A stretch of 64,000 bases of DNA from Gammaproteobacteria bacterium (GCA_024277755.1 JAJRUN010000052.1:4499-68498), one strand, 5' to 3'. Positions 1 to 64,000 are shown, numbered from the stretch's first letter. Numbers and translations are program-made. Notes: generated by a model from the letters alone, not told the origin.

Positions 1-172
1 TTGATGTAGCCCATATTGGCAAGATTGTGCACTACTTTAACCAAATGGTTCCGCGACACACCATAGCTCTTTGCAATTTCGGTAATAGTCGCCTGCTGGT
101 TTGGACGAATGCCAAGATAAATCAGCACCCGCAGTGAATAATCGGTATAAAGAGTCAGTTGCATATCAACAC
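1..172 (-). CDS. Rrf2-family transcriptional regulator (NsrR/IscR-like), N-terminal part; gene runs off window start
   Basis: Reverse complement of 1-172 translates MQLTLYTDYSLRVLIYLGIRPNQQATITEIAKSYGVSRNHLVKVVHNLANMGYI, a typical Rrf2 winged-helix N-terminus. ATG at about 172; C-terminus outside window. Confidence 0.7.
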
Positions 173-199
173 CGCGCCGTCAGTAAACCTCATAACACT

Positions 200-595
200 C
201 TATACCTGATCCACGGGTTCAATCAACATTGCGGCAGACAAAATCACCAGGCCTCTGGCAATCAAAATTCCTTTACCCTGATTACGGTGCTCACCCCGCG
301 CTTCCTCATCACCCCGCATCAGTTTAATTGCCGATTGAACCTGTAAAAAATAAAGTGCATACAGCACCAGCACCAGTATAAAGTGCATCCAGATCATGAA
401 CGAGAGGATCTCCTCCTGCTCAATCAAACGCCTGTACCAATCCTTGTTCATCACCAGATAAACAGGAAAACCAATATCGATCAACATCACCGACACCACA
501 ACCGGAATATGAAAAATACGGTTTTTAGCCCAAAGAAAGGCCCAGACCATTACGGCATAGGTGGCAATTACAAATATTAACGTTCCACTTATCAC
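200..595 (-). CDS. small integral membrane protein (hypothetical, about 4 TM helices)
   Basis: 131-aa ORF, strongly hydrophobic segments; no recognisable catalytic motif. Confidence 0.4.
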   Translation of the reverse strand: MISGTLIFVIATYAVMVWAFLWAKNRIFHIPVVVSVMLIDIGFPVYLVMNKDWYRRLIEQEEILSFMIWMHFILVLVLYALYFLQVQSAIKLMRGDEEARGEHRNQGKGILIARGLVILSAAMLIEPVDQV

Positions 596-611
596 ACAGC
601 TCTCCTTGCGA

Positions 612-1208
612 CTAAATCAGTTGACGGCTAGTCATGGCGTGTGAAAGTGTGCCACCATCAATATATTCCAGCTCGCCACCCATGGGAACCCCTCGGGCAA
701 TACGACTGGCACTAACCTCATAGGCACGCGCCAATTCAGCAATGTAATGAGCTGTTGCATCCCCTTCCACTGTCGAGTTGGTGGCCAAAATAACTTCACT
801 CACCTCACCTTCTGCCAAGCGAGTAGACAATACATCCAAACCAATTTGATCAGGTCCAATCCCATCAAGTGGTGATAAGTGCCCCATCAAGACAAAATAA
901 AGCCCCTTGAAAATATTAGACTGCTCAATTGCTGCCACGTCAGTCGGCATTTCAACCACACACAACAATGAACGATCACGGCTGAGGCTGGCACAAATCG
1001 AGCACAATTCATGCTCCGTCAGGGTGCGGCAGGAAGCACAGTGACCAACATGCTCAGCAGCCTGATCCAGCGCAGTTGCCAAACATCTGGCGCCATCACG
1101 ATCACGTTCAAGCAAGTGATAGGTCATCCGTTGTGCCGATTTCGGGCCAACACCTGGCAAACAACGCAACGCCTCTATCAGATCAGCAATTAGGGAGGAT
1201 TCTTTCAT
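612..1208 (-). CDS. recR: recombination protein RecR
   Basis: 198 aa. N-terminal [24 protein letters not shown] helix-hairpin-helix, C4 zinc finger (CASC...CSIC), Toprim C-terminus. Conserved dnaX-ybaB-recR order. Confidence 0.9.
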
Positions 1209-1289
1209 TCAAAACTCGCTGCGATAGCGGCATATTAATGTTTAAGGGTTGTCAAAAGCAGAGGCATTGCCCCCTCTCTTGCATTCAAT

Positions 1290-1622
1290 CTAGAAAGGAA
1301 GTTTCATTCCCGGTGGCAATCCCATGCCGTCGGTCATTCCCGACATTCTTTCCTGTGACATTTTCTCCACCAGACGAACCGCATCATTGACCGCCGCAGC
1401 CAGCAGATCTTCTACAATTTCTTTGTCATCCTTCATTAAGCTTGGATCAATGGAAACGCGGCGCACATCATGACGTCCCGTCATCACCACACTCACCAGA
1501 CCACCACCCGCTTCACCGGTTACTTCCATATTGGCCAGTTCTTCCTGGGCCTTTTGCATGTTTTCCTGCATCTTCTGGGCCTGTTTCATCAGCCCACCTA
1601 AACCACCTTTTAACATAATCAA
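1290..1622 (-). CDS. ybaB: nucleoid-associated protein YbaB/EbfC
   Basis: About 108 aa with [24 protein letters not shown] signature; sits between dnaX and recR. True start probably the third Met (about 1616). Confidence 0.9.
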
Positions 1623-1651
1623 CCTCTTTCAGTATTTGTCGTGATAAATGA

Positions 1652-3286
1652 TTACTCAATCGGTCGCACAGAGTCAGTCACAACCTGCGCATTAAAACTT
1701 TCCTGAATACGGCGCACATTTGGATCCGCATTAATGGCATCAACTGCCGCCTGCTGCTTATTCTCGGCCTGGCGTTTGTCTATCACGGCAGGCGTATGTT
1801 GCGTTTGAGTGCCTGCTGCAATGCTAAATTCCAATTTAATCGGCTCGCCAAAATACGTTTGCAAGGCCGCTTGCAACTGCATCTCCAATGATTTTCTACG
1901 CAACGAGGCATGCTGAGATGACAAGGCCAGCCGGATAACACCATTATCACGACTAATCATTTCTGAATTGGCAGCCAGTTGTTGCGCCATTCCCTTCAGC
2001 CCCAACTGGGCGACAATTTTATGCCATGACCCTGTCACTGCTGGACCGCGCTCCGCTATAGCAGATTTAACCGGTGCTGCAGAAGCCGTATTAGAATAAG
2101 CCTTAGAGGTAACGACCGGGGGCTGAGAGTTTTTCTGTGAAACCTGCTTCGGTGCGGTGTTTGAGGTTTGTATTTGTGTTTGTTGCAGACCGGATTGACT
2201 GCTGGCATCTGGACGAAAAGCCAGCATGCGCAACATAATCATCTCAAAACCGCTGCGCAGCTCAGGCGCAAAAGGCAAGTCGCGTCGACCAATCAAGCCA
2301 ATTTGATAATAAAGTTGGATATCTTCCTGCGGAATAGCTTGTGCAAGCGCGGTAATCGCCTCTTGTTCAGCGAGCCCTTCAGCCGTTTGTGGCACCACCT
2401 GTGCCAACGCTAATTTATGCAGTTGCGACACCAGCTCTGCCAGTACAGCAGTGAAATCAACCCCCTGCTGGGCCAGACCATTAATCGTCTCCAGAATGCT
2501 GGCGGCATCAGCATCAGCCAGTCCCTGCAATAATTTATAGACATGGCGGCGATCGACCGTGCCAAGCATGGCCCGCACCTCGTCGTCTACCAGCTTACCA
2601 CCGCCATAGGCAATGGCCTGATCCAGCAGGCTCAGAGCATCACGCATACTGCCATCAGCGCCTTCCGAAATCTGAGCAATGGCAGGTTTATCGAAACTAA
2701 TCCCCTCTTCACCCAGCACATATTCAAGGTGGCCGGCAATCATTTCCGGCGCCATGCGCTTTAGATTGAACTGCAGGCAACGAGACAAAATAGTCACAGG
2801 CAACTTCTGAGGATCGGTGGTCGCAAGCAGAAATTTCACATGTGGCGGAGGCTCTTCCAAGGTCTTCAATAAGGCATTGAAACTGTGGGTTGAGAGCATA
2901 TGCACCTCATCGATCAGATAGACCTTGAAGCGACCACGGGTCGGGGCATACTGGACATTTTCCAGCAGTTCACGGGTATCTTCAACTTTAGTGCGAGAAG
3001 CCGCATCCACCTCGATCAGATCAACAAAACGACCCTGATCAATCTCGGTACAGGCACTACACACACCGCATGGGCTGTAAGTAATCCCTTTTTCACAGTT
3101 CAATGATTTGGCAAAGATGCGCGCCACCGTGGTTTTGCCAACCCCACGAGTACCCGTGAAGAGATAGGCATGATGCAAGCGGTCATTGTCCAGGGCATTA
3201 ATCAGGGCACGCAGCACATGTTCCTGCCCAATCATGGCCGGAAAGCTCTTCGGCCGCCACTTTCGTGCCAGAACCTGGTAACTCAT
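1652..3286 (-). CDS. dnaX: DNA polymerase III subunit gamma/tau
   Basis: 544 aa. AAA+ clamp-loader motifs (GTRGVGKTT Walker A, DEVHML Walker B, SRC motif), zinc-binding cysteines, C-terminal tau-like low-complexity region. Confidence 0.9.
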   Translation of the reverse strand: MSYQVLARKWRPKSFPAMIGQEHVLRALINALDNDRLHHAYLFTGTRGVGKTTVARIFAKSLNCEKGITYSPCGVCSACTEIDQGRFVDLIEVDAASRTKVEDTRELLENVQYAPTRGRFKVYLIDEVHMLSTHSFNALLKTLEEPPPHVKFLLATTDPQKLPVTILSRCLQFNLKRMAPEMIAGHLEYVLGEEGISFDKPAIAQISEGADGSMRDALSLLDQAIAYGGGKLVDDEVRAMLGTVDRRHVYKLLQGLADADAASILETINGLAQQGVDFTAVLAELVSQLHKLALAQVVPQTAEGLAEQEAITALAQAIPQEDIQLYYQIGLIGRRDLPFAPELRSGFEMIMLRMLAFRPDASSQSGLQQTQIQTSNTAPKQVSQKNSQPPVVTSKAYSNTASAAPVKSAIAERGPAVTGSWHKIVAQLGLKGMAQQLAANSEMISRDNGVIRLALSSQHASLRRKSLEMQLQAALQTYFGEPIKLEFSIAAGTQTQHTPAVIDKRQAENKQQAAVDAINADPNVRRIQESFNAQVVTDSVRPIE

Positions 3287-3401
3287 TCGTTACCCCGAAT
3301 AAAGGGGGTGATGTCAGAAATAGTAATTAACATGGGGCACGATTCTACCCCAAAAAAGGGCTAATCACACGATTGGAAATAACTGAAAATACAGTCAATT
3401 A

Positions 3402-3518
3402 GGTGGCGGCCCACGCCCGCCGCTCCCCGGCACACGAGTCTGTTACTACCGTTGCTCCCTTCCAGGCCTGGCGGAGTTCGTAACGTATCGTTGCGGGGTG
3501 ACCGACGCGAGCCACCAT
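3402..3518 (-). ncRNA. ffs: signal recognition particle RNA (4.5S RNA, small bacterial type)
   Basis: Minus-strand transcript GGUGGCUCGCG...CCCCGCAACG...CCAGGCCUGGAAGGGAGCAACGG...CUCGUGUGCCGGGGAGC...GGGCCGCCACC. It aligns block-by-block with E. coli 4.5S RNA (CCCGCAACG, CCAGGUCAGGUCCGGAAGGAAGCAGC, GCGUGUGCCGGGA; 5' and 3' ends pair). Typical position immediately upstream of dnaX. Confidence 0.85.
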
Positions 3519-3577
3519 AAACTGGGTTCATCTGAAACAACTGCTAAGTTCAAACGAAGACGAATTCTAGCACAGCC

Positions 3578-3607
3578 AAACAAAAAAAGGGCTGTTTAGC
3601 CCCTTCG
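3578..3607 (-). terminator. putative rho-independent terminator after the cNMP-binding protein gene
   Basis: On the minus strand a GC stem (GGGCU/AGCCC with extensions) is followed by UUUUUUUG, directly 3' of the ORF ending at 3626. Confidence 0.45.
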
Positions 3608-3625
3608 ACTGTCATCACCCGGCAA

Positions 3626-4108
3626 TCAGTACCTGCCGTGGGTCTTGTTAATGTAGTTAGATAACTGATCTTTTTCCTGATTCATACGTAACAGGTTTGA
3701 ATGGGTAATGCGAAAGATAGAGCGCATCACTTTATAAACAATGCCGGGATGCTTTTCCAACAGTGACTCGAAGGCATCCGGTTCAAGGGTATAAACAACT
3801 GAATCGCCCTCTGCTTCCAGGGTTGCCTTACGCGGGCTGCGATCAACAAAGGCACGAGTACCTGCTACTTCCCCTACTTTCATGGTGTAGACGTGTTGTT
3901 GCTCACCCTCGGTCTCACTCACTACCTTTAGTTTGCCTTCCACTAAAACAAACAAGGTGTGCTCTGTGCCACTCTCATCAACCAGGCGTTCCCCCGCCTT
4001 TAGCTCACGTACATTCATAATACTGCTCAAAATTTCACATTCCTTGAGGGTCAACTCACCACCAAGAACAGATGAGCCAATCTTTTCAAAGTCTGGTTTA
4101 CGGGCCAT
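3626..4108 (-). CDS. stand-alone cyclic-nucleotide-binding (cNMP/CAP-effector) domain protein
   Basis: 160 aa. Beta-roll signature (GE..AL...RSATA-like: VGEVAGTRAFVDRSPRKATLEA) and a C-terminal helix, but no HTH DNA-binding domain. Confidence 0.75.
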   Translation of the reverse strand: MARKPDFEKIGSSVLGGELTLKECEILSSIMNVRELKAGERLVDESGTEHTLFVLVEGKLKVVSETEGEQQHVYTMKVGEVAGTRAFVDRSPRKATLEAEGDSVVYTLEPDAFESLLEKHPGIVYKVMRSIFRITHSNLLRMNQEKDQLSNYINKTHGRY

Positions 4109-4299
4109 TGTTAGTACTCTCCTTGTTTATTGTTTGATTATTGTAGCGAGCAATTGTTACATTTCTTTACTTTTAGCCATTTAAATCACATGGTTATAGC
4201 TTGATTTAATAAATATGCTTGGCAATAGCATATAATGCATTACATTATTTTGTCGTCACTAAATCATAGTAAATGACAATTAATCACACCAACATATGA

Positions 4300-4605
4300 A
4301 TGGAGATTAAGAAAATGGCTGCAACAGTAGACGAACTAACCATTGAGTATTCTGAAGATGATCAGACCCTGGTCAAAGAGCTGGATAAAAAAATCCTGAC
4401 CAAAGGTGCCTGGGCGACGTTGATCTATCGTTATCAGGACTGGGATGCCAAAAAAGAGGAATTTGCTAAAGAAAAATATACTATCCGTCGCTATCAAAAG
4501 CGCAATGGTGAATACATGCAGAAGTCAAAATTCAATATTTCCAGCGCCGATCAGGCCAAGGCCATCATTGAAGCGCTTCAGGGCTGGGTTGACGAAGTAG
4601 AATAG
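4300..4605 (+). CDS. hypothetical small acidic/basic cytoplasmic protein
   Basis: 101-aa ORF (start may be Met6 at 4315); no recognisable family. Followed by a strong terminator. Confidence 0.4.
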   Translation: MEIKKMAATVDELTIEYSEDDQTLVKELDKKILTKGAWATLIYRYQDWDAKKEEFAKEKYTIRRYQKRNGEYMQKSKFNISSADQAKAIIEALQGWVDEVE

Positions 4606-4625
4606 GCAACAGCACTATTCAACGC

Positions 4626-4651
4626 AAAAACCGCCGTAACGGCGGTTTTTT
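4626..4651 (+). terminator. rho-independent terminator
   Basis: AAAAACCGCCGTAACGGCGGTTTTTT: perfect 8-bp GC-rich stem, 4-nt loop, T-tract. Confidence 0.7.
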
Positions 4652-4753
4652 AATGTCTGTAACCACACTCTTGCATATACTGCTGTATGTATAATACGAA
4701 AGACAAAGCATTAACCCTCCTCCAACAACCCCGGCAATGAATATTCAACAGCC

Positions 4754-6469
4754 ATGAACAAATCAAAAAGTATCCTGCCAATCATGGACTGGTTACCAAC
4801 ATACCGGCGTGAACTGCTTGCCGGGGATATCAATGCCGGAATTATTGTCACTATCGTACTCATCCCCCAGGCGATGGCTTATGCAATGCTTGCTGGCCTG
4901 CCTCCACAGGTTGGCCTTTACTCATGCTTATTGCCAATCATGCTCTATGCCTTGTTTGGCAGCAGCCGCAGCTTGGCGATTGGCCCCGTGGGGTTAGTCT
5001 CACTCATTGTTGGCTCTACCATTATAGAAATGAATCTGCAGGGACAGGCGCAAACGCTGACTGTAGCTGTCACGCTGGCATGTATGTCCGGGATCTTACT
5101 GCTATTGATGCGGATATTAAAACTGGGCTCTGTGATCAATTTTATCAGCCATCCAGTGCTATCCGGTTTTACTAGCGCCGCCGCCATACTCATCATTTTA
5201 AGCCAACTCAAGCACCTGCTTGGCCTGGAGACACCCAGGGCAATACATCTGCCAGAAGCGCTGACCACCATTACCACCCATCTGAATGAAACAAATCTGA
5301 CAACTGCCATGCTTGGAATTGGCGGCATTGCCATTATGTGGCTGCTGCGAAGACTTGCTGACTCAAAACAATCAACCAACCTCATTAACATTCTCGCTCG
5401 CACAGGGCCGTTAATTATTGTTAGCAGCGGAATCGTTATTGTCTGGTGGCTAGCGCTGGACAAGACAGCCAACGTCAACATTGTGGGTGCCATACCCGCT
5501 GGTCTACCGACCTTATCCATTCCAAGCATAGACATCGCTATGATCAGAGAGTTGTTTCCTGCCGCTTTTATCATCGCCATCGTCGGTTATTTAGGAAACA
5601 TCTCTGTAGCCAAAACATTGGCAACACGAAAACGACAAAAGATCGATGCCGATCAAGAATTGTTGGCACACGGCATCTGCAACCTTGGTGCCTCGATCTC
5701 AGGTGGTTATCCAATCGCTGGCGGCTTTGGCCGCTCAATGGTCAACTACGAGTCCGGCGCTAATACACCGATGGCATCAGTCATCACGGCTGCCCTGATG
5801 TCCGTGGCATTATTATTTTTAACACCACTGCTATATTTTCTGCCACACAGCGTACTTGCAGCCATCATCATTGTCTCGGTCAGTACATTAATTGACTACA
5901 GGGCATTCAAACATGCCTGGTTATATGATAAGGCCGATGCACTGGCACTGCTAGTGACATTTTTTATGGTATTAACACTGGGCGTCGAGGTCGGCATTCT
6001 GACCGGGGCAAGTCTTTCAATTGGTATTTATTTACACCGCAGCAGCAAACCTCATGTTGCAGTGATTGGCCGTGTTGGCGACAGCGAACACTTTCGTAAT
6101 GTAGATAGATTTAAAGTTAAAACCTGTGAGCACGTCATCGCCATGCGTGTTGATGAAAATCTCTATTTTTCCAACACCAATTTTATTGAAGACGCCATCA
6201 TTAATCTAATTGCCGAAAACCAACAGGCTAAACATCTGGTGATTGTCTGCAGCTCGGTGAATATGATTGATGCCAGCGCCCTGGAAGCATTGGATAGCAT
6301 TGTAGATCGCCTTAGACAAGCCGGTGTCACCATGCACCTGGCAGAGGTTAAAGGGCCGGTGATGGATCGTCTGGAAAAGTCGCCCTTTCTACAACGTCTT
6401 CAGCCTGGGCAGGTATTTCTCAGCACACACGAGGCGATGATGAAGCTCGGTTGTGGCTTGGGCAATTAA
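4754..6469 (+). CDS. SulP-family inorganic anion (sulfate/bicarbonate) transporter with C-terminal STAS domain
   Basis: 571 aa; about 10-12 TM helices then a STAS domain (VIAMRVDENLYFSN...). Typical SulP architecture. Confidence 0.85.
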   Translation: MNKSKSILPIMDWLPTYRRELLAGDINAGIIVTIVLIPQAMAYAMLAGLPPQVGLYSCLLPIMLYALFGSSRSLAIGPVGLVSLIVGSTIIEMNLQGQAQTLTVAVTLACMSGILLLLMRILKLGSVINFISHPVLSGFTSAAAILIILSQLKHLLGLETPRAIHLPEALTTITTHLNETNLTTAMLGIGGIAIMWLLRRLADSKQSTNLINILARTGPLIIVSSGIVIVWWLALDKTANVNIVGAIPAGLPTLSIPSIDIAMIRELFPAAFIIAIVGYLGNISVAKTLATRKRQKIDADQELLAHGICNLGASISGGYPIAGGFGRSMVNYESGANTPMASVITAALMSVALLFLTPLLYFLPHSVLAAIIIVSVSTLIDYRAFKHAWLYDKADALALLVTFFMVLTLGVEVGILTGASLSIGIYLHRSSKPHVAVIGRVGDSEHFRNVDRFKVKTCEHVIAMRVDENLYFSNTNFIEDAIINLIAENQQAKHLVIVCSSVNMIDASALEALDSIVDRLRQAGVTMHLAEVKGPVMDRLEKSPFLQRLQPGQVFLSTHEAMMKLGCGLGN

Positions 6470-6471
6470 GT

Positions 6472-6891
6472 CTATGGGTTGCGTTCGAATATCAGTCGAT
6501 GAACCATAAAACCGGCAATCATGGCAATCATGGCAAACAGTGGATATGTCAAACCAAACCCCAATGCTGTGATAACAGGCCCAGGACAATAACCAATCAA
6601 ACCCCAGCCGACACCAAACAGCGATGCTCCCAACAGTAAACGGTTATCGACAGATGAACTGCCCGGCAATTTAAAATCAGCGGAGAAGATGGGGGTCTGG
6701 CGTTTCAATACCAGACGAAAGGCCAACATGGTGACACCAACAGCCCCCCCCATCACCAGCATCAGACTGGGATCCCAATTACCGCTAATATCCAGAAAAT
6801 TAAACACCTTGGTTGGTGAAGCCATCTCTGACACACACAATCCCAAACCAAACAACAAACCAGAAATTAACGCTAAAATGTTGTGTTTCAT
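6472..6891 (-). CDS. YeeE/YedE-family (DUF395, sulfur-compound transport-related) membrane protein, half 2
   Basis: Likely starts MKHNILALISGLLFGLGL (ORF track gives a longer upstream extension); 4 TM helices with GxGxGLxGYCPG-type motif. Confidence 0.7.
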   Translation of the reverse strand: MKHNILALISGLLFGLGLCVSEMASPTKVFNFLDISGNWDPSLMLVMGGAVGVTMLAFRLVLKRQTPIFSADFKLPGSSSVDNRLLLGASLFGVGWGLIGYCPGPVITALGFGLTYPLFAMIAMIAGFMVHRLIFERNP

Positions 6892-6893
6892 GC

Positions 6894-7319
6894 CTAGCCT
6901 CCAAACACATGGCGCATAACGTAAACCGTCACAAACCCTGCAGCCATAAATACGCAGGTTGCAACAATAGAGCGCAGAGAGATAAAACCAATCCCGCAAA
7001 CGCCATGGCCACTAGTGCAACCTCCGCCCATCCGAGTGCCAAATCCGACCAGAAAAGCGCCTATGACCAAGACCAGCAACGACACCTCGGTGCTATTTTC
7101 AAAGCCTCCTGGGCCAAAAAACTGATACAAGGCACCACTCATAATCATGCCAACCACAAACATCAGGCGCCACAAACGATCACCAGCAGGCTGAACAAAA
7201 ATACCGCTGAGAATACCGCTGACACCGGCTATTCGACCATTGAACAGCAACAGCAACGTCGCACTCAAACCAATTAGAACGCCGCCTATCAGTGCGGAAA
7301 CGGGGGTGAAGTTTTCCAT
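6894..7319 (-). CDS. YeeE/YedE-family (DUF395) membrane protein, half 1
   Basis: 141 aa with the hallmark GGGCTSGHG motif in a TM region. Adjacent to its partner with a 2-nt gap. Confidence 0.75.
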   Translation of the reverse strand: MENFTPVSALIGGVLIGLSATLLLLFNGRIAGVSGILSGIFVQPAGDRLWRLMFVVGMIMSGALYQFFGPGGFENSTEVSLLVLVIGAFLVGFGTRMGGGCTSGHGVCGIGFISLRSIVATCVFMAAGFVTVYVMRHVFGG

Positions 7320-7507
7320 CTATAATTCCAAATATCTATTAAGTTTATGCTTTATATGTATTTTTATTATTTATAAATCACGTAGAATCAAACAGAAATA
7401 TACAATCTGCCAGCCATTGGCCTCGGGATTATACGCATTTTCATCAGATACTAATATTCTATTCACCATTTAGATCGCATGTAACGCCACAACAATCGGA
7501 CAAAACC

Positions 7508-8041
7508 ATGTCAAAATTTAAACAAATTCTTTTTGTACTAGCGCTTTTTTCCATTTCAATAAATGTATCCGCCTACACCCTGGAACTCAGCAAGGCTGAA
7601 CTGGAGCATTATGCTCAGGCATACTTCCCGGTTACCCAGCAAACACCTTTTTCAAGGGTTCGTTATTCCAGCCCTAAAGTTGTATTAGATGAAAAAACCA
7701 ATCGAATCGGCCTTGAAGTAACCGTTCATGCAGAAATGCCAGGAATGATGGCTATCGCAGGGCGCGGCCAGATTGATGGCCAACTGGAATACCGGCAACA
7801 AAGCCATCAGTTTTATCTTCATGACCCTAAACTCAAAAATGTACGCTTTGCCAATACCAGCTATGAACTGGCAAACAGCATTCAACAGCTGGTAAACAGT
7901 ATGAGCCAGCAAACATTGCCAATGATTTTTGTTTATGAACTAACAGACCATGATCTGCGCCAGAAAATGGCAAAGAGTGTTCTCAAGTCGGCGACAGTCC
8001 AACAAGGGAAGTTGCACCTGGAAATGGATTTGCCTTTTTAA
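7508..8041 (+). CDS. DUF1439/YceB-like secreted lipoprotein-type protein
   Basis: 177 aa, signal peptide MSKFKQILFVLALFSISINVSA. Size and motif pattern resemble the YceB/DUF1439 family. Confidence 0.5.
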   Translation: MSKFKQILFVLALFSISINVSAYTLELSKAELEHYAQAYFPVTQQTPFSRVRYSSPKVVLDEKTNRIGLEVTVHAEMPGMMAIAGRGQIDGQLEYRQQSHQFYLHDPKLKNVRFANTSYELANSIQQLVNSMSQQTLPMIFVYELTDHDLRQKMAKSVLKSATVQQGKLHLEMDLPF

Positions 8042-8076
8042 GTTTTATTTTTAACGGTGGTATACGGTGAAAAAAC

Positions 8077-8475
8077 ATGAACTATAAAGCTGCATTCGTA
8101 ACAGCCTTGATTGTTAGCCTTACAGCCTTAGTGATGCCTGGTTCTGTATTAGCCTTGGCACTGGCTGATATAGAAATTCACTCGACACTCAATCAACCCT
8201 TGCATGCCACTATCCCTGTTACAGCAACTAAAGCAGAGCTAGATTTATTGGACCTAGGTCTTGCTTCAAAAAAGACATTTCTACGCACAGATATTGAGCG
8301 TAAAAAAATATTGAATTCCTTGATCATTGAATTAATCAGAACAGGCCAATCACCTTATATTAAGGTCACCTCAAAAAAGTTAATTCGTGAACCCTTACTG
8401 GAATTTATACTCTCCATTGACTCTGGCAATGGTCGTATGTTTCGCAGTTATTCGATATTTCTTTCACCCCGATAA
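8077..8475 (+). CDS. FimV N-terminal-domain-like secreted protein (truncated or stand-alone)
   Basis: Signal peptide, then LALADIEIHSTLNQPLHATIPV and IKVTSKKLIREPLLEFILSIDSGNGRMFRSYSIFLSPR. These match the two conserved blocks of the FimV periplasmic N-terminal domain (LGLGEITLKSALNQPLDAEIEL ... IRVTSSKPVQEPYLNFLVQV..NGRLLREYTVLLDPP). No LysM, TM or TPR parts follow. Confidence 0.6.
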   Translation: MNYKAAFVTALIVSLTALVMPGSVLALALADIEIHSTLNQPLHATIPVTATKAELDLLDLGLASKKTFLRTDIERKKILNSLIIELIRTGQSPYIKVTSKKLIREPLLEFILSIDSGNGRMFRSYSIFLSPR

Positions 8476-8547
8476 TCGATCATCAACAGACATAAAAACA
8501 CCGTCCGTCTGGCACTATGTTTTATAAACCAAGATCTAAAAAAGGCT

Positions 8548-9138
8548 TTATGATTTCTTCAAAAAACAGGTCAACAAAACAATTCGCATACCATTAACAC
8601 GACCTTCAATCTGCTCAGGGTTGGAGGTCAAAGAAATACCCCGTACCGCTGTTCCACGTTTAGCAGTAAAGCCAGCGCCCTTAACATCAAGGTCTTTGAT
8701 GAGCGTAACTGTGTCACCATCCTGCAATATATTGCCATTACTGTCTTTGGTTGGCACTACGTCATCATAACTTTCATCAGACACAGCCTCAGCCCACTCT
8801 CTTAGTTTATCATCAAGATAGAGCATTTCAAACAGATCCTGCGCCCAACTCTCGGTTGAAAGACGCTTTAAAAGACGCCAGGCCATGACCTGAACGACAG
8901 GCACCTGACTCCACATGCTGTCATTCAAACAACGCCAGTGATTGACATCCATATCGCCAGGATTATTGATTTGCCCATGACAGGCATCGCAAATCATGAT
9001 GCTGCTATCTGCATTAGGGGTGCTAACAGGCGGCACTTCATAAACCGTCAGATTTGAGTCAGAAGAGCAGAGCTCACACTTTGAGCCACAGCGCTGCATT
9101 AATGTCTGTTCGGTATTCATTCGAGCGGATTCCTTCAA
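8548..9138 (-). CDS. PhnA-domain protein (zinc-ribbon N-terminus plus PhnA/YjdC C-terminal domain)
   Basis: C-terminus KDSNGNILQDGDTVTLIKDLDVKGAGFTAKRGTAVRGI...RIVLLTCFLKKS matches the PhnA C-terminal domain; N-terminal Cys4 ribbon (CELC...CDAC). Confidence 0.7.
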   Translation of the reverse strand: MKESARMNTEQTLMQRCGSKCELCSSDSNLTVYEVPPVSTPNADSSIMICDACHGQINNPGDMDVNHWRCLNDSMWSQVPVVQVMAWRLLKRLSTESWAQDLFEMLYLDDKLREWAEAVSDESYDDVVPTKDSNGNILQDGDTVTLIKDLDVKGAGFTAKRGTAVRGISLTSNPEQIEGRVNGMRIVLLTCFLKKS

Positions 9139-9218
9139 GTCTTGTGCGCGGGGATTATGCCTTTATATCCCAATAAAAAATAGCGTATTACACGGATTTC
9201 TGCGGCCAAATGGCAAGC

Positions 9219-11243
9219 TTAGACTGCACCATGCTCAACCAGCCCCATACCAGCTTCCTGCACCCGTTTAATTTTGTCACGCAGTTGGGCGGCTTCTTCA
9301 AATTCAAGATTCTGGGCATGCTCATACATTTGCTGTTCAAGCTGTTTAACTTCCTTGTTCAGCTCCGCTGCTGGCATAGCTGCGTATTCCAACACCTCTT
9401 CTGCCACCTTGGCATATTTTTTGGCATCACCATGGGCACTGGCATAAACACCCTCCATAACATCAGTCACTTTGCGGATGATGCTTTGCGGTGTAATGCC
9501 ATGCTCTTTGTTATGGGCGATCTGTTTGACACGGCGGCGTTCGGTTTCGTCCAATGCACGCTTCATGGAGCCGGTGATCTTATCGGCATACAAAACCGCC
9601 CGGCCATGAACATTGCGAGCAGCGCGCCCCATAGTCTGGATCAATGAACGTTCCGAACGCAGAAAACCTTCTTTATCGGCATCGAGAATAGCCACTAATG
9701 AAACCTCGGGAATGTCCAGCCCTTCACGCAGCAGATTGATGCCCACCAGCACGTCGAACACCCCCAGGCGCAGGTCACGAATGATTTCCACCCGCTCAAC
9801 AGTGTCGATGTCGGAATGCAGATATCGAACTCGCACGCCGTGTTCAGTCAAATAGTCAGTTAGGTCTTCGGCCATACGTTTAGTCAAGGTAGTCACCAGC
9901 ACTCGTTCCCCAGCAGCGGCTCGTTTATTAGCCTCCGACAGCAGATCATCCACTTGGGTGGCTACCGGGCGAATATCAACCTCAGGATCAATAAGACCGG
10001 TTGGACGCACCACCATCTCGACCACCTTGTCACCATGTTCCTCTTCGTAATTTCCGGGGGTGGCCGAGACATAGATGGATTGCGGCGCAATACGCTCAAA
10101 CTCTTCAAACTTCATTGGCCGATTGTCCAGCGCCGAGGGCATGCGAAAACCGTATTCCACCAAATTCTGCTTGCGTGAACGCTCGCCCTTATACATGCCA
10201 CCAATCTGAGGAATGGTGACGTGGCTTTCATCAATCACCAGAATGGCATTGTCAGGCAGGTAATCGAACAGGGTGGGTGGTGGCTCGCCCGGATTGCGGC
10301 CAGAGAGATAGCGAGAGTAGTTTTCAATGCCGGAGCAATACCCCAGCTCTAAAATCATTTCAATATCGAAGATAGTGCGCTGTTCCAGCCGCTGCGCCTC
10401 CACCAGTTTGTCATTGTCACGCAGATATTTCAGTCGCTGTTTTAATTCGTCCTTGATCAGGTCAATGGCATCAAGCAGGGTTTGACGGCCAGTGACGTAG
10501 TGGCTTTTGGGATAGATGGTGAGGCGCGGCACACGGCGCAGCACCTCACCGGTGAGCGGGTCAAAATAGGCCAGTGATTCCACCTCATCATCAAACAACT
10601 CAATCCGTACTGCTTCACTATCTGATTCAGCCGGATAGACATCAATCACATCACCACGCACCCGATAGGTCGCGCGCGACAGTTCAAGATCATTGCGGGT
10701 ATATTGCAGCTCGGCCAGACGTTGCAAGATCTGACGTTGATCAATGCTATCCCCCTTTACCAGATGCAACACCATGCTCAGATAGGAACGCGGATCACCC
10801 AGACCGTAGATACAAGAAACAGAAGAAACAATAATAGTGTCTTCACGTTCAAGGATGGCCTTGGTGGCCGACAACCGCATCTGTTCAATGTGTTCATTGA
10901 TGGAAGAATCTTTTTCAATGAAGGTGTCCGACGACGGCACATAGGCCTCGGGCTGGTAGTAGTCGTAATAAGAGACAAAATACTCCACCGCATTATTGGG
11001 GAAAAACTCCTTCATCTCGCCATACAGCTGTGCTGCCAGGGTCTTGTTAGGTGCCAGAATCAAGGCCGGGCGTTGCACTTCCTGTATCACATTGGCGATG
11101 CTAAAGGTCTTGCCTGAGCCAGTCACTCCCAGCAACACCTGATGCATCAGACCATCTTGCAAGCCTTCAACCATCGCGGCAATTGCACTGGGCTGATCAC
11201 CTGCGGGGTTAAAGGGTGAATTAATTGTAAAAGGCTTGCTCAT
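9219..11243 (-). CDS. uvrB: excinuclease ABC subunit B
   Basis: 674 aa. Walker A GVTGSGKT, helicase motifs, C-terminal UVR domain ([15 protein letters not shown]). Confidence 0.95.
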
Positions 11244-11389
11244 AGGGATTCTGCAACAGGGATTAATCGAGTAATATTAACATTTAGTACCTTATAAATA
11301 ATTCTTTCACAAAACGAAGAAAATTATTGGGTGAAGATTTTATCCAGTTTACTGGGTTAGACATACTTAAAGCATGCTGTGAGGGCCTG

Positions 11390-12586
11390 ATGAGCAAAAA
11401 TTTCCGTCTTTCTGAACGTGTCCAGAATATCAAGCCATCACCGACCCTGGTTATTACCGCTCGCGCCAAGGAGCTGCGCGCAGCAGGAAAAGACATTATT
11501 GGCCTCGGGGCCGGCGAACCGGATTTTGATACTCCGGATCACATCAAAAATGCTGCCATCGAAGCTATCAAGAATGGCTTCACCAAATACACCGCCGTCG
11601 ATGGCACCCCAGAGCTGAAACAGGCCATCATCACCAAATTCAAACGTGACAATGGCTTTGACTATCACGCCGATCAGGTGCTGGTTTCTTGCGGTGGCAA
11701 ACAAAGCTTTTTCAATCTAACCCAAGCCATTCTCAATCCTGGCGACGAAGTAATCATTCCGGCCCCTTACTGGGTGTCATACCCGGACATGGTCATTCTT
11801 GCGGGTGGTAGCCCGGTTGTGGTTGAGGCGGGCATTGAACAGGGGTTTAAGATCACGCCTGAGCAACTGGAAGACGCCATTACCGATGATACCCGCCTGT
11901 TTGTCATCAACAGCCCCTCCAACCCTACCGGGGTGGCTTACACCAAGGCAGAGCTGGAAGCACTGGGTGAGGTACTGCGTCGCTATCCACAAGTAATCAT
12001 CGCAACGGATGACATGTACGAACATATTCTCTGGGCAGATGAGCCATTCTGCAACATCCTCAATGCCTGCCCTGATTTATACGACCGCATCATGGTTCTG
12101 AATGGCGTATCAAAGGCCTATTCCATGACCGGCTGGCGAATTGGCTATGCAGCAGGACCCAAGCCTCTCATCCAGGCGATGAAAAAGATTCAATCACAAA
12201 GCACATCGAATCCCACCTCTATTTCACAGGTAGCCGCACAAATGGCGCTGGAAGGTGATCAAGACTGTATCGGTGAAATGCTCAAGGCCTTTAAACAGCG
12301 CCATGACTTTGTCGTCAAAGAATTAAATACCATGCACGGTGTGCAGTGCATCGAATCGCAGGGCACGTTCTACGCCTTCCCTTCCATGCATGGCGTCATT
12401 AACTGTCATAGCGAAGCTAAGGATGATGTGGCCCTGGCTGATTTTTTCTTGAATGAAGCTGATGTAGCCCTGGTTCCGGGTTCTGCCTTTGGTGCCCCGG
12501 GTTATATGCGTTTATCATATGCAACCAGCATGGAAAATCTTACTGAAGCACTCAAACGCATCAAGACCGTCCTGGGCACTGATTAA
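11390..12586 (+). CDS. PLP-dependent aspartate/aromatic aminotransferase (class I)
   Basis: About 398 aa from MSKNFRLSERVQNIKPSPTLVITARAKELRAAGKDIIGLGAGEPDFDTP; SKAYSMTGWRIGY PLP-lysine motif. The ORF track extends 21 codons upstream. Confidence 0.85.
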   Translation: MSKNFRLSERVQNIKPSPTLVITARAKELRAAGKDIIGLGAGEPDFDTPDHIKNAAIEAIKNGFTKYTAVDGTPELKQAIITKFKRDNGFDYHADQVLVSCGGKQSFFNLTQAILNPGDEVIIPAPYWVSYPDMVILAGGSPVVVEAGIEQGFKITPEQLEDAITDDTRLFVINSPSNPTGVAYTKAELEALGEVLRRYPQVIIATDDMYEHILWADEPFCNILNACPDLYDRIMVLNGVSKAYSMTGWRIGYAAGPKPLIQAMKKIQSQSTSNPTSISQVAAQMALEGDQDCIGEMLKAFKQRHDFVVKELNTMHGVQCIESQGTFYAFPSMHGVINCHSEAKDDVALADFFLNEADVALVPGSAFGAPGYMRLSYATSMENLTEALKRIKTVLGTD

Positions 12587-12606
12587 AATTGCGGGGAGCT
12601 AAATCC

Positions 12607-13152
12607 ATGAAGCAAAGCAATACTTGGCAGACCAAAAACAAAGCTTCATATGGCTTTACTCTGGTTGAAGTTCTGGTGGTGCTATCAATATCAGCAATTA
12701 TTATTGGTGCTGCAACCCCCTCCTTCATGAATATTATCGCCAACAATCGTGTCGCCATGGCTAGCAATGAGCTGATAACTACTTTGAACCTTGCCAAGGC
12801 TGAGGCCGTTCGTTCAGGTATGGACACCGTATTGTGCGCAAGCCAGACGGCCAGCCAATGCAGTGATTCAGCAAACTGGAGCGATGGCCTGATATTGTTT
12901 CAGGATAACGACAACGACGGCATTATCAGTAATAACGAAAGAATTATCAAGGTCATGCCTGCCAGTAACGACAGCCTTCAGTTTGCCTATATTCTAGACA
13001 ACACTAAAAAAATCAACTTTAAAGCCAATGGCAGAATAAACCTAAACGGCCACTTTTGTTTTAAGAATTCTTATGCAGAGAACAATAGCCGCGCGGTGAT
13101 CATCACGCAAACAGGACGGATTCGTTCTGAAAAAATAACATATGACTGCTAG
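12607..13152 (+). CDS. type IV pilin-like / T2SS pseudopilin (FimT/GspH family) protein
   Basis: Prepilin leader ending ...SYG/FTLVEVLVVLSISAIIIGAA (N-methylation site motif G-F-T-L-V-E). About 180 aa, GspH/FimT-like size. Confidence 0.7.
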   Translation: MKQSNTWQTKNKASYGFTLVEVLVVLSISAIIIGAATPSFMNIIANNRVAMASNELITTLNLAKAEAVRSGMDTVLCASQTASQCSDSANWSDGLILFQDNDNDGIISNNERIIKVMPASNDSLQFAYILDNTKKINFKANGRINLNGHFCFKNSYAENNSRAVIITQTGRIRSEKITYDC

Positions 13153-13338
13153 TGGTTCATGCGGAAGCCCAGGTAACTAGATCCCAAATAAAGCACTGAC
13201 AAGCTATTGAAAAGCGCCTATACGGCACGATACGGTGTTAAAATTCAACTCAAAATACTCATTTATCATCTATACACTGCTCATTTTCGCTGAATTTTTC
13301 CTTATATCGCACTCGCCTACGAGTTTTCCAACAACCTG

Positions 13339-14001
13339 CTAAGCAGTTTTAGGCACCATATAACCAACACCTCGTACGGTGACTATTAGCTCTTTTCCAA
13401 GTTTCTTTCTAATATGATGAATATGAACTTCGGTGGCGTTACTCTCCACTGCATCATTCCAGCTATAGAGTTTTTCTTCAATCTGTTCGCGCGACATTAC
13501 CCTGCCCGCATTTTCAAGTAACAAAAACAAAATTGAGAACTCTTTTGATGGCAGAAAAACGGGTTTGCCATTCAGTGTGACTGTGCGTGCAGCCGGGTCA
13601 AGAATAATAGAACCATAGCTTATGGCTGGCGACGCACGATCCATTCTGCGTCTGAGCAAAGCACGGATACGGGCATAGAACTCTTCAAGATCAAAGGGTT
13701 TGATCATGTAATCATCAGCACCGCAGTCTAGGCCCGAAACTCTATCAGCGGTTGTGTCATGAGCACTCAAGATCAAGACGGGGATTTTATTGCCCTCTTC
13801 ACGAATCTCTTTGAGTAAGCTTATCCCGCTTAAGGAAGGCAGACCAAGATCCAACACCATCAAATCAAATGGGGCAGTCGTTAATGCATTACGGGCATCA
13901 AGACCGTCCGTCAGCCAATCCACGGTATAGCCCACCTGTTCAAGCGCAGCACGCATACCCTGTCCCAACTGCGGATCATCTTCTACCAATAAAATTCGCA
14001 T
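13339..14001 (-). CDS. OmpR/PhoB-family response regulator (REC plus winged-helix), orphan
   Basis: MRILLVEDD...DLMVLDLGLP (phospho-Asp), KIPVLILSA, C-terminal trans_reg_C (VTVRGVGY). No histidine kinase gene adjacent. Confidence 0.85.
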   Translation of the reverse strand: MRILLVEDDPQLGQGMRAALEQVGYTVDWLTDGLDARNALTTAPFDLMVLDLGLPSLSGISLLKEIREEGNKIPVLILSAHDTTADRVSGLDCGADDYMIKPFDLEEFYARIRALLRRRMDRASPAISYGSIILDPAARTVTLNGKPVFLPSKEFSILFLLLENAGRVMSREQIEEKLYSWNDAVESNATEVHIHHIRKKLGKELIVTVRGVGYMVPKTA

Positions 14002-14309
14002 AACTTATTCTTATATGAATATAAATAATATGAGCGCAATAGTAACAAAATTAGCTAATAATAAAATAATAGTGGACACTGCTTTGAAGTTCATGAACAA
14101 ATATATTCCCTTTGAGAAATCAATTTAAGGGTTAGTTAAGGATTTATCATTAGAATTGAATATACCTTCAGAGGGGAATGCAAACTCCCGAGAGAGGGCT
14201 TAGACCAGTAGAGTGGTTTAGTTAGGCGGTGGTCATTATTCACGGGGATTATGGGACTAATGGACTGCCAACTATGTAATTTTATATTTTTATCATAGGA
14301 GATATTGTC

Positions 14310-14411
14310 ATGGGTGGAATGGGCGGAAGAGGCGGAAGAGGCGGCATGGGTGGTGGACGCGGTGGACGCGGTGGACGCGGTGGACGCGGTGGTGGTGGCG
14401 GTCGTCGTTAA
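14310..14411 (+). CDS. 33-codon Gly/Arg-repeat micro-protein (MGGMGGRGGRGGMGGGRGGRGGRGGRGGGGGRR)
   Basis: ATG at 14310, preceded by AGGAGA (14297-14302) at 7-nt spacing; stop TAA 14409-14411; strong terminator 50 nt downstream. Below the ORF-track size cut-off. Confidence 0.45.
   Translation: MGGMGGRGGRGGMGGGRGGRGGRGGRGGGGGRR
14352..14387 (+). repeat. 4 x perfect 9-bp tandem repeat GGTGGACGC (encodes GGR x4) inside the micro-ORF
   Basis: Directly visible: ggtggacgc ggtggacgc ggtggacgc ggtggacgc, followed by ggtggtggtggcggtcgtcgt. Confidence 0.9.
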
Positions 14412-14461
14412 TCGACTGACACATCACACACTATCCATGTGGCCTAGCGCCATATGATAAA

Positions 14462-14493
14462 AACGGGGAACTTCGGTTCCCCGTTTTGCATTT
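14462..14493 (+). terminator. rho-independent terminator
   Basis: AACGGGGAAC-TTCG-GTTCCCCGTT hairpin followed by TTGCATTT. Confidence 0.7.
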
Positions 14494-14525
14494 AAAGCCT
14501 CAGCATCCCAAAATAATCTACAGTT

Positions 14526-16292
14526 TCAGCTTTCCGCCTGCCGACCATTATCCGACTGCCACGCCACTGATGCCTGATAGGCGGGGTGGCAAGCCATCAA
14601 CTCTTCGTGTGTGCCCACCATAATCGAACCATCACCATTCAGATAAACAACACGATCAGCATTGCGAATGGAAGAAAAGCGATGCGCAATCACAAATGTC
14701 GTCCGCCCCAGTCGCAACGACTCCAACGCTCCCACCACCAACTGTTCAGACTCACTATCCAGCGCTGAAGTCGCTTCATCCATAATCAAAAATGGCGTAT
14801 TGCGTAACATTGCCTGGGCAATGGCGATACGTTGGTACTGCCCACCCGATAGCTCCACCCCAACTGAGCCAATACGGGTATTCAGACCACCCTCCAGTGA
14901 TTCGATAAAGACCCAGGCGCCACTAGACTCACAGGCCATGAGCAGCTGCTCTTCCGTTGCATCCGGCTGAGCCAGTAGCAGATTGGCACGAATTGTATCG
15001 TTAATTACCAACGGGCTTTGCCACACCACGCAAAAATGATCACGCAAAGAGGCCAGTGTCACTTTTGCTATGTCAACATTATCGATCAGAATACGGCCTT
15101 GCTGCGGGTCATGAAAGCGCATCAAAAGCTTCGCCAGTGTTGACTTACCTGCCCCGCTTGGCCCAACAAGAGCAATGGTTTCCCCTGCCTTAATCTTCAA
15201 GTCCACTTTATCCAGAATTGGCTCATTCTCCTCTGCGTAAGCAAAACTGACACCTTCAAAACAAATATCAGCTTTATTAATTTTTAGTGGTTTAGCATCT
15301 GCCGCATCACGGGTTTCAGGTTCAAGCGCAAAGACAGCTAAGACTCGCTCCGCCGCACCGAGATCCCCCTGCCACTGCATCGGTGCCTGGGTAAAACCTC
15401 GCACCGGCACAGATAAATAACCGAGGTAAATCAAAAAACTCACTAACTCGCCAATCCCCAGTCCTTGTGCATCGATCCGTTCAATGCCAACAAAGACAAT
15501 AGAGATGCCGCAAAGATAGATTAAGCCGGTCAAGGTAACTTCAAACGTTTCATCCAACCAGCGCGACTTCATTCCCCAATAGCGTGCCCGTTCAAACGCG
15601 CTGCCATGCTGATTAGAGATTCTTTCCTCAGCCCTGACCGAACTGATGCCACGCATATTGGCTAGCGTCTGTTCTTCAAACGCCAATAGTTCGCCGTTTT
15701 CATGAAAAAAATGCTGTGAAGCCTTACGTTTACGCGGCCCAAACAATGCCTGATGAATGATAAACAAGGGCACAAATAGCAACGCCACCAAAGCCAGATA
15801 CCAGTCGATCCAGAAAAGCATGCCGCAATAAAAGACCAGGGTGAGTAAATGAGATACCAGATAGAATGGCACCTCTAGCGCCATATCCTGAACACTATCA
15901 ACATCATTACTGAGACGTGCTAGCAGATCACCACGGTGCAGTGAAGAGGCCACCGAATCAGAGACAAAAAGCAAATGGCTCATGAGCGCCAATCTAACCC
16001 GGCCCACAAACCGCAGCCCGAGCCAACTGACCGACATAGTCGATGCCAACTGAAAAAGCTGATTAACAACAACGATGAGAATCAGCCACAGTAATACTTG
16101 CTTGACCTCTTCAAAGCGGCCAGCATGCAAGTGATCAAAGGGAATACCAATCAACCACACCATCACTGTGTTGGTGAGCGTTAATCCGAGAATAGCAAGC
16201 ACCACCAGGCCGATGAATCTTGCGTCAGGGCGAATATAAGGTATGAAATGCCGATATATCTGCCAAAAACCGGCTTCCTTAGCAATATTCAT
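14526..16292 (-). CDS. ABC exporter, fused permease/ATPase (MsbA/type I exporter-like)
   Basis: 588 aa: six-TM domain, then NBD with Walker A GPSGAGKST, signature LSGGQYQRIAIAQA, Walker B LIMDEATSALD. Confidence 0.85.
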   Translation of the reverse strand: MNIAKEAGFWQIYRHFIPYIRPDARFIGLVVLAILGLTLTNTVMVWLIGIPFDHLHAGRFEEVKQVLLWLILIVVVNQLFQLASTMSVSWLGLRFVGRVRLALMSHLLFVSDSVASSLHRGDLLARLSNDVDSVQDMALEVPFYLVSHLLTLVFYCGMLFWIDWYLALVALLFVPLFIIHQALFGPRKRKASQHFFHENGELLAFEEQTLANMRGISSVRAEERISNQHGSAFERARYWGMKSRWLDETFEVTLTGLIYLCGISIVFVGIERIDAQGLGIGELVSFLIYLGYLSVPVRGFTQAPMQWQGDLGAAERVLAVFALEPETRDAADAKPLKINKADICFEGVSFAYAEENEPILDKVDLKIKAGETIALVGPSGAGKSTLAKLLMRFHDPQQGRILIDNVDIAKVTLASLRDHFCVVWQSPLVINDTIRANLLLAQPDATEEQLLMACESSGAWVFIESLEGGLNTRIGSVGVELSGGQYQRIAIAQAMLRNTPFLIMDEATSALDSESEQLVVGALESLRLGRTTFVIAHRFSSIRNADRVVYLNGDGSIMVGTHEELMACHPAYQASVAWQSDNGRQAES

Positions 16293-16376
16293 GCGGTTAC
16301 ACCAATCAATAGATAGATATCAAAAACTCTCAACAAGTAGAAGGCTAGCATTCAAACAGACAGGGAAACCTGAATG

Positions 16377-16407
16377 CAAAAAAAAGGAGCCACTAAAGGC
16401 TCCTTTT
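16377..16407 (-). terminator. rho-independent terminator downstream of pnp (hairpin also readable on plus strand)
   Basis: AAAAAAAGGAGCC-ACTAAA-GGCTCCTTTT. Confidence 0.6.
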
Positions 16408-16432
16408 CATACCAGAAAAAGATTAAAACAAC

Positions 16433-18526
16433 TTAAGCTTCTTCAGTCACCGCCTTCATGCTCAAACGAATGCGGCCCTGTTTGTCAATTTCGAGTACCT
16501 TGACCTTAACCGTCTCACCTTCGGTGAGCTTGTCAGCCACATTCTCAACCCGTTCGTTTGAAATCTGTGAGATGTGAACCAGACCATCCTTGCCAGGCAG
16601 AACAGTCACAAAAGCACCAAAGTCCATCAGCTTGGCAACCAAACCATCATAGATCTTGCCAACTTCAACATCGGCAGTCAGCTCATTGATACGGCGTTTG
16701 GCTTCTTCACCTGCGGCCTTGTCGACAGAAGCAACCTTAACCGTGCCATCATCATCGAGATCAATTGTAGTACCCGTCTCTTCAGTCAGGGCGCGAATGG
16801 TTGCGCCACCCTTGCCGATAACATCACGAATCTTGTCAGGGTTGATCTTGAAGGTAATGATGCGCGGTGCGAATTCAGACAGCTCCTCGCGAGGACTGGA
16901 AATTACCTTGGCCATTTCACCAAGAATATGGATACGACCACCCTTTGCTTGAGTCAATGCAGCTTCCATGATCTCACGGGTAATACCTGTAATTTTGATA
17001 TCCATCTGCAATGCAGTGATGCCGTCAGAGGTACCTGCAACCTTGAAGTCCATATCACCGAGATGATCTTCATCACCAAGGATGTCAGACAGAACAGCAA
17101 AACGTTCACCTTCCTTGATCAGCCCCATCGCAATACCCGCAACAGGCGCCTTCAATGGGATACCTGCATCCATCATCGCCAGACTGGAACCACATACAGA
17201 GGCCATTGAGCTTGAGCCATTTGATTCTGTGATTTCAGAAACAACACGTACCACATATGGATACTCCTCCATGTCCGGCATAACAGCCTGAACACCACGT
17301 TTAGCCAAACGACCATGGCCGATTTCACGACGCTTGGGGCTACCTACAAAACCGGTTTCACCAACGCAGAACGGAGGAAAATTATAGTGCAGCATGAAAG
17401 GGTCTTTACGACTGCCTTCCACGGCATCAATCAGCTGTGCATCTTTGCCGGTACCCAAAGTGGTCACCACCAAAGCCTGCGTTTCACCACGGGTGAACAG
17501 GGCTGAACCATGTGTGCGTGACAAAACACCAACACGAATATTAATCGGACGCACAGTGCTGTTGTCACGGCCATCAATACGCGGCTGGCCTTCGATAATA
17601 CGATTACGAACAACACTCTTTTCCAGACTGCCAACTGCAGCACTGACATCGGCATCGCTCCATTTGGCATCATCACCACTTGACAGAGCTTCAACAACCT
17701 GACTGCGAACATCAGACAACTGGCTATAACGGCTTTGCTTTTCTTTAACCTGATAAGCAGCATCAATCTGAGCCTGAGCCTTATCACTGACCGCAGCGGC
17801 AAGGGCTTCGTCTTTAGCTTCTGGCTGCCAGTCCCAGGCTTCAACATCCGCTTCAGCAACAAACTCGCTGATTGAGTTAATAACGACCTGCAACTGCTCA
17901 TGACCAAACATGACCGAATCAAGCATGACCTGCTCGGACAGCTCTTTTGCTTCAGACTCAACCATCAACACGGCATCAGCCGTACCGGCAACAACCAGAT
18001 CAAGCTGTGAATCACCCAGTTGGGAGATACCCGGGTTCAGCAGGAACTGACCATCTTTATAACCAACACGAGCGGCACCGATTGGCCCCTGAAAAGGAAC
18101 GCCAGCCAACATCACAGCAGCAGAAGCACCAATCATGGCCGGAATATCAGGATCAATATCTGTATCTAATGAAACGACGGTGGCAATAATTTGGACTTCG
18201 TTTACAAACCCCTTAGGAAAAAGCGGGCGGATCGGTCTATCGATCAGACGGCATGTCAGAGTTTATTTTTCAGACGGACGACCTTCACGCTTGAAAAAGC
18301 CACCCGGAATCTTGCCTGCCGAGTAAGTACGCTCCTGGTAGTTAACCGTCAGTGGAAAGAAGTCACGCCCAGCGTCAGCCTCTTTCTTGGCCACACAAGT
18401 CACCAGCACAGCAGTATCGCCCATGCTACACATTACGGCACCAGATGCCTGACGGGCTATTTCACCGGTTTCCAGAGTGACTGTGTGGTCACCGTATTGA
18501 AAGACCTTTTTAATGGATGTCATCAA
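16433..18526 (-). pseudogene. pnp: polynucleotide phosphorylase interrupted by an in-frame TAA (two ORFs: 87 aa N-terminal, 567 aa C-terminal)
   Basis: ORF 18263-18526 = PNPase residues 1-86 ([20 protein letters not shown]...[11 protein letters not shown]). The same frame continues after TAA with [50 protein letters not shown] into ORF 16433-18136 (RNase PH domains, KH, S1). The stop replaces the conserved Glu of ...GRPSEGETLI... Confidence 0.85.
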
Positions 18527-18601
18527 TAATCCTTAAGATTTTTGGCTGAGATTAACGAAGTCGAAATCGTCGAATATTCTTGGCTAAAGCTAACGCCGCT
18601 C

Positions 18602-18871
18602 TTAGCGACGCAAACCCAGACGTGAAATCAGGTCACGGTAACGAGTGAGGTCTTTCTTTTTCAGATAATCCAGCAGTTTACGACGCTGACTTACCATGCG
18701 CAGCAGACCTTGGCGTGAATGGTGATCATGTGAATGTTCTTTGAAGTGACCAGACAACTGATCAATACGGGCACTCAATAGCGCTACTTGAACTTCTGGA
18801 GAACCAGTGTCTCCTTCAGCACGTTGATAATCAGAAACAACCTTCTGTTTGGCTTCTGCATTTAATGACAT
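18602..18871 (-). CDS. rpsO: 30S ribosomal protein S15
   Basis: 89 aa [36 protein letters not shown]... Confidence 0.95.
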
Positions 18872-18981
18872 TTATCTCTCCCAAGATTTTACTAAAAGCT
18901 TAAAGCGGCACATTTTACAGCCGCAAAGGACCTGAAACAAGCGTGGAATCACCTCAATCCCCATAAAAACAGGGATTTGGC

Positions 18982-19908
18982 TCATTCTGAGCAATTTATC
19001 AGGCGTTTTGGTGCGACACGACCATCTTCTAGAATATAGCCCATGCCCAAAAAATCATTTTCACTGGCATATAGTCTAACCAGCCCCTCGGTTGGCGCCT
19101 TTGGTACCAGCACCGCCTGACCTTGGCGTACATAGAAGGCCATATCCGTATTCAGGCTGACAGCGGGGAAATCCTGAACCACCAAATCCATTGGCAGCAG
19201 AAGTTCATCCAAGGCTTCAGCCGGTGCCTGATCGCGAAGTTCTTCGAGTTTTTCCATCGTAATGGCAGCATCAATATCAAACATACCACTCAATATCCGA
19301 CGTAATTCCTGAACATGTCCGCCACAGCCTAGCTTTTCGCCAATATCTTCAGCCAGGGTGCGAATATAGGTGCCTTTAGAACAAATCACTTCAAGATCGA
19401 TTTCATCGTCATTGATTGCCAGCAGCTTAATGGAAAAAATGGTGATTAAACGAGGTTTGCGCTCAACCTCTATGCCCTGACGTGCCAGTTTATAAAGCGG
19501 TTGGCCGTCTTTCTTGAGCGCAGAATACATCGGCGGGATCTGCGAGATTTCACCAACAAAACCAGCGAGGACAGGTTCAAGCAGTGCTTGACTCAACTCA
19601 GGTAGCTGTCGGCTTTGAACAACATCACCTTCAATATCACCTGTGGTGGTGGTTTGACCCAGTTTAATGATGACCTGGTAACCCTTATCGGCATCAAGTT
19701 GATAGCCAGATACTTTGGTTGCCTCACCAAGACAAATTGGTAACAGACCAGTGGCAATAGGATCGAGACTGCCAGTGTGCCCTGCCTTTTTAGCAAAAAA
19801 CAGGCGTTTAACACGCTGCAACACAGCATTGGAGGTCATCCCTGCCGGTTTATCAAGCAACAGGATACCGCTGACGTCTCGACCTTTTTTTATCCGATTA
19901 CGAGCCAA
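18982..19908 (-). CDS. truB: tRNA pseudouridine(55) synthase
   Basis: 308 aa; GILLLDKPAGMTSNAVLQRVKRL...KKAGHTGSLDPIATGLLPICLGEATK catalytic motif. Confidence 0.9.
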   Translation of the reverse strand: MARNRIKKGRDVSGILLLDKPAGMTSNAVLQRVKRLFFAKKAGHTGSLDPIATGLLPICLGEATKVSGYQLDADKGYQVIIKLGQTTTTGDIEGDVVQSRQLPELSQALLEPVLAGFVGEISQIPPMYSALKKDGQPLYKLARQGIEVERKPRLITIFSIKLLAINDDEIDLEVICSKGTYIRTLAEDIGEKLGCGGHVQELRRILSGMFDIDAAITMEKLEELRDQAPAEALDELLLPMDLVVQDFPAVSLNTDMAFYVRQGQAVLVPKAPTEGLVRLYASENDFLGMGYILEDGRVAPKRLINCSE

Positions 19909-19940
19909 CTTAAAACAATCTCAACACAGGACTCAAATAA

Positions 19941-20306
19941 TTATTCTTTATTGTCGGAACTGGAAATAGCTTTATCGATCAAGGCGCTTAAATTAGCCCC
20001 ATTTTCAACCGAAGCATCATATAGAAATGTCAGCTGTGGCGTGACACGAATACTCAGTCGCTTACCTAGTTCTCGACGCAGAAAACCTGCGGCTTTATTG
20101 AGCCCCTCTAATGCCTTTTCCACTTCATTATCGACAGAAAGAACCGTTACGTAAATTTTGGCATAAGATAAATCACGTGATAGATCGACAGCAGAAACAG
20201 TAACCATTCCAACACGCGGATCTTTAACTTCAAACTGAATCAACTGCGCTAGTTCACGCTGAACTTGCGCGGCGACTCGTTTTGTACGACTAAATTCTTT
20301 TGGCAT
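19941..20306 (-). CDS. rbfA: ribosome-binding factor A
   Basis: 121 aa; RTKRVAAQVQRELAQLI...DPRVGMVTVSAVDLSRDLSYAKIYV. Confidence 0.9.
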   Translation of the reverse strand: MPKEFSRTKRVAAQVQRELAQLIQFEVKDPRVGMVTVSAVDLSRDLSYAKIYVTVLSVDNEVEKALEGLNKAAGFLRRELGKRLSIRVTPQLTFLYDASVENGANLSALIDKAISSSDNKE

Positions 20307-20327
20307 TATTTTCCGGCTCTTAAAAAA

Positions 20328-22928
20328 TTAGTCGATAGTTTTAGCTACTTCGAAACGTTCATAAACTTCAACCTGGTCACCTGCTTGAATGTCATTGTAA
20401 TCTTTAACACCGATACCACACTCAGTACCCGATTTAACTTCATTGACATCATCTTTATAACGACGTAGAGACTCAAGCTCACCCTCATAGATAACCACGT
20501 TGTCACGCAGTACACGAATCGGATTACTACGTTTGATCGTCCCTTCAACAACCAGACAACCCGCGATGGCGCCCAACTTCTGTGACCGGAAGACATCTTT
20601 AACTTCAGCCAAACCAATAATTTCTTCACGAATTTCTGGTGATAACAGACCAGACATGGCTTGCTTAACATCATCAATAATGTCGTAGATAACACTGTAG
20701 TAACGCAGATCAACGTTATTGTCTTGAGCGGCACGCTTGGCCGAACCATCGGCTCTAACATTAAAGCCAACCATAATCGCCTGCGATGCCAAAGCCAGGT
20801 TGATATCTGACTCCGTAATTCCACCGACACCACTGGAAACAATCTTAACCCTGACCTCATCAGTAGAAAGATTAAGCAGTGCGTCACTTAATGCTTCAGA
20901 ACTACCTTGAACATCAGTTTTGATCAACAGGTTAACAACACCAACATCACCCTGAGTCATTTGCGAGAATATATTCTCAAGCTTGGCTGCTTGCTGCTTG
21001 GCCAGCTTAGCATCACGCAATCGTCCTTGACGGAATCCGGCAATTTCACGCGCCTTGCGCTCATCAGCAACAACTGCCGCACTGTCTCCAGCATCAGGTG
21101 TGCCAGACAAACCCAGCACTTGAACAGGTATCGATGGACCAGCGGTATCTATCGGCTTGCCGTTTTCGTCAAACATGGCACGTACACGGCCATACTCTTT
21201 ACCCACAAGCAGGATATCACCTTTATTCAAGGCACCGTTTTGCACCAGAATAGTGGCAACTGCACCACGGCCCTTATCCAAAGATGACTCAACCACCAGA
21301 CCTGTTGCCGGCCCTTCCTCAACAGCTTTAAGCTCCAACACTTCCGCCTGCAACAAAATAGCATCCAGCAGCACGTCAATGCCCTCACCTGTTTTGGCAG
21401 AAACATGAACGAAAATGGTATCACCGCCCCACTCTTCGCAGATAACTTCATGAGCAGTCAATTCCTGCTTGACTCTATCTGGATCAGCTTCGGGCTTGTC
21501 GACCTTATTAACCGCGACAATCAAAGGCACCTCTGCCGCCTTTGCATGCTTAATTGCTTCAATCGTTTGCGGCATAACACCATCATCCGCGGCAACAACC
21601 AATATGACGATATCCGTAACCTTCGCACCGCGGGCACGCATGGCAGAAAATGCAGCATGGCCAGGCGTATCGAGAAAGGTAATCATGCCACGCTCTGTTT
21701 CAACATGATAAGCACCAATGTGCTGGGTAATACCACCCGCCTCACCAGAAGCAACCTTGGCACGACGAATATGGTCAAGCAATGATGTCTTACCGTGGTC
21801 AACATGTCCCATAATGGTAACAACAGGCGCACGATGTACTTCATCGCCCGTCAGTTCAATAGTTTCCCCCAGCAATTCTGTCTCGAGAGCGTCTTCACGC
21901 ACCAACTTGACTGTATGCCCCATCTCTTCAACCACAATAGAAGCGGTCTCCTGATCAAGCACCTGATTGATGGTAACCATAGAACCCATGCCCATCATCA
22001 CCTTGATTACTTCACCCGCTTTCACAGACATTTTTTGCGCTAATTCTGCAACGGTAATGATATCCGGAAGGCTGACCTCTCTGACAATGGGTGCAGTTGG
22101 CATTTGAAAACCATGCGGTCCTTCTTCAACAACCACTTTTCCACGTCTGGCAGGTTTCTTTTTACGACGTCCCGATTTGCCAGCAGAAACATGCAGTTCT
22201 TCGCGCCCGGCACCTTTCTTTTTCCTGCCTCGACCATGGTCGGCTGCCGGCTTCGCGGCACGCATACGTCCTTTAGGGCCTTCTTTCTTGGCTGCCTCCT
22301 TAGCAGCAGGTGCTGCTGGGGAGGCAGCAGGCATGGCAACCGCCGCTTTTTGTGCTTTTTCAATCGCCTTCTTGGCAGCCTCTTGAACTTCACTGTGAGC
22401 CGCAGCTACTGCAGCAGCAACCACAGCCTCAGCAGCCGCTTTTTGCTGCTCTTCTTCTGCCTTAATGCGTTGCGCCTCTTCAGCAGCAAGCCTTTCTTCT
22501 TTCTGCTCTGGGCTTTCAACCACAACTGGCTCAGCCTCAACCTTTACGATCTCGACAACCGGTTCTGGCTCATCAACTGGTTTGACGGATGCAGATTCAA
22601 CAGTTTCATCAGCAACAACACCGCGCTTTACATAGGTTCGACGTTTACGAACTTCTACGCTAACTGTTTTAGTTTTACCGGAACTGCTCTGTTTAAGTTC
22701 GCTAACTGTTTTACGTTTAAGAGTGATTTTTCTTGATGTTGATGCGGCAACGCCCGAGCTTTCATTACCCTCACGCAAATGCTTCAACAACGTCATTTTA
22801 TCAGTATCACTGATAGTTGCATCAGCATCTGAAGGTACGCCAACACCCGCTTCACCCAATTGAGTAAGCAAGCGATCGACAGAAACCCCTACTGCCTCGG
22901 CTAGTTGTTTGACTGTTACTTCTGACAT
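20328..22928 (-). CDS. infB: translation initiation factor IF-2
   Basis: 866 aa; Ala/Glu/Lys-rich N-terminal region; GTP-binding domain ([25 protein letters not shown]). Confidence 0.95.
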
Positions 22929-22957
22929 ATTGACAGTACCTCCAGACGGCTGCGTTG

Positions 22958-24457
22958 TTATCCTTGCTGCTCTTCAGCAAACCAGGGAGCACGCGCTTCC
23001 ATAATTAATTTACTGGCTCGTTCTTCATCCAGACCTTCGATATCACTGATCTCATCAAGAGACTGCTCAGCAAGATCCTCACGACAAACGATACCTTTTG
23101 CTACAAGTGCAGCGGCCAGGCTTTTATCCATACCCTCAAGCTCAAGCAAATCTGCATCAGCCTCATTAGCATGTTCTTCACCGGCAATAGCCGAGGTCAA
23201 TAAGAAATCACGGGCGCGATTGCGTAATTCTTCGACAATTTCTTCATCGAACTCTTCAATTTCAAGCATTTCTTCGACAGGCACATAGGCAACCTCTTCA
23301 ATTGAGCTAAAACCTTCCTGAACAAGAATAGTGGCGACCTCTTCATCGACATCAAGCTGCTCCATCAAAGTACTGAGTACAGCCGCAGACTCTTGCTCAT
23401 TCTTCTGCTCTGCATCAGATTCGTTCATCACATTCAGTTTCCATCCCGTTAACTGACTTGCCAAGCGAATATTCTGACCACCACGACCAATGGCTTGTGA
23501 CAAATTGTCTTCATCAACAGCGATATCCATGGTGTTGCTGTCTTCATCAACAACAATAGAAGCAACTTCAGCTGGTGACATGGCGTTGATAACAAACTGG
23601 GCTGAATTATCATCATAAAGAATGATATCAACACGCTCACCACCCAGCTCGTTAGATACAGCCTGTACACGTGAACCACGCATACCAACACAAGCACCCA
23701 CTGGGTCAATACGTTGATCATTGCTCTTAACTGCAATCTTGGCACGCACGCCAGGATCACGAGCAGCAGAACGGATTTCAATCAAACCTTCGCCAGCTTC
23801 TGGGACTTCGAGTTTAAACAATTCAATCAATAATTCAGGCGCAGTACGACTAACAAATAACTGCGGGCCACGCTGCTCTGAACGCACATCACGCAAATAG
23901 CCACGCACTCGATCACCAGGCCGCAGCGATTCACGTGGAATCATATCTTCACGTGTAACAACAGCCTCAGCATTACCTCCCAGATCCAAGATGACATTGC
24001 CACGATCAACACGCTTAACAACCCCCATCACCAACTCGCCAATGCGATTGAGATAGGCTTCAACTACCTGCGCACGTTCCGCCTCACGAACCTTTTGTAC
24101 AATTACCTGTTTGGCCGCCTGTGCCGAGATGCGGCCAAATTCAGCCACTTCAAGCGGCTCTTCAATAAATTCACCAACACTGATGCCGGGCTGTTTCTCT
24201 TGTGCATCTTCAAGCCAATATTGAGCATCCGGATTTTCAAGTACATCGTCACCGTCTTCGCTTATTGCTTCCCAGCGACGAAAAGCCCCATAGTCACCCG
24301 TTTCCCGGTCAATTGAGACACGCACATCGATCTCACCACCATGGCGTTTCTTGGTCGCCATCGCCAACGCAGCTTCCATAGCATCGAAAATGATCTCTTT
24401 TGAGACACCCTTCTCGTTGGCCACTGCATCTACAACTAACAATACCTCTTTGCTCAT
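22958..24457 (-). CDS. nusA: transcription termination/antitermination factor NusA
   Basis: 499 aa; S1, two KH and C-terminal acidic repeat domains; classic position. Confidence 0.95.
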
Positions 24458-24501
24458 CGCTCAGCCTCTCGCAACACTAATCAATTTGACCCGCAGGACC
24501 A

Positions 24502-24961
24502 TCAATCAAACACAGGCACTAAATGTGCCTTTTCAATATTTTCGAAATCAATCTCAATTGCCTTACCCTCAAGCTCGGCATGCACAATTCCAGTATTAAT
24601 TTGCTTTAATGTCACCGTCATCTTACGACGCTTATCAAGCGGTGTGGACAACAACAACTTTACATCACGGCCAATGAATCGTTCAAAATGTTCTAGGCTG
24701 AACAACGGTCTGTCCATTCCCGGGGATGACACCTCAAGACTATAGATTCCGGTAATTGGATCCTCCACATCAAGCATACTGCTGATCTGGCGACTTACCG
24801 CCTCACAATCCTCAACCAAAATACCTTCTGCCCGATCTATAAATACACGCAGGACAGAATGTTTGCCCTGCGACAAATACTCCGCACCAACAAACTCATA
24901 ACCCAAACCTTCAACTATTGGCTCTAGCAGTTTCAGCAACTTTGCAGGGGCTTGCCGGATC
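24502..24961 (-). CDS. rimP: ribosome maturation factor RimP
   Basis: About 153 aa from MIRQAPAKLLKLLEPIVEGLGYEFVGAEY... (ORF track extends 13 codons upstream). Confidence 0.85.
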
Positions 24962-25060
24962 ATCACATCACCTATTAAACGAAAAATGGGCCTACGGCCC
25001 ACTTTTATAAATTCTAAAACTTTAAACCACTGTCGCTGGCCTTTTCACCAAACTTCAGTT

Positions 25061-25088
25061 AACAAAAAGCCCCGAATACGGGGCTTCC
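25061..25088 (-). terminator. hairpin/T-tract between tRNA-fMet and rimP (partial terminator/attenuator, as for E. coli metY)
   Basis: Minus strand reads AAGCCCCG-UAUU-CGGGGCUU followed by UUUGUU. Confidence 0.5.
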
Positions 25089-25103
25089 TGCAACAACAAA
25101 TAT

Positions 25104-25180
<77 letters not shown>

Positions 25181-25308
25181 ACAACTGCGCAGTATATTAC
25201 CCAAACCCCCCCACTAGATCAAGCCTTAATTTACTAATTAATACAATCAATGGGCCTTACTCAGTATTTTTCTTGTTGAGGCCACCTTTAACCAACAAAC
25301 CACAGCAA

Positions 25309-25692
25309 TCACTGACACTTCATAAGGGTCACAAAGGCAATGGCATAGTCTTTTTCATCCGACAAGCTAAGATGAGCATCACCAATACCCAGGTCTGCAC
25401 AAACATTTAGCGCTTGCCCTGAGAAACATAAATCCGGCTTACCATAAACATCATTACTAACAGCAATCTGCCCCAAACTGATGCCATTGCGAAAACCTGT
25501 ACCCAAGGCTTTGACCGCAGCTTCCTTTGCGGCAAAACGTTTGGCCAGAAAGCTAGCTGGACTAACACTATCTTCGAACCCCTGTAATTCCCGAGGCGCA
25601 AGTATGCGCCGAGCAAACTTATCGCCAAAGCGTGCTAAACCCGCCTCAATTCTGGCAACAGCAACAATATCGGTGCCAATACCGTGAATCAC
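25309..25692 (-). CDS. acpS: holo-[acyl-carrier-protein] synthase
   Basis: 127 aa MIHGIGTDIVAVARI... Confidence 0.85.
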   Translation of the reverse strand: MIHGIGTDIVAVARIEAGLARFGDKFARRILAPRELQGFEDSVSPASFLAKRFAAKEAAVKALGTGFRNGISLGQIAVSNDVYGKPDLCFSGQALNVCADLGIGDAHLSLSDEKDYAIAFVTLMKCQ

Positions 25693-26414
25693 TAGACTCT
25701 CGCCTCCAACATCAGACGCTTTATTTCTTTGACCGCCTGCTGCAGACCAGTAAAAACTGCCCTGGCAATAATTGCATGACCTATATTCAATTCTTTTATC
25801 TGTGTGATAGCCGCAATCTGACCGACATTCTGATAATTGAGGCCGTGTCCAGCATTGACATGCAACCCCAAAGAATCGCCATGCCTGATCGCCGCCACAA
25901 TCCGCTTAAATTCAGCATCACGTGCCTGACAATCTTTGGCGTCGGCAAAATGACCTGTGTGAATTTCAATCACCGGGGCACCTACCTCAACAGCCGCATC
26001 AATCTGGGCAAGATCAGCATCAATAAACAGGGATGCGCGTACACCGGCCGCTGCCAGACGCTGACAGGCATCGCCAACCCTGTCTTTTTGCCCCAACACA
26101 TCCAGACCACCCTCGGTCGTCAGTTCTTCCCGGCTTTCAGGCACCAAACAACATTCTTCAGGTTTGATTCGTTCGGCAATAGCCAGCATCTCATCGGTGA
26201 CAGCCATTTCCAGGTTCATACGTGTCTGCAAAATGTGTTTCAACATTTCTACATCACGCTCTTGAATATGACGCCTGTCTTCACGCAAATGTAGAGTAAT
26301 TGCATCAGCGCCAGCTTGCTCTGCCTCAATTGCAGCCTGAACAGGGTCTGGATAACGGGTACCCCTAGCCTGTCTCAGCGTTGCAACATGATCAATATTT
26401 ACACCCAATAACAT
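25692..26414 (-). CDS. pdxJ: pyridoxine 5'-phosphate synthase
   Basis: 240 aa [24 protein letters not shown]...; overlaps acpS start (translational coupling). Confidence 0.9.
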
Positions 26415-26417
26415 TTC

Positions 26418-27182
26418 TTACTCCATTTCCTGCTTTCTATTCAGTACAGCTGCCTCGGTAGTGCGCTGCAAATCTATCAATAACTGACGACTATGTAGCT
26501 TTTTACCCCCCAGATAATGGTCAAGCACCAGACGAGTCAGGCGTCTTGCATCTCTCAGAAACTGTGGATGCCCCAGATCTTCTTCTGCAAACGCAAGCAG
26601 AGAGCTGCCTTTGAACAACAAAGCCTGACTTGCATCATCTCGTATTACCAGCATCGGTCCCTGCCCTGGCTGATAGCGATAAACACGATTAGGATCAATT
26701 GGCTCACCCTGTTCCAATTCAGACCCAAGCACCAGACCATAACCAATTTCTTGCAATAGTTTCTTTTCAAACAAACGCAGATAACGTTGCAGCTGTTGGG
26801 GCTGATTCAGACGATCTAATTGAGTGAAAGTATATCGATAATATTCAAACAAATCAGGATGTGGATCATGGCGATGCAACAGATGAATCAACAATTCATT
26901 GATATAAAAGCCACTCAGCAATACCGGCCCAATCAGCCGATGCGCGGCAGCACTCGCCTCGGCATCCGTTAGCGTGGCCAACTCACCGCGACCAGTCCAA
27001 GACAATTGTAGCGGCATAAATGGCTGCAACAGGGCCTGGCGCTGTTTGCGCTTTCCCTTGACACCCCGGGCAACCAAACCAACACGGCCATACGTTTGCG
27101 AAAAAACCTCAAGAATAAGGCTACTATCGCGGTATGGGCGCTGATGCAGCACATAGGCAGGCTCGAGTAATACCTTGGCCAT
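26418..27182 (-). CDS. recO: DNA repair protein RecO
   Basis: 254 aa; PAYVLHQRPYRDSSLILEVF... OB-fold N-terminus. Confidence 0.85.
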   Translation of the reverse strand: MAKVLLEPAYVLHQRPYRDSSLILEVFSQTYGRVGLVARGVKGKRKQRQALLQPFMPLQLSWTGRGELATLTDAEASAAAHRLIGPVLLSGFYINELLIHLLHRHDPHPDLFEYYRYTFTQLDRLNQPQQLQRYLRLFEKKLLQEIGYGLVLGSELEQGEPIDPNRVYRYQPGQGPMLVIRDDASQALLFKGSSLLAFAEEDLGHPQFLRDARRLTRLVLDHYLGGKKLHSRQLLIDLQRTTEAAVLNRKQEME

Positions 27183-27199
27183 GGTTGCGCCCAGGCAAT

Positions 27200-28123
27200 C
27201 TAGTCGTCAGTGTACCCAAGGCTTCTCAGTGCACGCTCATCCGCCGCCCAGCCTTCTTTAACCTTGACCCAGAGCTTCAACAACACCTTCTGCTCCAATA
27301 AATTTTCCAGATCAATACGCGCATCCTGACCGACTTTTTTAAGCCCCGCCCCACCCTTGCCAATGACAATAGCCTTTTGCCCCGGCCGGGCAACCCAGAT
27401 CAAGGCATGAATAGTCACCAGATTACCTTCGGTTTCATAGGCCTCGATCTCAACTGACATCTCATATGGCAGCTCTTGACCAAGCGTACGTGTCAATTTT
27501 TCACGCACAATTTCGGCGGCGATGAAGCGCATACTGCGATCGGTTATTTGATCATTCGGATAATAAGGGGCTGCTATCGGTAATAATTTTTCAACTTCAG
27601 CCTCAAGATTATCAACACTCTCTCCAGTCTGGGCTGACAGAGGCACGATAGTATGAAAATCCATCAAACCAGAAAGGCGGGCAAGATGAGGCAATAGCAC
27701 CTCTTTCTGTAAACGGTCAATTTTATTCACCACCAGAATCACAGGCACCTTACTATATTTGAGGCGCTCAAGGACAGCTTGATCCTCATCTGTCCACCTC
27801 ACTCCCGAGACCACAAATAGGATCACATCGACATCCTTTAGCGCCGTCGAGGCAGCCTGATTCAGATAACGATTCATGGCCTTTTTGCCGTTGGTATGCA
27901 AACCGGGGGTATCAACATAAATTGCCTGAGATGTTTCGCTGCTATTGATACCTAAAATTCTATGGCGGGTAGTTTGTGGTTTCCTGGATGTAATACTAAT
28001 TTTCTGCCCCAAAATCCGGTTCATCAATGTTGACTTGCCAACATTTGGACGTCCGATAATGGCAGCAAAACCACAGCGATAATTTTCTTTTTCATCTTGC
28101 ATATGAGACATGTTTTCTTTCAA
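27200..28123 (-). CDS. era: GTPase Era
   Basis: CGFAAIIGRPNVGKSTLMN G1, DTPG, NKID; C-terminal KH domain. Confidence 0.9.
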   Translation of the reverse strand: MKENMSHMQDEKENYRCGFAAIIGRPNVGKSTLMNRILGQKISITSRKPQTTRHRILGINSSETSQAIYVDTPGLHTNGKKAMNRYLNQAASTALKDVDVILFVVSGVRWTDEDQAVLERLKYSKVPVILVVNKIDRLQKEVLLPHLARLSGLMDFHTIVPLSAQTGESVDNLEAEVEKLLPIAAPYYPNDQITDRSMRFIAAEIVREKLTRTLGQELPYEMSVEIEAYETEGNLVTIHALIWVARPGQKAIVIGKGGAGLKKVGQDARIDLENLLEQKVLLKLWVKVKEGWAADERALRSLGYTDD

Positions 28124-28798
28124 TTATTTAGCAATGACCTGATAGGCCTTACGTGCGGCATCTTGCTCAGCCCGACGACGACTGGTTCCTTTACCCCTGA
28201 CAGGCTCATTCAAACCGTCGGCCCGACAGATAATACGAAAAACTTGATCATGGGATTCTCCTTCAACAGCCATCAACTCATAAACAGGAAGTGCCTGCTT
28301 ACGTGATTGCAACAATTCCTGCAAGCGCGTTTTAGGATCTTTGTCAGCCGCTTCTGGGGAGACCGTTTCGAGGCGTTGTTTATAAAGGCGAAGAATCAAA
28401 CCCTTGCATGCATCAAAACCACCATCGACATAAACAGCGCCAAGGATCGCTTCAACGCCGCAGGCAAGAATTGAATCACGGCGAAAACCACCACTTTTCA
28501 ATTCGCCAGAACCGAGTATCAGGCAATCCCCCAGATTCAGTTCACGACCGATCATAGCAAGTGTGTCACCCTTGACCAGACTGGCACGCAAACGGGTCAA
28601 TTCACCCTCAGTTGCCTTTGGGAATCGTTGAAATAACTCATCAGCGATAACGCAGCCCAGAATCGCATCACCAAGAAATTCCAGACGTTCGTTATTTTTA
28701 CTACCGATACTTCGGTGTGTCAGTGCCTGAACGATGAGTTGAGGGTCTTTGAACTGATAGGCTAAAGCCTGACAAAGTTTTTTCTGGGGCGACAACAA
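28124..28798 (-). CDS. rnc: ribonuclease III
   Basis: ERLEFLGDAILG catalytic signature plus C-terminal dsRBD. Confidence 0.9.
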   Translation of the reverse strand: MLSPQKKLCQALAYQFKDPQLIVQALTHRSIGSKNNERLEFLGDAILGCVIADELFQRFPKATEGELTRLRASLVKGDTLAMIGRELNLGDCLILGSGELKSGGFRRDSILACGVEAILGAVYVDGGFDACKGLILRLYKQRLETVSPEAADKDPKTRLQELLQSRKQALPVYELMAVEGESHDQVFRIICRADGLNEPVRGKGTSRRRAEQDAARKAYQVIAK

Positions 28799-28802
28799 CC
28801 AA

Positions 28803-29189
28803 TCAGCGCTCTATCTCGACGGCTTTATCGCCAAACACCACCACCGCATCAAGGTTGCCCACCATGTGTACTCGGGCTTCGTATTCAATGGAGACTATAC
28901 GCTTTTTGCCAGATGATTCAATTTTAATATGGTCGGAAGTGACCGTATCAACATCATCAATCTGAAGTTTCTTCAGAATCAATTCTTTAACCTCTCGATC
29001 TGAGGCCCCCTCAACCCGGCTATCGCTGGCCAAGCCCTTTAAGGTTGAACTCACTTTAAACCCTTCCAGATAAAAAGGGAAAAGTTTAAATGCCATCGCC
29101 AGCACAAAACCTGCCAACGCCAGTATCATCATGATACTAATGCCAGTCATGCCCCGTTGTAATTTTGGAGTTTTCAACATTATTTTCAC
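28803..29189 (-). CDS. small single-TM protein (DUF4845-like) conserved between lepB and rnc
   Basis: 128 aa; N-terminal TM helix, then a soluble domain. Same position as the uncharacterised gene between lepB and rnc in pseudomonads. Confidence 0.5.
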   Translation of the reverse strand: MKIMLKTPKLQRGMTGISIMMILALAGFVLAMAFKLFPFYLEGFKVSSTLKGLASDSRVEGASDREVKELILKKLQIDDVDTVTSDHIKIESSGKKRIVSIEYEARVHMVGNLDAVVVFGDKAVEIER

Positions 29190-29205
29190 CTACAGTTAAG
29201 AGCTG

Positions 29206-30036
29206 TTACTCAATAAAGCTACCAAGGCGTTCCCACGAAATTCGGTTTTGTATGCCATCCCAGTTCATCCAGATCATGAATGCCCTGCCCACAAGGTTCT
29301 CATCTGGGACAAACCCCCATACCCGACTATCGTTACTATTATCACGATTATCGCCCATGACAAAATACTGCCCCTCGGGAACAATAAACTCAACCTTATT
29401 CTCAGGGTTTGAACCACGTCCCCGCACCACCAGAATCTGATGTTCAACACCCGCCAGATTCTCTATACGCCGGTCAGCACCCGTCATGTGCAGCCCTTCG
29501 CCTGTGGTGGTGTATGTTCCAAGACTAGTTTGCTTAGCTACCACACCATTTACATAGACCTGTTTGCCCAAATAACTAATAGTGTCTCCGGGAAGTCCAA
29601 CCACACGTTTGATGTAATCAACCGATGGATTCTTTGGATACCGAAACACCACCACATCACCCCGCTCAGGGTCGCCTAAGGCAAGTACTTTTTTGTTCAA
29701 CACAGGTAAACGAATGCCATAGGTATATTTATTCACCAGAATAAAATCACCCGACAACAAGGTTGGCATCATTGAGCCCGATGGAATCCTGAATGGTTCA
29801 ACCAGAAATGAACGCAAGATCAACACAGCAAGAATGACAGGAAAAAATGAACGCGCATACTCCACCATCAGCGGTTCTTTATAGGCGTTTGAAATCACCT
29901 TTGGCTCAATACCCTGCTGCTGCAAATTATCAGCGGCTTGAATACGCTTTGGTTTCCAGACGGAAATATCGATTAACCAAATCACACCAGTGACCAGGAC
30001 AGCAATAACCATTACGGTTGCAAAGTCAAAATTCAT
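29206..30036 (-). CDS. lepB: signal peptidase I
   Basis: 276 aa; catalytic Ser box (IPSGSMMPTL) and Lys box (YIKRVVGLPGD). Confidence 0.9.
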   Translation of the reverse strand: MNFDFATVMVIAVLVTGVIWLIDISVWKPKRIQAADNLQQQGIEPKVISNAYKEPLMVEYARSFFPVILAVLILRSFLVEPFRIPSGSMMPTLLSGDFILVNKYTYGIRLPVLNKKVLALGDPERGDVVVFRYPKNPSVDYIKRVVGLPGDTISYLGKQVYVNGVVAKQTSLGTYTTTGEGLHMTGADRRIENLAGVEHQILVVRGRGSNPENKVEFIVPEGQYFVMGDNRDNSNDSRVWGFVPDENLVGRAFMIWMNWDGIQNRISWERLGSFIE

Positions 30037-31829
30037 TATTTTTTACCCACATCCAGCACAGCCAGAAATGCCTCTTGAGGTATATCGACATTACCCACCG
30101 ATTTCATACGTTTTTTACCCCTTTTTTGTTTTTCCAGCAGTTTGCGCTTACGACTGAGATCACCGCCGTAACATTTAGCGATAACATTTTTACGCAGTGC
30201 CTTGACCGTACTTCGGGCGATGATCTTGGTGCCAATCGCCGCCTGAAGGGCAACATCAAACATCTGCCGAGGAATAACTTCCTTCATGCGATCAACCAGC
30301 GCCCGCCCCTGAAACTCAGATTTGTCACGATGGACAATGACCGCCAGGGCATCAACCACATCACCACCGATGAGAATATCCAATTTGACCAGTTCGGCAA
30401 CTTGATAACGTTTGAATTCATAATCCAAAGAGGCGTAACCACGTGAAACTGACTTTAGTTTGTCAAAAAAATCTAACACTACTTCGTTCAGCGGTAATTC
30501 ATACGTCAGTTGAACCTGCGTTCCAGCATATTGCATATTCTTTTGTACACCGCGTTTTTCCACACACAGACCAATCACGTTGCCCAAATATTCTTGCGGC
30601 AGCAGAATATGAGCTTCGATGATAGGTTCACGAATTTCGGCCATTTTATTAGGGGGTGGCAGCTTGGCGGGGTTATCCACCAGAATCACATCGCCATCTG
30701 TGGTTGCCACTTCGTAAATCACCGTAGGTGCTGTTGTGATCAAGTCGAGATCATATTCACGCTCAAGCCGCTCTTGAACAATTTCCATGTGCAACATACC
30801 GAGAAAACCACAACGAAAGCCAAACCCCAGGGCAGTCGATGTTTCGGGCTCAAAAAACAGAGCAGAGTCATTCAATTTAAGCTTGGCCAGCGCTTCACGC
30901 ATATCCTCGTAATCATCTGAGCTGCTAGGAAACAAACCGGCAAAGACCCGCGGCTGAACCTCTTTGAAACCAGGCAGGGATTCAACAGCAGAATTTTTAA
31001 CCGTGGTGATAGTGTCCCCCACTGGTGCGCCATAGATATCTTTAATGCCCGCGATCATAAAACCAACTTCACCCGCCTTAAGCTCCCCAGTATCTAGCCT
31101 TTTAGGGGTGAATACACCCACATGCTCAACCTGGTGCTCACCATTTGTCGTCATGATTTTGATTTTGTCTTTTTTGCGCATGCGGCCATTCACCACCCGT
31201 ACCAAAGACACCACACCGACATAACTATCAAACCAGGAATCAACAATAAGCGCCTGCAACGGTGCATTCGGATCACCCTCTGGTGGCGGTATATTTTTGA
31301 CCAAGGCTTCCAATACCTCATCAATACCAATCCCCGTCTTGGCACTACAGTGAGGCGCATCTTGAGCCTCAATACCGATGATATCTTCAATTTCCTTAGC
31401 GACACGATCAGGCTCTGCGGCTGGCAGATCAATTTTATTCAGCACAGGCATCACTTCCAGACCTTGCTCAATGGCGGTATAGCAATTGGCCACACTCTGG
31501 GCCTCAACCCCCTGCGAGGCATCCACCACCAGCAAAGCGCCTTCACAAGCCGCAAGCGAGCGCGATACTTCATAGGAAAAATCCACATGCCCAGGCGTAT
31601 CAATAAAATTCAACTGATAGGTTTCACCATCATTTGCCTCATAATTGAGCGTCACGCTCTGAGCCTTGATAGTAATACCCCGCTCACGCTCAATATCCAT
31701 GGAATCAAGCACCTGCTCTGCCATGTCGCGCTCTTCCAGACCACCACATGTCTGGATTAGCCTATCTGACAAGGTGGATTTACCGTGATCAATGTGGGCA
31801 ATGATGGAAAAATTTCGAATATGCTTCAT
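30036..31829 (-). CDS. lepA: elongation factor 4 (LepA)
   Basis: 597 aa; [21 protein letters not shown]..., [12 protein letters not shown]; overlaps lepB start. Confidence 0.95.
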
Positions 31830-31911
31830 TAAGATAGTGACTTCGTCTGTTCAAATACCAATATGGCATTGATTTGGAGCGCAATTCTAGCGAATTTCAG
31901 CTTCGGTATAA

Positions 31912-31945
31912 ACAAAAAAGAAGGGGCTGAATTCAGCCCCTTGAT
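31912..31945 (-). terminator. rho-independent terminator after the mucD/degP-like gene
   Basis: Minus strand AAGGGGCUGAAUUCAGCCCCUU followed by CUUUUUUG. Confidence 0.6.
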
Positions 31946-31964
31946 TTACTCAACGATTAACAGC

Positions 31965-33425
31965 CTATTCATCTGGCAATCTAACCGCCAAAAACAACGA
32001 GCCGTCACGCCGTTTAACCAGCACAGCCACAGGTTTCCCTCCCGGCAATTCAGCGGTTATTTTACGGAAGTGTTTGGCATCATTGATGTTTTTATTGTCT
32101 ATCATGACAATCACATCACCCTCCCTAATACCCGCGTCACTGGCTGGCCCAGCCTTCACAGCCGTTACCAAAACCCCTTTATCACTCAAATCCAACTCAT
32201 CACGCTGTTCCTCAGTGAGATCAGCAACATCGATTTTAAAACGTTGATCCTTGGCGCTATCTGGCTCGACAGATGCCACTTCCAGTTCATCAGAACCTGG
32301 TAATTCACCAATACTGACTTTCAGCGTTTTTAGTTTGCCATTGCGAATGACCTTAACAGGGACATCCTTATTAATGGGTGTAACACCCACCATTGGTGGC
32401 AACGAGGCTGAAGTCTGCACCTCTTTACCATTAAATTCGATAATGATATCCCCCACCTCAAAACCGGCAGCAACAGCAGGGCTATCAGGCAAGATTTGAG
32501 AAACCAGGGCACCAATGGGCTTATCCATTTCAAATGATTCCGCCAGCTCACGTGTGACATCCTGGATTAACACCCCTAACCAGCCACGAGTAACATGCCC
32601 AACGTCCTTGAGCTGATCAACCACGTCCATGGCCAAGTCAATAGGAATGGTAAACGACAAGCCCATAAAACCACCGGTGCGACTATAAATTTGAGCATTC
32701 ACACCAACCACTTCACCCGCCATATTAAACAAAGGCCCGCCTGAGTTACCCGGATTGATCGCAACATCAGTCTGGATAAATGGCACATAGTTTTCATTTG
32801 GCAGACTGCGACGTAGCGCACTGACAATCCCTGACGTCACTGTGTGATCAAAATCAAACGGCGAACCAATCGCCACAACCCACTCGCCAACCCTCAACTT
32901 GGTAGAGTCACCTATCTTAACCACAGGCAGATTATTGGCATCAACCTTGAGCAGCGCAACATCACTACGTTTATCGCTACCGACCACTTCAGCCACCAGC
33001 TCGCGACGATCACTCAAACGAACAATAATTTCATCCGCATCACGAATGACGTGATGATTAGTCAATATGTAACCATCTTTTGAAATGATAAACCCGGAAC
33101 CCAGAGAGTAAGAATCATATTCACGTGGCGGCATTTCCGGACCTTTGTGCGGGGGACGCTGCTGTTCAAAAAACCGGCGAAAAAACTCATCAAAAGGAGT
33201 GCCATCCGGCATATTTGGCAACATCCCGTGTGGAAAACCACGCTGTTGATTCACTTGAACCTTTTGACTGGTACTAATATTAACAACGGCAGCGCTATTG
33301 GCATCAACGATAGAGACAAAGTCAGGCAAATCAGTGGCAGCACTCAACCTCGGCACAACACCGGCAATCACGCTCAATAAAACTGCAAATACGATACTTA
33401 CTGATTTATGTTTAACCCTCATCAA
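31965..33425 (-). CDS. periplasmic serine endoprotease DegP/MucD (HtrA family, two PDZ domains)
   Basis: 486 aa; signal peptide; catalytic triad context (TNHHV..., D..., GNSGGPL); two PDZ domains. Position after rseC, as mucD is in Pseudomonas. Confidence 0.9.
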   Translation of the reverse strand: MMRVKHKSVSIVFAVLLSVIAGVVPRLSAATDLPDFVSIVDANSAAVVNISTSQKVQVNQQRGFPHGMLPNMPDGTPFDEFFRRFFEQQRPPHKGPEMPPREYDSYSLGSGFIISKDGYILTNHHVIRDADEIIVRLSDRRELVAEVVGSDKRSDVALLKVDANNLPVVKIGDSTKLRVGEWVVAIGSPFDFDHTVTSGIVSALRRSLPNENYVPFIQTDVAINPGNSGGPLFNMAGEVVGVNAQIYSRTGGFMGLSFTIPIDLAMDVVDQLKDVGHVTRGWLGVLIQDVTRELAESFEMDKPIGALVSQILPDSPAVAAGFEVGDIIIEFNGKEVQTSASLPPMVGVTPINKDVPVKVIRNGKLKTLKVSIGELPGSDELEVASVEPDSAKDQRFKIDVADLTEEQRDELDLSDKGVLVTAVKAGPASDAGIREGDVIVMIDNKNINDAKHFRKITAELPGGKPVAVLVKRRDGSLFLAVRLPDE

Positions 33426-33462
33426 TGCTTCTCTCCTTCTGTAAATATTTCAACACAAACGG

Positions 33463-33945
33463 TCACTTTATACCCGTAATCGTGTACTCAAGGGCCTGAT
33501 CGCAATAACGCAAAACGATTAGTTGATAGCGCTCATCATTGGAAATTCGACGGCTGAACAGTCTGACTAGATAAAACCCTAATAACAAACCTGCAATACC
33601 AAAGATAGCAATCAAGCCATCTGCCTGCTCAAACGCCATCTTGTTCGCCAGCACATCACCCAACATCGCCATCAAAAACAACCCCAGCAAAGGCAATCCA
33701 TAAACAGCCAATGAGCCTCGTACCAGCGCCTCTTCCTGCAAGCCAAGCACGACCGTTTCACCCGGGGTGGCATTCAGTTGATTCAAGGCTTTTACACGAC
33801 TGAAGCGATTGGCGTAGACCTTAGACAAGGCCCCGGTGCCACAGCCTTTATTAGCCGAGCAACTGGAGCAGGCACTACTGCGCTCTGTCTCAACCCAGGC
33901 ATAATCACCATCGCAAGAAATAATCTGCCCTGTTTCTTCAATCAT
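33463..33945 (-). CDS. rseC: sigma-E regulatory protein RseC/MucC
   Basis: 160 aa; N-terminal Cys cluster (CSSCSANKGCG), two C-terminal TM helices. Confidence 0.8.
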   Translation of the reverse strand: MIEETGQIISCDGDYAWVETERSSACSSCSANKGCGTGALSKVYANRFSRVKALNQLNATPGETVVLGLQEEALVRGSLAVYGLPLLGLFLMAMLGDVLANKMAFEQADGLIAIFGIAGLLLGFYLVRLFSRRISNDERYQLIVLRYCDQALEYTITGIK

Positions 33946-34880
33946 TGAGACGCGGTTACCAACTTAATCGATTGACCAATGGTTGTCACAGTCACCTCAG
34001 GCACATCACCAACCACTGTGATTTGATAACCAGCATCAACATTGCCAAAAGCACTGACTGCCCCCATCTGCGAAAGCCCAACAAAGGCCTCTCCTTCAGA
34101 TTTTACCCGTTCTATAAAGACAGAAACAGATGCCAGGCCATCACTATAAACGCTGTGATCAAAACCTTTATTAGGATTATTTGAATAGGCATCCAGCAGA
34201 ACAAATCCCTTTGGCAAACCGCCAACTACCCATCTGCTTTTTGGCATAACCGGTTCAATATTGGCCGCGGGATCTGGCATAGCAAAACTATTTTCAACAC
34301 CTGTGGCATCGGCAATTTTCTCCGGCGGCAGCAATTCCAGTGAAGTAAACATTACCTGCTCAATAACATCACCCTTCTGATCCAGTAAATCAGATTTAAG
34401 CAACAGGCCTGTCGCCTGGTCCAGCCAGAGACGATAGCCATAACGGTATTCATCCTTGGGCATAACCGACACTAACTGCGTAACGCGCCCCGCAGCACGG
34501 TCATTACCAAGCAGTTTGAGAGTGTAATAATGATCTATATTTGCAAGCTGGCTTGCAGCATCAGCCTTAACCAGCGGGGTAACACGCATCTCACTACGGG
34601 CCTCACCGGTTAGCGTCTCAAGCACCTCCCGAGTCCCTTGCCCATCAACCACATGAGTAACCTTCATAGCCGCCAAGTCTTCATCGCGACGATAAATAAA
34701 AACCCCTTGGTAATTTTGTTCCTGCAGAGCAACAGACATCCTTTCTAACCACTGGCCAGGTGAGACAGTTTCACCTGCGCCAGCGCAGACAGTGAAAAAC
34801 AGCGCCAGAAACGCAACGCAATAACGGTTCAACACTTTAAAATCTGCTTTATTAATGACTACCATCGGGGAAGAATCCAC
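33942..34880 (-). CDS. rseB: sigma-E regulatory protein RseB/MucB
   Basis: 312 aa periplasmic protein with signal peptide; position between rseA and rseC; 4-nt overlap with rseC. Confidence 0.8.
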   Translation of the reverse strand: MDSSPMVVINKADFKVLNRYCVAFLALFFTVCAGAGETVSPGQWLERMSVALQEQNYQGVFIYRRDEDLAAMKVTHVVDGQGTREVLETLTGEARSEMRVTPLVKADAASQLANIDHYYTLKLLGNDRAAGRVTQLVSVMPKDEYRYGYRLWLDQATGLLLKSDLLDQKGDVIEQVMFTSLELLPPEKIADATGVENSFAMPDPAANIEPVMPKSRWVVGGLPKGFVLLDAYSNNPNKGFDHSVYSDGLASVSVFIERVKSEGEAFVGLSQMGAVSAFGNVDAGYQITVVGDVPEVTVTTIGQSIKLVTASQ

Positions 34881-34929
34881 ATTACAACAAAAACCTTACC
34901 ACCAATGTGACTGAATGGCATTTTAATAA

Positions 34930-35559
34930 CTATTCACCATTGACCGGGCGACTAACCACCAAACGCGCTTGGGGAATGAACGCTGGCCGCACCGCCCCGG
35001 CCACATTGCGATGACTGTAGAGGTAATTATTCAGTTTGGATTCAAGTGCGGGTTTACTGGTACTCCACTGCTGCCCCTGTACTGTCTGAATCCCAGGCTG
35101 ATGACTTGGATTGGACGCAAATTGCTGGGCAGACGGCATAACAATGCTGGGGGCGCTGGCCATTCGCGAACCGGCTGCCTGCTCATCAACGGCAATCATC
35201 CCCACGCCAACATAGGCCACCATAGCCACCGACGCGGCAAGGGCAAAACCGGTAAAAGGATTGGCAATCGGGTGACGATGCTTGGCAACACTACGACTCG
35301 TTTTTGGTTTTAGTGTGGTTGCCTCAGGTGCTGACAGGTCTTCGTTAGCAATCGCCTGACTAACATTTTTGACAAAATCTCGATTCAGGGTGGTCGGCAG
35401 GTTATTTCTCAGGGCGTCACCAATAATGTGATATTGCTCCCAGCAGTCGCGTTGTTCAGGGTCATTACGCATTTCGCGCAGAGACCGCTGCATTTCCTGC
35501 TCGTCGAGTTCACCATCCATTAATGCCGAAATGTCTTCTTTCATAGTTGTTTCCGCCAT
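34930..35559 (-). CDS. rseA: anti-sigma-E factor RseA/MucA
   Basis: 209 aa; N-terminal ALMDGELDE...W..YHLIGD motif of the RseA sigma-E-binding domain; central TM helix. Confidence 0.8.
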   Translation of the reverse strand: MAETTMKEDISALMDGELDEQEMQRSLREMRNDPEQRDCWEQYHIIGDALRNNLPTTLNRDFVKNVSQAIANEDLSAPEATTLKPKTSRSVAKHRHPIANPFTGFALAASVAMVAYVGVGMIAVDEQAAGSRMASAPSIVMPSAQQFASNPSHQPGIQTVQGQQWSTSKPALESKLNNYLYSHRNVAGAVRPAFIPQARLVVSRPVNGE

Positions 35560-35582
35560 GTGTCTCTTGATTGGATACTATT

Positions 35583-36155
35583 TTACAACAATGGTTCCAA
35601 TTGTTTCTGAATCGCTTCACGCGCCCTAAAAATACGTGACCTTACCGTGCCCACGGGACACCCCATGGCCTCCGCAATCTCATCGTAGCTCAGACCTTCC
35701 AATTCACGCAGAGTAATCGCAGTCCGCAAATCCTCTGGTAGCTTTTGTATTGTCTCCACCACGACCCGCTCAACTTCACTCTTTTGCAGCAAACCTTCTG
35801 GCGTCTCATAATCCTTAAGATCATCATAATTGCCATATTGTTCCGCATCCTGAATATCAACATCCGTCTTTGGTGGCCTGCGCCCCTGTGCCACCAGGTG
35901 GTTTTTTGCCGTGTTAATGGCTATTCGATACAACCAGGTATAAAAGGCGCTATCGCCCCTGAAGTTTGGCAGCGCCCGATAAGCCTTGATAAATGCCTCT
36001 TGCGCCACATCATAAACCTCCGCTGAATCATAGACATAGCGCGAGATGAGATTAACCACCCGATTTTGGTATTTAAGCACCAACAAATCAAAGGCAGCCT
36101 TATCTCCTCCCTGCACACGCTCCACTAACGCCTGGTCCGCTTTATAATCTGTCAT
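35583..36155 (-). CDS. rpoE: RNA polymerase sigma factor RpoE (sigma-24/AlgU)
   Basis: Starts MTDYKADQALVERVQGGDKAAFDLLVLKYQNRV (ECF region 2), region 4 present. ORF track adds 3 upstream codons. Confidence 0.9.
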   Translation of the reverse strand: MTDYKADQALVERVQGGDKAAFDLLVLKYQNRVVNLISRYVYDSAEVYDVAQEAFIKAYRALPNFRGDSAFYTWLYRIAINTAKNHLVAQGRRPPKTDVDIQDAEQYGNYDDLKDYETPEGLLQKSEVERVVVETIQKLPEDLRTAITLRELEGLSYDEIAEAMGCPVGTVRSRIFRAREAIQKQLEPLL

Positions 36156-36463
36156 GCAGACCACCCATACTGTTATTATTAGTCTTCATTATTTGCCAAC
36201 GAATAGACCGTCCAATCCTCCCGGGGTTCAGTTCAGCGAAAAAAAACATATTATGAGACCTTTGCACGTCACAATCACGAGTAAAAATGGCTAATATTCT
36301 CCTGCTTTTCGTTAGAAAACTTGTCAATAGCTCGCTATTAACTGCATTTTCTGCCTCAATCAGAAAAATATTAGCTCATTTTTCTTTCGCGCCTGGATCG
36401 TGCAAAGATCCCATTATATGATAAGTCTTTGAAAATATTTATTCTTATTGCACTCCAACTGAC

Positions 36464-38134
36464 ATGACACAATTACACTATGACGCCATCATCATTGGCG
36501 GAGGGGCTGCGGGCCTGAGCCTGGCATTACACTTAGCCAGCAAAGCAAAGATCGCAGTCATCACCAAAGGGGCACTGCACGAAGGTGCCACCTATTATGC
36601 CCAAGGTGGCATATCTGCTGTATTGGATGCCAAAGACTCGGTTGAATCACACATTGAAGATACCCAGCAGGCTGGTGCAGGCCTATGCGACCCTGATGTG
36701 GTGCGCTACACCGTTGAACATGGCCGTGAGGCCATTGACTGGCTAGTGGAATGCGGCGTCGATTTTGACCGCAAAACCCAGGCAGATGGCAGTTATGATT
36801 TCCACCTGACTCGTGAAGGCGGACACAGCCACCGCCGCGTACTGCACGCCTCTGATGCGACCGGCAAAGAAATCCAAAATAGCCTTGTCAGTCAACTCAA
36901 AAATCACGCCAATATTGATGTCCTGGAAAACCATATCGTCATCGATCTCATCACAGATGAAAACAATCGCAATCAAGGCTGCTATGTACTAGACAGACAA
37001 AACCAGCAAGTCACCACGCTTGCCTGCCGCTTTACTGTGCTCGCCACTGGCGGAGCCGGCAAGGTATATCTCTACACCAGCAACCCGGATGTATCCACCG
37101 GCGACGGCATTGCCATGGCCTGGCGCGCCGGTTGCCAAGTCGCCAACATGGAATTCGTGCAATTCCACCCCACCTGTCTTTATCATCCCAAGGCAAAGTC
37201 GTTTTTGATCACCGAAGCCATCCGCGGTGAAGGAGGCATTCTTAAGCTCCCAGACGGCACACGTTTCATGCCCAGTTTTCATCCCGACGCCGAACTGGCA
37301 CCACGTGACGTCGTCGCCCGCGCCATCGATCATGAAATGAAGCGCCTGGGTATCGACTGTGTTTATCTTGATATAAGCCACCAGGCGGCTGACTTCATTC
37401 GTACACACTTCCCCAACGTCTACACCAAATGTCTGACGTTCGGCATCAACATCACCCAAGAACCTATTCCTGTGGTTCCAGCAGCACACTACACCTGTGG
37501 AGGCGTCATCACCAACATGCATGGGCAAACCGATATAGCCAACCTCTACGCCATTGGTGAAACCGCCTTTACCGGGCTGCATGGTGCCAACCGTATGGCC
37601 AGCAACTCCCTACTTGAATGTTTGGTATTCGCCAAGGCCGCCGGACAGGACATAGCCAAACGCCTTAATGAGACCTATGCCCCCCCTAAACTACCCGAAT
37701 GGGATGCCAGCCGGGTAACCGAATCACCCGAAGAGATAGTCATCGCCCATGATTGGGACGAACTACGCCGTGTCATGTGGAATTATGTCGGTATCGTCCG
37801 TACCAACAAACGCTTGCAACGCGCATATAAACGAATACAGGTACTGCAAAAAGAGATCGACGAATACTACGCCAGCCATACCGTTAACAACGACTCACTG
37901 GAACTACGCAACCTGGTGCTTGTTGCAGAATTAATCGTACGTTCAGCCATACAACGTAAAGAAAGTCGTGGTCTGCATTACACGCTGGATTATCCTATGA
38001 CGGATAACAACAACCTACACAACACTATTCTAATCCCAGAAAACCCACATCATGCCCCACAACAATCAATAGAACCGATTAGGGATGACGCCGCTTCAGA
38101 TCAGCCAACCATAACGCCACCCGCTCCTTGTTGA
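36464..38134 (+). CDS. nadB: L-aspartate oxidase
   Basis: 556 aa; FAD-binding [13 protein letters not shown]; divergent from rpoE as in E. coli and Pseudomonas. Confidence 0.9.
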
Positions 38135-38630
38135 GTTCACTCATGCCTAAATAGTACTGATAATATTTAATTGCCACCACAGGCTGCTGTAAATAAAGGT
38201 CATACAAAACAGCCAGATTCAAAACCGGATCAGAATAGCCAGCATCCTTATCAACGGCTTGAAGATAAGCTGACTCCGCATCCTTAAAACGCCCCACAGA
38301 ACGATAAAAAATGGCGGCAGCATTATAAATTTTTGCACTTTCTGGCTGCAATTGAATTGCCTCATCAAAGGCAGCCGCCGCTTGTTCTGTCAAACCCTGG
38401 CGCTGATACAACAAGCCAAGATTGGCATACGGACCAGCGAGCCCAGGGTAGTCCAGAGTCATTTTTAAAAACTGCTCAATCGCCGTATCATCCTGACCAG
38501 CCTGCATAACAGCCAGTGAAAGCCGGTAATCATCTTCGGCCACAGCACTCTGGTGCTGCTTAGGTATAGCAGTACAGGCAGCCAAGATCAGAATCAGCAA
38601 TAAACATAAAATTCGCTTAATGCAAATCAT
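38079..38630 (-). CDS. TPR-repeat lipoprotein (small)
   Basis: Likely start [19 protein letters not shown] (lipobox LAAC); TPR-like helices. Overlaps the 3' end of nadB convergently. Last gene of a 7-gene minus-strand operon. Confidence 0.55.
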
Positions 38631-41415
38631 CAACCACCTCAATAATCAATTCCTGCTTGGCGTATTTCACCGGCAATAATTTTGCCAAGGTAGCAAACGA
38701 TTTGGCCACCCATTCGGTATACACCCCATCTCCAACACGATCAATATTCGACTCAAGAAACTTGATCGCCTGCTCTTCAAACGGATAAGCCTGTTCCTCA
38801 AGCATCATCTCATACTGCTCCATCTCTTCATCATCAAGCCCGGCAGGACGCGATGACTCAAGCAGGGCAATACTTAACTTAAAATATACCTCACCGATTC
38901 TACGATTTGCCGCCGTGACAAACTCAGCATAACCATAGCGGCTTGTTTTATCATAGGCCGCCAAAGCAAGTTCCATCTTCTTTTTCTTATTGGCAAGGTT
39001 TTTACGTAGCGGTTCAACCAATTTAATTAAATCAAACTCGATAAAACTTGCTTCAGCCAATATTAATGATGCACTGGCTGCATAGTATTGAATCACCTCA
39101 TTTTGCTGCGCCGCAACAAGTCCAGCGTTTTTAACAATCTGGTTCAGCCAATAATCACGCTTATCAAATTGACCAAGCTGTGTATAAATTTCCGACAACT
39201 GTGAACGCACATAAAACTTCTGCTCAGAGACACCGGGATATCGATACACATAGCGTTTATAAACAGCAATAGCCTTGAGTAAATGATTTACCTGTCGATA
39301 CAACTGGCCAGACTGTAGCAAGGCTTCTTGCTGGACGTCAGTATCCCGGCTACGATTGGCAATCTGCTCATAGGCATTAGCTGCATCCGCAGTCCTTTCC
39401 AATTTTAAATAGACATAAGCAAGCTTAACCGGAACCTCAGACTGTAATTCATGCCCTGGATAAGCCGTTTGAAATTTTTCCAGCAAGCCTGCTGCCTGAC
39501 GCCACTCTTCCATACCAATCAGCGCAGCTGCCGCATCATATTTTGCCTGGGCAACAAGTTTACTATTGGCCGCAACGGCCTCTATTCTAAGCAGATGTTC
39601 TACAGCCAGGCGCATCTCACCGCGTTCCAGAAAAGCCTCTGCCTGTTTATAAATAGAGGATGCCAGCCATTCCTCAGACTCGAGTGTCTGGCCACCCAAT
39701 TCACTCTGATAATTGAGTGCCCGCTGATAGGCCATTTCGGCCTGAAGAAAATCCTGATTCTGAAAACTGATATGCCCCACCATCATCCAGGCAGAAAAGG
39801 CATCCTCAGATACAAGTTCTTGAGGGCCATCTAGCAACAACTTAAGCAGCAACATCGCTTTGTCATTATCACCCCGATCAAAATCATCACTGGCAAGTGA
39901 CAACACTGTATTCGGCACACGCCGGTCATCAGGAAAATGAGAGATAAATTTCTGCGCACTCTGATGTAATCGTTGACGCCAACTATCTGCCTCACTCTCT
40001 ACACCGACCTCTAACTGTTTTTGATAGCTTAAAATGGCGCTATAAGCCGCCCCTGCTGCCCACTCATTATTTGGATAAAAATAAGCAACCTGTTCAAATT
40101 CGTCACCCGCTTCCTGATAGTGTCGGTTATCAAATAAAATTTCAGCAAATAAAAAGTGTTTTTCAACCGCATTAGCTTGCGAATGAAAATTTTTAAGATA
40201 GACCTGATACCAATTAACCGCTGCATTAAAGTCTGACTCCAGCTTGGCCTTCTGAAAACGCGCATGATAAAAGTCAGTCAAGTCATTCAAATAAGCCATG
40301 GCAAAATCAGAAATATAGACAGCATACTCAATAGAAAAACCAATCACTGTCTCGCCACGATACCAATGTTGATTAAGAAATTCTTCCTTGGCCTTTATCA
40401 CTTGCGTTTGATCATTAAGAACCCGATAAGCATCCACCAGCCTCAATTGAAATATAGCAGCACTGTAGGACTTCGGATAACGGGCGATATAGGCAGCATA
40501 GGTCTGCACTTCATCCAGATAACGCTCATCTTTATGATATAGCTCCGCCAGACTCTGAAAGATTAAATGAATGTGCTCTGCCTGAGCATATTTATGACTG
40601 AAATATTCTAACTCGTGAATATCATTTTTCAAGGCGAAAATTAAAGTCATACCACGCAGAATATCAGTCAGAATTTCTAGATCTGCCTTGCCAATATCAA
40701 TAGGTTTACCGTTGATCTGATCAAATTCAACCTGATCAAGTTTCAAATCAAGCAACTGAAAAAATGATTCCAGAGCATCATCAAATCGATCCTGTTTAAA
40801 AGCAGCCCAACTGAATTTGAGCAGGCTTTGTTCATAAAACGGCCTACCCTTACCCTTCTCAACCACAACTGAATATAAGGTCGCTGCCTGATCGTAATTG
40901 CCATCCAGAAAGTTTAATTCTGCAATCCTGAAATTGGCTTCAGAAAAATAGCGACTATTTTGATGCTGGCTAACCAACCTTAATAACAGCTGAGCAGTCT
41001 TATCAATTTCACCCCGCTTGTCATAGACCCGGGCAAGTTGATAGAGAACCAAATCAGTCTCTGAATAATTAGGATAACTATTTAGCAACTCTTCGTAAAT
41101 TAAAATGGCCTCAGGGTATTCATTGATTTTCTCAACACCACTGCCATCTGCCTGTTTTATTTCACGCTGCTCACCATAATCCAGCAACAAATCAGCAAGC
41201 CGATGCATGGCTTGTGGCCGAAACGGGTTATCAACAGAAAACACCAACAACTGCCGATAAGATTTAATTGTTTCAAGTGGCGAAATTTGCAACGGTTGTT
41301 GCCTATCAGGCTTTACATCAGTACCTTCAAGCTCAGACAGTGTCACACCAGAATATTTTGAACTGCTGCAAGCAACAAGAAAGAGAACCATCATCCCAAT
41401 GAACAAGGGTTTCAC
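38617..41415 (-). CDS. large TPR-repeat lipoprotein (932 aa)
   Basis: Signal/lipobox MMVLFLVACSS; numerous TPR-like repeats throughout. Size and architecture resemble PEP-CTERM-type TPR lipoproteins, but no exosortase is present here. Confidence 0.6.
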   Translation of the reverse strand: MKPLFIGMMVLFLVACSSSKYSGVTLSELEGTDVKPDRQQPLQISPLETIKSYRQLLVFSVDNPFRPQAMHRLADLLLDYGEQREIKQADGSGVEKINEYPEAILIYEELLNSYPNYSETDLVLYQLARVYDKRGEIDKTAQLLLRLVSQHQNSRYFSEANFRIAELNFLDGNYDQAATLYSVVVEKGKGRPFYEQSLLKFSWAAFKQDRFDDALESFFQLLDLKLDQVEFDQINGKPIDIGKADLEILTDILRGMTLIFALKNDIHELEYFSHKYAQAEHIHLIFQSLAELYHKDERYLDEVQTYAAYIARYPKSYSAAIFQLRLVDAYRVLNDQTQVIKAKEEFLNQHWYRGETVIGFSIEYAVYISDFAMAYLNDLTDFYHARFQKAKLESDFNAAVNWYQVYLKNFHSQANAVEKHFLFAEILFDNRHYQEAGDEFEQVAYFYPNNEWAAGAAYSAILSYQKQLEVGVESEADSWRQRLHQSAQKFISHFPDDRRVPNTVLSLASDDFDRGDNDKAMLLLKLLLDGPQELVSEDAFSAWMMVGHISFQNQDFLQAEMAYQRALNYQSELGGQTLESEEWLASSIYKQAEAFLERGEMRLAVEHLLRIEAVAANSKLVAQAKYDAAAALIGMEEWRQAAGLLEKFQTAYPGHELQSEVPVKLAYVYLKLERTADAANAYEQIANRSRDTDVQQEALLQSGQLYRQVNHLLKAIAVYKRYVYRYPGVSEQKFYVRSQLSEIYTQLGQFDKRDYWLNQIVKNAGLVAAQQNEVIQYYAASASLILAEASFIEFDLIKLVEPLRKNLANKKKKMELALAAYDKTSRYGYAEFVTAANRRIGEVYFKLSIALLESSRPAGLDDEEMEQYEMMLEEQAYPFEEQAIKFLESNIDRVGDGVYTEWVAKSFATLAKLLPVKYAKQELIIEVVDDLH

Positions 41416-43295
41416 TGACCGTCCTCATCAATCTTCAGATTAATATCGTAAATATGCGCGACTGAGAGCAGTGCTTGAGAACGATATATTTCAATTTTTT
41501 CTTTAACTACAACCAGCTCATCAACAAGCATGGAATGCAAATAAGCATCATACTGTTGCAGTAAAGAATCAACCTGATCCGCTGCTGTTTTCAGCTGCTG
41601 GGCGACAGTCGCCAACCGCTGCCTATGGCCATCGTAGTTCTGCGGCAGGGACTTTATGATTTCTTTTATATTTCTTTTATATTGATCAGCGTGACTGTTT
41701 TTCTTTTCTAACTCAGACAGATTATTTTTTATATTTCTAAGTCGAATTTTATAACGGGTCATCAAATCCCACTTTAACAACCCAGCCAGCAGACGATTTT
41801 TATGCTGCAGATCCGCCATTCGACCAAGCAGTTCTGCAGGTTTTAGTTTTCCTTCGAAATTTTCAAGGCTATATGTAATCCGCTCATTTACACGACGAAA
41901 CTGATGCAAGTTTTTCAGCTCAGTAGAATCAGCAAGCGCCAGGGCGTCCTCATCCATTTCTATCACCGAAATTCTGGCAGAAAACACCTGAATGGCCTTA
42001 CTGTGATTCTGCTCTGACAACTGTTTAAGCCTGTCCATGGCCCTTGGCTTAAGTTCGGAATTGGCCGAAACTTTCACATCAACAATATCATCAAAGACAT
42101 GAATGCTTGTCAGCCATTTACCCAGGTTTTTTTTAATAAACAGTAAATCCCGATAATTTTTCAGGCTCTCCTGAAATTTATGACTAGAGATAAATTCCAG
42201 AATATATGGGCTCTGCAATACCCCCTCCAACACATCATGCTGCCAGTACCAACCGATCTCATCGTCAGAATCAAGTTCGACCATAGCCAAAATCAATTCA
42301 GAAAAATCTGTTATTTCAAGCTGCTGATCAATCGAATTCAACTGCTGATGATACACATCAATGGCCTTTTTATATTCAGCCAACGAGTCCGAATAGTTCC
42401 CGGTTTGATATAACAAATATGGTTTGGCCAGATAGGCTTCAAGTATATTGACATCAATAGGCTCACGATCTGCCAGTTCAGACCAGGCCGTATTGGCAAT
42501 GGCAAACTCATTGATACCGAATGCCGACCAGCCTAGCCCTAACAAGGCTGGATTTGAAAATCGGCCATGCAATTCAATCTGGCCAAAATACTGACTAGCC
42601 AGCTCAAACTGTTGGTTTTTCAGGTGCAGGTTTGCTAACAACAAATTGACCCTATCAATCAAAGCTGCAGACTCCGCATCTTGCCTCGGCACTGCCGCAA
42701 CCTTATTCAGCAGCGTTATGGCTAATGCCTGATCACCCTGTTTGAGAAGTGAAATGGCTAGATTTGAACGGGCATAAACAGAGTTTTTATTTCCTTTGAT
42801 CTGTTTTTCTAAAAACTCAATGGCTTGCTCAACCTTGTTAATCTTCATCAAGCTAAGCGCCGTCAAGGTCAGGCGTTCATCTTCAAGCTTTCCAGGCAAT
42901 GGTAAAGTTATTTTTTCAAGATGATCATAGGCTAACTGATAATAGCCTCGCTGAAATTGAATCTTCGCCAGATAAAACCAGGCACGATCTCGCGACTGCT
43001 TATCAACCGCGGTCTCAAGAACACGATTGAATATCTGTTCTGCATTTCGCTGCAGGCCATATCCCAGATATAAGCTGCCAAGCAAGGCCTTAGCCTCAAG
43101 AGCATCAACCGCCAACGTGCCTTGGCTCAGTCCCTTTTCAAGTTGAATAATGGCGCTAAAGAACTTTTGCTGGTTGAAATTAAACAGCACCTCGCCATAA
43201 AAAGGGCTGTTGACTCGTTGAACATCTGCCTTAATCGGAGTAATGAATAAACAGAATAACGTCAGCAGCAATACAAAAAACTGAATAACACCCAT
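41412..43295 (-). CDS. secreted TPR-repeat / coiled-coil protein (627 aa)
   Basis: Signal peptide; N-terminal TPR repeats; C-terminal long coiled-coil-like region (K/E/L-rich). Confidence 0.55.
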   Translation of the reverse strand: MGVIQFFVLLLTLFCLFITPIKADVQRVNSPFYGEVLFNFNQQKFFSAIIQLEKGLSQGTLAVDALEAKALLGSLYLGYGLQRNAEQIFNRVLETAVDKQSRDRAWFYLAKIQFQRGYYQLAYDHLEKITLPLPGKLEDERLTLTALSLMKINKVEQAIEFLEKQIKGNKNSVYARSNLAISLLKQGDQALAITLLNKVAAVPRQDAESAALIDRVNLLLANLHLKNQQFELASQYFGQIELHGRFSNPALLGLGWSAFGINEFAIANTAWSELADREPIDVNILEAYLAKPYLLYQTGNYSDSLAEYKKAIDVYHQQLNSIDQQLEITDFSELILAMVELDSDDEIGWYWQHDVLEGVLQSPYILEFISSHKFQESLKNYRDLLFIKKNLGKWLTSIHVFDDIVDVKVSANSELKPRAMDRLKQLSEQNHSKAIQVFSARISVIEMDEDALALADSTELKNLHQFRRVNERITYSLENFEGKLKPAELLGRMADLQHKNRLLAGLLKWDLMTRYKIRLRNIKNNLSELEKKNSHADQYKRNIKEIIKSLPQNYDGHRQRLATVAQQLKTAADQVDSLLQQYDAYLHSMLVDELVVVKEKIEIYRSQALLSVAHIYDINLKIDEDGQ

Positions 43296-43301
43296 GCCCC
43301 A

Positions 43302-43844
43302 TCATTCCCACTCTTTAACTAGAAACTTGGGCTGGTTTTTTTCTTGTGACTCTGAAATTTTCAGTTCAATGTATTTCGGATCAAATGTTTTTACAAAGAT
43401 ATAACTCGCTCCACGGCGATAGTCCCGACCATTGGGGCCTGTACCGGTAAAAATCACCACCACTTCATGCTCACCCTTTTTAAGGTTCTCAACATGAAGT
43501 TTCTGTACACCTCCTTTACTCAAGGCTTTGACCTCCCTGTCTGTATAGAGATAATTGCTCACAACTTTGCCATCGAGCGTCAATTTAATTGAATCCAGTT
43601 TGAAATAAGTATCACCTTCCATCGAAAGAAAAAAGAAGGTTTGCGTATTAACAGGAAACAGCAGCTCTTCTTCAAGGATAAACAGTTCTCGATTGATGGA
43701 AATAACGTCCTTTTTCAGGGCTTCAACTTGTTCATCAAGACTTTGAAATTCTTGTGTATCGGCAGCGGCGCCTATCACTGGCAACACAAGCATGCTCATC
43801 AAGCCAATTCCCAACCACCTCTTTTTATAAAACCAACTCATCAC
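43302..43844 (-). CDS. small secreted protein of unknown function (180 aa)
   Basis: Signal peptide MMSWFYKKRWLGIGLMSMLVLPVIGAAA; no recognisable family. Operonic with flanking genes (gaps 7-10 nt). Confidence 0.45.
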   Translation of the reverse strand: MMSWFYKKRWLGIGLMSMLVLPVIGAAADTQEFQSLDEQVEALKKDVISINRELFILEEELLFPVNTQTFFFLSMEGDTYFKLDSIKLTLDGKVVSNYLYTDREVKALSKGGVQKLHVENLKKGEHEVVVIFTGTGPNGRDYRRGASYIFVKTFDPKYIELKISESQEKNQPKFLVKEWE

Positions 43845-43853
43845 CAGAACTTC

Positions 43854-45440
43854 CTAAATCGTGCCATTAACTATCGGGGCAAAGGCGGTCAAACTATCCA
43901 GCATAGTGCTATTACCCAATCCATGGTTTGAAAATTGTGTTGCAAAACTACCCTGTTCACCATGCAGAGCCATGTAATTCAACGCGATGGTTTCAACAAG
44001 CAGATTGACATTATTGGCCGCCGGGCTTGAGGCCGTTTCTACCGAGGCGTCTGAACGAAAATAACCGATTTGCTGATGCCGCGCCTGCTGATCAGCATTG
44101 GCTCCGAGCAAGGAGGGTCGGCCACCTGGATTATAAACCAGAAAAAACGATGCGGCGGTGGATGAGTTATCCCCGGTCCAGACACCTTTTCCCCGCCCTT
44201 CAACTGAGTCATCAATCGTACCATTGCTCGCCACAGAACCATCACTGAAAACGTAAATCATCAATGGCATGCCAAGCCGTGCGGCATATTCAAGGCAGGC
44301 ACCAATACAACGACCGGCACGAAGATCACGTATTTCACCAACTGAGCGATTACCGGTATGGTAATCATAACCGCCCATGGTAATAGTGCCCGCACCTGCA
44401 AAACCGTTAACTACCAGTTTCATTACTGCAGCAGTTTTACGAAACTCGGCATCGCTATCCAGTTCAGCCTGCGAAAATATAGCACCAATAATATTGGGAT
44501 CAATATTCGGATTGAGTGCCGCCGGATCACCATAGCGATCCACCAGATCAGCCGCTTTAACGTAACCACAGTTGATCATATCTTTCAGCACAGCATCAGC
44601 AGTTATCTTGCTATCGACTCGCCCCAGTTTTTTAGCACTGATACGCTGAATTGATTCCAGCACCGCCACAGCATCATCCTGACTCAGCAAGCCAACCAGT
44701 TTTCCGGTATCAACCAGCCCCGTCACATCGCTGGGACGATCTATTTTGGTCGGCCGCACCGCACTGTTAATCATTGCCGCAGGTGCAACTGAGTTACCGC
44801 CAGAGTCAGAGCTGCGCGAACCAATCAGTGTCAACAATTCACCATCGGCTCCAGCCCTGTTAATGGCGTACATGGGGTTATGCGGATTATTGCCCGTATC
44901 ATTATCAGAGCGTGCCGGGATCACTGCACCATTAACACCGGCATGGGTCGACACTGACGTTCTCTCCAAAATTCCGCGCAAGAAAGCGCTGTCAGAGTGA
45001 AACGCCAAACCAAGATCGGTATTAATAAAATCGCGTGTACCGCTGTCTGCATTGGCGATGAATGGCGCCATGTCACCCGGCAGACCAAGCTTGTTGTAAC
45101 CCGCCGTAGAAAGAAAATCGAGCTGCCCTCCTTGTTGTCCCACCAGCACATTTGAACCACTGATGTTTGCGCCACCCGCCAGATCAAAACAGATAAACGG
45201 GATTTTTCCTGCCCCCTGAGCAGCAATGCCGCAACTCCCCTTCAAGGTCTCAAGATCAGCCGACAAGGCCGCCTGGGCTGTGCGTGGATTAGCAAACAAG
45301 CTGAAAATTGTCGGCCCCATGGCAAGCCCCAGCCCCGCGGTCAAACCTTGGGCAAGAAAGTCACGTCGTGTAACCGGCCGTTTGTGATTAGCGTGCAACA
45401 GTGGTGCATCAGGTGAAAGTAATCTGGATTTTCTCGACAT
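43854..45440 (-). CDS. TAT-exported DUF1501-like protein (sulfatase/alkaline-phosphatase-superfamily-like partner of PSCyt/PSD proteins)
   Basis: 528 aa; twin-arginine signal VTRRDFLAQGLTAGLGLAMG...AQA. Size and position immediately downstream of a multi-CXXCH PSCyt-like protein are typical of DUF1501. Confidence 0.55.
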   Translation of the reverse strand: MSRKSRLLSPDAPLLHANHKRPVTRRDFLAQGLTAGLGLAMGPTIFSLFANPRTAQAALSADLETLKGSCGIAAQGAGKIPFICFDLAGGANISGSNVLVGQQGGQLDFLSTAGYNKLGLPGDMAPFIANADSGTRDFINTDLGLAFHSDSAFLRGILERTSVSTHAGVNGAVIPARSDNDTGNNPHNPMYAINRAGADGELLTLIGSRSSDSGGNSVAPAAMINSAVRPTKIDRPSDVTGLVDTGKLVGLLSQDDAVAVLESIQRISAKKLGRVDSKITADAVLKDMINCGYVKAADLVDRYGDPAALNPNIDPNIIGAIFSQAELDSDAEFRKTAAVMKLVVNGFAGAGTITMGGYDYHTGNRSVGEIRDLRAGRCIGACLEYAARLGMPLMIYVFSDGSVASNGTIDDSVEGRGKGVWTGDNSSTAASFFLVYNPGGRPSLLGANADQQARHQQIGYFRSDASVETASSPAANNVNLLVETIALNYMALHGEQGSFATQFSNHGLGNSTMLDSLTAFAPIVNGTI

Positions 45441-45454
45441 TATCTTCTCACCCT

Positions 45455-47959
45455 CTACTGAATCAACATCACAGCACTACCCAGCATGGCAGCACAGCTT
45501 GCTTTAACCACCACCTCAGTACGACCCTCAGCACAATTACCACCACAGGCAGTCAGTTTTGTGATTAAAGCATCGAGTTCAGATGTCATATCCGCAACCA
45601 GTGGCTGGCTGTTCAAACCGTTACCGGCAATATTATTCAACAACGGCATAATCACCTTACTTCTGCCGCTGGTATCGAAGGCTACATTGACCCCGGCACT
45701 GAAATCAAAACCTGGAAAATAACTGGCACGCAGACCAGCATCATTAACCAGGGCATTACAGTATTCTATCGCCAGTTGCGAAATCGCTACCTGATGCGCA
45801 GAAAGAAATCCATCAATCGATTCAACCGTCGGCAACTGCTGTTTAACGGTTTCGTAGGTGGTCTGAACATCCGTCTGTGTCGTCGCAATGCCGGTCACAG
45901 CAGACATAGTGGCATTAATCTCAGAAAAGATGCGCAGACCAATATCAGCTTTAGCCTCACTGCTTGCTGATGGCGCCGGCTGTAACGGTTGCGACTCGAC
46001 ATAGACATTGCTTTTGCCAGCCAGCGTCTCAAAACTAAGAAAAAACTCATCCGCCGCAATTCCCTTTTCCAGCGGAATGATCGTCCCCAGCTCAGACAGC
46101 AGCTGTGCCTTGGCATTGAACTGGTCACTTTGAACAAACGAACCATTGCTAATGGTCGTATTCAAATTGGCATAGGCCTGACCAACCGCCGACTCTTTAC
46201 CGTTAATGCCAATACGCAAGCCAGCAATATTAAAACTGCCGGGTTCTACCCCAGTATCCAGACTGATAAACATGGGCCGACTAAACAGATAACTGTAACT
46301 ATCAAACTGACTCACTTCAAACAGAACATAACTTTCAGACACATCAACAACATGACCAACACTGAACAACAGAAAAAACTTTTCGCCCACACCAGCCTTA
46401 AAGTTCTTTTGAATCTGCGCCAAACTGAGGGCACGATTATGCACCGCTACCAGCCGCAGCTTACCCTGCCATGGGTGATCATTCGTGACCTCATTGGCCA
46501 GAATAAAAGCAAAAGTTTCATCCCAGTCGTTCAGGTTTCCCGGCTGCTGATCATCCAGGTCATCGGTAAAGACACCATTAACAAAGATACTGCGACCATT
46601 AACCGGATCATAGGTAATCACCACATGCTGTTCAGTGGCCTGCAAGTCTTCATCAGCATCAGCACTGGACAGAGCCGGTTCACCATTGGCATCAGTGCTG
46701 CTGCTACGATTTAAAAAATCATAGTTATATAAAGTCTGACCCAAGGTAAAGTTTCTGTCATTTGTCCCAGCTGAATAACTGATAATACGTGCAGGGCCTT
46801 CCTGATTGACATTGGCTGGCACCATCCAGGCCTCTATCGAGTATTCACCCGAGGCCTTGATAAAATCACTGAGTTTTTTACTGTCGCTAGTGGTGCCCTG
46901 AGCCTTGCTATTGACAAAATCAACCCCCCAACCACCCACCCATTTGTAATCAACACCTTCAGTACCCGATAACTGCAAATGCAAGGAAGGCGAGATACCG
47001 CTAACATCATAGATGGTGTTACCACTCCCCTGCTTAAATTCATACAGGGCAATGACATTCGCTTCATGACGACTGCCACCACTGGCGATACTGCCATCAG
47101 CAAGGGTTAAAGCTTTACTCAATACCAATTGTGGATCAACCTGCGTCAGTGCAATACCATTGGTAAAGTCATTGACGGCCTGTTCAATCTCGCTGGCATT
47201 GGCCTGGCAGTCGTTCCAGCAATTATGAAATTCATTACGCAAACGAACCACCAACCTGGAATTGGCCGGTGTGTCCAGATCTAACTTATAGCTGGTTTTA
47301 AGTGCATCATAGGCTGCCTCAACATCACTGCTTGAAAAATAAGGAGCCTGCGGAATCTGCGCTGACTCGGCATGACAATCGGCACAGTATTGCGTTAGTA
47401 AAGGATAAACCGTGGTTGAAAATAAACTGCTATCCGCAGGAAAACTTTTACTGTCACCGGCATCTTTGATCTGTGGTGCCAGCAGCACAATCTGTTTGCC
47501 AAGGCTGTCGCCAGCCCCCCCCAACCAGTTTTCAATATAGGCCGTCATAATCACAGCGCAGGCATTGCTGCTTGTCTCCCAGCAATTATGCCCGCCGGCC
47601 ACCTTGCTCACCAATCTTGAATTTGCCGGCACATCTAAATCAACAACACTAATCGCATCGCTATAGGCCAGATTAATATCATCACTGCGAACAAAGGTCG
47701 GCGATTGACCATTGCCGCCATGACAGTTGCCACACTTGGCCAGCAGATTGTCCCAAAGATTGGTTTTGAAACTTTGCACATCAGTGGTTGCCGGCTCTGG
47801 GCCGCTATAATTTCTAAGGCTGGTGTTTTCCGTCGCAACACCGGGTTCCAGCGGCACGTTATCACAAGCCATCAATAACAAACCAAACCACACAAACAGC
47901 AATGAGCGTATCAATTTATTCATCTTAATCGCCCTTGCAGTAGTCTGCGGTTTCGGCAA
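45455..47959 (-). CDS. secreted multidomain lipoprotein: two tandem CXXCH (planctomycete-cytochrome-C-like) domains + LamG/ConA-like domain + C-terminal domain
   Basis: Likely start MNKLIRSLLFVWFGLLLMAC (lipobox). Two about 110-aa repeats, each with CXXCH (CGNCH, CADCH), PANSRLV and HNCW motifs, then a LamG-like segment (EAWMVPANVNQEGPARIISYSAG...FVNGV). The DUF1501 gene follows. Confidence 0.55.
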   Translation of the reverse strand: MPKPQTTARAIKMNKLIRSLLFVWFGLLLMACDNVPLEPGVATENTSLRNYSGPEPATTDVQSFKTNLWDNLLAKCGNCHGGNGQSPTFVRSDDINLAYSDAISVVDLDVPANSRLVSKVAGGHNCWETSSNACAVIMTAYIENWLGGAGDSLGKQIVLLAPQIKDAGDSKSFPADSSLFSTTVYPLLTQYCADCHAESAQIPQAPYFSSSDVEAAYDALKTSYKLDLDTPANSRLVVRLRNEFHNCWNDCQANASEIEQAVNDFTNGIALTQVDPQLVLSKALTLADGSIASGGSRHEANVIALYEFKQGSGNTIYDVSGISPSLHLQLSGTEGVDYKWVGGWGVDFVNSKAQGTTSDSKKLSDFIKASGEYSIEAWMVPANVNQEGPARIISYSAGTNDRNFTLGQTLYNYDFLNRSSSTDANGEPALSSADADEDLQATEQHVVITYDPVNGRSIFVNGVFTDDLDDQQPGNLNDWDETFAFILANEVTNDHPWQGKLRLVAVHNRALSLAQIQKNFKAGVGEKFFLLFSVGHVVDVSESYVLFEVSQFDSYSYLFSRPMFISLDTGVEPGSFNIAGLRIGINGKESAVGQAYANLNTTISNGSFVQSDQFNAKAQLLSELGTIIPLEKGIAADEFFLSFETLAGKSNVYVESQPLQPAPSASSEAKADIGLRIFSEINATMSAVTGIATTQTDVQTTYETVKQQLPTVESIDGFLSAHQVAISQLAIEYCNALVNDAGLRASYFPGFDFSAGVNVAFDTSGRSKVIMPLLNNIAGNGLNSQPLVADMTSELDALITKLTACGGNCAEGRTEVVVKASCAAMLGSAVMLIQ

Positions 47960-49130
47960 ACACCTGTTTCAGATTGTAGTTACTGGCTTTAAACGAGCTA
48001 ACCGTGGCCTCGAACTGGGGCAAATCCGTATTAACAGGTTCACGCAGACAGACTGCCTTGAACACCTTTTTTACCTGACAACTGGCAAAGGCCTCAGAGT
48101 TAGCCAATTCAACGCCCATTGACTTGGCACCGCTGCCACTGGCCGCCAGACCTTGAGACTGAGTATCCCAACCCAATACAGCATTCGGACCATTACGCCA
48201 GTAGTTATCCCAACGATCATCAGGCGTGACGTAACCATATTTAAAGTTGTTAGCATTGATATGGTATTTTTTCTTTACTCGCGTCCCCGTATCAGGATCA
48301 ATCACACCAACATCGTTGTAGCTTAAGCGACCATTCTCAGCATCAGGATCCGCTTCACTGTCATATTCAAAGTTGTAATAGGCATAGGCCTGGGTCAATG
48401 GGTCCATACCGGCATGGCAACCAAGACAGGCATTGATAAAGAGACGGCTGTCACCCCCAGGACTGCGGGAAACATCCTGACGAACCCGGTCTGCCGCACG
48501 GGTAGCATCCTTGATCTGTTCAAGGTCGGTGCAAAGATGATTGAGAATAGTAAAGCGAAACATGGCACGGTTAGTGCCATCGATAAAAAAGGCCTTAGCC
48601 GCCGCACGTGTGGAAATCACCCCAGCAGTGGCATTCGCTGTTAAACCTGTTACCGATGATTGAGCCTTCTGCACCAAACCATTCGCTAGATTGACACCGT
48701 TTTTTTCCATGGCTTCATAGTGATCATTATTGGTATTTGAATATGCAGGCAGAGCCAGACTGTTATCACCAACATAAATCAAGTCGGCAGACAGTATCTG
48801 GCGAAAATCGATATCATCGCGCACCATACCGATGACTGTGGCACTGTAATCATTCAAAGGGGCAAATACAGTCTGCGCTTCATTGGTCCAGGGGGTAACA
48901 AGGTTTTTCAAGGTCACACTATAAAAGGCAGGGTGCTGCATGGCCTTATAGGCAGCCGAAATTGCATCACCTGCGTTAATATCTGCCGCCATACTTACTA
49001 GCGTTTCCTCATCAGCAGGCACCCCGGCAACTCGATCATGAATCCGTTTTGCCTGGTCACGGCTATCCGCCAGTGCGGACAAACTGATTGCAAAAGAAGC
49101 CATCAAAAAATATTTTAAATACGACGTCAT
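47925..49130 (-). CDS. secreted protein with single CXXCH motif (PSCyt-like)
   Basis: 401 aa, signal peptide; FINACLGCHAGMDPL heme-c-binding-type motif. First gene of the minus-strand operon. Confidence 0.5.
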   Translation of the reverse strand: MTSYLKYFLMASFAISLSALADSRDQAKRIHDRVAGVPADEETLVSMAADINAGDAISAAYKAMQHPAFYSVTLKNLVTPWTNEAQTVFAPLNDYSATVIGMVRDDIDFRQILSADLIYVGDNSLALPAYSNTNNDHYEAMEKNGVNLANGLVQKAQSSVTGLTANATAGVISTRAAAKAFFIDGTNRAMFRFTILNHLCTDLEQIKDATRAADRVRQDVSRSPGGDSRLFINACLGCHAGMDPLTQAYAYYNFEYDSEADPDAENGRLSYNDVGVIDPDTGTRVKKKYHINANNFKYGYVTPDDRWDNYWRNGPNAVLGWDTQSQGLAASGSGAKSMGVELANSEAFASCQVKKVFKAVCLREPVNTDLPQFEATVSSFKASNYNLKQVFAETADYCKGD

Positions 49131-49369
49131 TTATTTGTAACAACTAAGTTTAAAAAGATATTTACATCCATCATTCCTGCGTATTCTATACCAAAGACTC
49201 GCCCTAATGTGTTACACAAATCACATAAAAAACATCGACCATAAACCGTTCATTATTCGTCGCCAATTAGCGACAAATAAATTAAATGTGAAACTGTTCA
49301 AACATTACTGACGCCATAACTTATAATATTCATCTTTACGGGCAATGCAGTATTGATGCAGGACTAACA

Positions 49370-52033
49370 ATGAGTTTCAGAATTTACCGAAACGAAAAAA
49401 ATATAGCAGTGATTTTTACACTTTGCTTAAGCAGCCTGCTGTACGGCTGTCTTGACCAGGCACAACAGCAGGATGATCCCATTGCTGTACTGCTTGATTA
49501 CCCTATTGCCTACGTCAAACGTCCCCTGCTATTGAACAGCCAAGGTGAACCAGCACAAATTGACCTGCTCGACCTGCAAGACTTCAACCCCGGTGCCGAC
49601 CTCTTTCTGCGTGATCGTGCCTCACCCAGCGCACCGGAACAAAATATTACCTTTCGTTTTACTAATGGCCAAGGCGATGTAAAAGACCTCGAAAGCAGCG
49701 CCGATGGCAGCAAACTTATATTTTCAATGCGTGCAGCTGAGATCGAAAATGCCGATGAGGACGAACAACCCAGCTGGAATATTTGGCAATACGAAATTGC
49801 AACAGACACACTGACACGCATCATTGGTTCTGACATCACTGCCGAGGCTGGCGACGATATTTCGCCCGCTTATCTGCCTGATGGAAAAATTGTTTTTTCA
49901 TCCACACGCCAACGCAATGCAGGCGCTATTCTGCTTGATGAAGGCAAGCCACGCTTCACTGCCGAAACAGAGAGTCGTAATGGCCCCGCCTTTGTATTGC
50001 ACGTTATGGATGAAGATGGAGCCAACATAAAACAAATTTCATTTAACCAGAGCCATGACATTGACCCAACCGTGTCGCCAAACGGCGACATCATATTCAG
50101 CCGTTGGGACAACATGGGCAGCCGTAACAATATCAACCTTTATAAAATCAATGCCGACGGTACCGGACTGGAAATTTTGTATGGGGCACACAGCCATAAC
50201 AACGGCAGTGGTAATTCAAGCGTTCAATTGACACAAGCGCGTGAAATGACAGATGGCAAGATTGCCGTTCGCCTGACCCCCTTCCGTGGCACAAATGGCA
50301 GCGGCAACTTTGTTGCCATTGATATCGACAACTATCTCGATGCTGAGTTTACAAAACACAGCAACACCGCCAACACCGCAGGCTCAGGACAAACAAACCT
50401 GACAGGGCTAAATCTTTTTAGCGACAACAGCATCAGTCGCGATGGCTATGTCAGCGCCTTTTACCCGCTTTGGGATAACAGCAATCGCGCCCTGATTAGC
50501 TGGAGCCCTTGTCGTCTTATTGAGACAAATACCAATCAAACAGAAATAATTGTCCCCTGCACCAGCGAACGGCTGGCTGCTGCCGAGCCAGTCGCCGCCG
50601 CCCCCTTGTATGGCATCTACATCTACGATATGAACAACAACACCCAGCTACCCATTGTTACACCAGAGGAAGGCATCATCATTCATGACGTAGTGGCCAC
50701 CGATGAACGGCTGAGTTATACCCTGCTCAGCACCACCCTGCTTAACAGTGGCTTTGCCGATGAAGGTGTGGGCGTGCTTGATATTCGCAGTGTCTATGAT
50801 ATTGATGGTTTTGACACCACCACCAACAGCATCACCAGTATGGCTGATCCGGCACAAACAATGGCAGCACAACGCCCGGCCCGGTTTCTGCGCATCATCA
50901 AGGCCGTGCCCTTACCTGACCGTGACAGTCTCGACTTTGACAACAGCGCCTTTGGCCGCAGCAATCAATTGATGCGCGAAATCATTGGCTATGCGCCGGT
51001 TGAACCCGATGGTTCGGTCAAAGTAAAAGTTCCGGCCAATATGCCACTAGCCATCAGCATTGTAGATGCGAATGGTCGCCGCATCAGCGCCCGACATCAA
51101 AACTGGTTGCAGCTGCGTGCCGGTGAAAACAAACAATGCAATGGCTGCCATGACCACAACAGCGGTATTCCTCACGGCAATAGCGAAGGCCCCAACAGTG
51201 TGTATGGCGGTGCAGCACAAACCGGCAGCGCCTTTAAAAATACAGATAATTCTATAAGAGCTGAAGCCAACGAAACCATGGCCCAAACACTGGCACGCAT
51301 CAGCTGTGCGTCTGACTGTGCCTACCTGACACCAAGCGTCAATCCCCGCTTTATCGACAACTGGACTGACAGCAATATCCAGGCCAAGGATGAACCATTT
51401 TCATACCTCTATTCAGATATGACCACCACAGCGCCAACCACGGCAGCCTGCCAAACCAGCTGGACCCCCCTATGCCGTATCATCATCAATTACGAAACTC
51501 ACATCCACCCGCTTTGGTCCGCACCGCGCAGCATTTTAAATACGAACACTCTGCTCGATGAAGACCGCAGATGCAGCAGCTGCCACACCAACCAGGATCT
51601 TGCAGGCAATCCAATGCTGCCTGATGCCCAGCTTGATTTAAGTGATGGCCCATCAACTGACGAACCCGATCACTTCAAGTCTTACCGCGAATTATTGTTT
51701 GCAGACAACCTGCAAGAGTTGGTCAACAACAGCCTGCAAGACGTTATAATTCAAGACACTGACAATCAAGGCAATCTATTATTTGAAACTGACACAGAAG
51801 GAAACCTGATCCTGGGGCCGGATAACAACCCTGTACCGGTGATGGTAGCGGTGCCTGCAAACGGCCCCGCCATGTCAGCCAATGGCGCCAACAGCAGTTA
51901 TTTTTTCGATCGCTTTGATGCTGGCGGCAGTCACGCTGGCTGGCTCAGCAATGCCGAGCTACGCCTGCTATCGGAATGGCTGGATATCGGCGGCCAGTAT
52001 TACAATAACCCGTTTGACATTCCGCAGCCCTGA
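49370..52033 (+). CDS. lipoprotein with PD40/TolB-like beta-propeller repeats and two C-terminal CXXCH motifs (887 aa)
   Basis: Signal plus lipobox LLYGC; repeated (L/S)P(D/N)G(K/D)I(V/I)F(S)S(T)R-type PD40 motifs; CNGCH and CSSCH in the C-terminal third. Confidence 0.55.
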   Translation: MSFRIYRNEKNIAVIFTLCLSSLLYGCLDQAQQQDDPIAVLLDYPIAYVKRPLLLNSQGEPAQIDLLDLQDFNPGADLFLRDRASPSAPEQNITFRFTNGQGDVKDLESSADGSKLIFSMRAAEIENADEDEQPSWNIWQYEIATDTLTRIIGSDITAEAGDDISPAYLPDGKIVFSSTRQRNAGAILLDEGKPRFTAETESRNGPAFVLHVMDEDGANIKQISFNQSHDIDPTVSPNGDIIFSRWDNMGSRNNINLYKINADGTGLEILYGAHSHNNGSGNSSVQLTQAREMTDGKIAVRLTPFRGTNGSGNFVAIDIDNYLDAEFTKHSNTANTAGSGQTNLTGLNLFSDNSISRDGYVSAFYPLWDNSNRALISWSPCRLIETNTNQTEIIVPCTSERLAAAEPVAAAPLYGIYIYDMNNNTQLPIVTPEEGIIIHDVVATDERLSYTLLSTTLLNSGFADEGVGVLDIRSVYDIDGFDTTTNSITSMADPAQTMAAQRPARFLRIIKAVPLPDRDSLDFDNSAFGRSNQLMREIIGYAPVEPDGSVKVKVPANMPLAISIVDANGRRISARHQNWLQLRAGENKQCNGCHDHNSGIPHGNSEGPNSVYGGAAQTGSAFKNTDNSIRAEANETMAQTLARISCASDCAYLTPSVNPRFIDNWTDSNIQAKDEPFSYLYSDMTTTAPTTAACQTSWTPLCRIIINYETHIHPLWSAPRSILNTNTLLDEDRRCSSCHTNQDLAGNPMLPDAQLDLSDGPSTDEPDHFKSYRELLFADNLQELVNNSLQDVIIQDTDNQGNLLFETDTEGNLILGPDNNPVPVMVAVPANGPAMSANGANSSYFFDRFDAGGSHAGWLSNAELRLLSEWLDIGGQYYNNPFDIPQP

Positions 52034-52035
52034 CC

Positions 52036-52766
52036 ATGCCATTCATCCTCATCATGCTGCTATCACTCTGCACTGGTTATGCCCAGGCAGAAGACCGCTA
52101 TCGCAAGGCTCAAATAACAGAACCCTATATTGAATTGCACACCGGCCCTGGCCGTGGCTACCCGGTGTTTCATGTGATCGACCGTGGCGAATGGATTGAA
52201 TCCAGCAACGCAGAACCGACTGGTTCAAGGTCGTTGCCAGCAACGGCATCACAGGCTGGACCCATCAAGATCAACTACTACAGACACTAAACCCGCAAGG
52301 CCAACAGACCCGCTTTGAACAAATCGACCAGAATCAATTCAGCAAACGCAAAACGGAAGCCGGTGTACTCGGCGGTGATATGGATGGCGCTCAAACCATA
52401 ACGCTTTACGCTGCTTACCGGTTCACCCAAAACCTGTCCAGCGAGTTTTCATTTATGCAAGCAGTGGGCAACTACTCCAACAACCTGATCACCAATATCA
52501 ACCTGCTCAACCAGCCCTTTCCAAACTGGCGAATATCGCCATATTTTGCCCTAGGCATGGGCAATATCAAGACCACACCAAGAGCAACCCTGGTACTGGC
52601 CAAAGACCGCAGCGATCTGCTGGCCCATTTCGGCATCGGTGCATACGGCTACATATCCAGCCGCTTTGCCCTGCGCGCCGAATATAATCGCTACGTGGTC
52701 TTTTCCAGCAATGATGACAATGAGGACATAAACGAATGGAAAATCGGACTGGTCACTTTTTTCTAG
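52036..52766 (+). CDS. SH3b-domain + outer-membrane beta-barrel protein, apparently split by a 1-nt frameshift near 52200
   Basis: ORF 52036-52290 gives signal peptide + SH3b start (YIELHTGPGRGYPVFHVIDRGEWIE). The SH3b end (TDWFKVVASNGITGWTHQDQL) continues in the -1 frame from about 52200 with no stop, into ORF 52380-52766, an OMP barrel ending in GLVTFF. Confidence 0.5.
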
Positions 52767-53383
52767 CCTCAGTGCTGCTCATCGTCAGCCTGATGCCCGG
52801 CACAGCCAGGGCCGAAACAGACACGCCTATTCAAGTGATCAATCCCAGTCTCGAACGGGAGCCTGTCAAACCTGCCCGTATCGACACGGAAAATTTCGAG
52901 CTAGGCGTCTATGTCGGCACACTCAGCATTGAGGACTTTGGCACCAGCACTGTCACCGGGGCGCGGCTGGCCTATCATTTCAGTGAAGACTTTTTTGCCG
53001 AAGCCGTTTATGGTCAGGCCACTGCCGGCGACACCAGCTTCGAACGTCTTAGCGGCTCGGTACAACTGCTCACCGATGCAGAACGCGATCTAAGCTATTA
53101 CAATATCTCCTTTGGTTTTAATATCCTGCCCGGCGAAGCCTTTGTGGGCAGTGGCCGCGCCTTTTACACCGCACTCTATCTGGTAGCAGGCACCGGCAGC
53201 ACCAAATTCGGTGGTGATAAGCGTCACACCCTAAACATGGGGTTTGGCTATCGTTTCATTTTTAATGACTGGCTTGCCGGACACCTGGATGCCCGTGACC
53301 ATATCTTCGACATCGACCTGCTGGGCAGCAACAAGACCAGCCACAACCTTGAAGTCAGCACCGGTCTGACACTGTTTTTCTAA
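52736..53383 (+). CDS. outer-membrane beta-barrel protein (OmpA-N/OmpW-like small barrel)
   Basis: 215 aa; signal peptide ...MPGTARA; alternating amphipathic beta-strands; C-terminal GLTLFF. Confidence 0.55.
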   Translation: MENRTGHFFLASVLLIVSLMPGTARAETDTPIQVINPSLEREPVKPARIDTENFELGVYVGTLSIEDFGTSTVTGARLAYHFSEDFFAEAVYGQATAGDTSFERLSGSVQLLTDAERDLSYYNISFGFNILPGEAFVGSGRAFYTALYLVAGTGSTKFGGDKRHTLNMGFGYRFIFNDWLAGHLDARDHIFDIDLLGSNKTSHNLEVSTGLTLFF

Positions 53384-53397
53384 TCCTGGAGTTAGAC

Positions 53398-53901
53398 ATG
53401 AATTTATTTCGCACCCTTGGCATTACATTGTTATCCCTGACGCTTGGACTGGCAGCACTGCCCAGTCAGGCCGAAGACAAAATGCCCGCCCCGGACTTCA
53501 CCCTGAAAAGCCATAGCGGCAAAAACATCAAACTCAGTGAATTACGCGGTGATGTGGTGATGATCAATTTTTGGGCCTCGTGGTGTGGCCCCTGCTTGCT
53601 GGAAATGCCTGCCCTGGAACAAATTCATCAACGCTACAAAGACCTTGGTTTTACCCTGTTAGGCGTTAATGTTGAGCAAGATATCAGCGAGGCAAAGGCC
53701 TATTTGAAAAAGGTCAATGTCAGCTTTCCGATTTTGTTTGATATCACCAATCAGGTCAGCGACGAATATGAAATCAGTGGTATGCCGACCACCTACCTGG
53801 TTGACCGTGACGGTAATCTGCGAAAACTTTACATTGGCTACCAACCCGGTACCTCAGAAGAGGTTTACATGCGAGAAATCAAAACCTTGCTAAAAGAATA
53901 A
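53398..53901 (+). CDS. periplasmic TlpA/ResA/DsbE-like thiol:disulfide oxidoreductase (redoxin)
   Basis: 167 aa; signal peptide; WASWCGPC active site; redoxin-fold layout. Confidence 0.8.
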   Translation: MNLFRTLGITLLSLTLGLAALPSQAEDKMPAPDFTLKSHSGKNIKLSELRGDVVMINFWASWCGPCLLEMPALEQIHQRYKDLGFTLLGVNVEQDISEAKAYLKKVNVSFPILFDITNQVSDEYEISGMPTTYLVDRDGNLRKLYIGYQPGTSEEVYMREIKTLLKE

Positions 53902-53902
53902 A

Positions 53903-54121
53903 ATGGCCAGAACCATCGCCACAACCTGCCTATTGCTAGTGCTTGGTGGCTGCTCAATTCAGCCCTGGGTCAAGCCTTATGAACGGGCCAGGTTAGCCGA
54001 CCCCATCATGAGTTTTAATCGTGACCCTATTTCATCAAGTTATATCAATCATGTCTATCAAGCACGTGAAGGTGCCCGCGGTGCAGAAAACGGACAAGGT
54101 GGTGGCTGTGGCTGTAATTAG
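53903..54121 (+). CDS. DUF4266-family small lipoprotein
   Basis: 72 aa; lipobox LVLGGC; P-W-x-(K/R)-P-x-E-R motif; diagnostic C-terminus GQGGGCGCN. Confidence 0.7.
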   Translation: MARTIATTCLLLVLGGCSIQPWVKPYERARLADPIMSFNRDPISSSYINHVYQAREGARGAENGQGGGCGCN

Positions 54122-55277
54122 AATCAACAACAAACATCTCAGTAAAATTGTTGCCGCTACCATCGCACTTGGCATCACCTTTCCATTGATGGCCGCTATT
54201 CTGCCCGCTGATCGTTTCGATGCCCTGGTGCACTCCTATAATGGCGGCGGCATGGAGATTAATGGCCCCTCACTATTGATTCGCAAAATGCTTGGCACCA
54301 GCACCTCGGTGTCGGCCAATTATTATATCGACTCCATCAGCAGCGCATCGATTGATGTCATCACCTCCGCCAGCCCCTATAAAGAAGAACGCAAGGAGCA
54401 CTCGGTCGGTATCGAATATTTGCATGATAAAAGCATCATGAGCTTTAACTACAGCAACAGTAAAGAAAATGACTACCAGGCAAAAACCTACAGCGTAAGC
54501 ATATCGCAGGATTTTTTTGGCGACCTGACCACCCTGTCCATGGGTTATGCCCGTGGCGATGACATAGTGCAACGCATCGTCAACACCCCCACGGGAAAAA
54601 CCCTTGACCTGAACTTTGGCAGCAAAAATACAGACCGGCAAAACTTCCGTCTCGGACTGTCACAAATACTCAGCAAACAAATGATACTGGGGCTGAACTA
54701 CGAGTTAATCACCGACAAGGGTTTTCTCAACAACCCCTATCGTCAGGTTCGTTTTGCCGATGGCAGTAAGGCCTTTGAAATCTATCCCAACACTCGCTCA
54801 AGCAATGCAGTATCAGCACAACTTAAATACTACCTCCCCTACCGCGCCGCACTCACGGGCGAGTTAGGGGTTTTTAATGATACTTGGTCCATTAACGCCA
54901 GCCACCTGAAATTAGCCTACAGTCACCCCCTTAAAAACGATTGGCTCATCGACCTGCGCTATCGTTATTATGACCAAAGTCGTGCCAGCTTTTACAGCGA
55001 CCTCTTTAGCGCGCCAGGGGCACAAACCTATATGGCACGAGATAAAGAACTCAGCAGTTTCAACAATCAAACCATTGGCTTTAGTGTCAGTTATGATCTG
55101 TCTCAACATGGCTGGAAACGGGTAGACAAAGGCAGCATCAACCTTGCCTTTGATCACATGATATTTGATTATCAGGACTTCAGGGATGCCTCGGTCGAGG
55201 GTGGCGAGATTGGCGCAGAACCGCTCTACAGCTTTTCCAGCAACGTGATACAGATGTACCTATCCATCTGGTATTGA
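54104..55277 (+). CDS. DUF3570-family protein (predicted outer-membrane beta-barrel), partner of DUF4266
   Basis: About 390 aa. Probable GTG start overlapping the DUF4266 stop gives a signal peptide (...KHLSKIVAATIALGITFPLMAA); ORF track shows the longer 54021 start. Beta-strand-rich; C-terminal aromatic residues. Confidence 0.55.
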
Positions 55278-55380
55278 GTTTTCCTGCCTGGCTGGCGGCA
55301 ACCTGAAGAATTAATACCTTACAATTAACCCATGATCTTCACTGTTAAATAAATTCCAGCCTCAGCCGTTAACGGTTAAC

Positions 55381-56181
55381 ATGAATTCAATATCGATCAA
55401 TGAACTTTCAATTTTGATTGTCGAACCGTCAATGACGTCGACACGATTCATTGTAAATCAGCTGAAAAACCTTGATGTTAGAAATATCGAAAGCTGCCGC
55501 AACGGCGCCGAGGCCCTGGCCAGCATGCGCAGAAGTCCGCCTGATCTGGTGGCAAGTTCAATGTATCTGCCAGACATGACCGCAACCGAGCTGATTAAAA
55601 CCATGCGCACTGACCCTGAGTTGGAAGAGGTCTCATTCATGCTCATTTCCACTGAAACCTCCTTCGCCAGACTGGACCCTATTCGTCAGGCTGGCATTGT
55701 TGCCATTTTACCCAAACCCTTTACCAGTGATGACATGCGCAGGGCGCTGGTAGGCACCACAAGGTTTATAGACACAGACAGGGCTGAAATTGAAGAGATG
55801 GGCTTGGATGAATTAAAGGTTCTGGTGGTTGATGACAGTGCCATGGCCCGCAAGCACATAGGTCGTGTACTAAGAAATCTGGGGATTGAAAACATCACCG
55901 AGGCAGAAAATGGCCGTGAGGCTGTCGCCATCCTTGAAAGAAGTTTTTTCGACATGGTCTTCACCGATTACAATATGCCGGAAATGGATGGCGAAGAACT
56001 GACCCGTCATATCCGTGAAAACAGCATGCAACGCAGTGTTCCAGTGTTGATGGTCACGAGTGAAGAAAATGGCAGCCGCTTGGCGGCGGTGCAACAGGCT
56101 GGTGTCTCTGGCATCTGCGACAAACCCTTTGAAACAGACACCGTTTTGAAAATGATTCAGGACATTCGCGCAACGGCATAA
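55381..56181 (+). CDS. response regulator with two receiver domains (N-terminal degenerate pseudo-receiver + canonical REC), no output domain
   Basis: REC2: KVLVVDDSAMAR...MVFTDYNMPEMDG...K. REC1 has ILIVEPS instead of the DD pocket and Ser at the phospho-Asp position (DLVASSMYLPDM). Confidence 0.8.
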   Translation: MNSISINELSILIVEPSMTSTRFIVNQLKNLDVRNIESCRNGAEALASMRRSPPDLVASSMYLPDMTATELIKTMRTDPELEEVSFMLISTETSFARLDPIRQAGIVAILPKPFTSDDMRRALVGTTRFIDTDRAEIEEMGLDELKVLVVDDSAMARKHIGRVLRNLGIENITEAENGREAVAILERSFFDMVFTDYNMPEMDGEELTRHIRENSMQRSVPVLMVTSEENGSRLAAVQQAGVSGICDKPFETDTVLKMIQDIRATA

Positions 56182-56199
56182 GTTGTCATGACCCACACA

Positions 56200-56241
56200 T
56201 AAAAAGGCCGGGCAACTCAGTGTTGGCCGGCCTTTTATTTT
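56200..56241. terminator. bidirectional rho-independent terminator between the response regulator and catalase genes
   Basis: AAAAAGGCCGGGCAACTCAGTGTTGGCCGGCCTTTTATTTT: GC-rich stem flanked by A-tract and T-tract. Confidence 0.6.
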
Positions 56242-56253
56242 CCAGCTTATGGA

Positions 56254-57717
56254 TTAGGCAATCTTAGACATCACCTGCTTTACCCGCTCGGCATAGTCTG
56301 CATCAGCTTGGGCAAACTGTGCCAGCATCCTTTCCTGGGCAGACGCCGATGCATGTACCAGACCACCAGCAATCGTGTCTGCCAGCGCATCCTTTTGCCC
56401 ATCACTCATCAAACGGTACAGATCACCAGCCTGACTGTAGTGATCATACTCAGCCGTGTCATGGGGTTTGATCCAGGCATCAGCTTCCACTGGCATGGGC
56501 GGCGCTCCTACTTGCGGTGCTGGTACCGCTGCGCCCTGGTCAGCGCGATCATTGGGATAGAAATTCACCCCACTGCCCTGGTTATTGCCACCACCATGAG
56601 CAGGACACATACCCGCCATTGCGCCGTCACGCTGATAATGATTCACCGGACACTTGGGCGCATTAACCGGAATCTGATTAGCGTTGGCACCAATACGATG
56701 ACGATGGGCATCCTGATAGGCCAGCAAACGCGCTTGCAACATACGATCAGGTGAAGCACCAATCCCCGGCACCAGATTACTTGGGGCAAAGGCGGCCTGC
56801 TCGGTCTCGGCAAAATAGTTGTCAACATTGCGATTCAACTCCATCTGGCCAATTTCAATCAACGGGAAATCACTGTGTGACCAGACCTTGGTCAGATCAA
56901 ACGGGTTGATGCGATAGCTCTTTGCTTCAGCCTCCGTCATAATCTGCACCTTCACCGCCCAGCTGGGGTAGTCGCCCTTATCAATGGCTTCGATCAAATC
57001 CTGCTGCGCACCGAAAGATGGCAAACTCGCCGCCTCGGCATCGCTGACATTCTTGATGCCCTGGTTGGTCTTCAGGTGCCACTTAACCCAAAAACGCTCA
57101 CCCTTGTCATTCCAAAAGCTCAGTGTGTGCGAGCTAAAGCCATGCATGTGGCGGTAAGAAGCCGGAATCCCCCGATCCGACATCAGGATGGTCATCTGAT
57201 GCAGTGAGTTTGGATGGTTGGCCCAAAACTCAAACATGGCGGCAGGATTGGGCAGATTGGTACGCGGGTCTTTCTTCTGCGAATGAACAAAATCAGGGAA
57301 GTTGATCGGGTCATTCAAAAAGAACACCGGCGTGTTGTTGCCCACCAGATCAAAATTGCCCTGCCCGGTATAAAACTTGATGGCAAAACCACGTGGGTCA
57401 CGGGCATAGTCGCTGGAATCCTGACCACCGCCGACAGTGGAAAAACGCACAAACACATCGGTCTGCTGGCCTTCCGTTTGCAGGAACCTGGCAATGGTGT
57501 GTTCGCTCATGTCTTTGCTTGCAGTAAAGGTACCGTACGCACCCGTGCCACGGGCATGCACTACACGCTCTGGAAGCCGCTCACGATTAAAATGAGCCAG
57601 CTTTTCAAACAAATAATGATTATCAAAGGTCAACGGCCCCCGTTCACCCACACTGATACTGTTGTTGTCTTCTGATACCGGGGCACCGCTTGAAGTCGTC
57701 AAGGTAGTCTTGCTCAT
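56254..57717 (-). CDS. katA: monofunctional heme catalase (small-subunit, clade 3)
   Basis: 487 aa; RERIPERVVHARG, FDRERIPERVVHA-like motifs (FNRERLPERVVHARGTGAYG), distal His and proximal Tyr regions. Confidence 0.95.
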   Translation of the reverse strand: MSKTTLTTSSGAPVSEDNNSISVGERGPLTFDNHYLFEKLAHFNRERLPERVVHARGTGAYGTFTASKDMSEHTIARFLQTEGQQTDVFVRFSTVGGGQDSSDYARDPRGFAIKFYTGQGNFDLVGNNTPVFFLNDPINFPDFVHSQKKDPRTNLPNPAAMFEFWANHPNSLHQMTILMSDRGIPASYRHMHGFSSHTLSFWNDKGERFWVKWHLKTNQGIKNVSDAEAASLPSFGAQQDLIEAIDKGDYPSWAVKVQIMTEAEAKSYRINPFDLTKVWSHSDFPLIEIGQMELNRNVDNYFAETEQAAFAPSNLVPGIGASPDRMLQARLLAYQDAHRHRIGANANQIPVNAPKCPVNHYQRDGAMAGMCPAHGGGNNQGSGVNFYPNDRADQGAAVPAPQVGAPPMPVEADAWIKPHDTAEYDHYSQAGDLYRLMSDGQKDALADTIAGGLVHASASAQERMLAQFAQADADYAERVKQVMSKIA

Positions 57718-57960
57718 CGTGTTGCTCCTTTATGGTGAAATAAAATTTAATCTTGTTTCTTGAAGTTTAGAATAGATGAAATACAAAATAATATGAAATT
57801 TATTATTTACAAATTAATAATTGATTTTTTCGATTTATGTGCAGCGTGTAGAAAATATAATCATTAGCCGCATCATGTTGCATCTGAAACCACAGGCTGC
57901 CAGATCTGTTAAATTGGACGTTGAACCTGGAAAAATCATTGATAGATGAGAGTCATGTAA

Positions 57961-58353
57961 ATGAAAACAATTCGGATATTTTTTTTAATCACCGTCGCCC
58001 TGTTTGCAAACACTGTCCATAGCCAGTCCGAGCCTGTTGAATCAGAGCAGATAACCCAGTTAATCATCACCCTGGCAAAACTTAGCGACATGGCTGAGGC
58101 CTGTGGTGAACACATGAACTATTTCGGTAAAAAGGCATTAGACGGTGCCGTCTGCAAGGAATTCAAACAAGCGTTTTTTGACCACTGGAGCAGTCGAAAG
58201 GCATTGGAACGTGAAGTCATTGATCATGCCGACCGACTTGAATCAGGCCAGCTGATATGTGAGCGCTGTGCACTTATGCTGGAACGTATCGACGAGTTAC
58301 GAGTCACGGTTACCTACCATCTTGATTACATGGACTTTATCGCTGAATTTTAA
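57961..58353 (+). CDS. hypothetical secreted Cys-containing protein (130 aa)
   Basis: Signal peptide; six Cys; no family recognised. Confidence 0.4.
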   Translation: MKTIRIFFLITVALFANTVHSQSEPVESEQITQLIITLAKLSDMAEACGEHMNYFGKKALDGAVCKEFKQAFFDHWSSRKALEREVIDHADRLESGQLICERCALMLERIDELRVTVTYHLDYMDFIAEF

Positions 58354-58355
58354 GA

Positions 58356-61300
58356 CTAAGATTGCTCAGACCGCAGTAAACCTTGAACAATATTCCTGGC
58401 CACATCAATATCGAAATTATTTAGCGCACGTTCTAAATCTTTTAGAGGCACAACATATTCACTGCCAGCAGCACACTGCTGTAAAGTCACCAGCTGTTTC
58501 TGCGCTGCGCCCAAGTCACTATCCAGAGATTGCAGCAGCTCATTCAGCAACTCAGGCACACTGGCGAGATCATGCCCGGCCGATGAGACCGACGACTCCA
58601 GCTCTTGTGTCTCCAGTGCGGCAAGGGCATCAATTACCTGTGTCAGGCTTTTGCGAAGAGTTTCAAATTCCGTCTTCACCGCGTCTGCGTCAGCCTGACG
58701 ACAAGCCTGCTCCATGGCGGCAGCCCTTTCATACAACTGCTTTGCCCCAAGGTTGCCGCCACTGCCCTTTAAGGTATGGGCCAGACGTTCGGCTTCGCGC
58801 CAGGCCTCCTGTTGAATCAACTGTTCAAATCGTGTTGCTGTCTCTGTGTGCCTGTCACGAAAATTGAGCAGAATACGCTTATAGGCCACCCCGTTACCGT
58901 TCAGACGTTGCAGGCCATCGGCGATATCGATGCCTGCCAGACTCTCAGGCATCGCCTCTGTCATCACGTCCTGTGTTTGTGTTGTTTCTGGTTTTTTGCC
59001 TGCTTGAACCCAGTCAGACAACTCTCTGAACAGCACACCTGGATCAATCGGTTTTGTCACATGGCCATTCATACCCGCCGCACGACTCTTTTCAGCATCA
59101 CCACTCAAGGCATGGGCAGTCATGGCAATGATAGGCAGTTTTTTGAAACGACTACCAAGGCTGCGAATTTTATCCGTGGCCAGAAAACCATCCATGACCG
59201 GCATTTGGATGTCCATCAAAACAACGTCGTAGTCATTTTCCTGCACTGCCTGCACTGCCTTTTCACCGTTGTCGCGGATGTCGACATCAAAACCCGCCGC
59301 GCTGAGTATCTCCTTCGCCACCTCCTGGTTGATGTCATTATCATCCACCAGCAGCAGTTTACGGCCGCCAAACCATCGCGCCTGACTACTATCATCAGCA
59401 TGATGTTCACCTGCATCACGGCTTCGCTCGCCCAGCATTTGCAACAGAACATTAAACAGCTCAGTGTGCCGAACTGGCTTGGTCATCCAGGCATCCAGAT
59501 CCGCCGCTGGAGCCATTTGCTGGTTGCCGGTGAGCATCATCAATTTCATACCACGCAAGCTGTTATCGCTGCGTATGGCACGTGCCAGTGCCAGGCCATC
59601 CATGTCTGGCATCATTAAATCAAGTATGGCAATGTCATATGGCTCGCCGCCCTTAGCCGCTGCTAGCAATTGCGCCAACGCCTCTTTGCCATTCGAGGAA
59701 AACCAAGTATGTGAAACCTGCCACAGCGTCAGGGTTCTCTTCATTAATATCCGCAGTGTTTCGTTATCATCAACCACCAGAATACGCTGCCGTGTCAACA
59801 GGTCAGAGACATGTTTCGTCGGTTTTCTATCAGTCACAATTTCAAGTGAAAGGTCAAAATTAAAGTCCGATCCCAAACCAGGTGAACTCGCCACACGAAT
59901 TTTGCCACCCATGGCCATGATCAACTTCTGGCTGATGGCCAGCCCCAGGCCAGTGCCACCATATTTTCGAGTATGAGAGCTATCCACCTGACTAAAGGCC
60001 TTGAACAAGTATTGCTGTTGCTCATACGTCATGCCAATACCACTATCCCTGACGCCAAACCGGACCAGGCCACTCTCAAGCCTTGCGGCATAGACCACAA
60101 TATCGCCTTGCTCCGTGAATTTAATGGCATTATTGATCAGGTTGGTCAACACCTGACGCAGACGGGTAGGATCTCCGTTGAGTGTTCGTGGCAAATCGGG
60201 ATCAACCGAACTAATCAGCTCTACCCCCTTCGCTTGCGCCCCATGAGCAAGCAGGGTTGCCGTATGTTCAAGCATGCTTTCCAGATCAAACGGGATAGAC
60301 TCTAAATCAAGTTTTTCTGCCTCCAGTTTGGAAAAATCAAGCACATCATTGATGACAGTCAACAGCATTTCACCGGAGTGTACCGCGGTCTCAGCAAAAC
60401 GTCGTTGCTTGTCATCCAGCCCACTCTTGCCTAACAAATGCAGCATGCCCAACACACCGTTCATAGGTGTACGCAACTCGTGACTCATAGTGGCTAGAAA
60501 CTGGCTTTTGGCCGTTGTCGCGGATTCTGCGGTCACCACCGCCTGTTTCAGTTGCCCTTGAATTTTCTTGTGCTCGCTAATGTCACGATAGCTCCATAAA
60601 TTTCTGCGATGCGTCTGACCTTGTTCATCCTCGAAAAAAACAGGCACATAATCCTGTTCATAGACACGGCCATCATTCAGTCGCAACTCTCTGCCGGCAA
60701 CAACAGACACACCATTCAAACACTCCTGACGCAACGACATAAACGCCTCGGGCTGACTAATCAGAGCCTGGTTCATTTTAAATTCAGTTTCGCAATCCTC
60801 GCCTTCGATCATCAACGGCATTTGATGCTTGTCAAACATATCGCAATAGGTTTGATTCAATACACTGACCTTGCCTGCGTCATCCTCCACCAGCAGCCCT
60901 GCGCGCAGATTCTCGATCAAACCTGTCATGAAACTGTTGTTGCTTTTCAATTCCGAAGCGATGTTGCGTTGCTCATCTTCCTTGTTAATGGCGTTGAAAA
61001 TCTGAGCGCAGGTGCCCAGAATCGGAGTTAACAATTCGACCACCGACTCATCATAGCCACCCTGACGATTGGCCAGCCCTACCATCCCCAGCAACCGTGT
61101 TCCGAGATATATAGGAATCCCGAGAAAACTGTTCAGTGGCGGATGGCCACCAGGCACACCTGAACTACGAGAATCATGTGCCGGGTCATTACTGATCACT
61201 GCCTCACCACTATGAATCACATGGCCAAACAAATTATTCAGATTATGAAACTCCAGGCCGTCGGCCACATTTTCCTCAAAAAATGCACGGCTGGCATCAT

Positions 61301-62924
61301 CCCAGGTGATATTGGTCTGGGCAAAGAGCTTTAAATACGGATTACCAGAATCATCCAGTCGCTTTTCTGCAATAAAACCAAATTCACTATCAGCCAAATC
61401 AAGAATGTTCGGCAACATCCCTTTAAAAAATTTTAGCGGATCAACGCCCGCTATATAACTTGATTGAGCATGACTGATGGTTTCAATCAGATGACGCTGC
61501 CTCGCCATCTGCGCTTCATCCTGTTTGCGTCTTGTGACATCACGCATCACCGCAGTAAAAAGGCGCTCCCCTCTTACCTCAGTCGAGCTCACCGTCAGCT
61601 CGATAGGAAAAACATGACCATCCTTGTGCCGGCCATATATCTCTCGCCCTATGCCGATAATCCGTGTATCGCCACTCTTACTAAAATGTCTGAGATAACC
61701 TTCATGTTTGGCCCGAGATGATTCCGGCACAAGGGTGTTAACATTCTGACCAATAATCTTTTCAGCACGGTAACCAAAAATCTGTTCTGCACTCGGATTG
61801 AATGTCCTGATCAGCCCCGCCTCATCAATCACCACAAGGCCATCCTCCACTGTTTTAAAAATACTGCTAAGGCGGCTCTCACTATCCTCCACTCGCATCA
61901 ATGAACGGGATAACCTAGCGAATATGATAGCTGCCAGAATAAAAATCAGCACTAGCACCGTGGCCGACAGAAACAAATCACGTTCAATTTGTTTTTTACG
62001 TTCCAGCAATGCTTCGTCTATTTGAAAAACAACATCGTCATAAAGCTGAAATATAGTGGCTACCGCATCACTGCCCACATCAAACAGTTGTCTGACTGAT
62101 TCTGCTTCGTGATTTTCAGTCAATTGATATGCAGTCACAAATACCTGGAACTTATCGATCATTTTTACAAGCGTATTGAAGGGCAACTCAAGTATATTTG
62201 CGCGCTGCGGATTTAGTTCACCCACTTTTTCAATCGCTTGCAGCAGCTTTACATTATTGCGTTTGACCTGGTCCATCAAAATTGCCAGCTCGACCCCTAT
62301 TTTTTCATCAGCCCGACTGATTTCAGTAGCGGCACTACTACGCCCACGAAGCTTGCCAAGCTCATCACTCAGCATTGGTAAATGGATAACCGCTATATCC
62401 ACCAATGAATGCACCCTCATGTTGGAGTCATATATCAGATTCGACTTTTCAGCAACAAGACGGAACAAGCTGATAACCTTGGCAATCAGGTGTGAATGTC
62501 TGGCAAACAGATCTTCCGGAGACAAGCTAAAGGTTTGCCCTTTGAGTCGCTGCCATTGCTCGCTGATGGTATCGACCTGTGCTCGAACCCCAAGCGCATC
62601 AACCTGTGAAAGCTGAGAAAGACTGCTATCCACCGCATCACCCGTTTCAATACAAGGGCCATAAAAACTGGACTTATTATCTTGCCTATAAACCGTGCAC
62701 AGCCCTCGATGCAGAGCCATTTTTTCCAGCAGGGGGCGCATCGAGTTAATCAATTCAACGCCTTGGCGTTCCTGTTCAATAATACGAAGCTCTTTGAAGT
62801 TGTCTGACAACAACAAGCTGCCCATAACCAGGATCATAAACAGGAAGGTGCCAAAAATGATGCTTAATTTTAATTGGCTACCTGGTCCGGGTAGAGAGTG
62901 TTTTTCACTCATCGGAGTTTTCAT
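58356..62924 (-). CDS. hybrid sensor histidine kinase/response regulator (periplasmic helical sensor-HAMP-PAS-GAF-PAS-HisKA-HATPase-REC-REC-HPt)
   Basis: 1522 aa; two TM helices flank an about 280-aa periplasmic all-helical domain (NIT-like). HisKA H-box [12 protein letters not shown]; HATPase G-boxes; REC1 [11 protein letters not shown]...DLMMPDMDG; REC2 [11 protein letters not shown]...DIQMPVMDG; HPt [12 protein letters not shown]. Confidence 0.9.
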
Positions 62925-62951
62925 TTGAAGGCGTCACTAAACCTGTGTGTA

Positions 62952-64000
62952 TCAGGCGAATGAAAAACGTTCGAGTGAACGGATAATATTTCTCATTTTC
63001 TCGTCAATTATCATACCTTGCTCAAAATTGGTCAGTGACTTGTCCACACCGTCCTGAACAACCTTTAATAATAAGGCCTCCTGATCTTCCGTCAGGCCAT
63101 AGCTCATAAATGACTCTTCCAGCTCTTTCATAACCCCATCCATGATTTGCATCGATGCCTGTTTTTGTTGCTGCTGCATGGTTTCAATGTCCTGGAGAGT
63201 CTGATTGGAATCAGCCACCAATTGAGCCAACTGTTGTTGCAGCTCTAACGCTTGTAGCCTGGCCTCCGCACCTTCAAGCAAAAGTGCCAGATGATCACGC
63301 AGTCGACCACGCTTTTCTTCATCTTCAGGCATATTTTTAATCAATTGCGTGACACCGCCAAAGTTACCGATAAAGCGTGCTCCACACTCTTTCAATCGTC
63401 CCACATCCTTCAGCTTTGAAAGCAGCTCCTGTTCCAGTGGTGGTATAGGCTCCTTGCTGCTGGCGTTAACAGCCCCAGCCGCTGTACGCAACTGAACGCT
63501 GCTCTCAAGGCCGTAGTTTGAGGTTGCCTCAACAACCAGCTGAGCCAGCTCTTCAATACAGGTGACTGAAAAACTGCTCTTCATAAAATTCACCACCACC
63601 CCTTGCTCACCGGCACTGGAGATAGCGGTCATGGCGGTTTCCATGGCCATGGTCATATCTGTTTCAGCTGCTGTACGTGACTCTTTGTCCTTGATGGCCA
63701 ATTTGACCTTCTGCAACAGTTCACTGGGCTGCACCGGCTTGATCAAATAATCACTGCCACCCGCATCGTAGCCCGCCAGTTTTTCATCGGTTGTGTCATG
63801 AGCAGAAACAAAGATCACATTGATGGCGCTGGTTTCCGGGGTATTTTTAATCAGACGGCAGGTGTCATAGCCATCCATTCCCGGCATTTCCACATCCATC
63901 AAAATCACATCCGGACGGGGTTCCTTATCCGCCAGCTCTAGCGCTTTCTCGCCACTGGTGGCAACCAAAACAGCATAATCCTGTTTCAAATTTTCAAGCA
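62952..64000 (-). CDS. response regulator (REC + about 220-aa C-terminal helical/coiled-coil output domain of unknown function); 5' end beyond window
   Basis: REC motifs DVILMDVEMPGMDG, NVIFVSAHD, DYLIKP. Frame stays open to the window edge (N-terminal about 25 aa missing). C-terminal domain Q/E/L-rich, no DNA-binding or enzymatic motif recognised. Confidence 0.75.
   Translation of the reverse strand, partial: LENLKQDYAVLVATSGEKALELADKEPRPDVILMDVEMPGMDGYDTCRLIKNTPETSAINVIFVSAHDTTDEKLAGYDAGGSDYLIKPVQPSELLQKVKLAIKDKESRTAAETDMTMAMETAMTAISSAGEQGVVVNFMKSSFSVTCIEELAQLVVEATSNYGLESSVQLRTAAGAVNASSKEPIPPLEQELLSKLKDVGRLKECGARFIGNFGGVTQLIKNMPEDEEKRGRLRDHLALLLEGAEARLQALELQQQLAQLVADSNQTLQDIETMQQQQKQASMQIMDGVMKELEESFMSYGLTEDQEALLLKVVQDGVDKSLTNFEQGMIIDEKMRNIIRSLERFSFA

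Follow-up and report, generated by a model that had tools for sequence, protein, structure and literature searches.

The 887-aa protein encoded at 49370–52033 carries the three-domain architecture of the α subunit of hydrazine synthase (HZS-α), and the gene lies in a strictly conserved cluster, which is the most informative feature of the region and was missed in the original prediction. We consider it rather likely that the protein, a lipid-anchored, periplasm-facing cytochrome of HZS-α fold, is the catalytic or terminal heme subunit of an outer-membrane-associated thiol/flavin/heme redox system. In the following, the window is the whole stretch of 64,000 nucleotides that was analysed, and 5C2V_A is chain A of PDB entry 5C2V, HZS-α (kuste2861) of anammox Planctomycetota (Kuenenia). 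The features of the gene are:

49370–52033, plus strand: HZS-α-like diheme lipoprotein, 887 aa (ORF; Pfam HZS_alpha and PD40; 5C2V_A match; AF2 model)
49448–49450, plus strand: codon of lipobox Cys27 (LLYG-C), predicted lipid attachment site (conservation)
49499–50704, plus strand: N-terminal β-propeller with PD40 repeats, about residues 44–445 (Pfam PD40; AF2; Foldseek)
50939–51154, plus strand: HZS_alpha middle domain, residues 524–595, closed by the first heme motif (PF18582; 5C2V_A alignment)
51137–51151, plus strand: first heme-c motif, C590-N-G-C593-H594, counterpart of the heme α-I site (aligned with Kuenenia CSGCH)
51173–51175, plus strand: His602 in a conserved P-H-G loop past the first heme motif, candidate extra heme or metal ligand (conservation)
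51572–51586, plus strand: second heme-c motif, C735-S-S-C738-H739, counterpart of the heme α-II site (conservation; alignment with Kuenenia CAMCH)
51932–51934, plus strand: His855, counterpart of α-His772 and predicted distal ligand of heme II (5C2V_A alignment)

The reading frame runs as originally predicted, from an ATG at 49370 to a TGA at 52031–52033, and all the peptides quoted from it were found in the translation: LPDGKIVFSSTR (residues 169–180), SPNGDIIFSRWD (236–247) and ADGTGLEILYG (262–272), and, with the two CXXCH motifs, CNGCHDHNSGIPHG (590–603) and RRCSSCHTNQD (733–743). The PD40/TolB-like propeller repeats were recovered by Pfam PD40 in two stretches (E=9.3e-10). The N-terminal region has about 25 β strands in the AF2 model, residues 218–320 align with 5C2V_A 216–319 in the propeller region, and TolB propellers form the second tier of Foldseek matches. 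The protein had also been called a lipoprotein, and its N-terminus does close with LLYG-C27. This cysteine is conserved across the homologues, being invariant in 44 of them and 98.5% conserved in 134 divergent representatives, drawn from separate 50%-identity clusters; a lipobox-like motif is present in 69 of 79 orthologues.

The middle domain matches Pfam HZS_alpha (PF18582) at residues 524–595 with 59.3 bits, the gathering threshold being 26.6 (E=5.5e-16), and the domain is precomputed for all 120 among the homologues listed. A phmmer comparison to 5C2V_A gave a collinear match in three segments (E=2.5e-7), and the family profile, which aligns the middle domain with 5C2V_A 501–561, reached E=2.6e-14. 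Structure prediction and a fold comparison to propeller-cytochrome enzymes had been suggested as a check. The AF2 model (pLDDT 83.3, pTM 0.80) has 5C2V_A as its sole full-length Foldseek match in the PDB, with E=7e-26, TM 0.52/0.59 and an identity of 16%, all others covering the propeller only. The combination of a propeller with c-type heme sites, proposed as typical of a specialised redox enzyme, is thus supported and matches the HZS-α architecture: a propeller, then a middle and a C-terminal domain with one CXXCH heme each, the latter also with a distal histidine. The fusion itself is not new, it is the established architecture of this subunit and its domain is already in Pfam; HZS-α homologues of such kind are listed by Hagglund et al. 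2025 (PMC12758564). HZS-α is a soluble anammoxosome protein, whereas the 887-aa protein is lipid-anchored, only about 16% identical and without β or γ subunits; it exceeds HZS-α by about 100 residues and has insertions in its C-terminal domain. Its host is an ordinary marine gammaproteobacterium, and the hosts of the family are aerobic or facultative Gammaproteobacteria.

Two CXXCH motifs in a protein of this length are beyond chance, the expectation from composition being 0.0027 per protein, and two motifs appeared in 0 of 20,000 shuffles. Both are conserved, C590, C593 and H594 to 97–99% and C735, C738 and H739 to 98.5–100% in the 134 representatives. The original prediction recognised that such motifs could lie in non-cytochrome folds; the profiles place both of them at HZS-α heme sites. 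The first matches the heme α-I CSGCH of the crystallised hydrazine synthase residue for residue, and the second is collinear with the Kuenenia CAMCH in an alignment that is weak. The 5C2V_A residue opposite His855 has index 745 and, with an offset of 27, corresponds to α-His772. His855 is 95% conserved in the same representatives, and heme II is predicted from the sequence to be bis-His, ligated by H739 and His855. Near the heme I site His602 (95%), Met637 (at least 93%) and His576 (94%) are conserved, and from this pattern His602 is a candidate for an extra heme or metal ligand; Met637, His576 and also His211 might likewise touch heme I. In HZS-α, the proximal ligand of heme α-I is Tyr591, and the CXXCH histidine, His587, is diverted together with Cys303 to a zinc ion (PMC12758564). 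There is no tyrosine in residues 595–603, either in the query or in the family consensus (the HMMER alignment stops one residue past CXXCH), and the position aligned with Cys303 is His274, where 62% of the sequences have His and the others Asn or Arg. Since both the Tyr591-type proximal ligand and the Cys303 zinc ligand are missing, the ligation of heme I is probably the canonical one, by histidine.

The gene is, as predicted, the first in a plus-strand operon, and a divergent 239-bp intergenic region precedes it, on the other side of which a minus-strand operon starts. The next gene had been placed 3 nt past the stop, and this is correct: its ORF opens at 52036, with two bases between it and the stop codon. 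The cluster consists of:

38079–43295, minus strand: three TPR-repeat proteins (627 aa, a 932-aa lipoprotein and a 187-aa lipoprotein), accessory module (Pfam TPR families)
43302–43844, minus strand: 180-aa secreted protein whose gene opens the mobile accessory module (matches no Pfam or NCBIfam family)
43854–45440, minus strand: 528-aa Tat-signal protein, the most conserved gene of the cluster (RRDFLAQGL signal; TAT_signal matches)
45455–47959, minus strand: 834-aa lipoprotein, a diheme cytochrome c that has a LamG domain at its centre (CGNCH and CADCH invariant)
47925–49130, minus strand: secreted 401-aa protein, a monoheme cytochrome c that weakly matches planctomycete-type PSD2/PSCyt3 (CXXCH, profiles)
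49131–49369, no strand: AT-rich divergent intergenic region, 239 bp, between the operons (sequence)
52036–52766, plus strand: gene for an SH3 domain and a small outer-membrane β-barrel (SH3-porin; Pfam OMP_b-brl on the second half)
52736–53383, plus strand: 215-aa outer-membrane β-barrel protein of OMP_myx_plus type (NCBIfam TIGR04565, 163.6 bits)
53398–53901, plus strand: secreted TlpA/ResA-like thioredoxin, WCGPC (Pfam AhpC-TSA, Redoxin)
53903–54121, plus strand: 72-aa DUF4266 lipoprotein ending in the CXC tail GGGCGCN (Pfam PF14086, E=6e-22, 78.8 bits)
54021–55277, plus strand: DUF3570 protein, likely an outer-membrane barrel (Pfam PF12094, 139 bits)

The suggested search for orthologues and their neighbourhood showed a large, mainly gammaproteobacterial and uncharacterised family with a strictly conserved surrounding cluster. 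The family is present in at least 585 species genomes, and its hosts are Marinobacter, Kangiellaceae, Woeseiaceae, Aliikangiella, Lentisalinibacter and sulfur-oxidising symbionts. Linkage was counted over the evaluable loci for each gene in a set of 80 loci. The minus-strand partners were always present, the 401-aa cytochrome in 66/66, the diheme LamG cytochrome in 60/60 and the 528-aa Tat protein in 57/57 loci. The plus-strand partners were almost as constant, with the SH3-porin in 76/76, the 215-aa barrel in 73/73, DUF4266 in 69/70 and DUF3570 in 65/65 loci; the thioredoxin gene was found in 48/71 and is absent from about one third. The cultured Aliikangiella coralliicola has the same gene order, from independent gene calls. 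This linkage shows a shared function; it shows neither which way electrons flow nor that the proteins form a physical complex.

The cluster has five conserved CXXCH sites in three proteins. In the 401-aa cytochrome the motif is CLGCH at residues 235–239, invariant in 16 orthologues. The diheme cytochrome, whose start is probably the ATG at 47923, matches Laminin_G_3 (E=9e-17), and 13 of 16 members gave Cytochrome_CBB3-type matches. Apart from the Tat signal, Pfam recognises nothing in the 528-aa family, neither DUF1501 nor DUF1552; its AF2 model has a pLDDT of 55.7, and the Foldseek matches all belong to the alkaline-phosphatase superfamily and are non-significant (E≥0.036). The true start of the DUF3570 gene is probably the ATG at 54051 or a later one. 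A C-terminal aromatic residue is present in the three barrel proteins in 68/70, 73/74 and 73/76 orthologues, as Phe in 73/74 for the 215-aa barrel and as Tyr or Phe in 68/70 for DUF3570. The thioredoxin matches NCBIfam ResA and TlpA below the equivalog cutoffs, and the CXC tail of DUF4266 is conserved across orthologues.

The end of the plus-strand operon, with its trio of TlpA-like protein, DUF4266 (CXC) and DUF3570, is shared with the ApbE/DUF3570 flavinylation system. DUF3570 has been shown experimentally to be flavinylated by ApbE, and ApbE, DUF3570, a thioredoxin-like protein and DUF4266 were proposed to form an extracytosolic electron-transfer system (Meheust et al. 2021, PMC8238504). 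HZS_alpha or PD40 partners are not mentioned in that paper, and the present cluster differs in further respects. The DUF3570 subtype is mostly [ST]-S-A-S and not [ST]-G-A-[ST]: the strict [ST]GA[ST] motif is present in 7/70 orthologues and absent from 63/70, whereas a relaxed D-x-x-[ST]-[SGA]-A-[ST] motif is found in 69/70, in the window copy as DSISSAS and DVITSAS. No DsbD was found near the cluster across the loci. ApbE (PF02424, E=4e-81), with a signal peptide, is inside the cluster in about 21 of the 80 loci, and tblastn found none in the window; this genome may have it at another place.

In the 887-aa protein a six-blade-like PD40 propeller is followed by a β-sandwich middle domain, predicted to hold heme I, and a C-terminal domain, predicted to hold the bis-His heme II. 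If the protein is the catalytic or terminal subunit of such a system, reducing equivalents would enter a thiol relay made of the TlpA-like thioredoxin and the DUF4266 CXC lipoprotein, and pass on to the DUF3570 barrel, flavinylated by ApbE. From DUF3570, from the two partner c-type cytochromes, or from both, electrons would reach heme II, which would be the electron-transfer heme, bound at C735-x-x-C738-H739 with His855, and continue to heme I. Heme I, lying between the propeller and the middle domain, would act on a small periplasmic substrate, and the system would have another enzyme with a cofactor in the 528-aa protein exported by Tat.

It is extremely improbable that the protein is a genuine HZS-α, or part of a cryptic anammox-like pathway forming N–N bonds in a gammaproteobacterium. 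The three domains, both heme motifs and the equivalent of α-His772 are retained, and the hydrazine_alpha model tops the NCBIfam matches; however, the score for the equivalog NF052339 is 55.8 bits against a cutoff of 800, and the low Foldseek identity, the tyrosine-free loop past the first CXXCH and the variable His or Asn at the Cys303 position all speak against it. Pfam scans and a CXXCH survey, covering the cluster and the whole window, showed no β (propeller) or γ (CCP/MauG-like diheme) subunit, the profiles of the partner proteins had no match to CCP, MauG or HZS-γ in the PDB, and no HZS β/γ-type gene is conserved across the 80 loci. The hosts of the family moreover span at least 585 species and include strict aerobes, and an identity as hydrazine synthase is already largely refuted. 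Hardly more credible is a non-redox envelope protein, TolB-like or peptidase-like, in which the CXXCH motifs are structural and form disulfides or bind zinc. The propeller does resemble those of TolB and S9 peptidases (Foldseek E about 1e-9 to 1e-7), and there are weak NCBIfam matches to TolB and Dpp5, but the histidine is kept along with both cysteines in 97–100% of the divergent sequences, and the motifs align with the covalent-heme motifs of the 5C2V crystal structure. As a TolB candidate the protein was rejected, with 32.3 bits for TIGR02800 against a cutoff of 343 and only the propeller superposing (TMq about 0.25), and Pfam and NCBIfam found no peptidase catalytic domain.

A possible, though doubtful, alternative is that the protein is an electron carrier only, with both hemes six-coordinate and the propeller as a docking platform, and that it connects the 528-aa Tat protein, which would be the true catalyst, with the flavinylated DUF3570 or the partner cytochromes. 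The Tat protein is the better conserved of the two, with a median identity across loci of 69% as compared to 49%, and export by Tat suggests an enzyme loaded with its cofactor. The conserved potential axial ligands near heme I (His602, Met637, His576) would fit as well, as would the predicted bis-His heme II, which in this respect is like the electron-transfer heme α-II (PMC12607021). Against a mere carrier, heme α-I of the one characterised relative is an open active-site heme (PMC12607021), and a conserved propeller of 400 residues, many of them invariant, is a large cost for a simple carrier; nor is the fold of the Tat protein established, given its low-confidence model. We think it improbable that the cluster corresponds, in Gammaproteobacteria, to the planctomycete pairs of PSCyt cytochromes and partner enzymes, where LamG, SH3 and TPR would bind a surface polymer or glycan and the hemes support its oxidative modification. 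The two do share a secreted CXXCH protein whose C-terminus is PSD2-like, a cytochrome-LamG protein (here with LamG between the cytochrome domains of the 834-aa protein) and a Tat-exported partner in one operon. PSCyt genes typically adjoin conserved unknown genes, sometimes with carbohydrate-binding modules (PMC5615132), and the Foldseek matches of the Tat protein all fall in the alkaline-phosphatase or sulfatase superfamily. Weak profile matches recur in the 401-aa family, PSD2 in 14/16 members (best E=3.1e-5; the window copy has 17 bits against a cutoff of 25.8) and PSCyt3 in 2/16, but every one is below the Pfam threshold, and the Tat protein matches are non-significant and come from a poor model of a protein that Pfam matches to neither DUF1501 nor DUF1552. 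Among the genes conserved in the cluster across the 80 loci there is no glycoside hydrolase, sulfatase or transporter, a link to an HZS-α-like protein and to DUF3570 is not described for the planctomycete pairs, and the likeness is an analogy and not a mechanism, as the PSCyt systems are themselves without a known function (PMC5615132).

Cytochrome cd1 nitrite reductase and the quinohemoprotein alcohol dehydrogenases are also periplasmic redox enzymes that combine a β-propeller with a c-type cytochrome domain. Their propeller has eight blades and binds heme d1 or PQQ. Nothing points to either cofactor in the 887-aa protein; no cd1 or PQQ eight-bladed propeller was matched by Pfam or NCBIfam, or seen among the top 50 Foldseek matches in the PDB. 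The non-anammox HZS-α homologues of clades I–IV (PMC12758564) have the same distant HZS-α fold and canonical heme α-I pocket. Those clades, from Planctomycetota, Desulfobacterota and similar groups, are defined by a co-located fused β-γ homologue, often with an FG-GAP/CRTAC1 gene and ABC substrate-binding proteins (PMC12758564), whereas the gammaproteobacterial family is without those neighbours and has its own strictly conserved cluster. It also keeps both heme α-II, which is missing from clades II and III, and His772, which is missing from clade I. The main text of PMC12758564 does not discuss Gammaproteobacteria, and a few gammaproteobacterial "PD40 domain-containing proteins" are found in its supplementary hit tables.

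A more far-reaching version of the preferred reading, which we regard as rather unlikely, is that marine Gammaproteobacteria, aerobic or facultative and including chemosynthetic symbionts, use an HZS-α-fold enzyme for a new small-molecule chemistry at the outer membrane, fed by a quinone-independent relay from thiol to covalent flavin to heme. The substrate may then be, for example, hydroxylamine, NO, another N-oxide or a reactive oxygen species. If true, the HZS-α fold would have its first function outside anammox, the orphan DUF3570 flavinylation system would gain its first physiological acceptor, and there would be a foothold on the planctomycete-type pairs of cytochrome and partner genes.

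A promoter scan of the intergenic region, 49131–49369, gave results no better than chance. In the window the SH3-porin gene is interrupted by a 1-nt frameshift near 52199–52201, which may mean that this strain has an impaired system, or may be an error in the sequence. Intact orthologues of 279 aa and 259 aa match SH3_3, SH3_4 and OMP_b-brl. The accessory module varies in both presence and position. In 37 of the 80 loci the 180-aa gene is found, either upstream of the core or downstream of it, with a 185-aa gene at the same position in Aliikangiella, and the TPR-repeat genes (627, 932 and 187 aa) are found in 37, 26 and 10 loci, on either side of the core.

The gene at the centre of the analysis, referred to here as HZS-alpha-like after the alpha subunit of hydrazine synthase (HZS-alpha, Kuenenia kuste2861, PDB 5C2V chain A), starts with the ATG at 49370, stops with the TGA at 52031-52033 on the plus strand, and encodes 887 residues. 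It had been described as a lipoprotein combining PD40 repeats with two CXXCH motifs, and this observation was confirmed as a whole. Every peptide quoted in the original prediction is present in the translation, the PD40 repeats are found in two stretches (Pfam, E=9.3e-10), and a lipoprotein signal is predicted at the N-terminal end, ending in LLYG-C27. Cys27 is invariant among 44 homologues and 98.5% conserved among 134 sequences, each drawn from a separate 50%-identity cluster. The two CXXCH motifs are far above chance expectation, 0.0027 per protein from the composition, and two motifs appeared in 0 of 20,000 shuffles. The stronger argument is their conservation in the same 134 sequences, 97–99% for C590/C593/H594 and 98.5–100% for C735/C738/H739. 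The following open reading frame does begin almost immediately, at 52036, two bases past the stop, and between the gene and the divergent minus-strand operon lie 239 bp of AT-rich intergenic sequence. Promoter and terminator scans between 49000 and 55500 gave nothing better than shuffled sequence.

The combination of propeller and heme motifs had been called rare outside specialised redox enzymes. It is not a new fusion; the layout is that of HZS-alpha. The Pfam HZS_alpha middle-domain model matches residues 524–595 with 59.3 bits (gathering score 26.6), and the sole real match among all PDB sequences is 5C2V chain A, with E=2.5e-7 for the single sequence and 2.6e-14 for the family profile, in three collinear pieces: one in the propeller, one in the middle domain as far as its CXXCH, and one in the C-terminal helix. 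The structure prediction that had been proposed as a check pointed the same way. An AlphaFold2 model made from 44 homologues is confident (mean pLDDT 83.3, pTM 0.80), and the only full-length PDB match found with Foldseek is again 5C2V_A (E=7e-26, TM 0.52/0.59); all other matches, from E about 1e-10, cover the propeller only and belong to TolB, S9 peptidases, and lactonases. We therefore have little doubt that the protein is an HZS-alpha-like diheme lipoprotein, which supports the earlier interpretation and sharpens it.

The residue mapping rests on HMMER alignments with 5C2V_A, whose index equals the Kuenenia numbering minus 27, since CSGCH is found at index 556–560 and the histidine in the literature is 587. 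The motif C590-N-G-C-H594 aligns with the heme alpha-I motif. The invariant His855 is paired with index 745 (alpha-His772), the residue that serves as distal ligand to the bis-His heme alpha-II (PMC12758564). The second motif, C735-S-S-C-H739, is collinear with the Kuenenia CAMCH, but the alignment is weak. A non-cytochrome fold around the CXXCH motifs, the objection that the original prediction had raised against itself, is not what was found, because the motifs together with His855 align with the heme alpha-I and alpha-II sites. What emerges is a lipoprotein of predicted HZS-alpha fold in which two heme-c sites are conserved, as is the distal histidine of the second. Further conserved residues among the 134 sequences are His211 (99%), His576 (94%), His602 (95%), and Ser275 (94%), plus Met637, and C381/C397 and C694/C702 are probable disulfide pairs.

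It is very improbable that the protein is a genuine hydrazine synthase. The NCBIfam equivalog model gives 55.8 bits against a cutoff of 800, and the identity to Kuenenia HZS-alpha in the structural alignment is 16%. In Kuenenia, Tyr591 is the proximal ligand of heme alpha-I while His587 and Cys303 are diverted to a zinc ion (PMC12758564; PMC12607021). These special features are missing here: the loop after the first CXXCH has no tyrosine (consensus C-N-G-C-H-x-H-x-S-G-x-P-H-G), and the position equivalent to Cys303 is His274, conserved only to 62%. The cluster, and likewise the rest of the 64-kb window, encodes neither a beta-propeller subunit nor a CCP/MauG-like diheme gamma subunit, and the hosts are ordinary Gammaproteobacteria.

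The most informative result is the neighbourhood. A search for orthologues and for conservation of their surroundings, also suggested earlier, revealed a large family whose core cluster, the divergent minus-strand and plus-strand operons around the HZS-alpha-like gene, is essentially invariant across evaluable loci. For these counts the proteins of the window were searched against the best 80 related loci from species genomes, and a locus was counted only where its contig reaches far enough.

Genes of the core cluster flanking the HZS-alpha-like gene, with the evaluable loci in which they are present
47925..49130, minus strand (upstream arm): 401-aa monoheme cytochrome, 66/66
45455-47959, minus strand (upstream arm): 834-aa lipoprotein with two invariant CXXCH and a LamG domain, 60/60
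43854-45440, minus strand (upstream arm): 528-aa Tat-signal protein, 57/57
52036-52766, plus strand (downstream arm): SH3 and small porin, 76/76
Plus strand (downstream arm): OMP_myx_plus barrel, 73/73
Plus strand (downstream arm): TlpA/ResA-like thioredoxin, 48/71
53903-54121, plus strand (downstream arm): DUF4266 lipoprotein with a GGGCGCN tail, 69/70
54021-55277, plus strand (downstream arm): DUF3570 protein, 65/65

Genetically, then, the HZS-alpha-like gene shows absolute linkage with the genes for two more c-type cytochromes, the Tat-exported protein, the three outer-membrane barrels, and the DUF3570/DUF4266 module, and only the thioredoxin gene, found in about two thirds of the loci, differs from the rest of the core. 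In cultured Aliikangiella coralliicola, independent gene calls recover all ten genes in unchanged order. An aromatic residue in the last position is typical of outer-membrane barrels, and the three barrel proteins end with one in 68/70, 73/74, and 73/76 orthologues. Four of the cluster proteins are lipoproteins. Taken together, the barrel ends and the lipoproteins imply an outer-membrane-associated system that faces the periplasm.

Up to 37 of the 80 loci also carry an accessory module, upstream or downstream of the core, that combines a 180-aa secreted protein with as many as three TPR proteins. In the window it spans 38079-43844 on the minus strand and contains, besides the 180-aa protein, three TPR proteins, of which two are lipoproteins. 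The module moves as a block, being upstream on the minus strand in the window and downstream on the plus strand in Marinobacter, and in Aliikangiella it has shrunk to one 185-aa gene at the equivalent position.

The DUF3570 end of the cluster connects it to previous work. Meheust et al. 2021 demonstrated by experiment that ApbE, a periplasmic flavin transferase, flavinylates DUF3570, and described ApbE, DUF3570, a thioredoxin-like protein, and DUF4266 with its CXC motif, at times with DsbD, as a hybrid thiol/flavin extracytosolic electron-transfer system (PMC8238504). Proteins with HZS_alpha or PD40 are not mentioned in that paper, and the strings PF18582 and PF12094 do not occur in the text of its supplementary files. 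When all ORFs from the 80 loci were clustered, about 21 loci, or a quarter, including every Marinobacter example checked, proved to have ApbE within the cluster (PF02424, E=4e-81); it carries a signal peptide and adjoins the 528-aa gene or DUF3570, for instance at 3276-4391 in locus L045 and 3417-4442 in locus L030. The 64-kb window has no ApbE. The strict motif [ST]GA[ST] is rare in the DUF3570 subtype of the cluster (7/70 orthologues), but D-x-x-[ST]-[SGA]-A-[ST] is kept in 69/70, and the window protein has two such motifs in tandem, DSISSAS and DVITSAS. Throughout the 80 loci (L001-L080) the published flavinylation motif [S/T]GA[S/T] is almost always replaced by [S/T]-S-A-S, with counts of 43 for SSAS, 19 for TSAS, 6 for SAAS, and 3 for SGAS. 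The 72-aa DUF4266 gene (53903-54121) is easily missed, as the longest possible DUF3570 ORF, from the GTG at 54021, overlaps it. The real DUF3570 start is probably the ATG at 54051 or later, since the Aliikangiella orthologue of 390 aa begins past the DUF4266 stop.

The partners on the minus strand are less easily placed. The 401-aa family has recurrent sub-threshold matches to planctomycete-type modules (PSD2/DUF1585 in 14/16 and PSCyt3 in 2/16 members), and against the PDB neither partner cytochrome resembles CCP, MauG, or HZS-gamma. When the C-terminal heme-II domain of the HZS-alpha-like protein was compared with the 834-aa and 401-aa families in hhalign, the CXXCH pentapeptide alone aligned (probability 4% and 19%), so that a common cytochrome module could not be demonstrated. 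In the 834-aa protein, both N-terminal cytochrome repeats have an invariant H-N-C-W...C motif (residues 124–134 and 245–251), about 45–50 residues past the CXXCH, which may supply a distal His ligand and a disulfide; the pattern is described in none of the families matched.

It is probable, if with some reserve, that the HZS-alpha-like protein is a redox subunit of a conserved envelope system, and the cluster proteins would together form that system. Electrons could come from TlpA and DUF4266, acting as a thiol relay, together with the covalently bound flavin of DUF3570, from the partner cytochromes, or from both, and would enter at the bis-His heme II and pass to heme I. Heme I, by analogy with heme alpha-I, would sit where the propeller meets the middle domain, a likely site for small-substrate chemistry. 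Kuenenia heme alpha-I is reported to be unreducible (PMC12607021). With the canonical His594 as ligand in place of Tyr591, the potential of heme I should far exceed that of its Kuenenia counterpart, and it would therefore likely cycle between redox states. A catalytic role for heme I is conceivable on this analogy, but we hold it only tentatively.

The main rival is that the HZS-alpha-like protein serves only as a wire and that the 528-aa Tat protein is the catalyst. In the cluster, the gene for this Tat protein shows the highest conservation (median 69% identity), and the protein's family is very large (at least 8,000 matches), highly conserved, and without a Pfam model; no Pfam or NCBIfam family was found even when 42 members were scanned at E<=5, nor any relative among PDB sequences. 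Its AlphaFold2 model is poor (pLDDT 55.7), and the Foldseek matches, all to the alkaline-phosphatase superfamily, are not significant (best E=0.036), so that this kinship is a lead only. Several NCBI records, including ones from tubeworm endosymbionts, name its homologues 'general secretion pathway protein GspF'. We rejected the name, which looks like a propagated mis-annotation because no profile supports it.

To our knowledge, hydrazine synthase was long regarded as an enzyme without relatives. Distant HZS-alpha homologues outside anammox bacteria were first described in 2025 by Hagglund et al., only in anaerobes and beside beta-gamma-like genes (PMC12758564), which means that the fold family is already known, with its domain flagged by Pfam; the HZS_alpha domain itself is catalogued. 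That study analysed only homologues co-located with beta-gamma, clades I-IV, from Planctomycetota, Desulfobacterota, and a few others, commonly with FG-GAP or ABC-binding neighbours and missing heme alpha-II or His772 (PMC12758564). In contrast, the gammaproteobacterial branch keeps both heme sites, including the His772 equivalent, and has shed the beta-gamma partner in favour of different ones. Gammaproteobacteria are not discussed in the main text of PMC12758564, but its supplementary hit table includes a few of their 'PD40 domain-containing proteins', among them a Wenzhouxiangella entry with 22% identity to Kuenenia HZS-alpha (E=7e-16). In the searchable literature we found no description of a large, lipid-anchored HZS-alpha clade without beta-gamma and with His772, nor of its invariant tie to the DUF3570 module and the cytochrome/Tat operon.

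The branch is much larger than the homologues described. A word-indexed search gave at least 3,996 matches, and full-length relatives down to about 50% identity are nearly all named 'hypothetical' or 'PD40 domain-containing protein'; PF26549 is precomputed on some homologues. An exhaustive search of 50%-identity representatives gave 518 clusters at E<=1e-30 and 1,831 at E<=1e-10, and in a one-genome-per-species collection relatives are encoded in at least 585 species. The best 80 of these are nearly all Gammaproteobacteria, including cultured Marinobacter species, Lentisalinibacter, Biformimicrobium, Microbulbifer, Candidatus Thiodiazotropha, Sedimenticola, Kangiellaceae, Woeseiaceae, and Steroidobacteraceae. 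The branch thus occurs in common marine and sediment bacteria, several of them cultured and some, such as Marinobacter, genetically tractable. The linkage brings together, as one system open to testing, three areas of genomic dark matter that were separate: the HZS_alpha-domain proteins, the ApbE/DUF3570/DUF4266/thioredoxin module, and the planctomycete-like cytochromes with their Tat-exported partner. It should surprise specialists on anammox and on extracytoplasmic electron transfer, is directly testable in cultured Marinobacter, and is relevant to how periplasmic heme proteins that already existed were put together into the anammox enzyme.

The cluster is flanked by a response regulator that has two receiver domains but lacks an output domain (55381-56181, plus strand) and a monofunctional catalase (56254-57717, minus strand). 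Both were rejected as functional hints because they are not conserved neighbours in the 80 loci. Just past the cluster lie a 1,522-aa ORF (58356-62924, minus strand) and an adjacent 345-aa response-regulator-like ORF (62952-63989, minus strand), with weak partial matches in only 2 of the 80 loci and hence not conserved with the cluster. In the window the SH3-porin gene is split into ORFs of 84 and 128 aa by an apparent 1-nt deletion near 52199-52201, where the window reads GAA TCC and intact orthologues GAA ATC. No such break occurs in the orthologues of Marinobacter (279 aa) and Aliikangiella (259 aa), and the frameshift reflects a sequencing error or else a true pseudogene.
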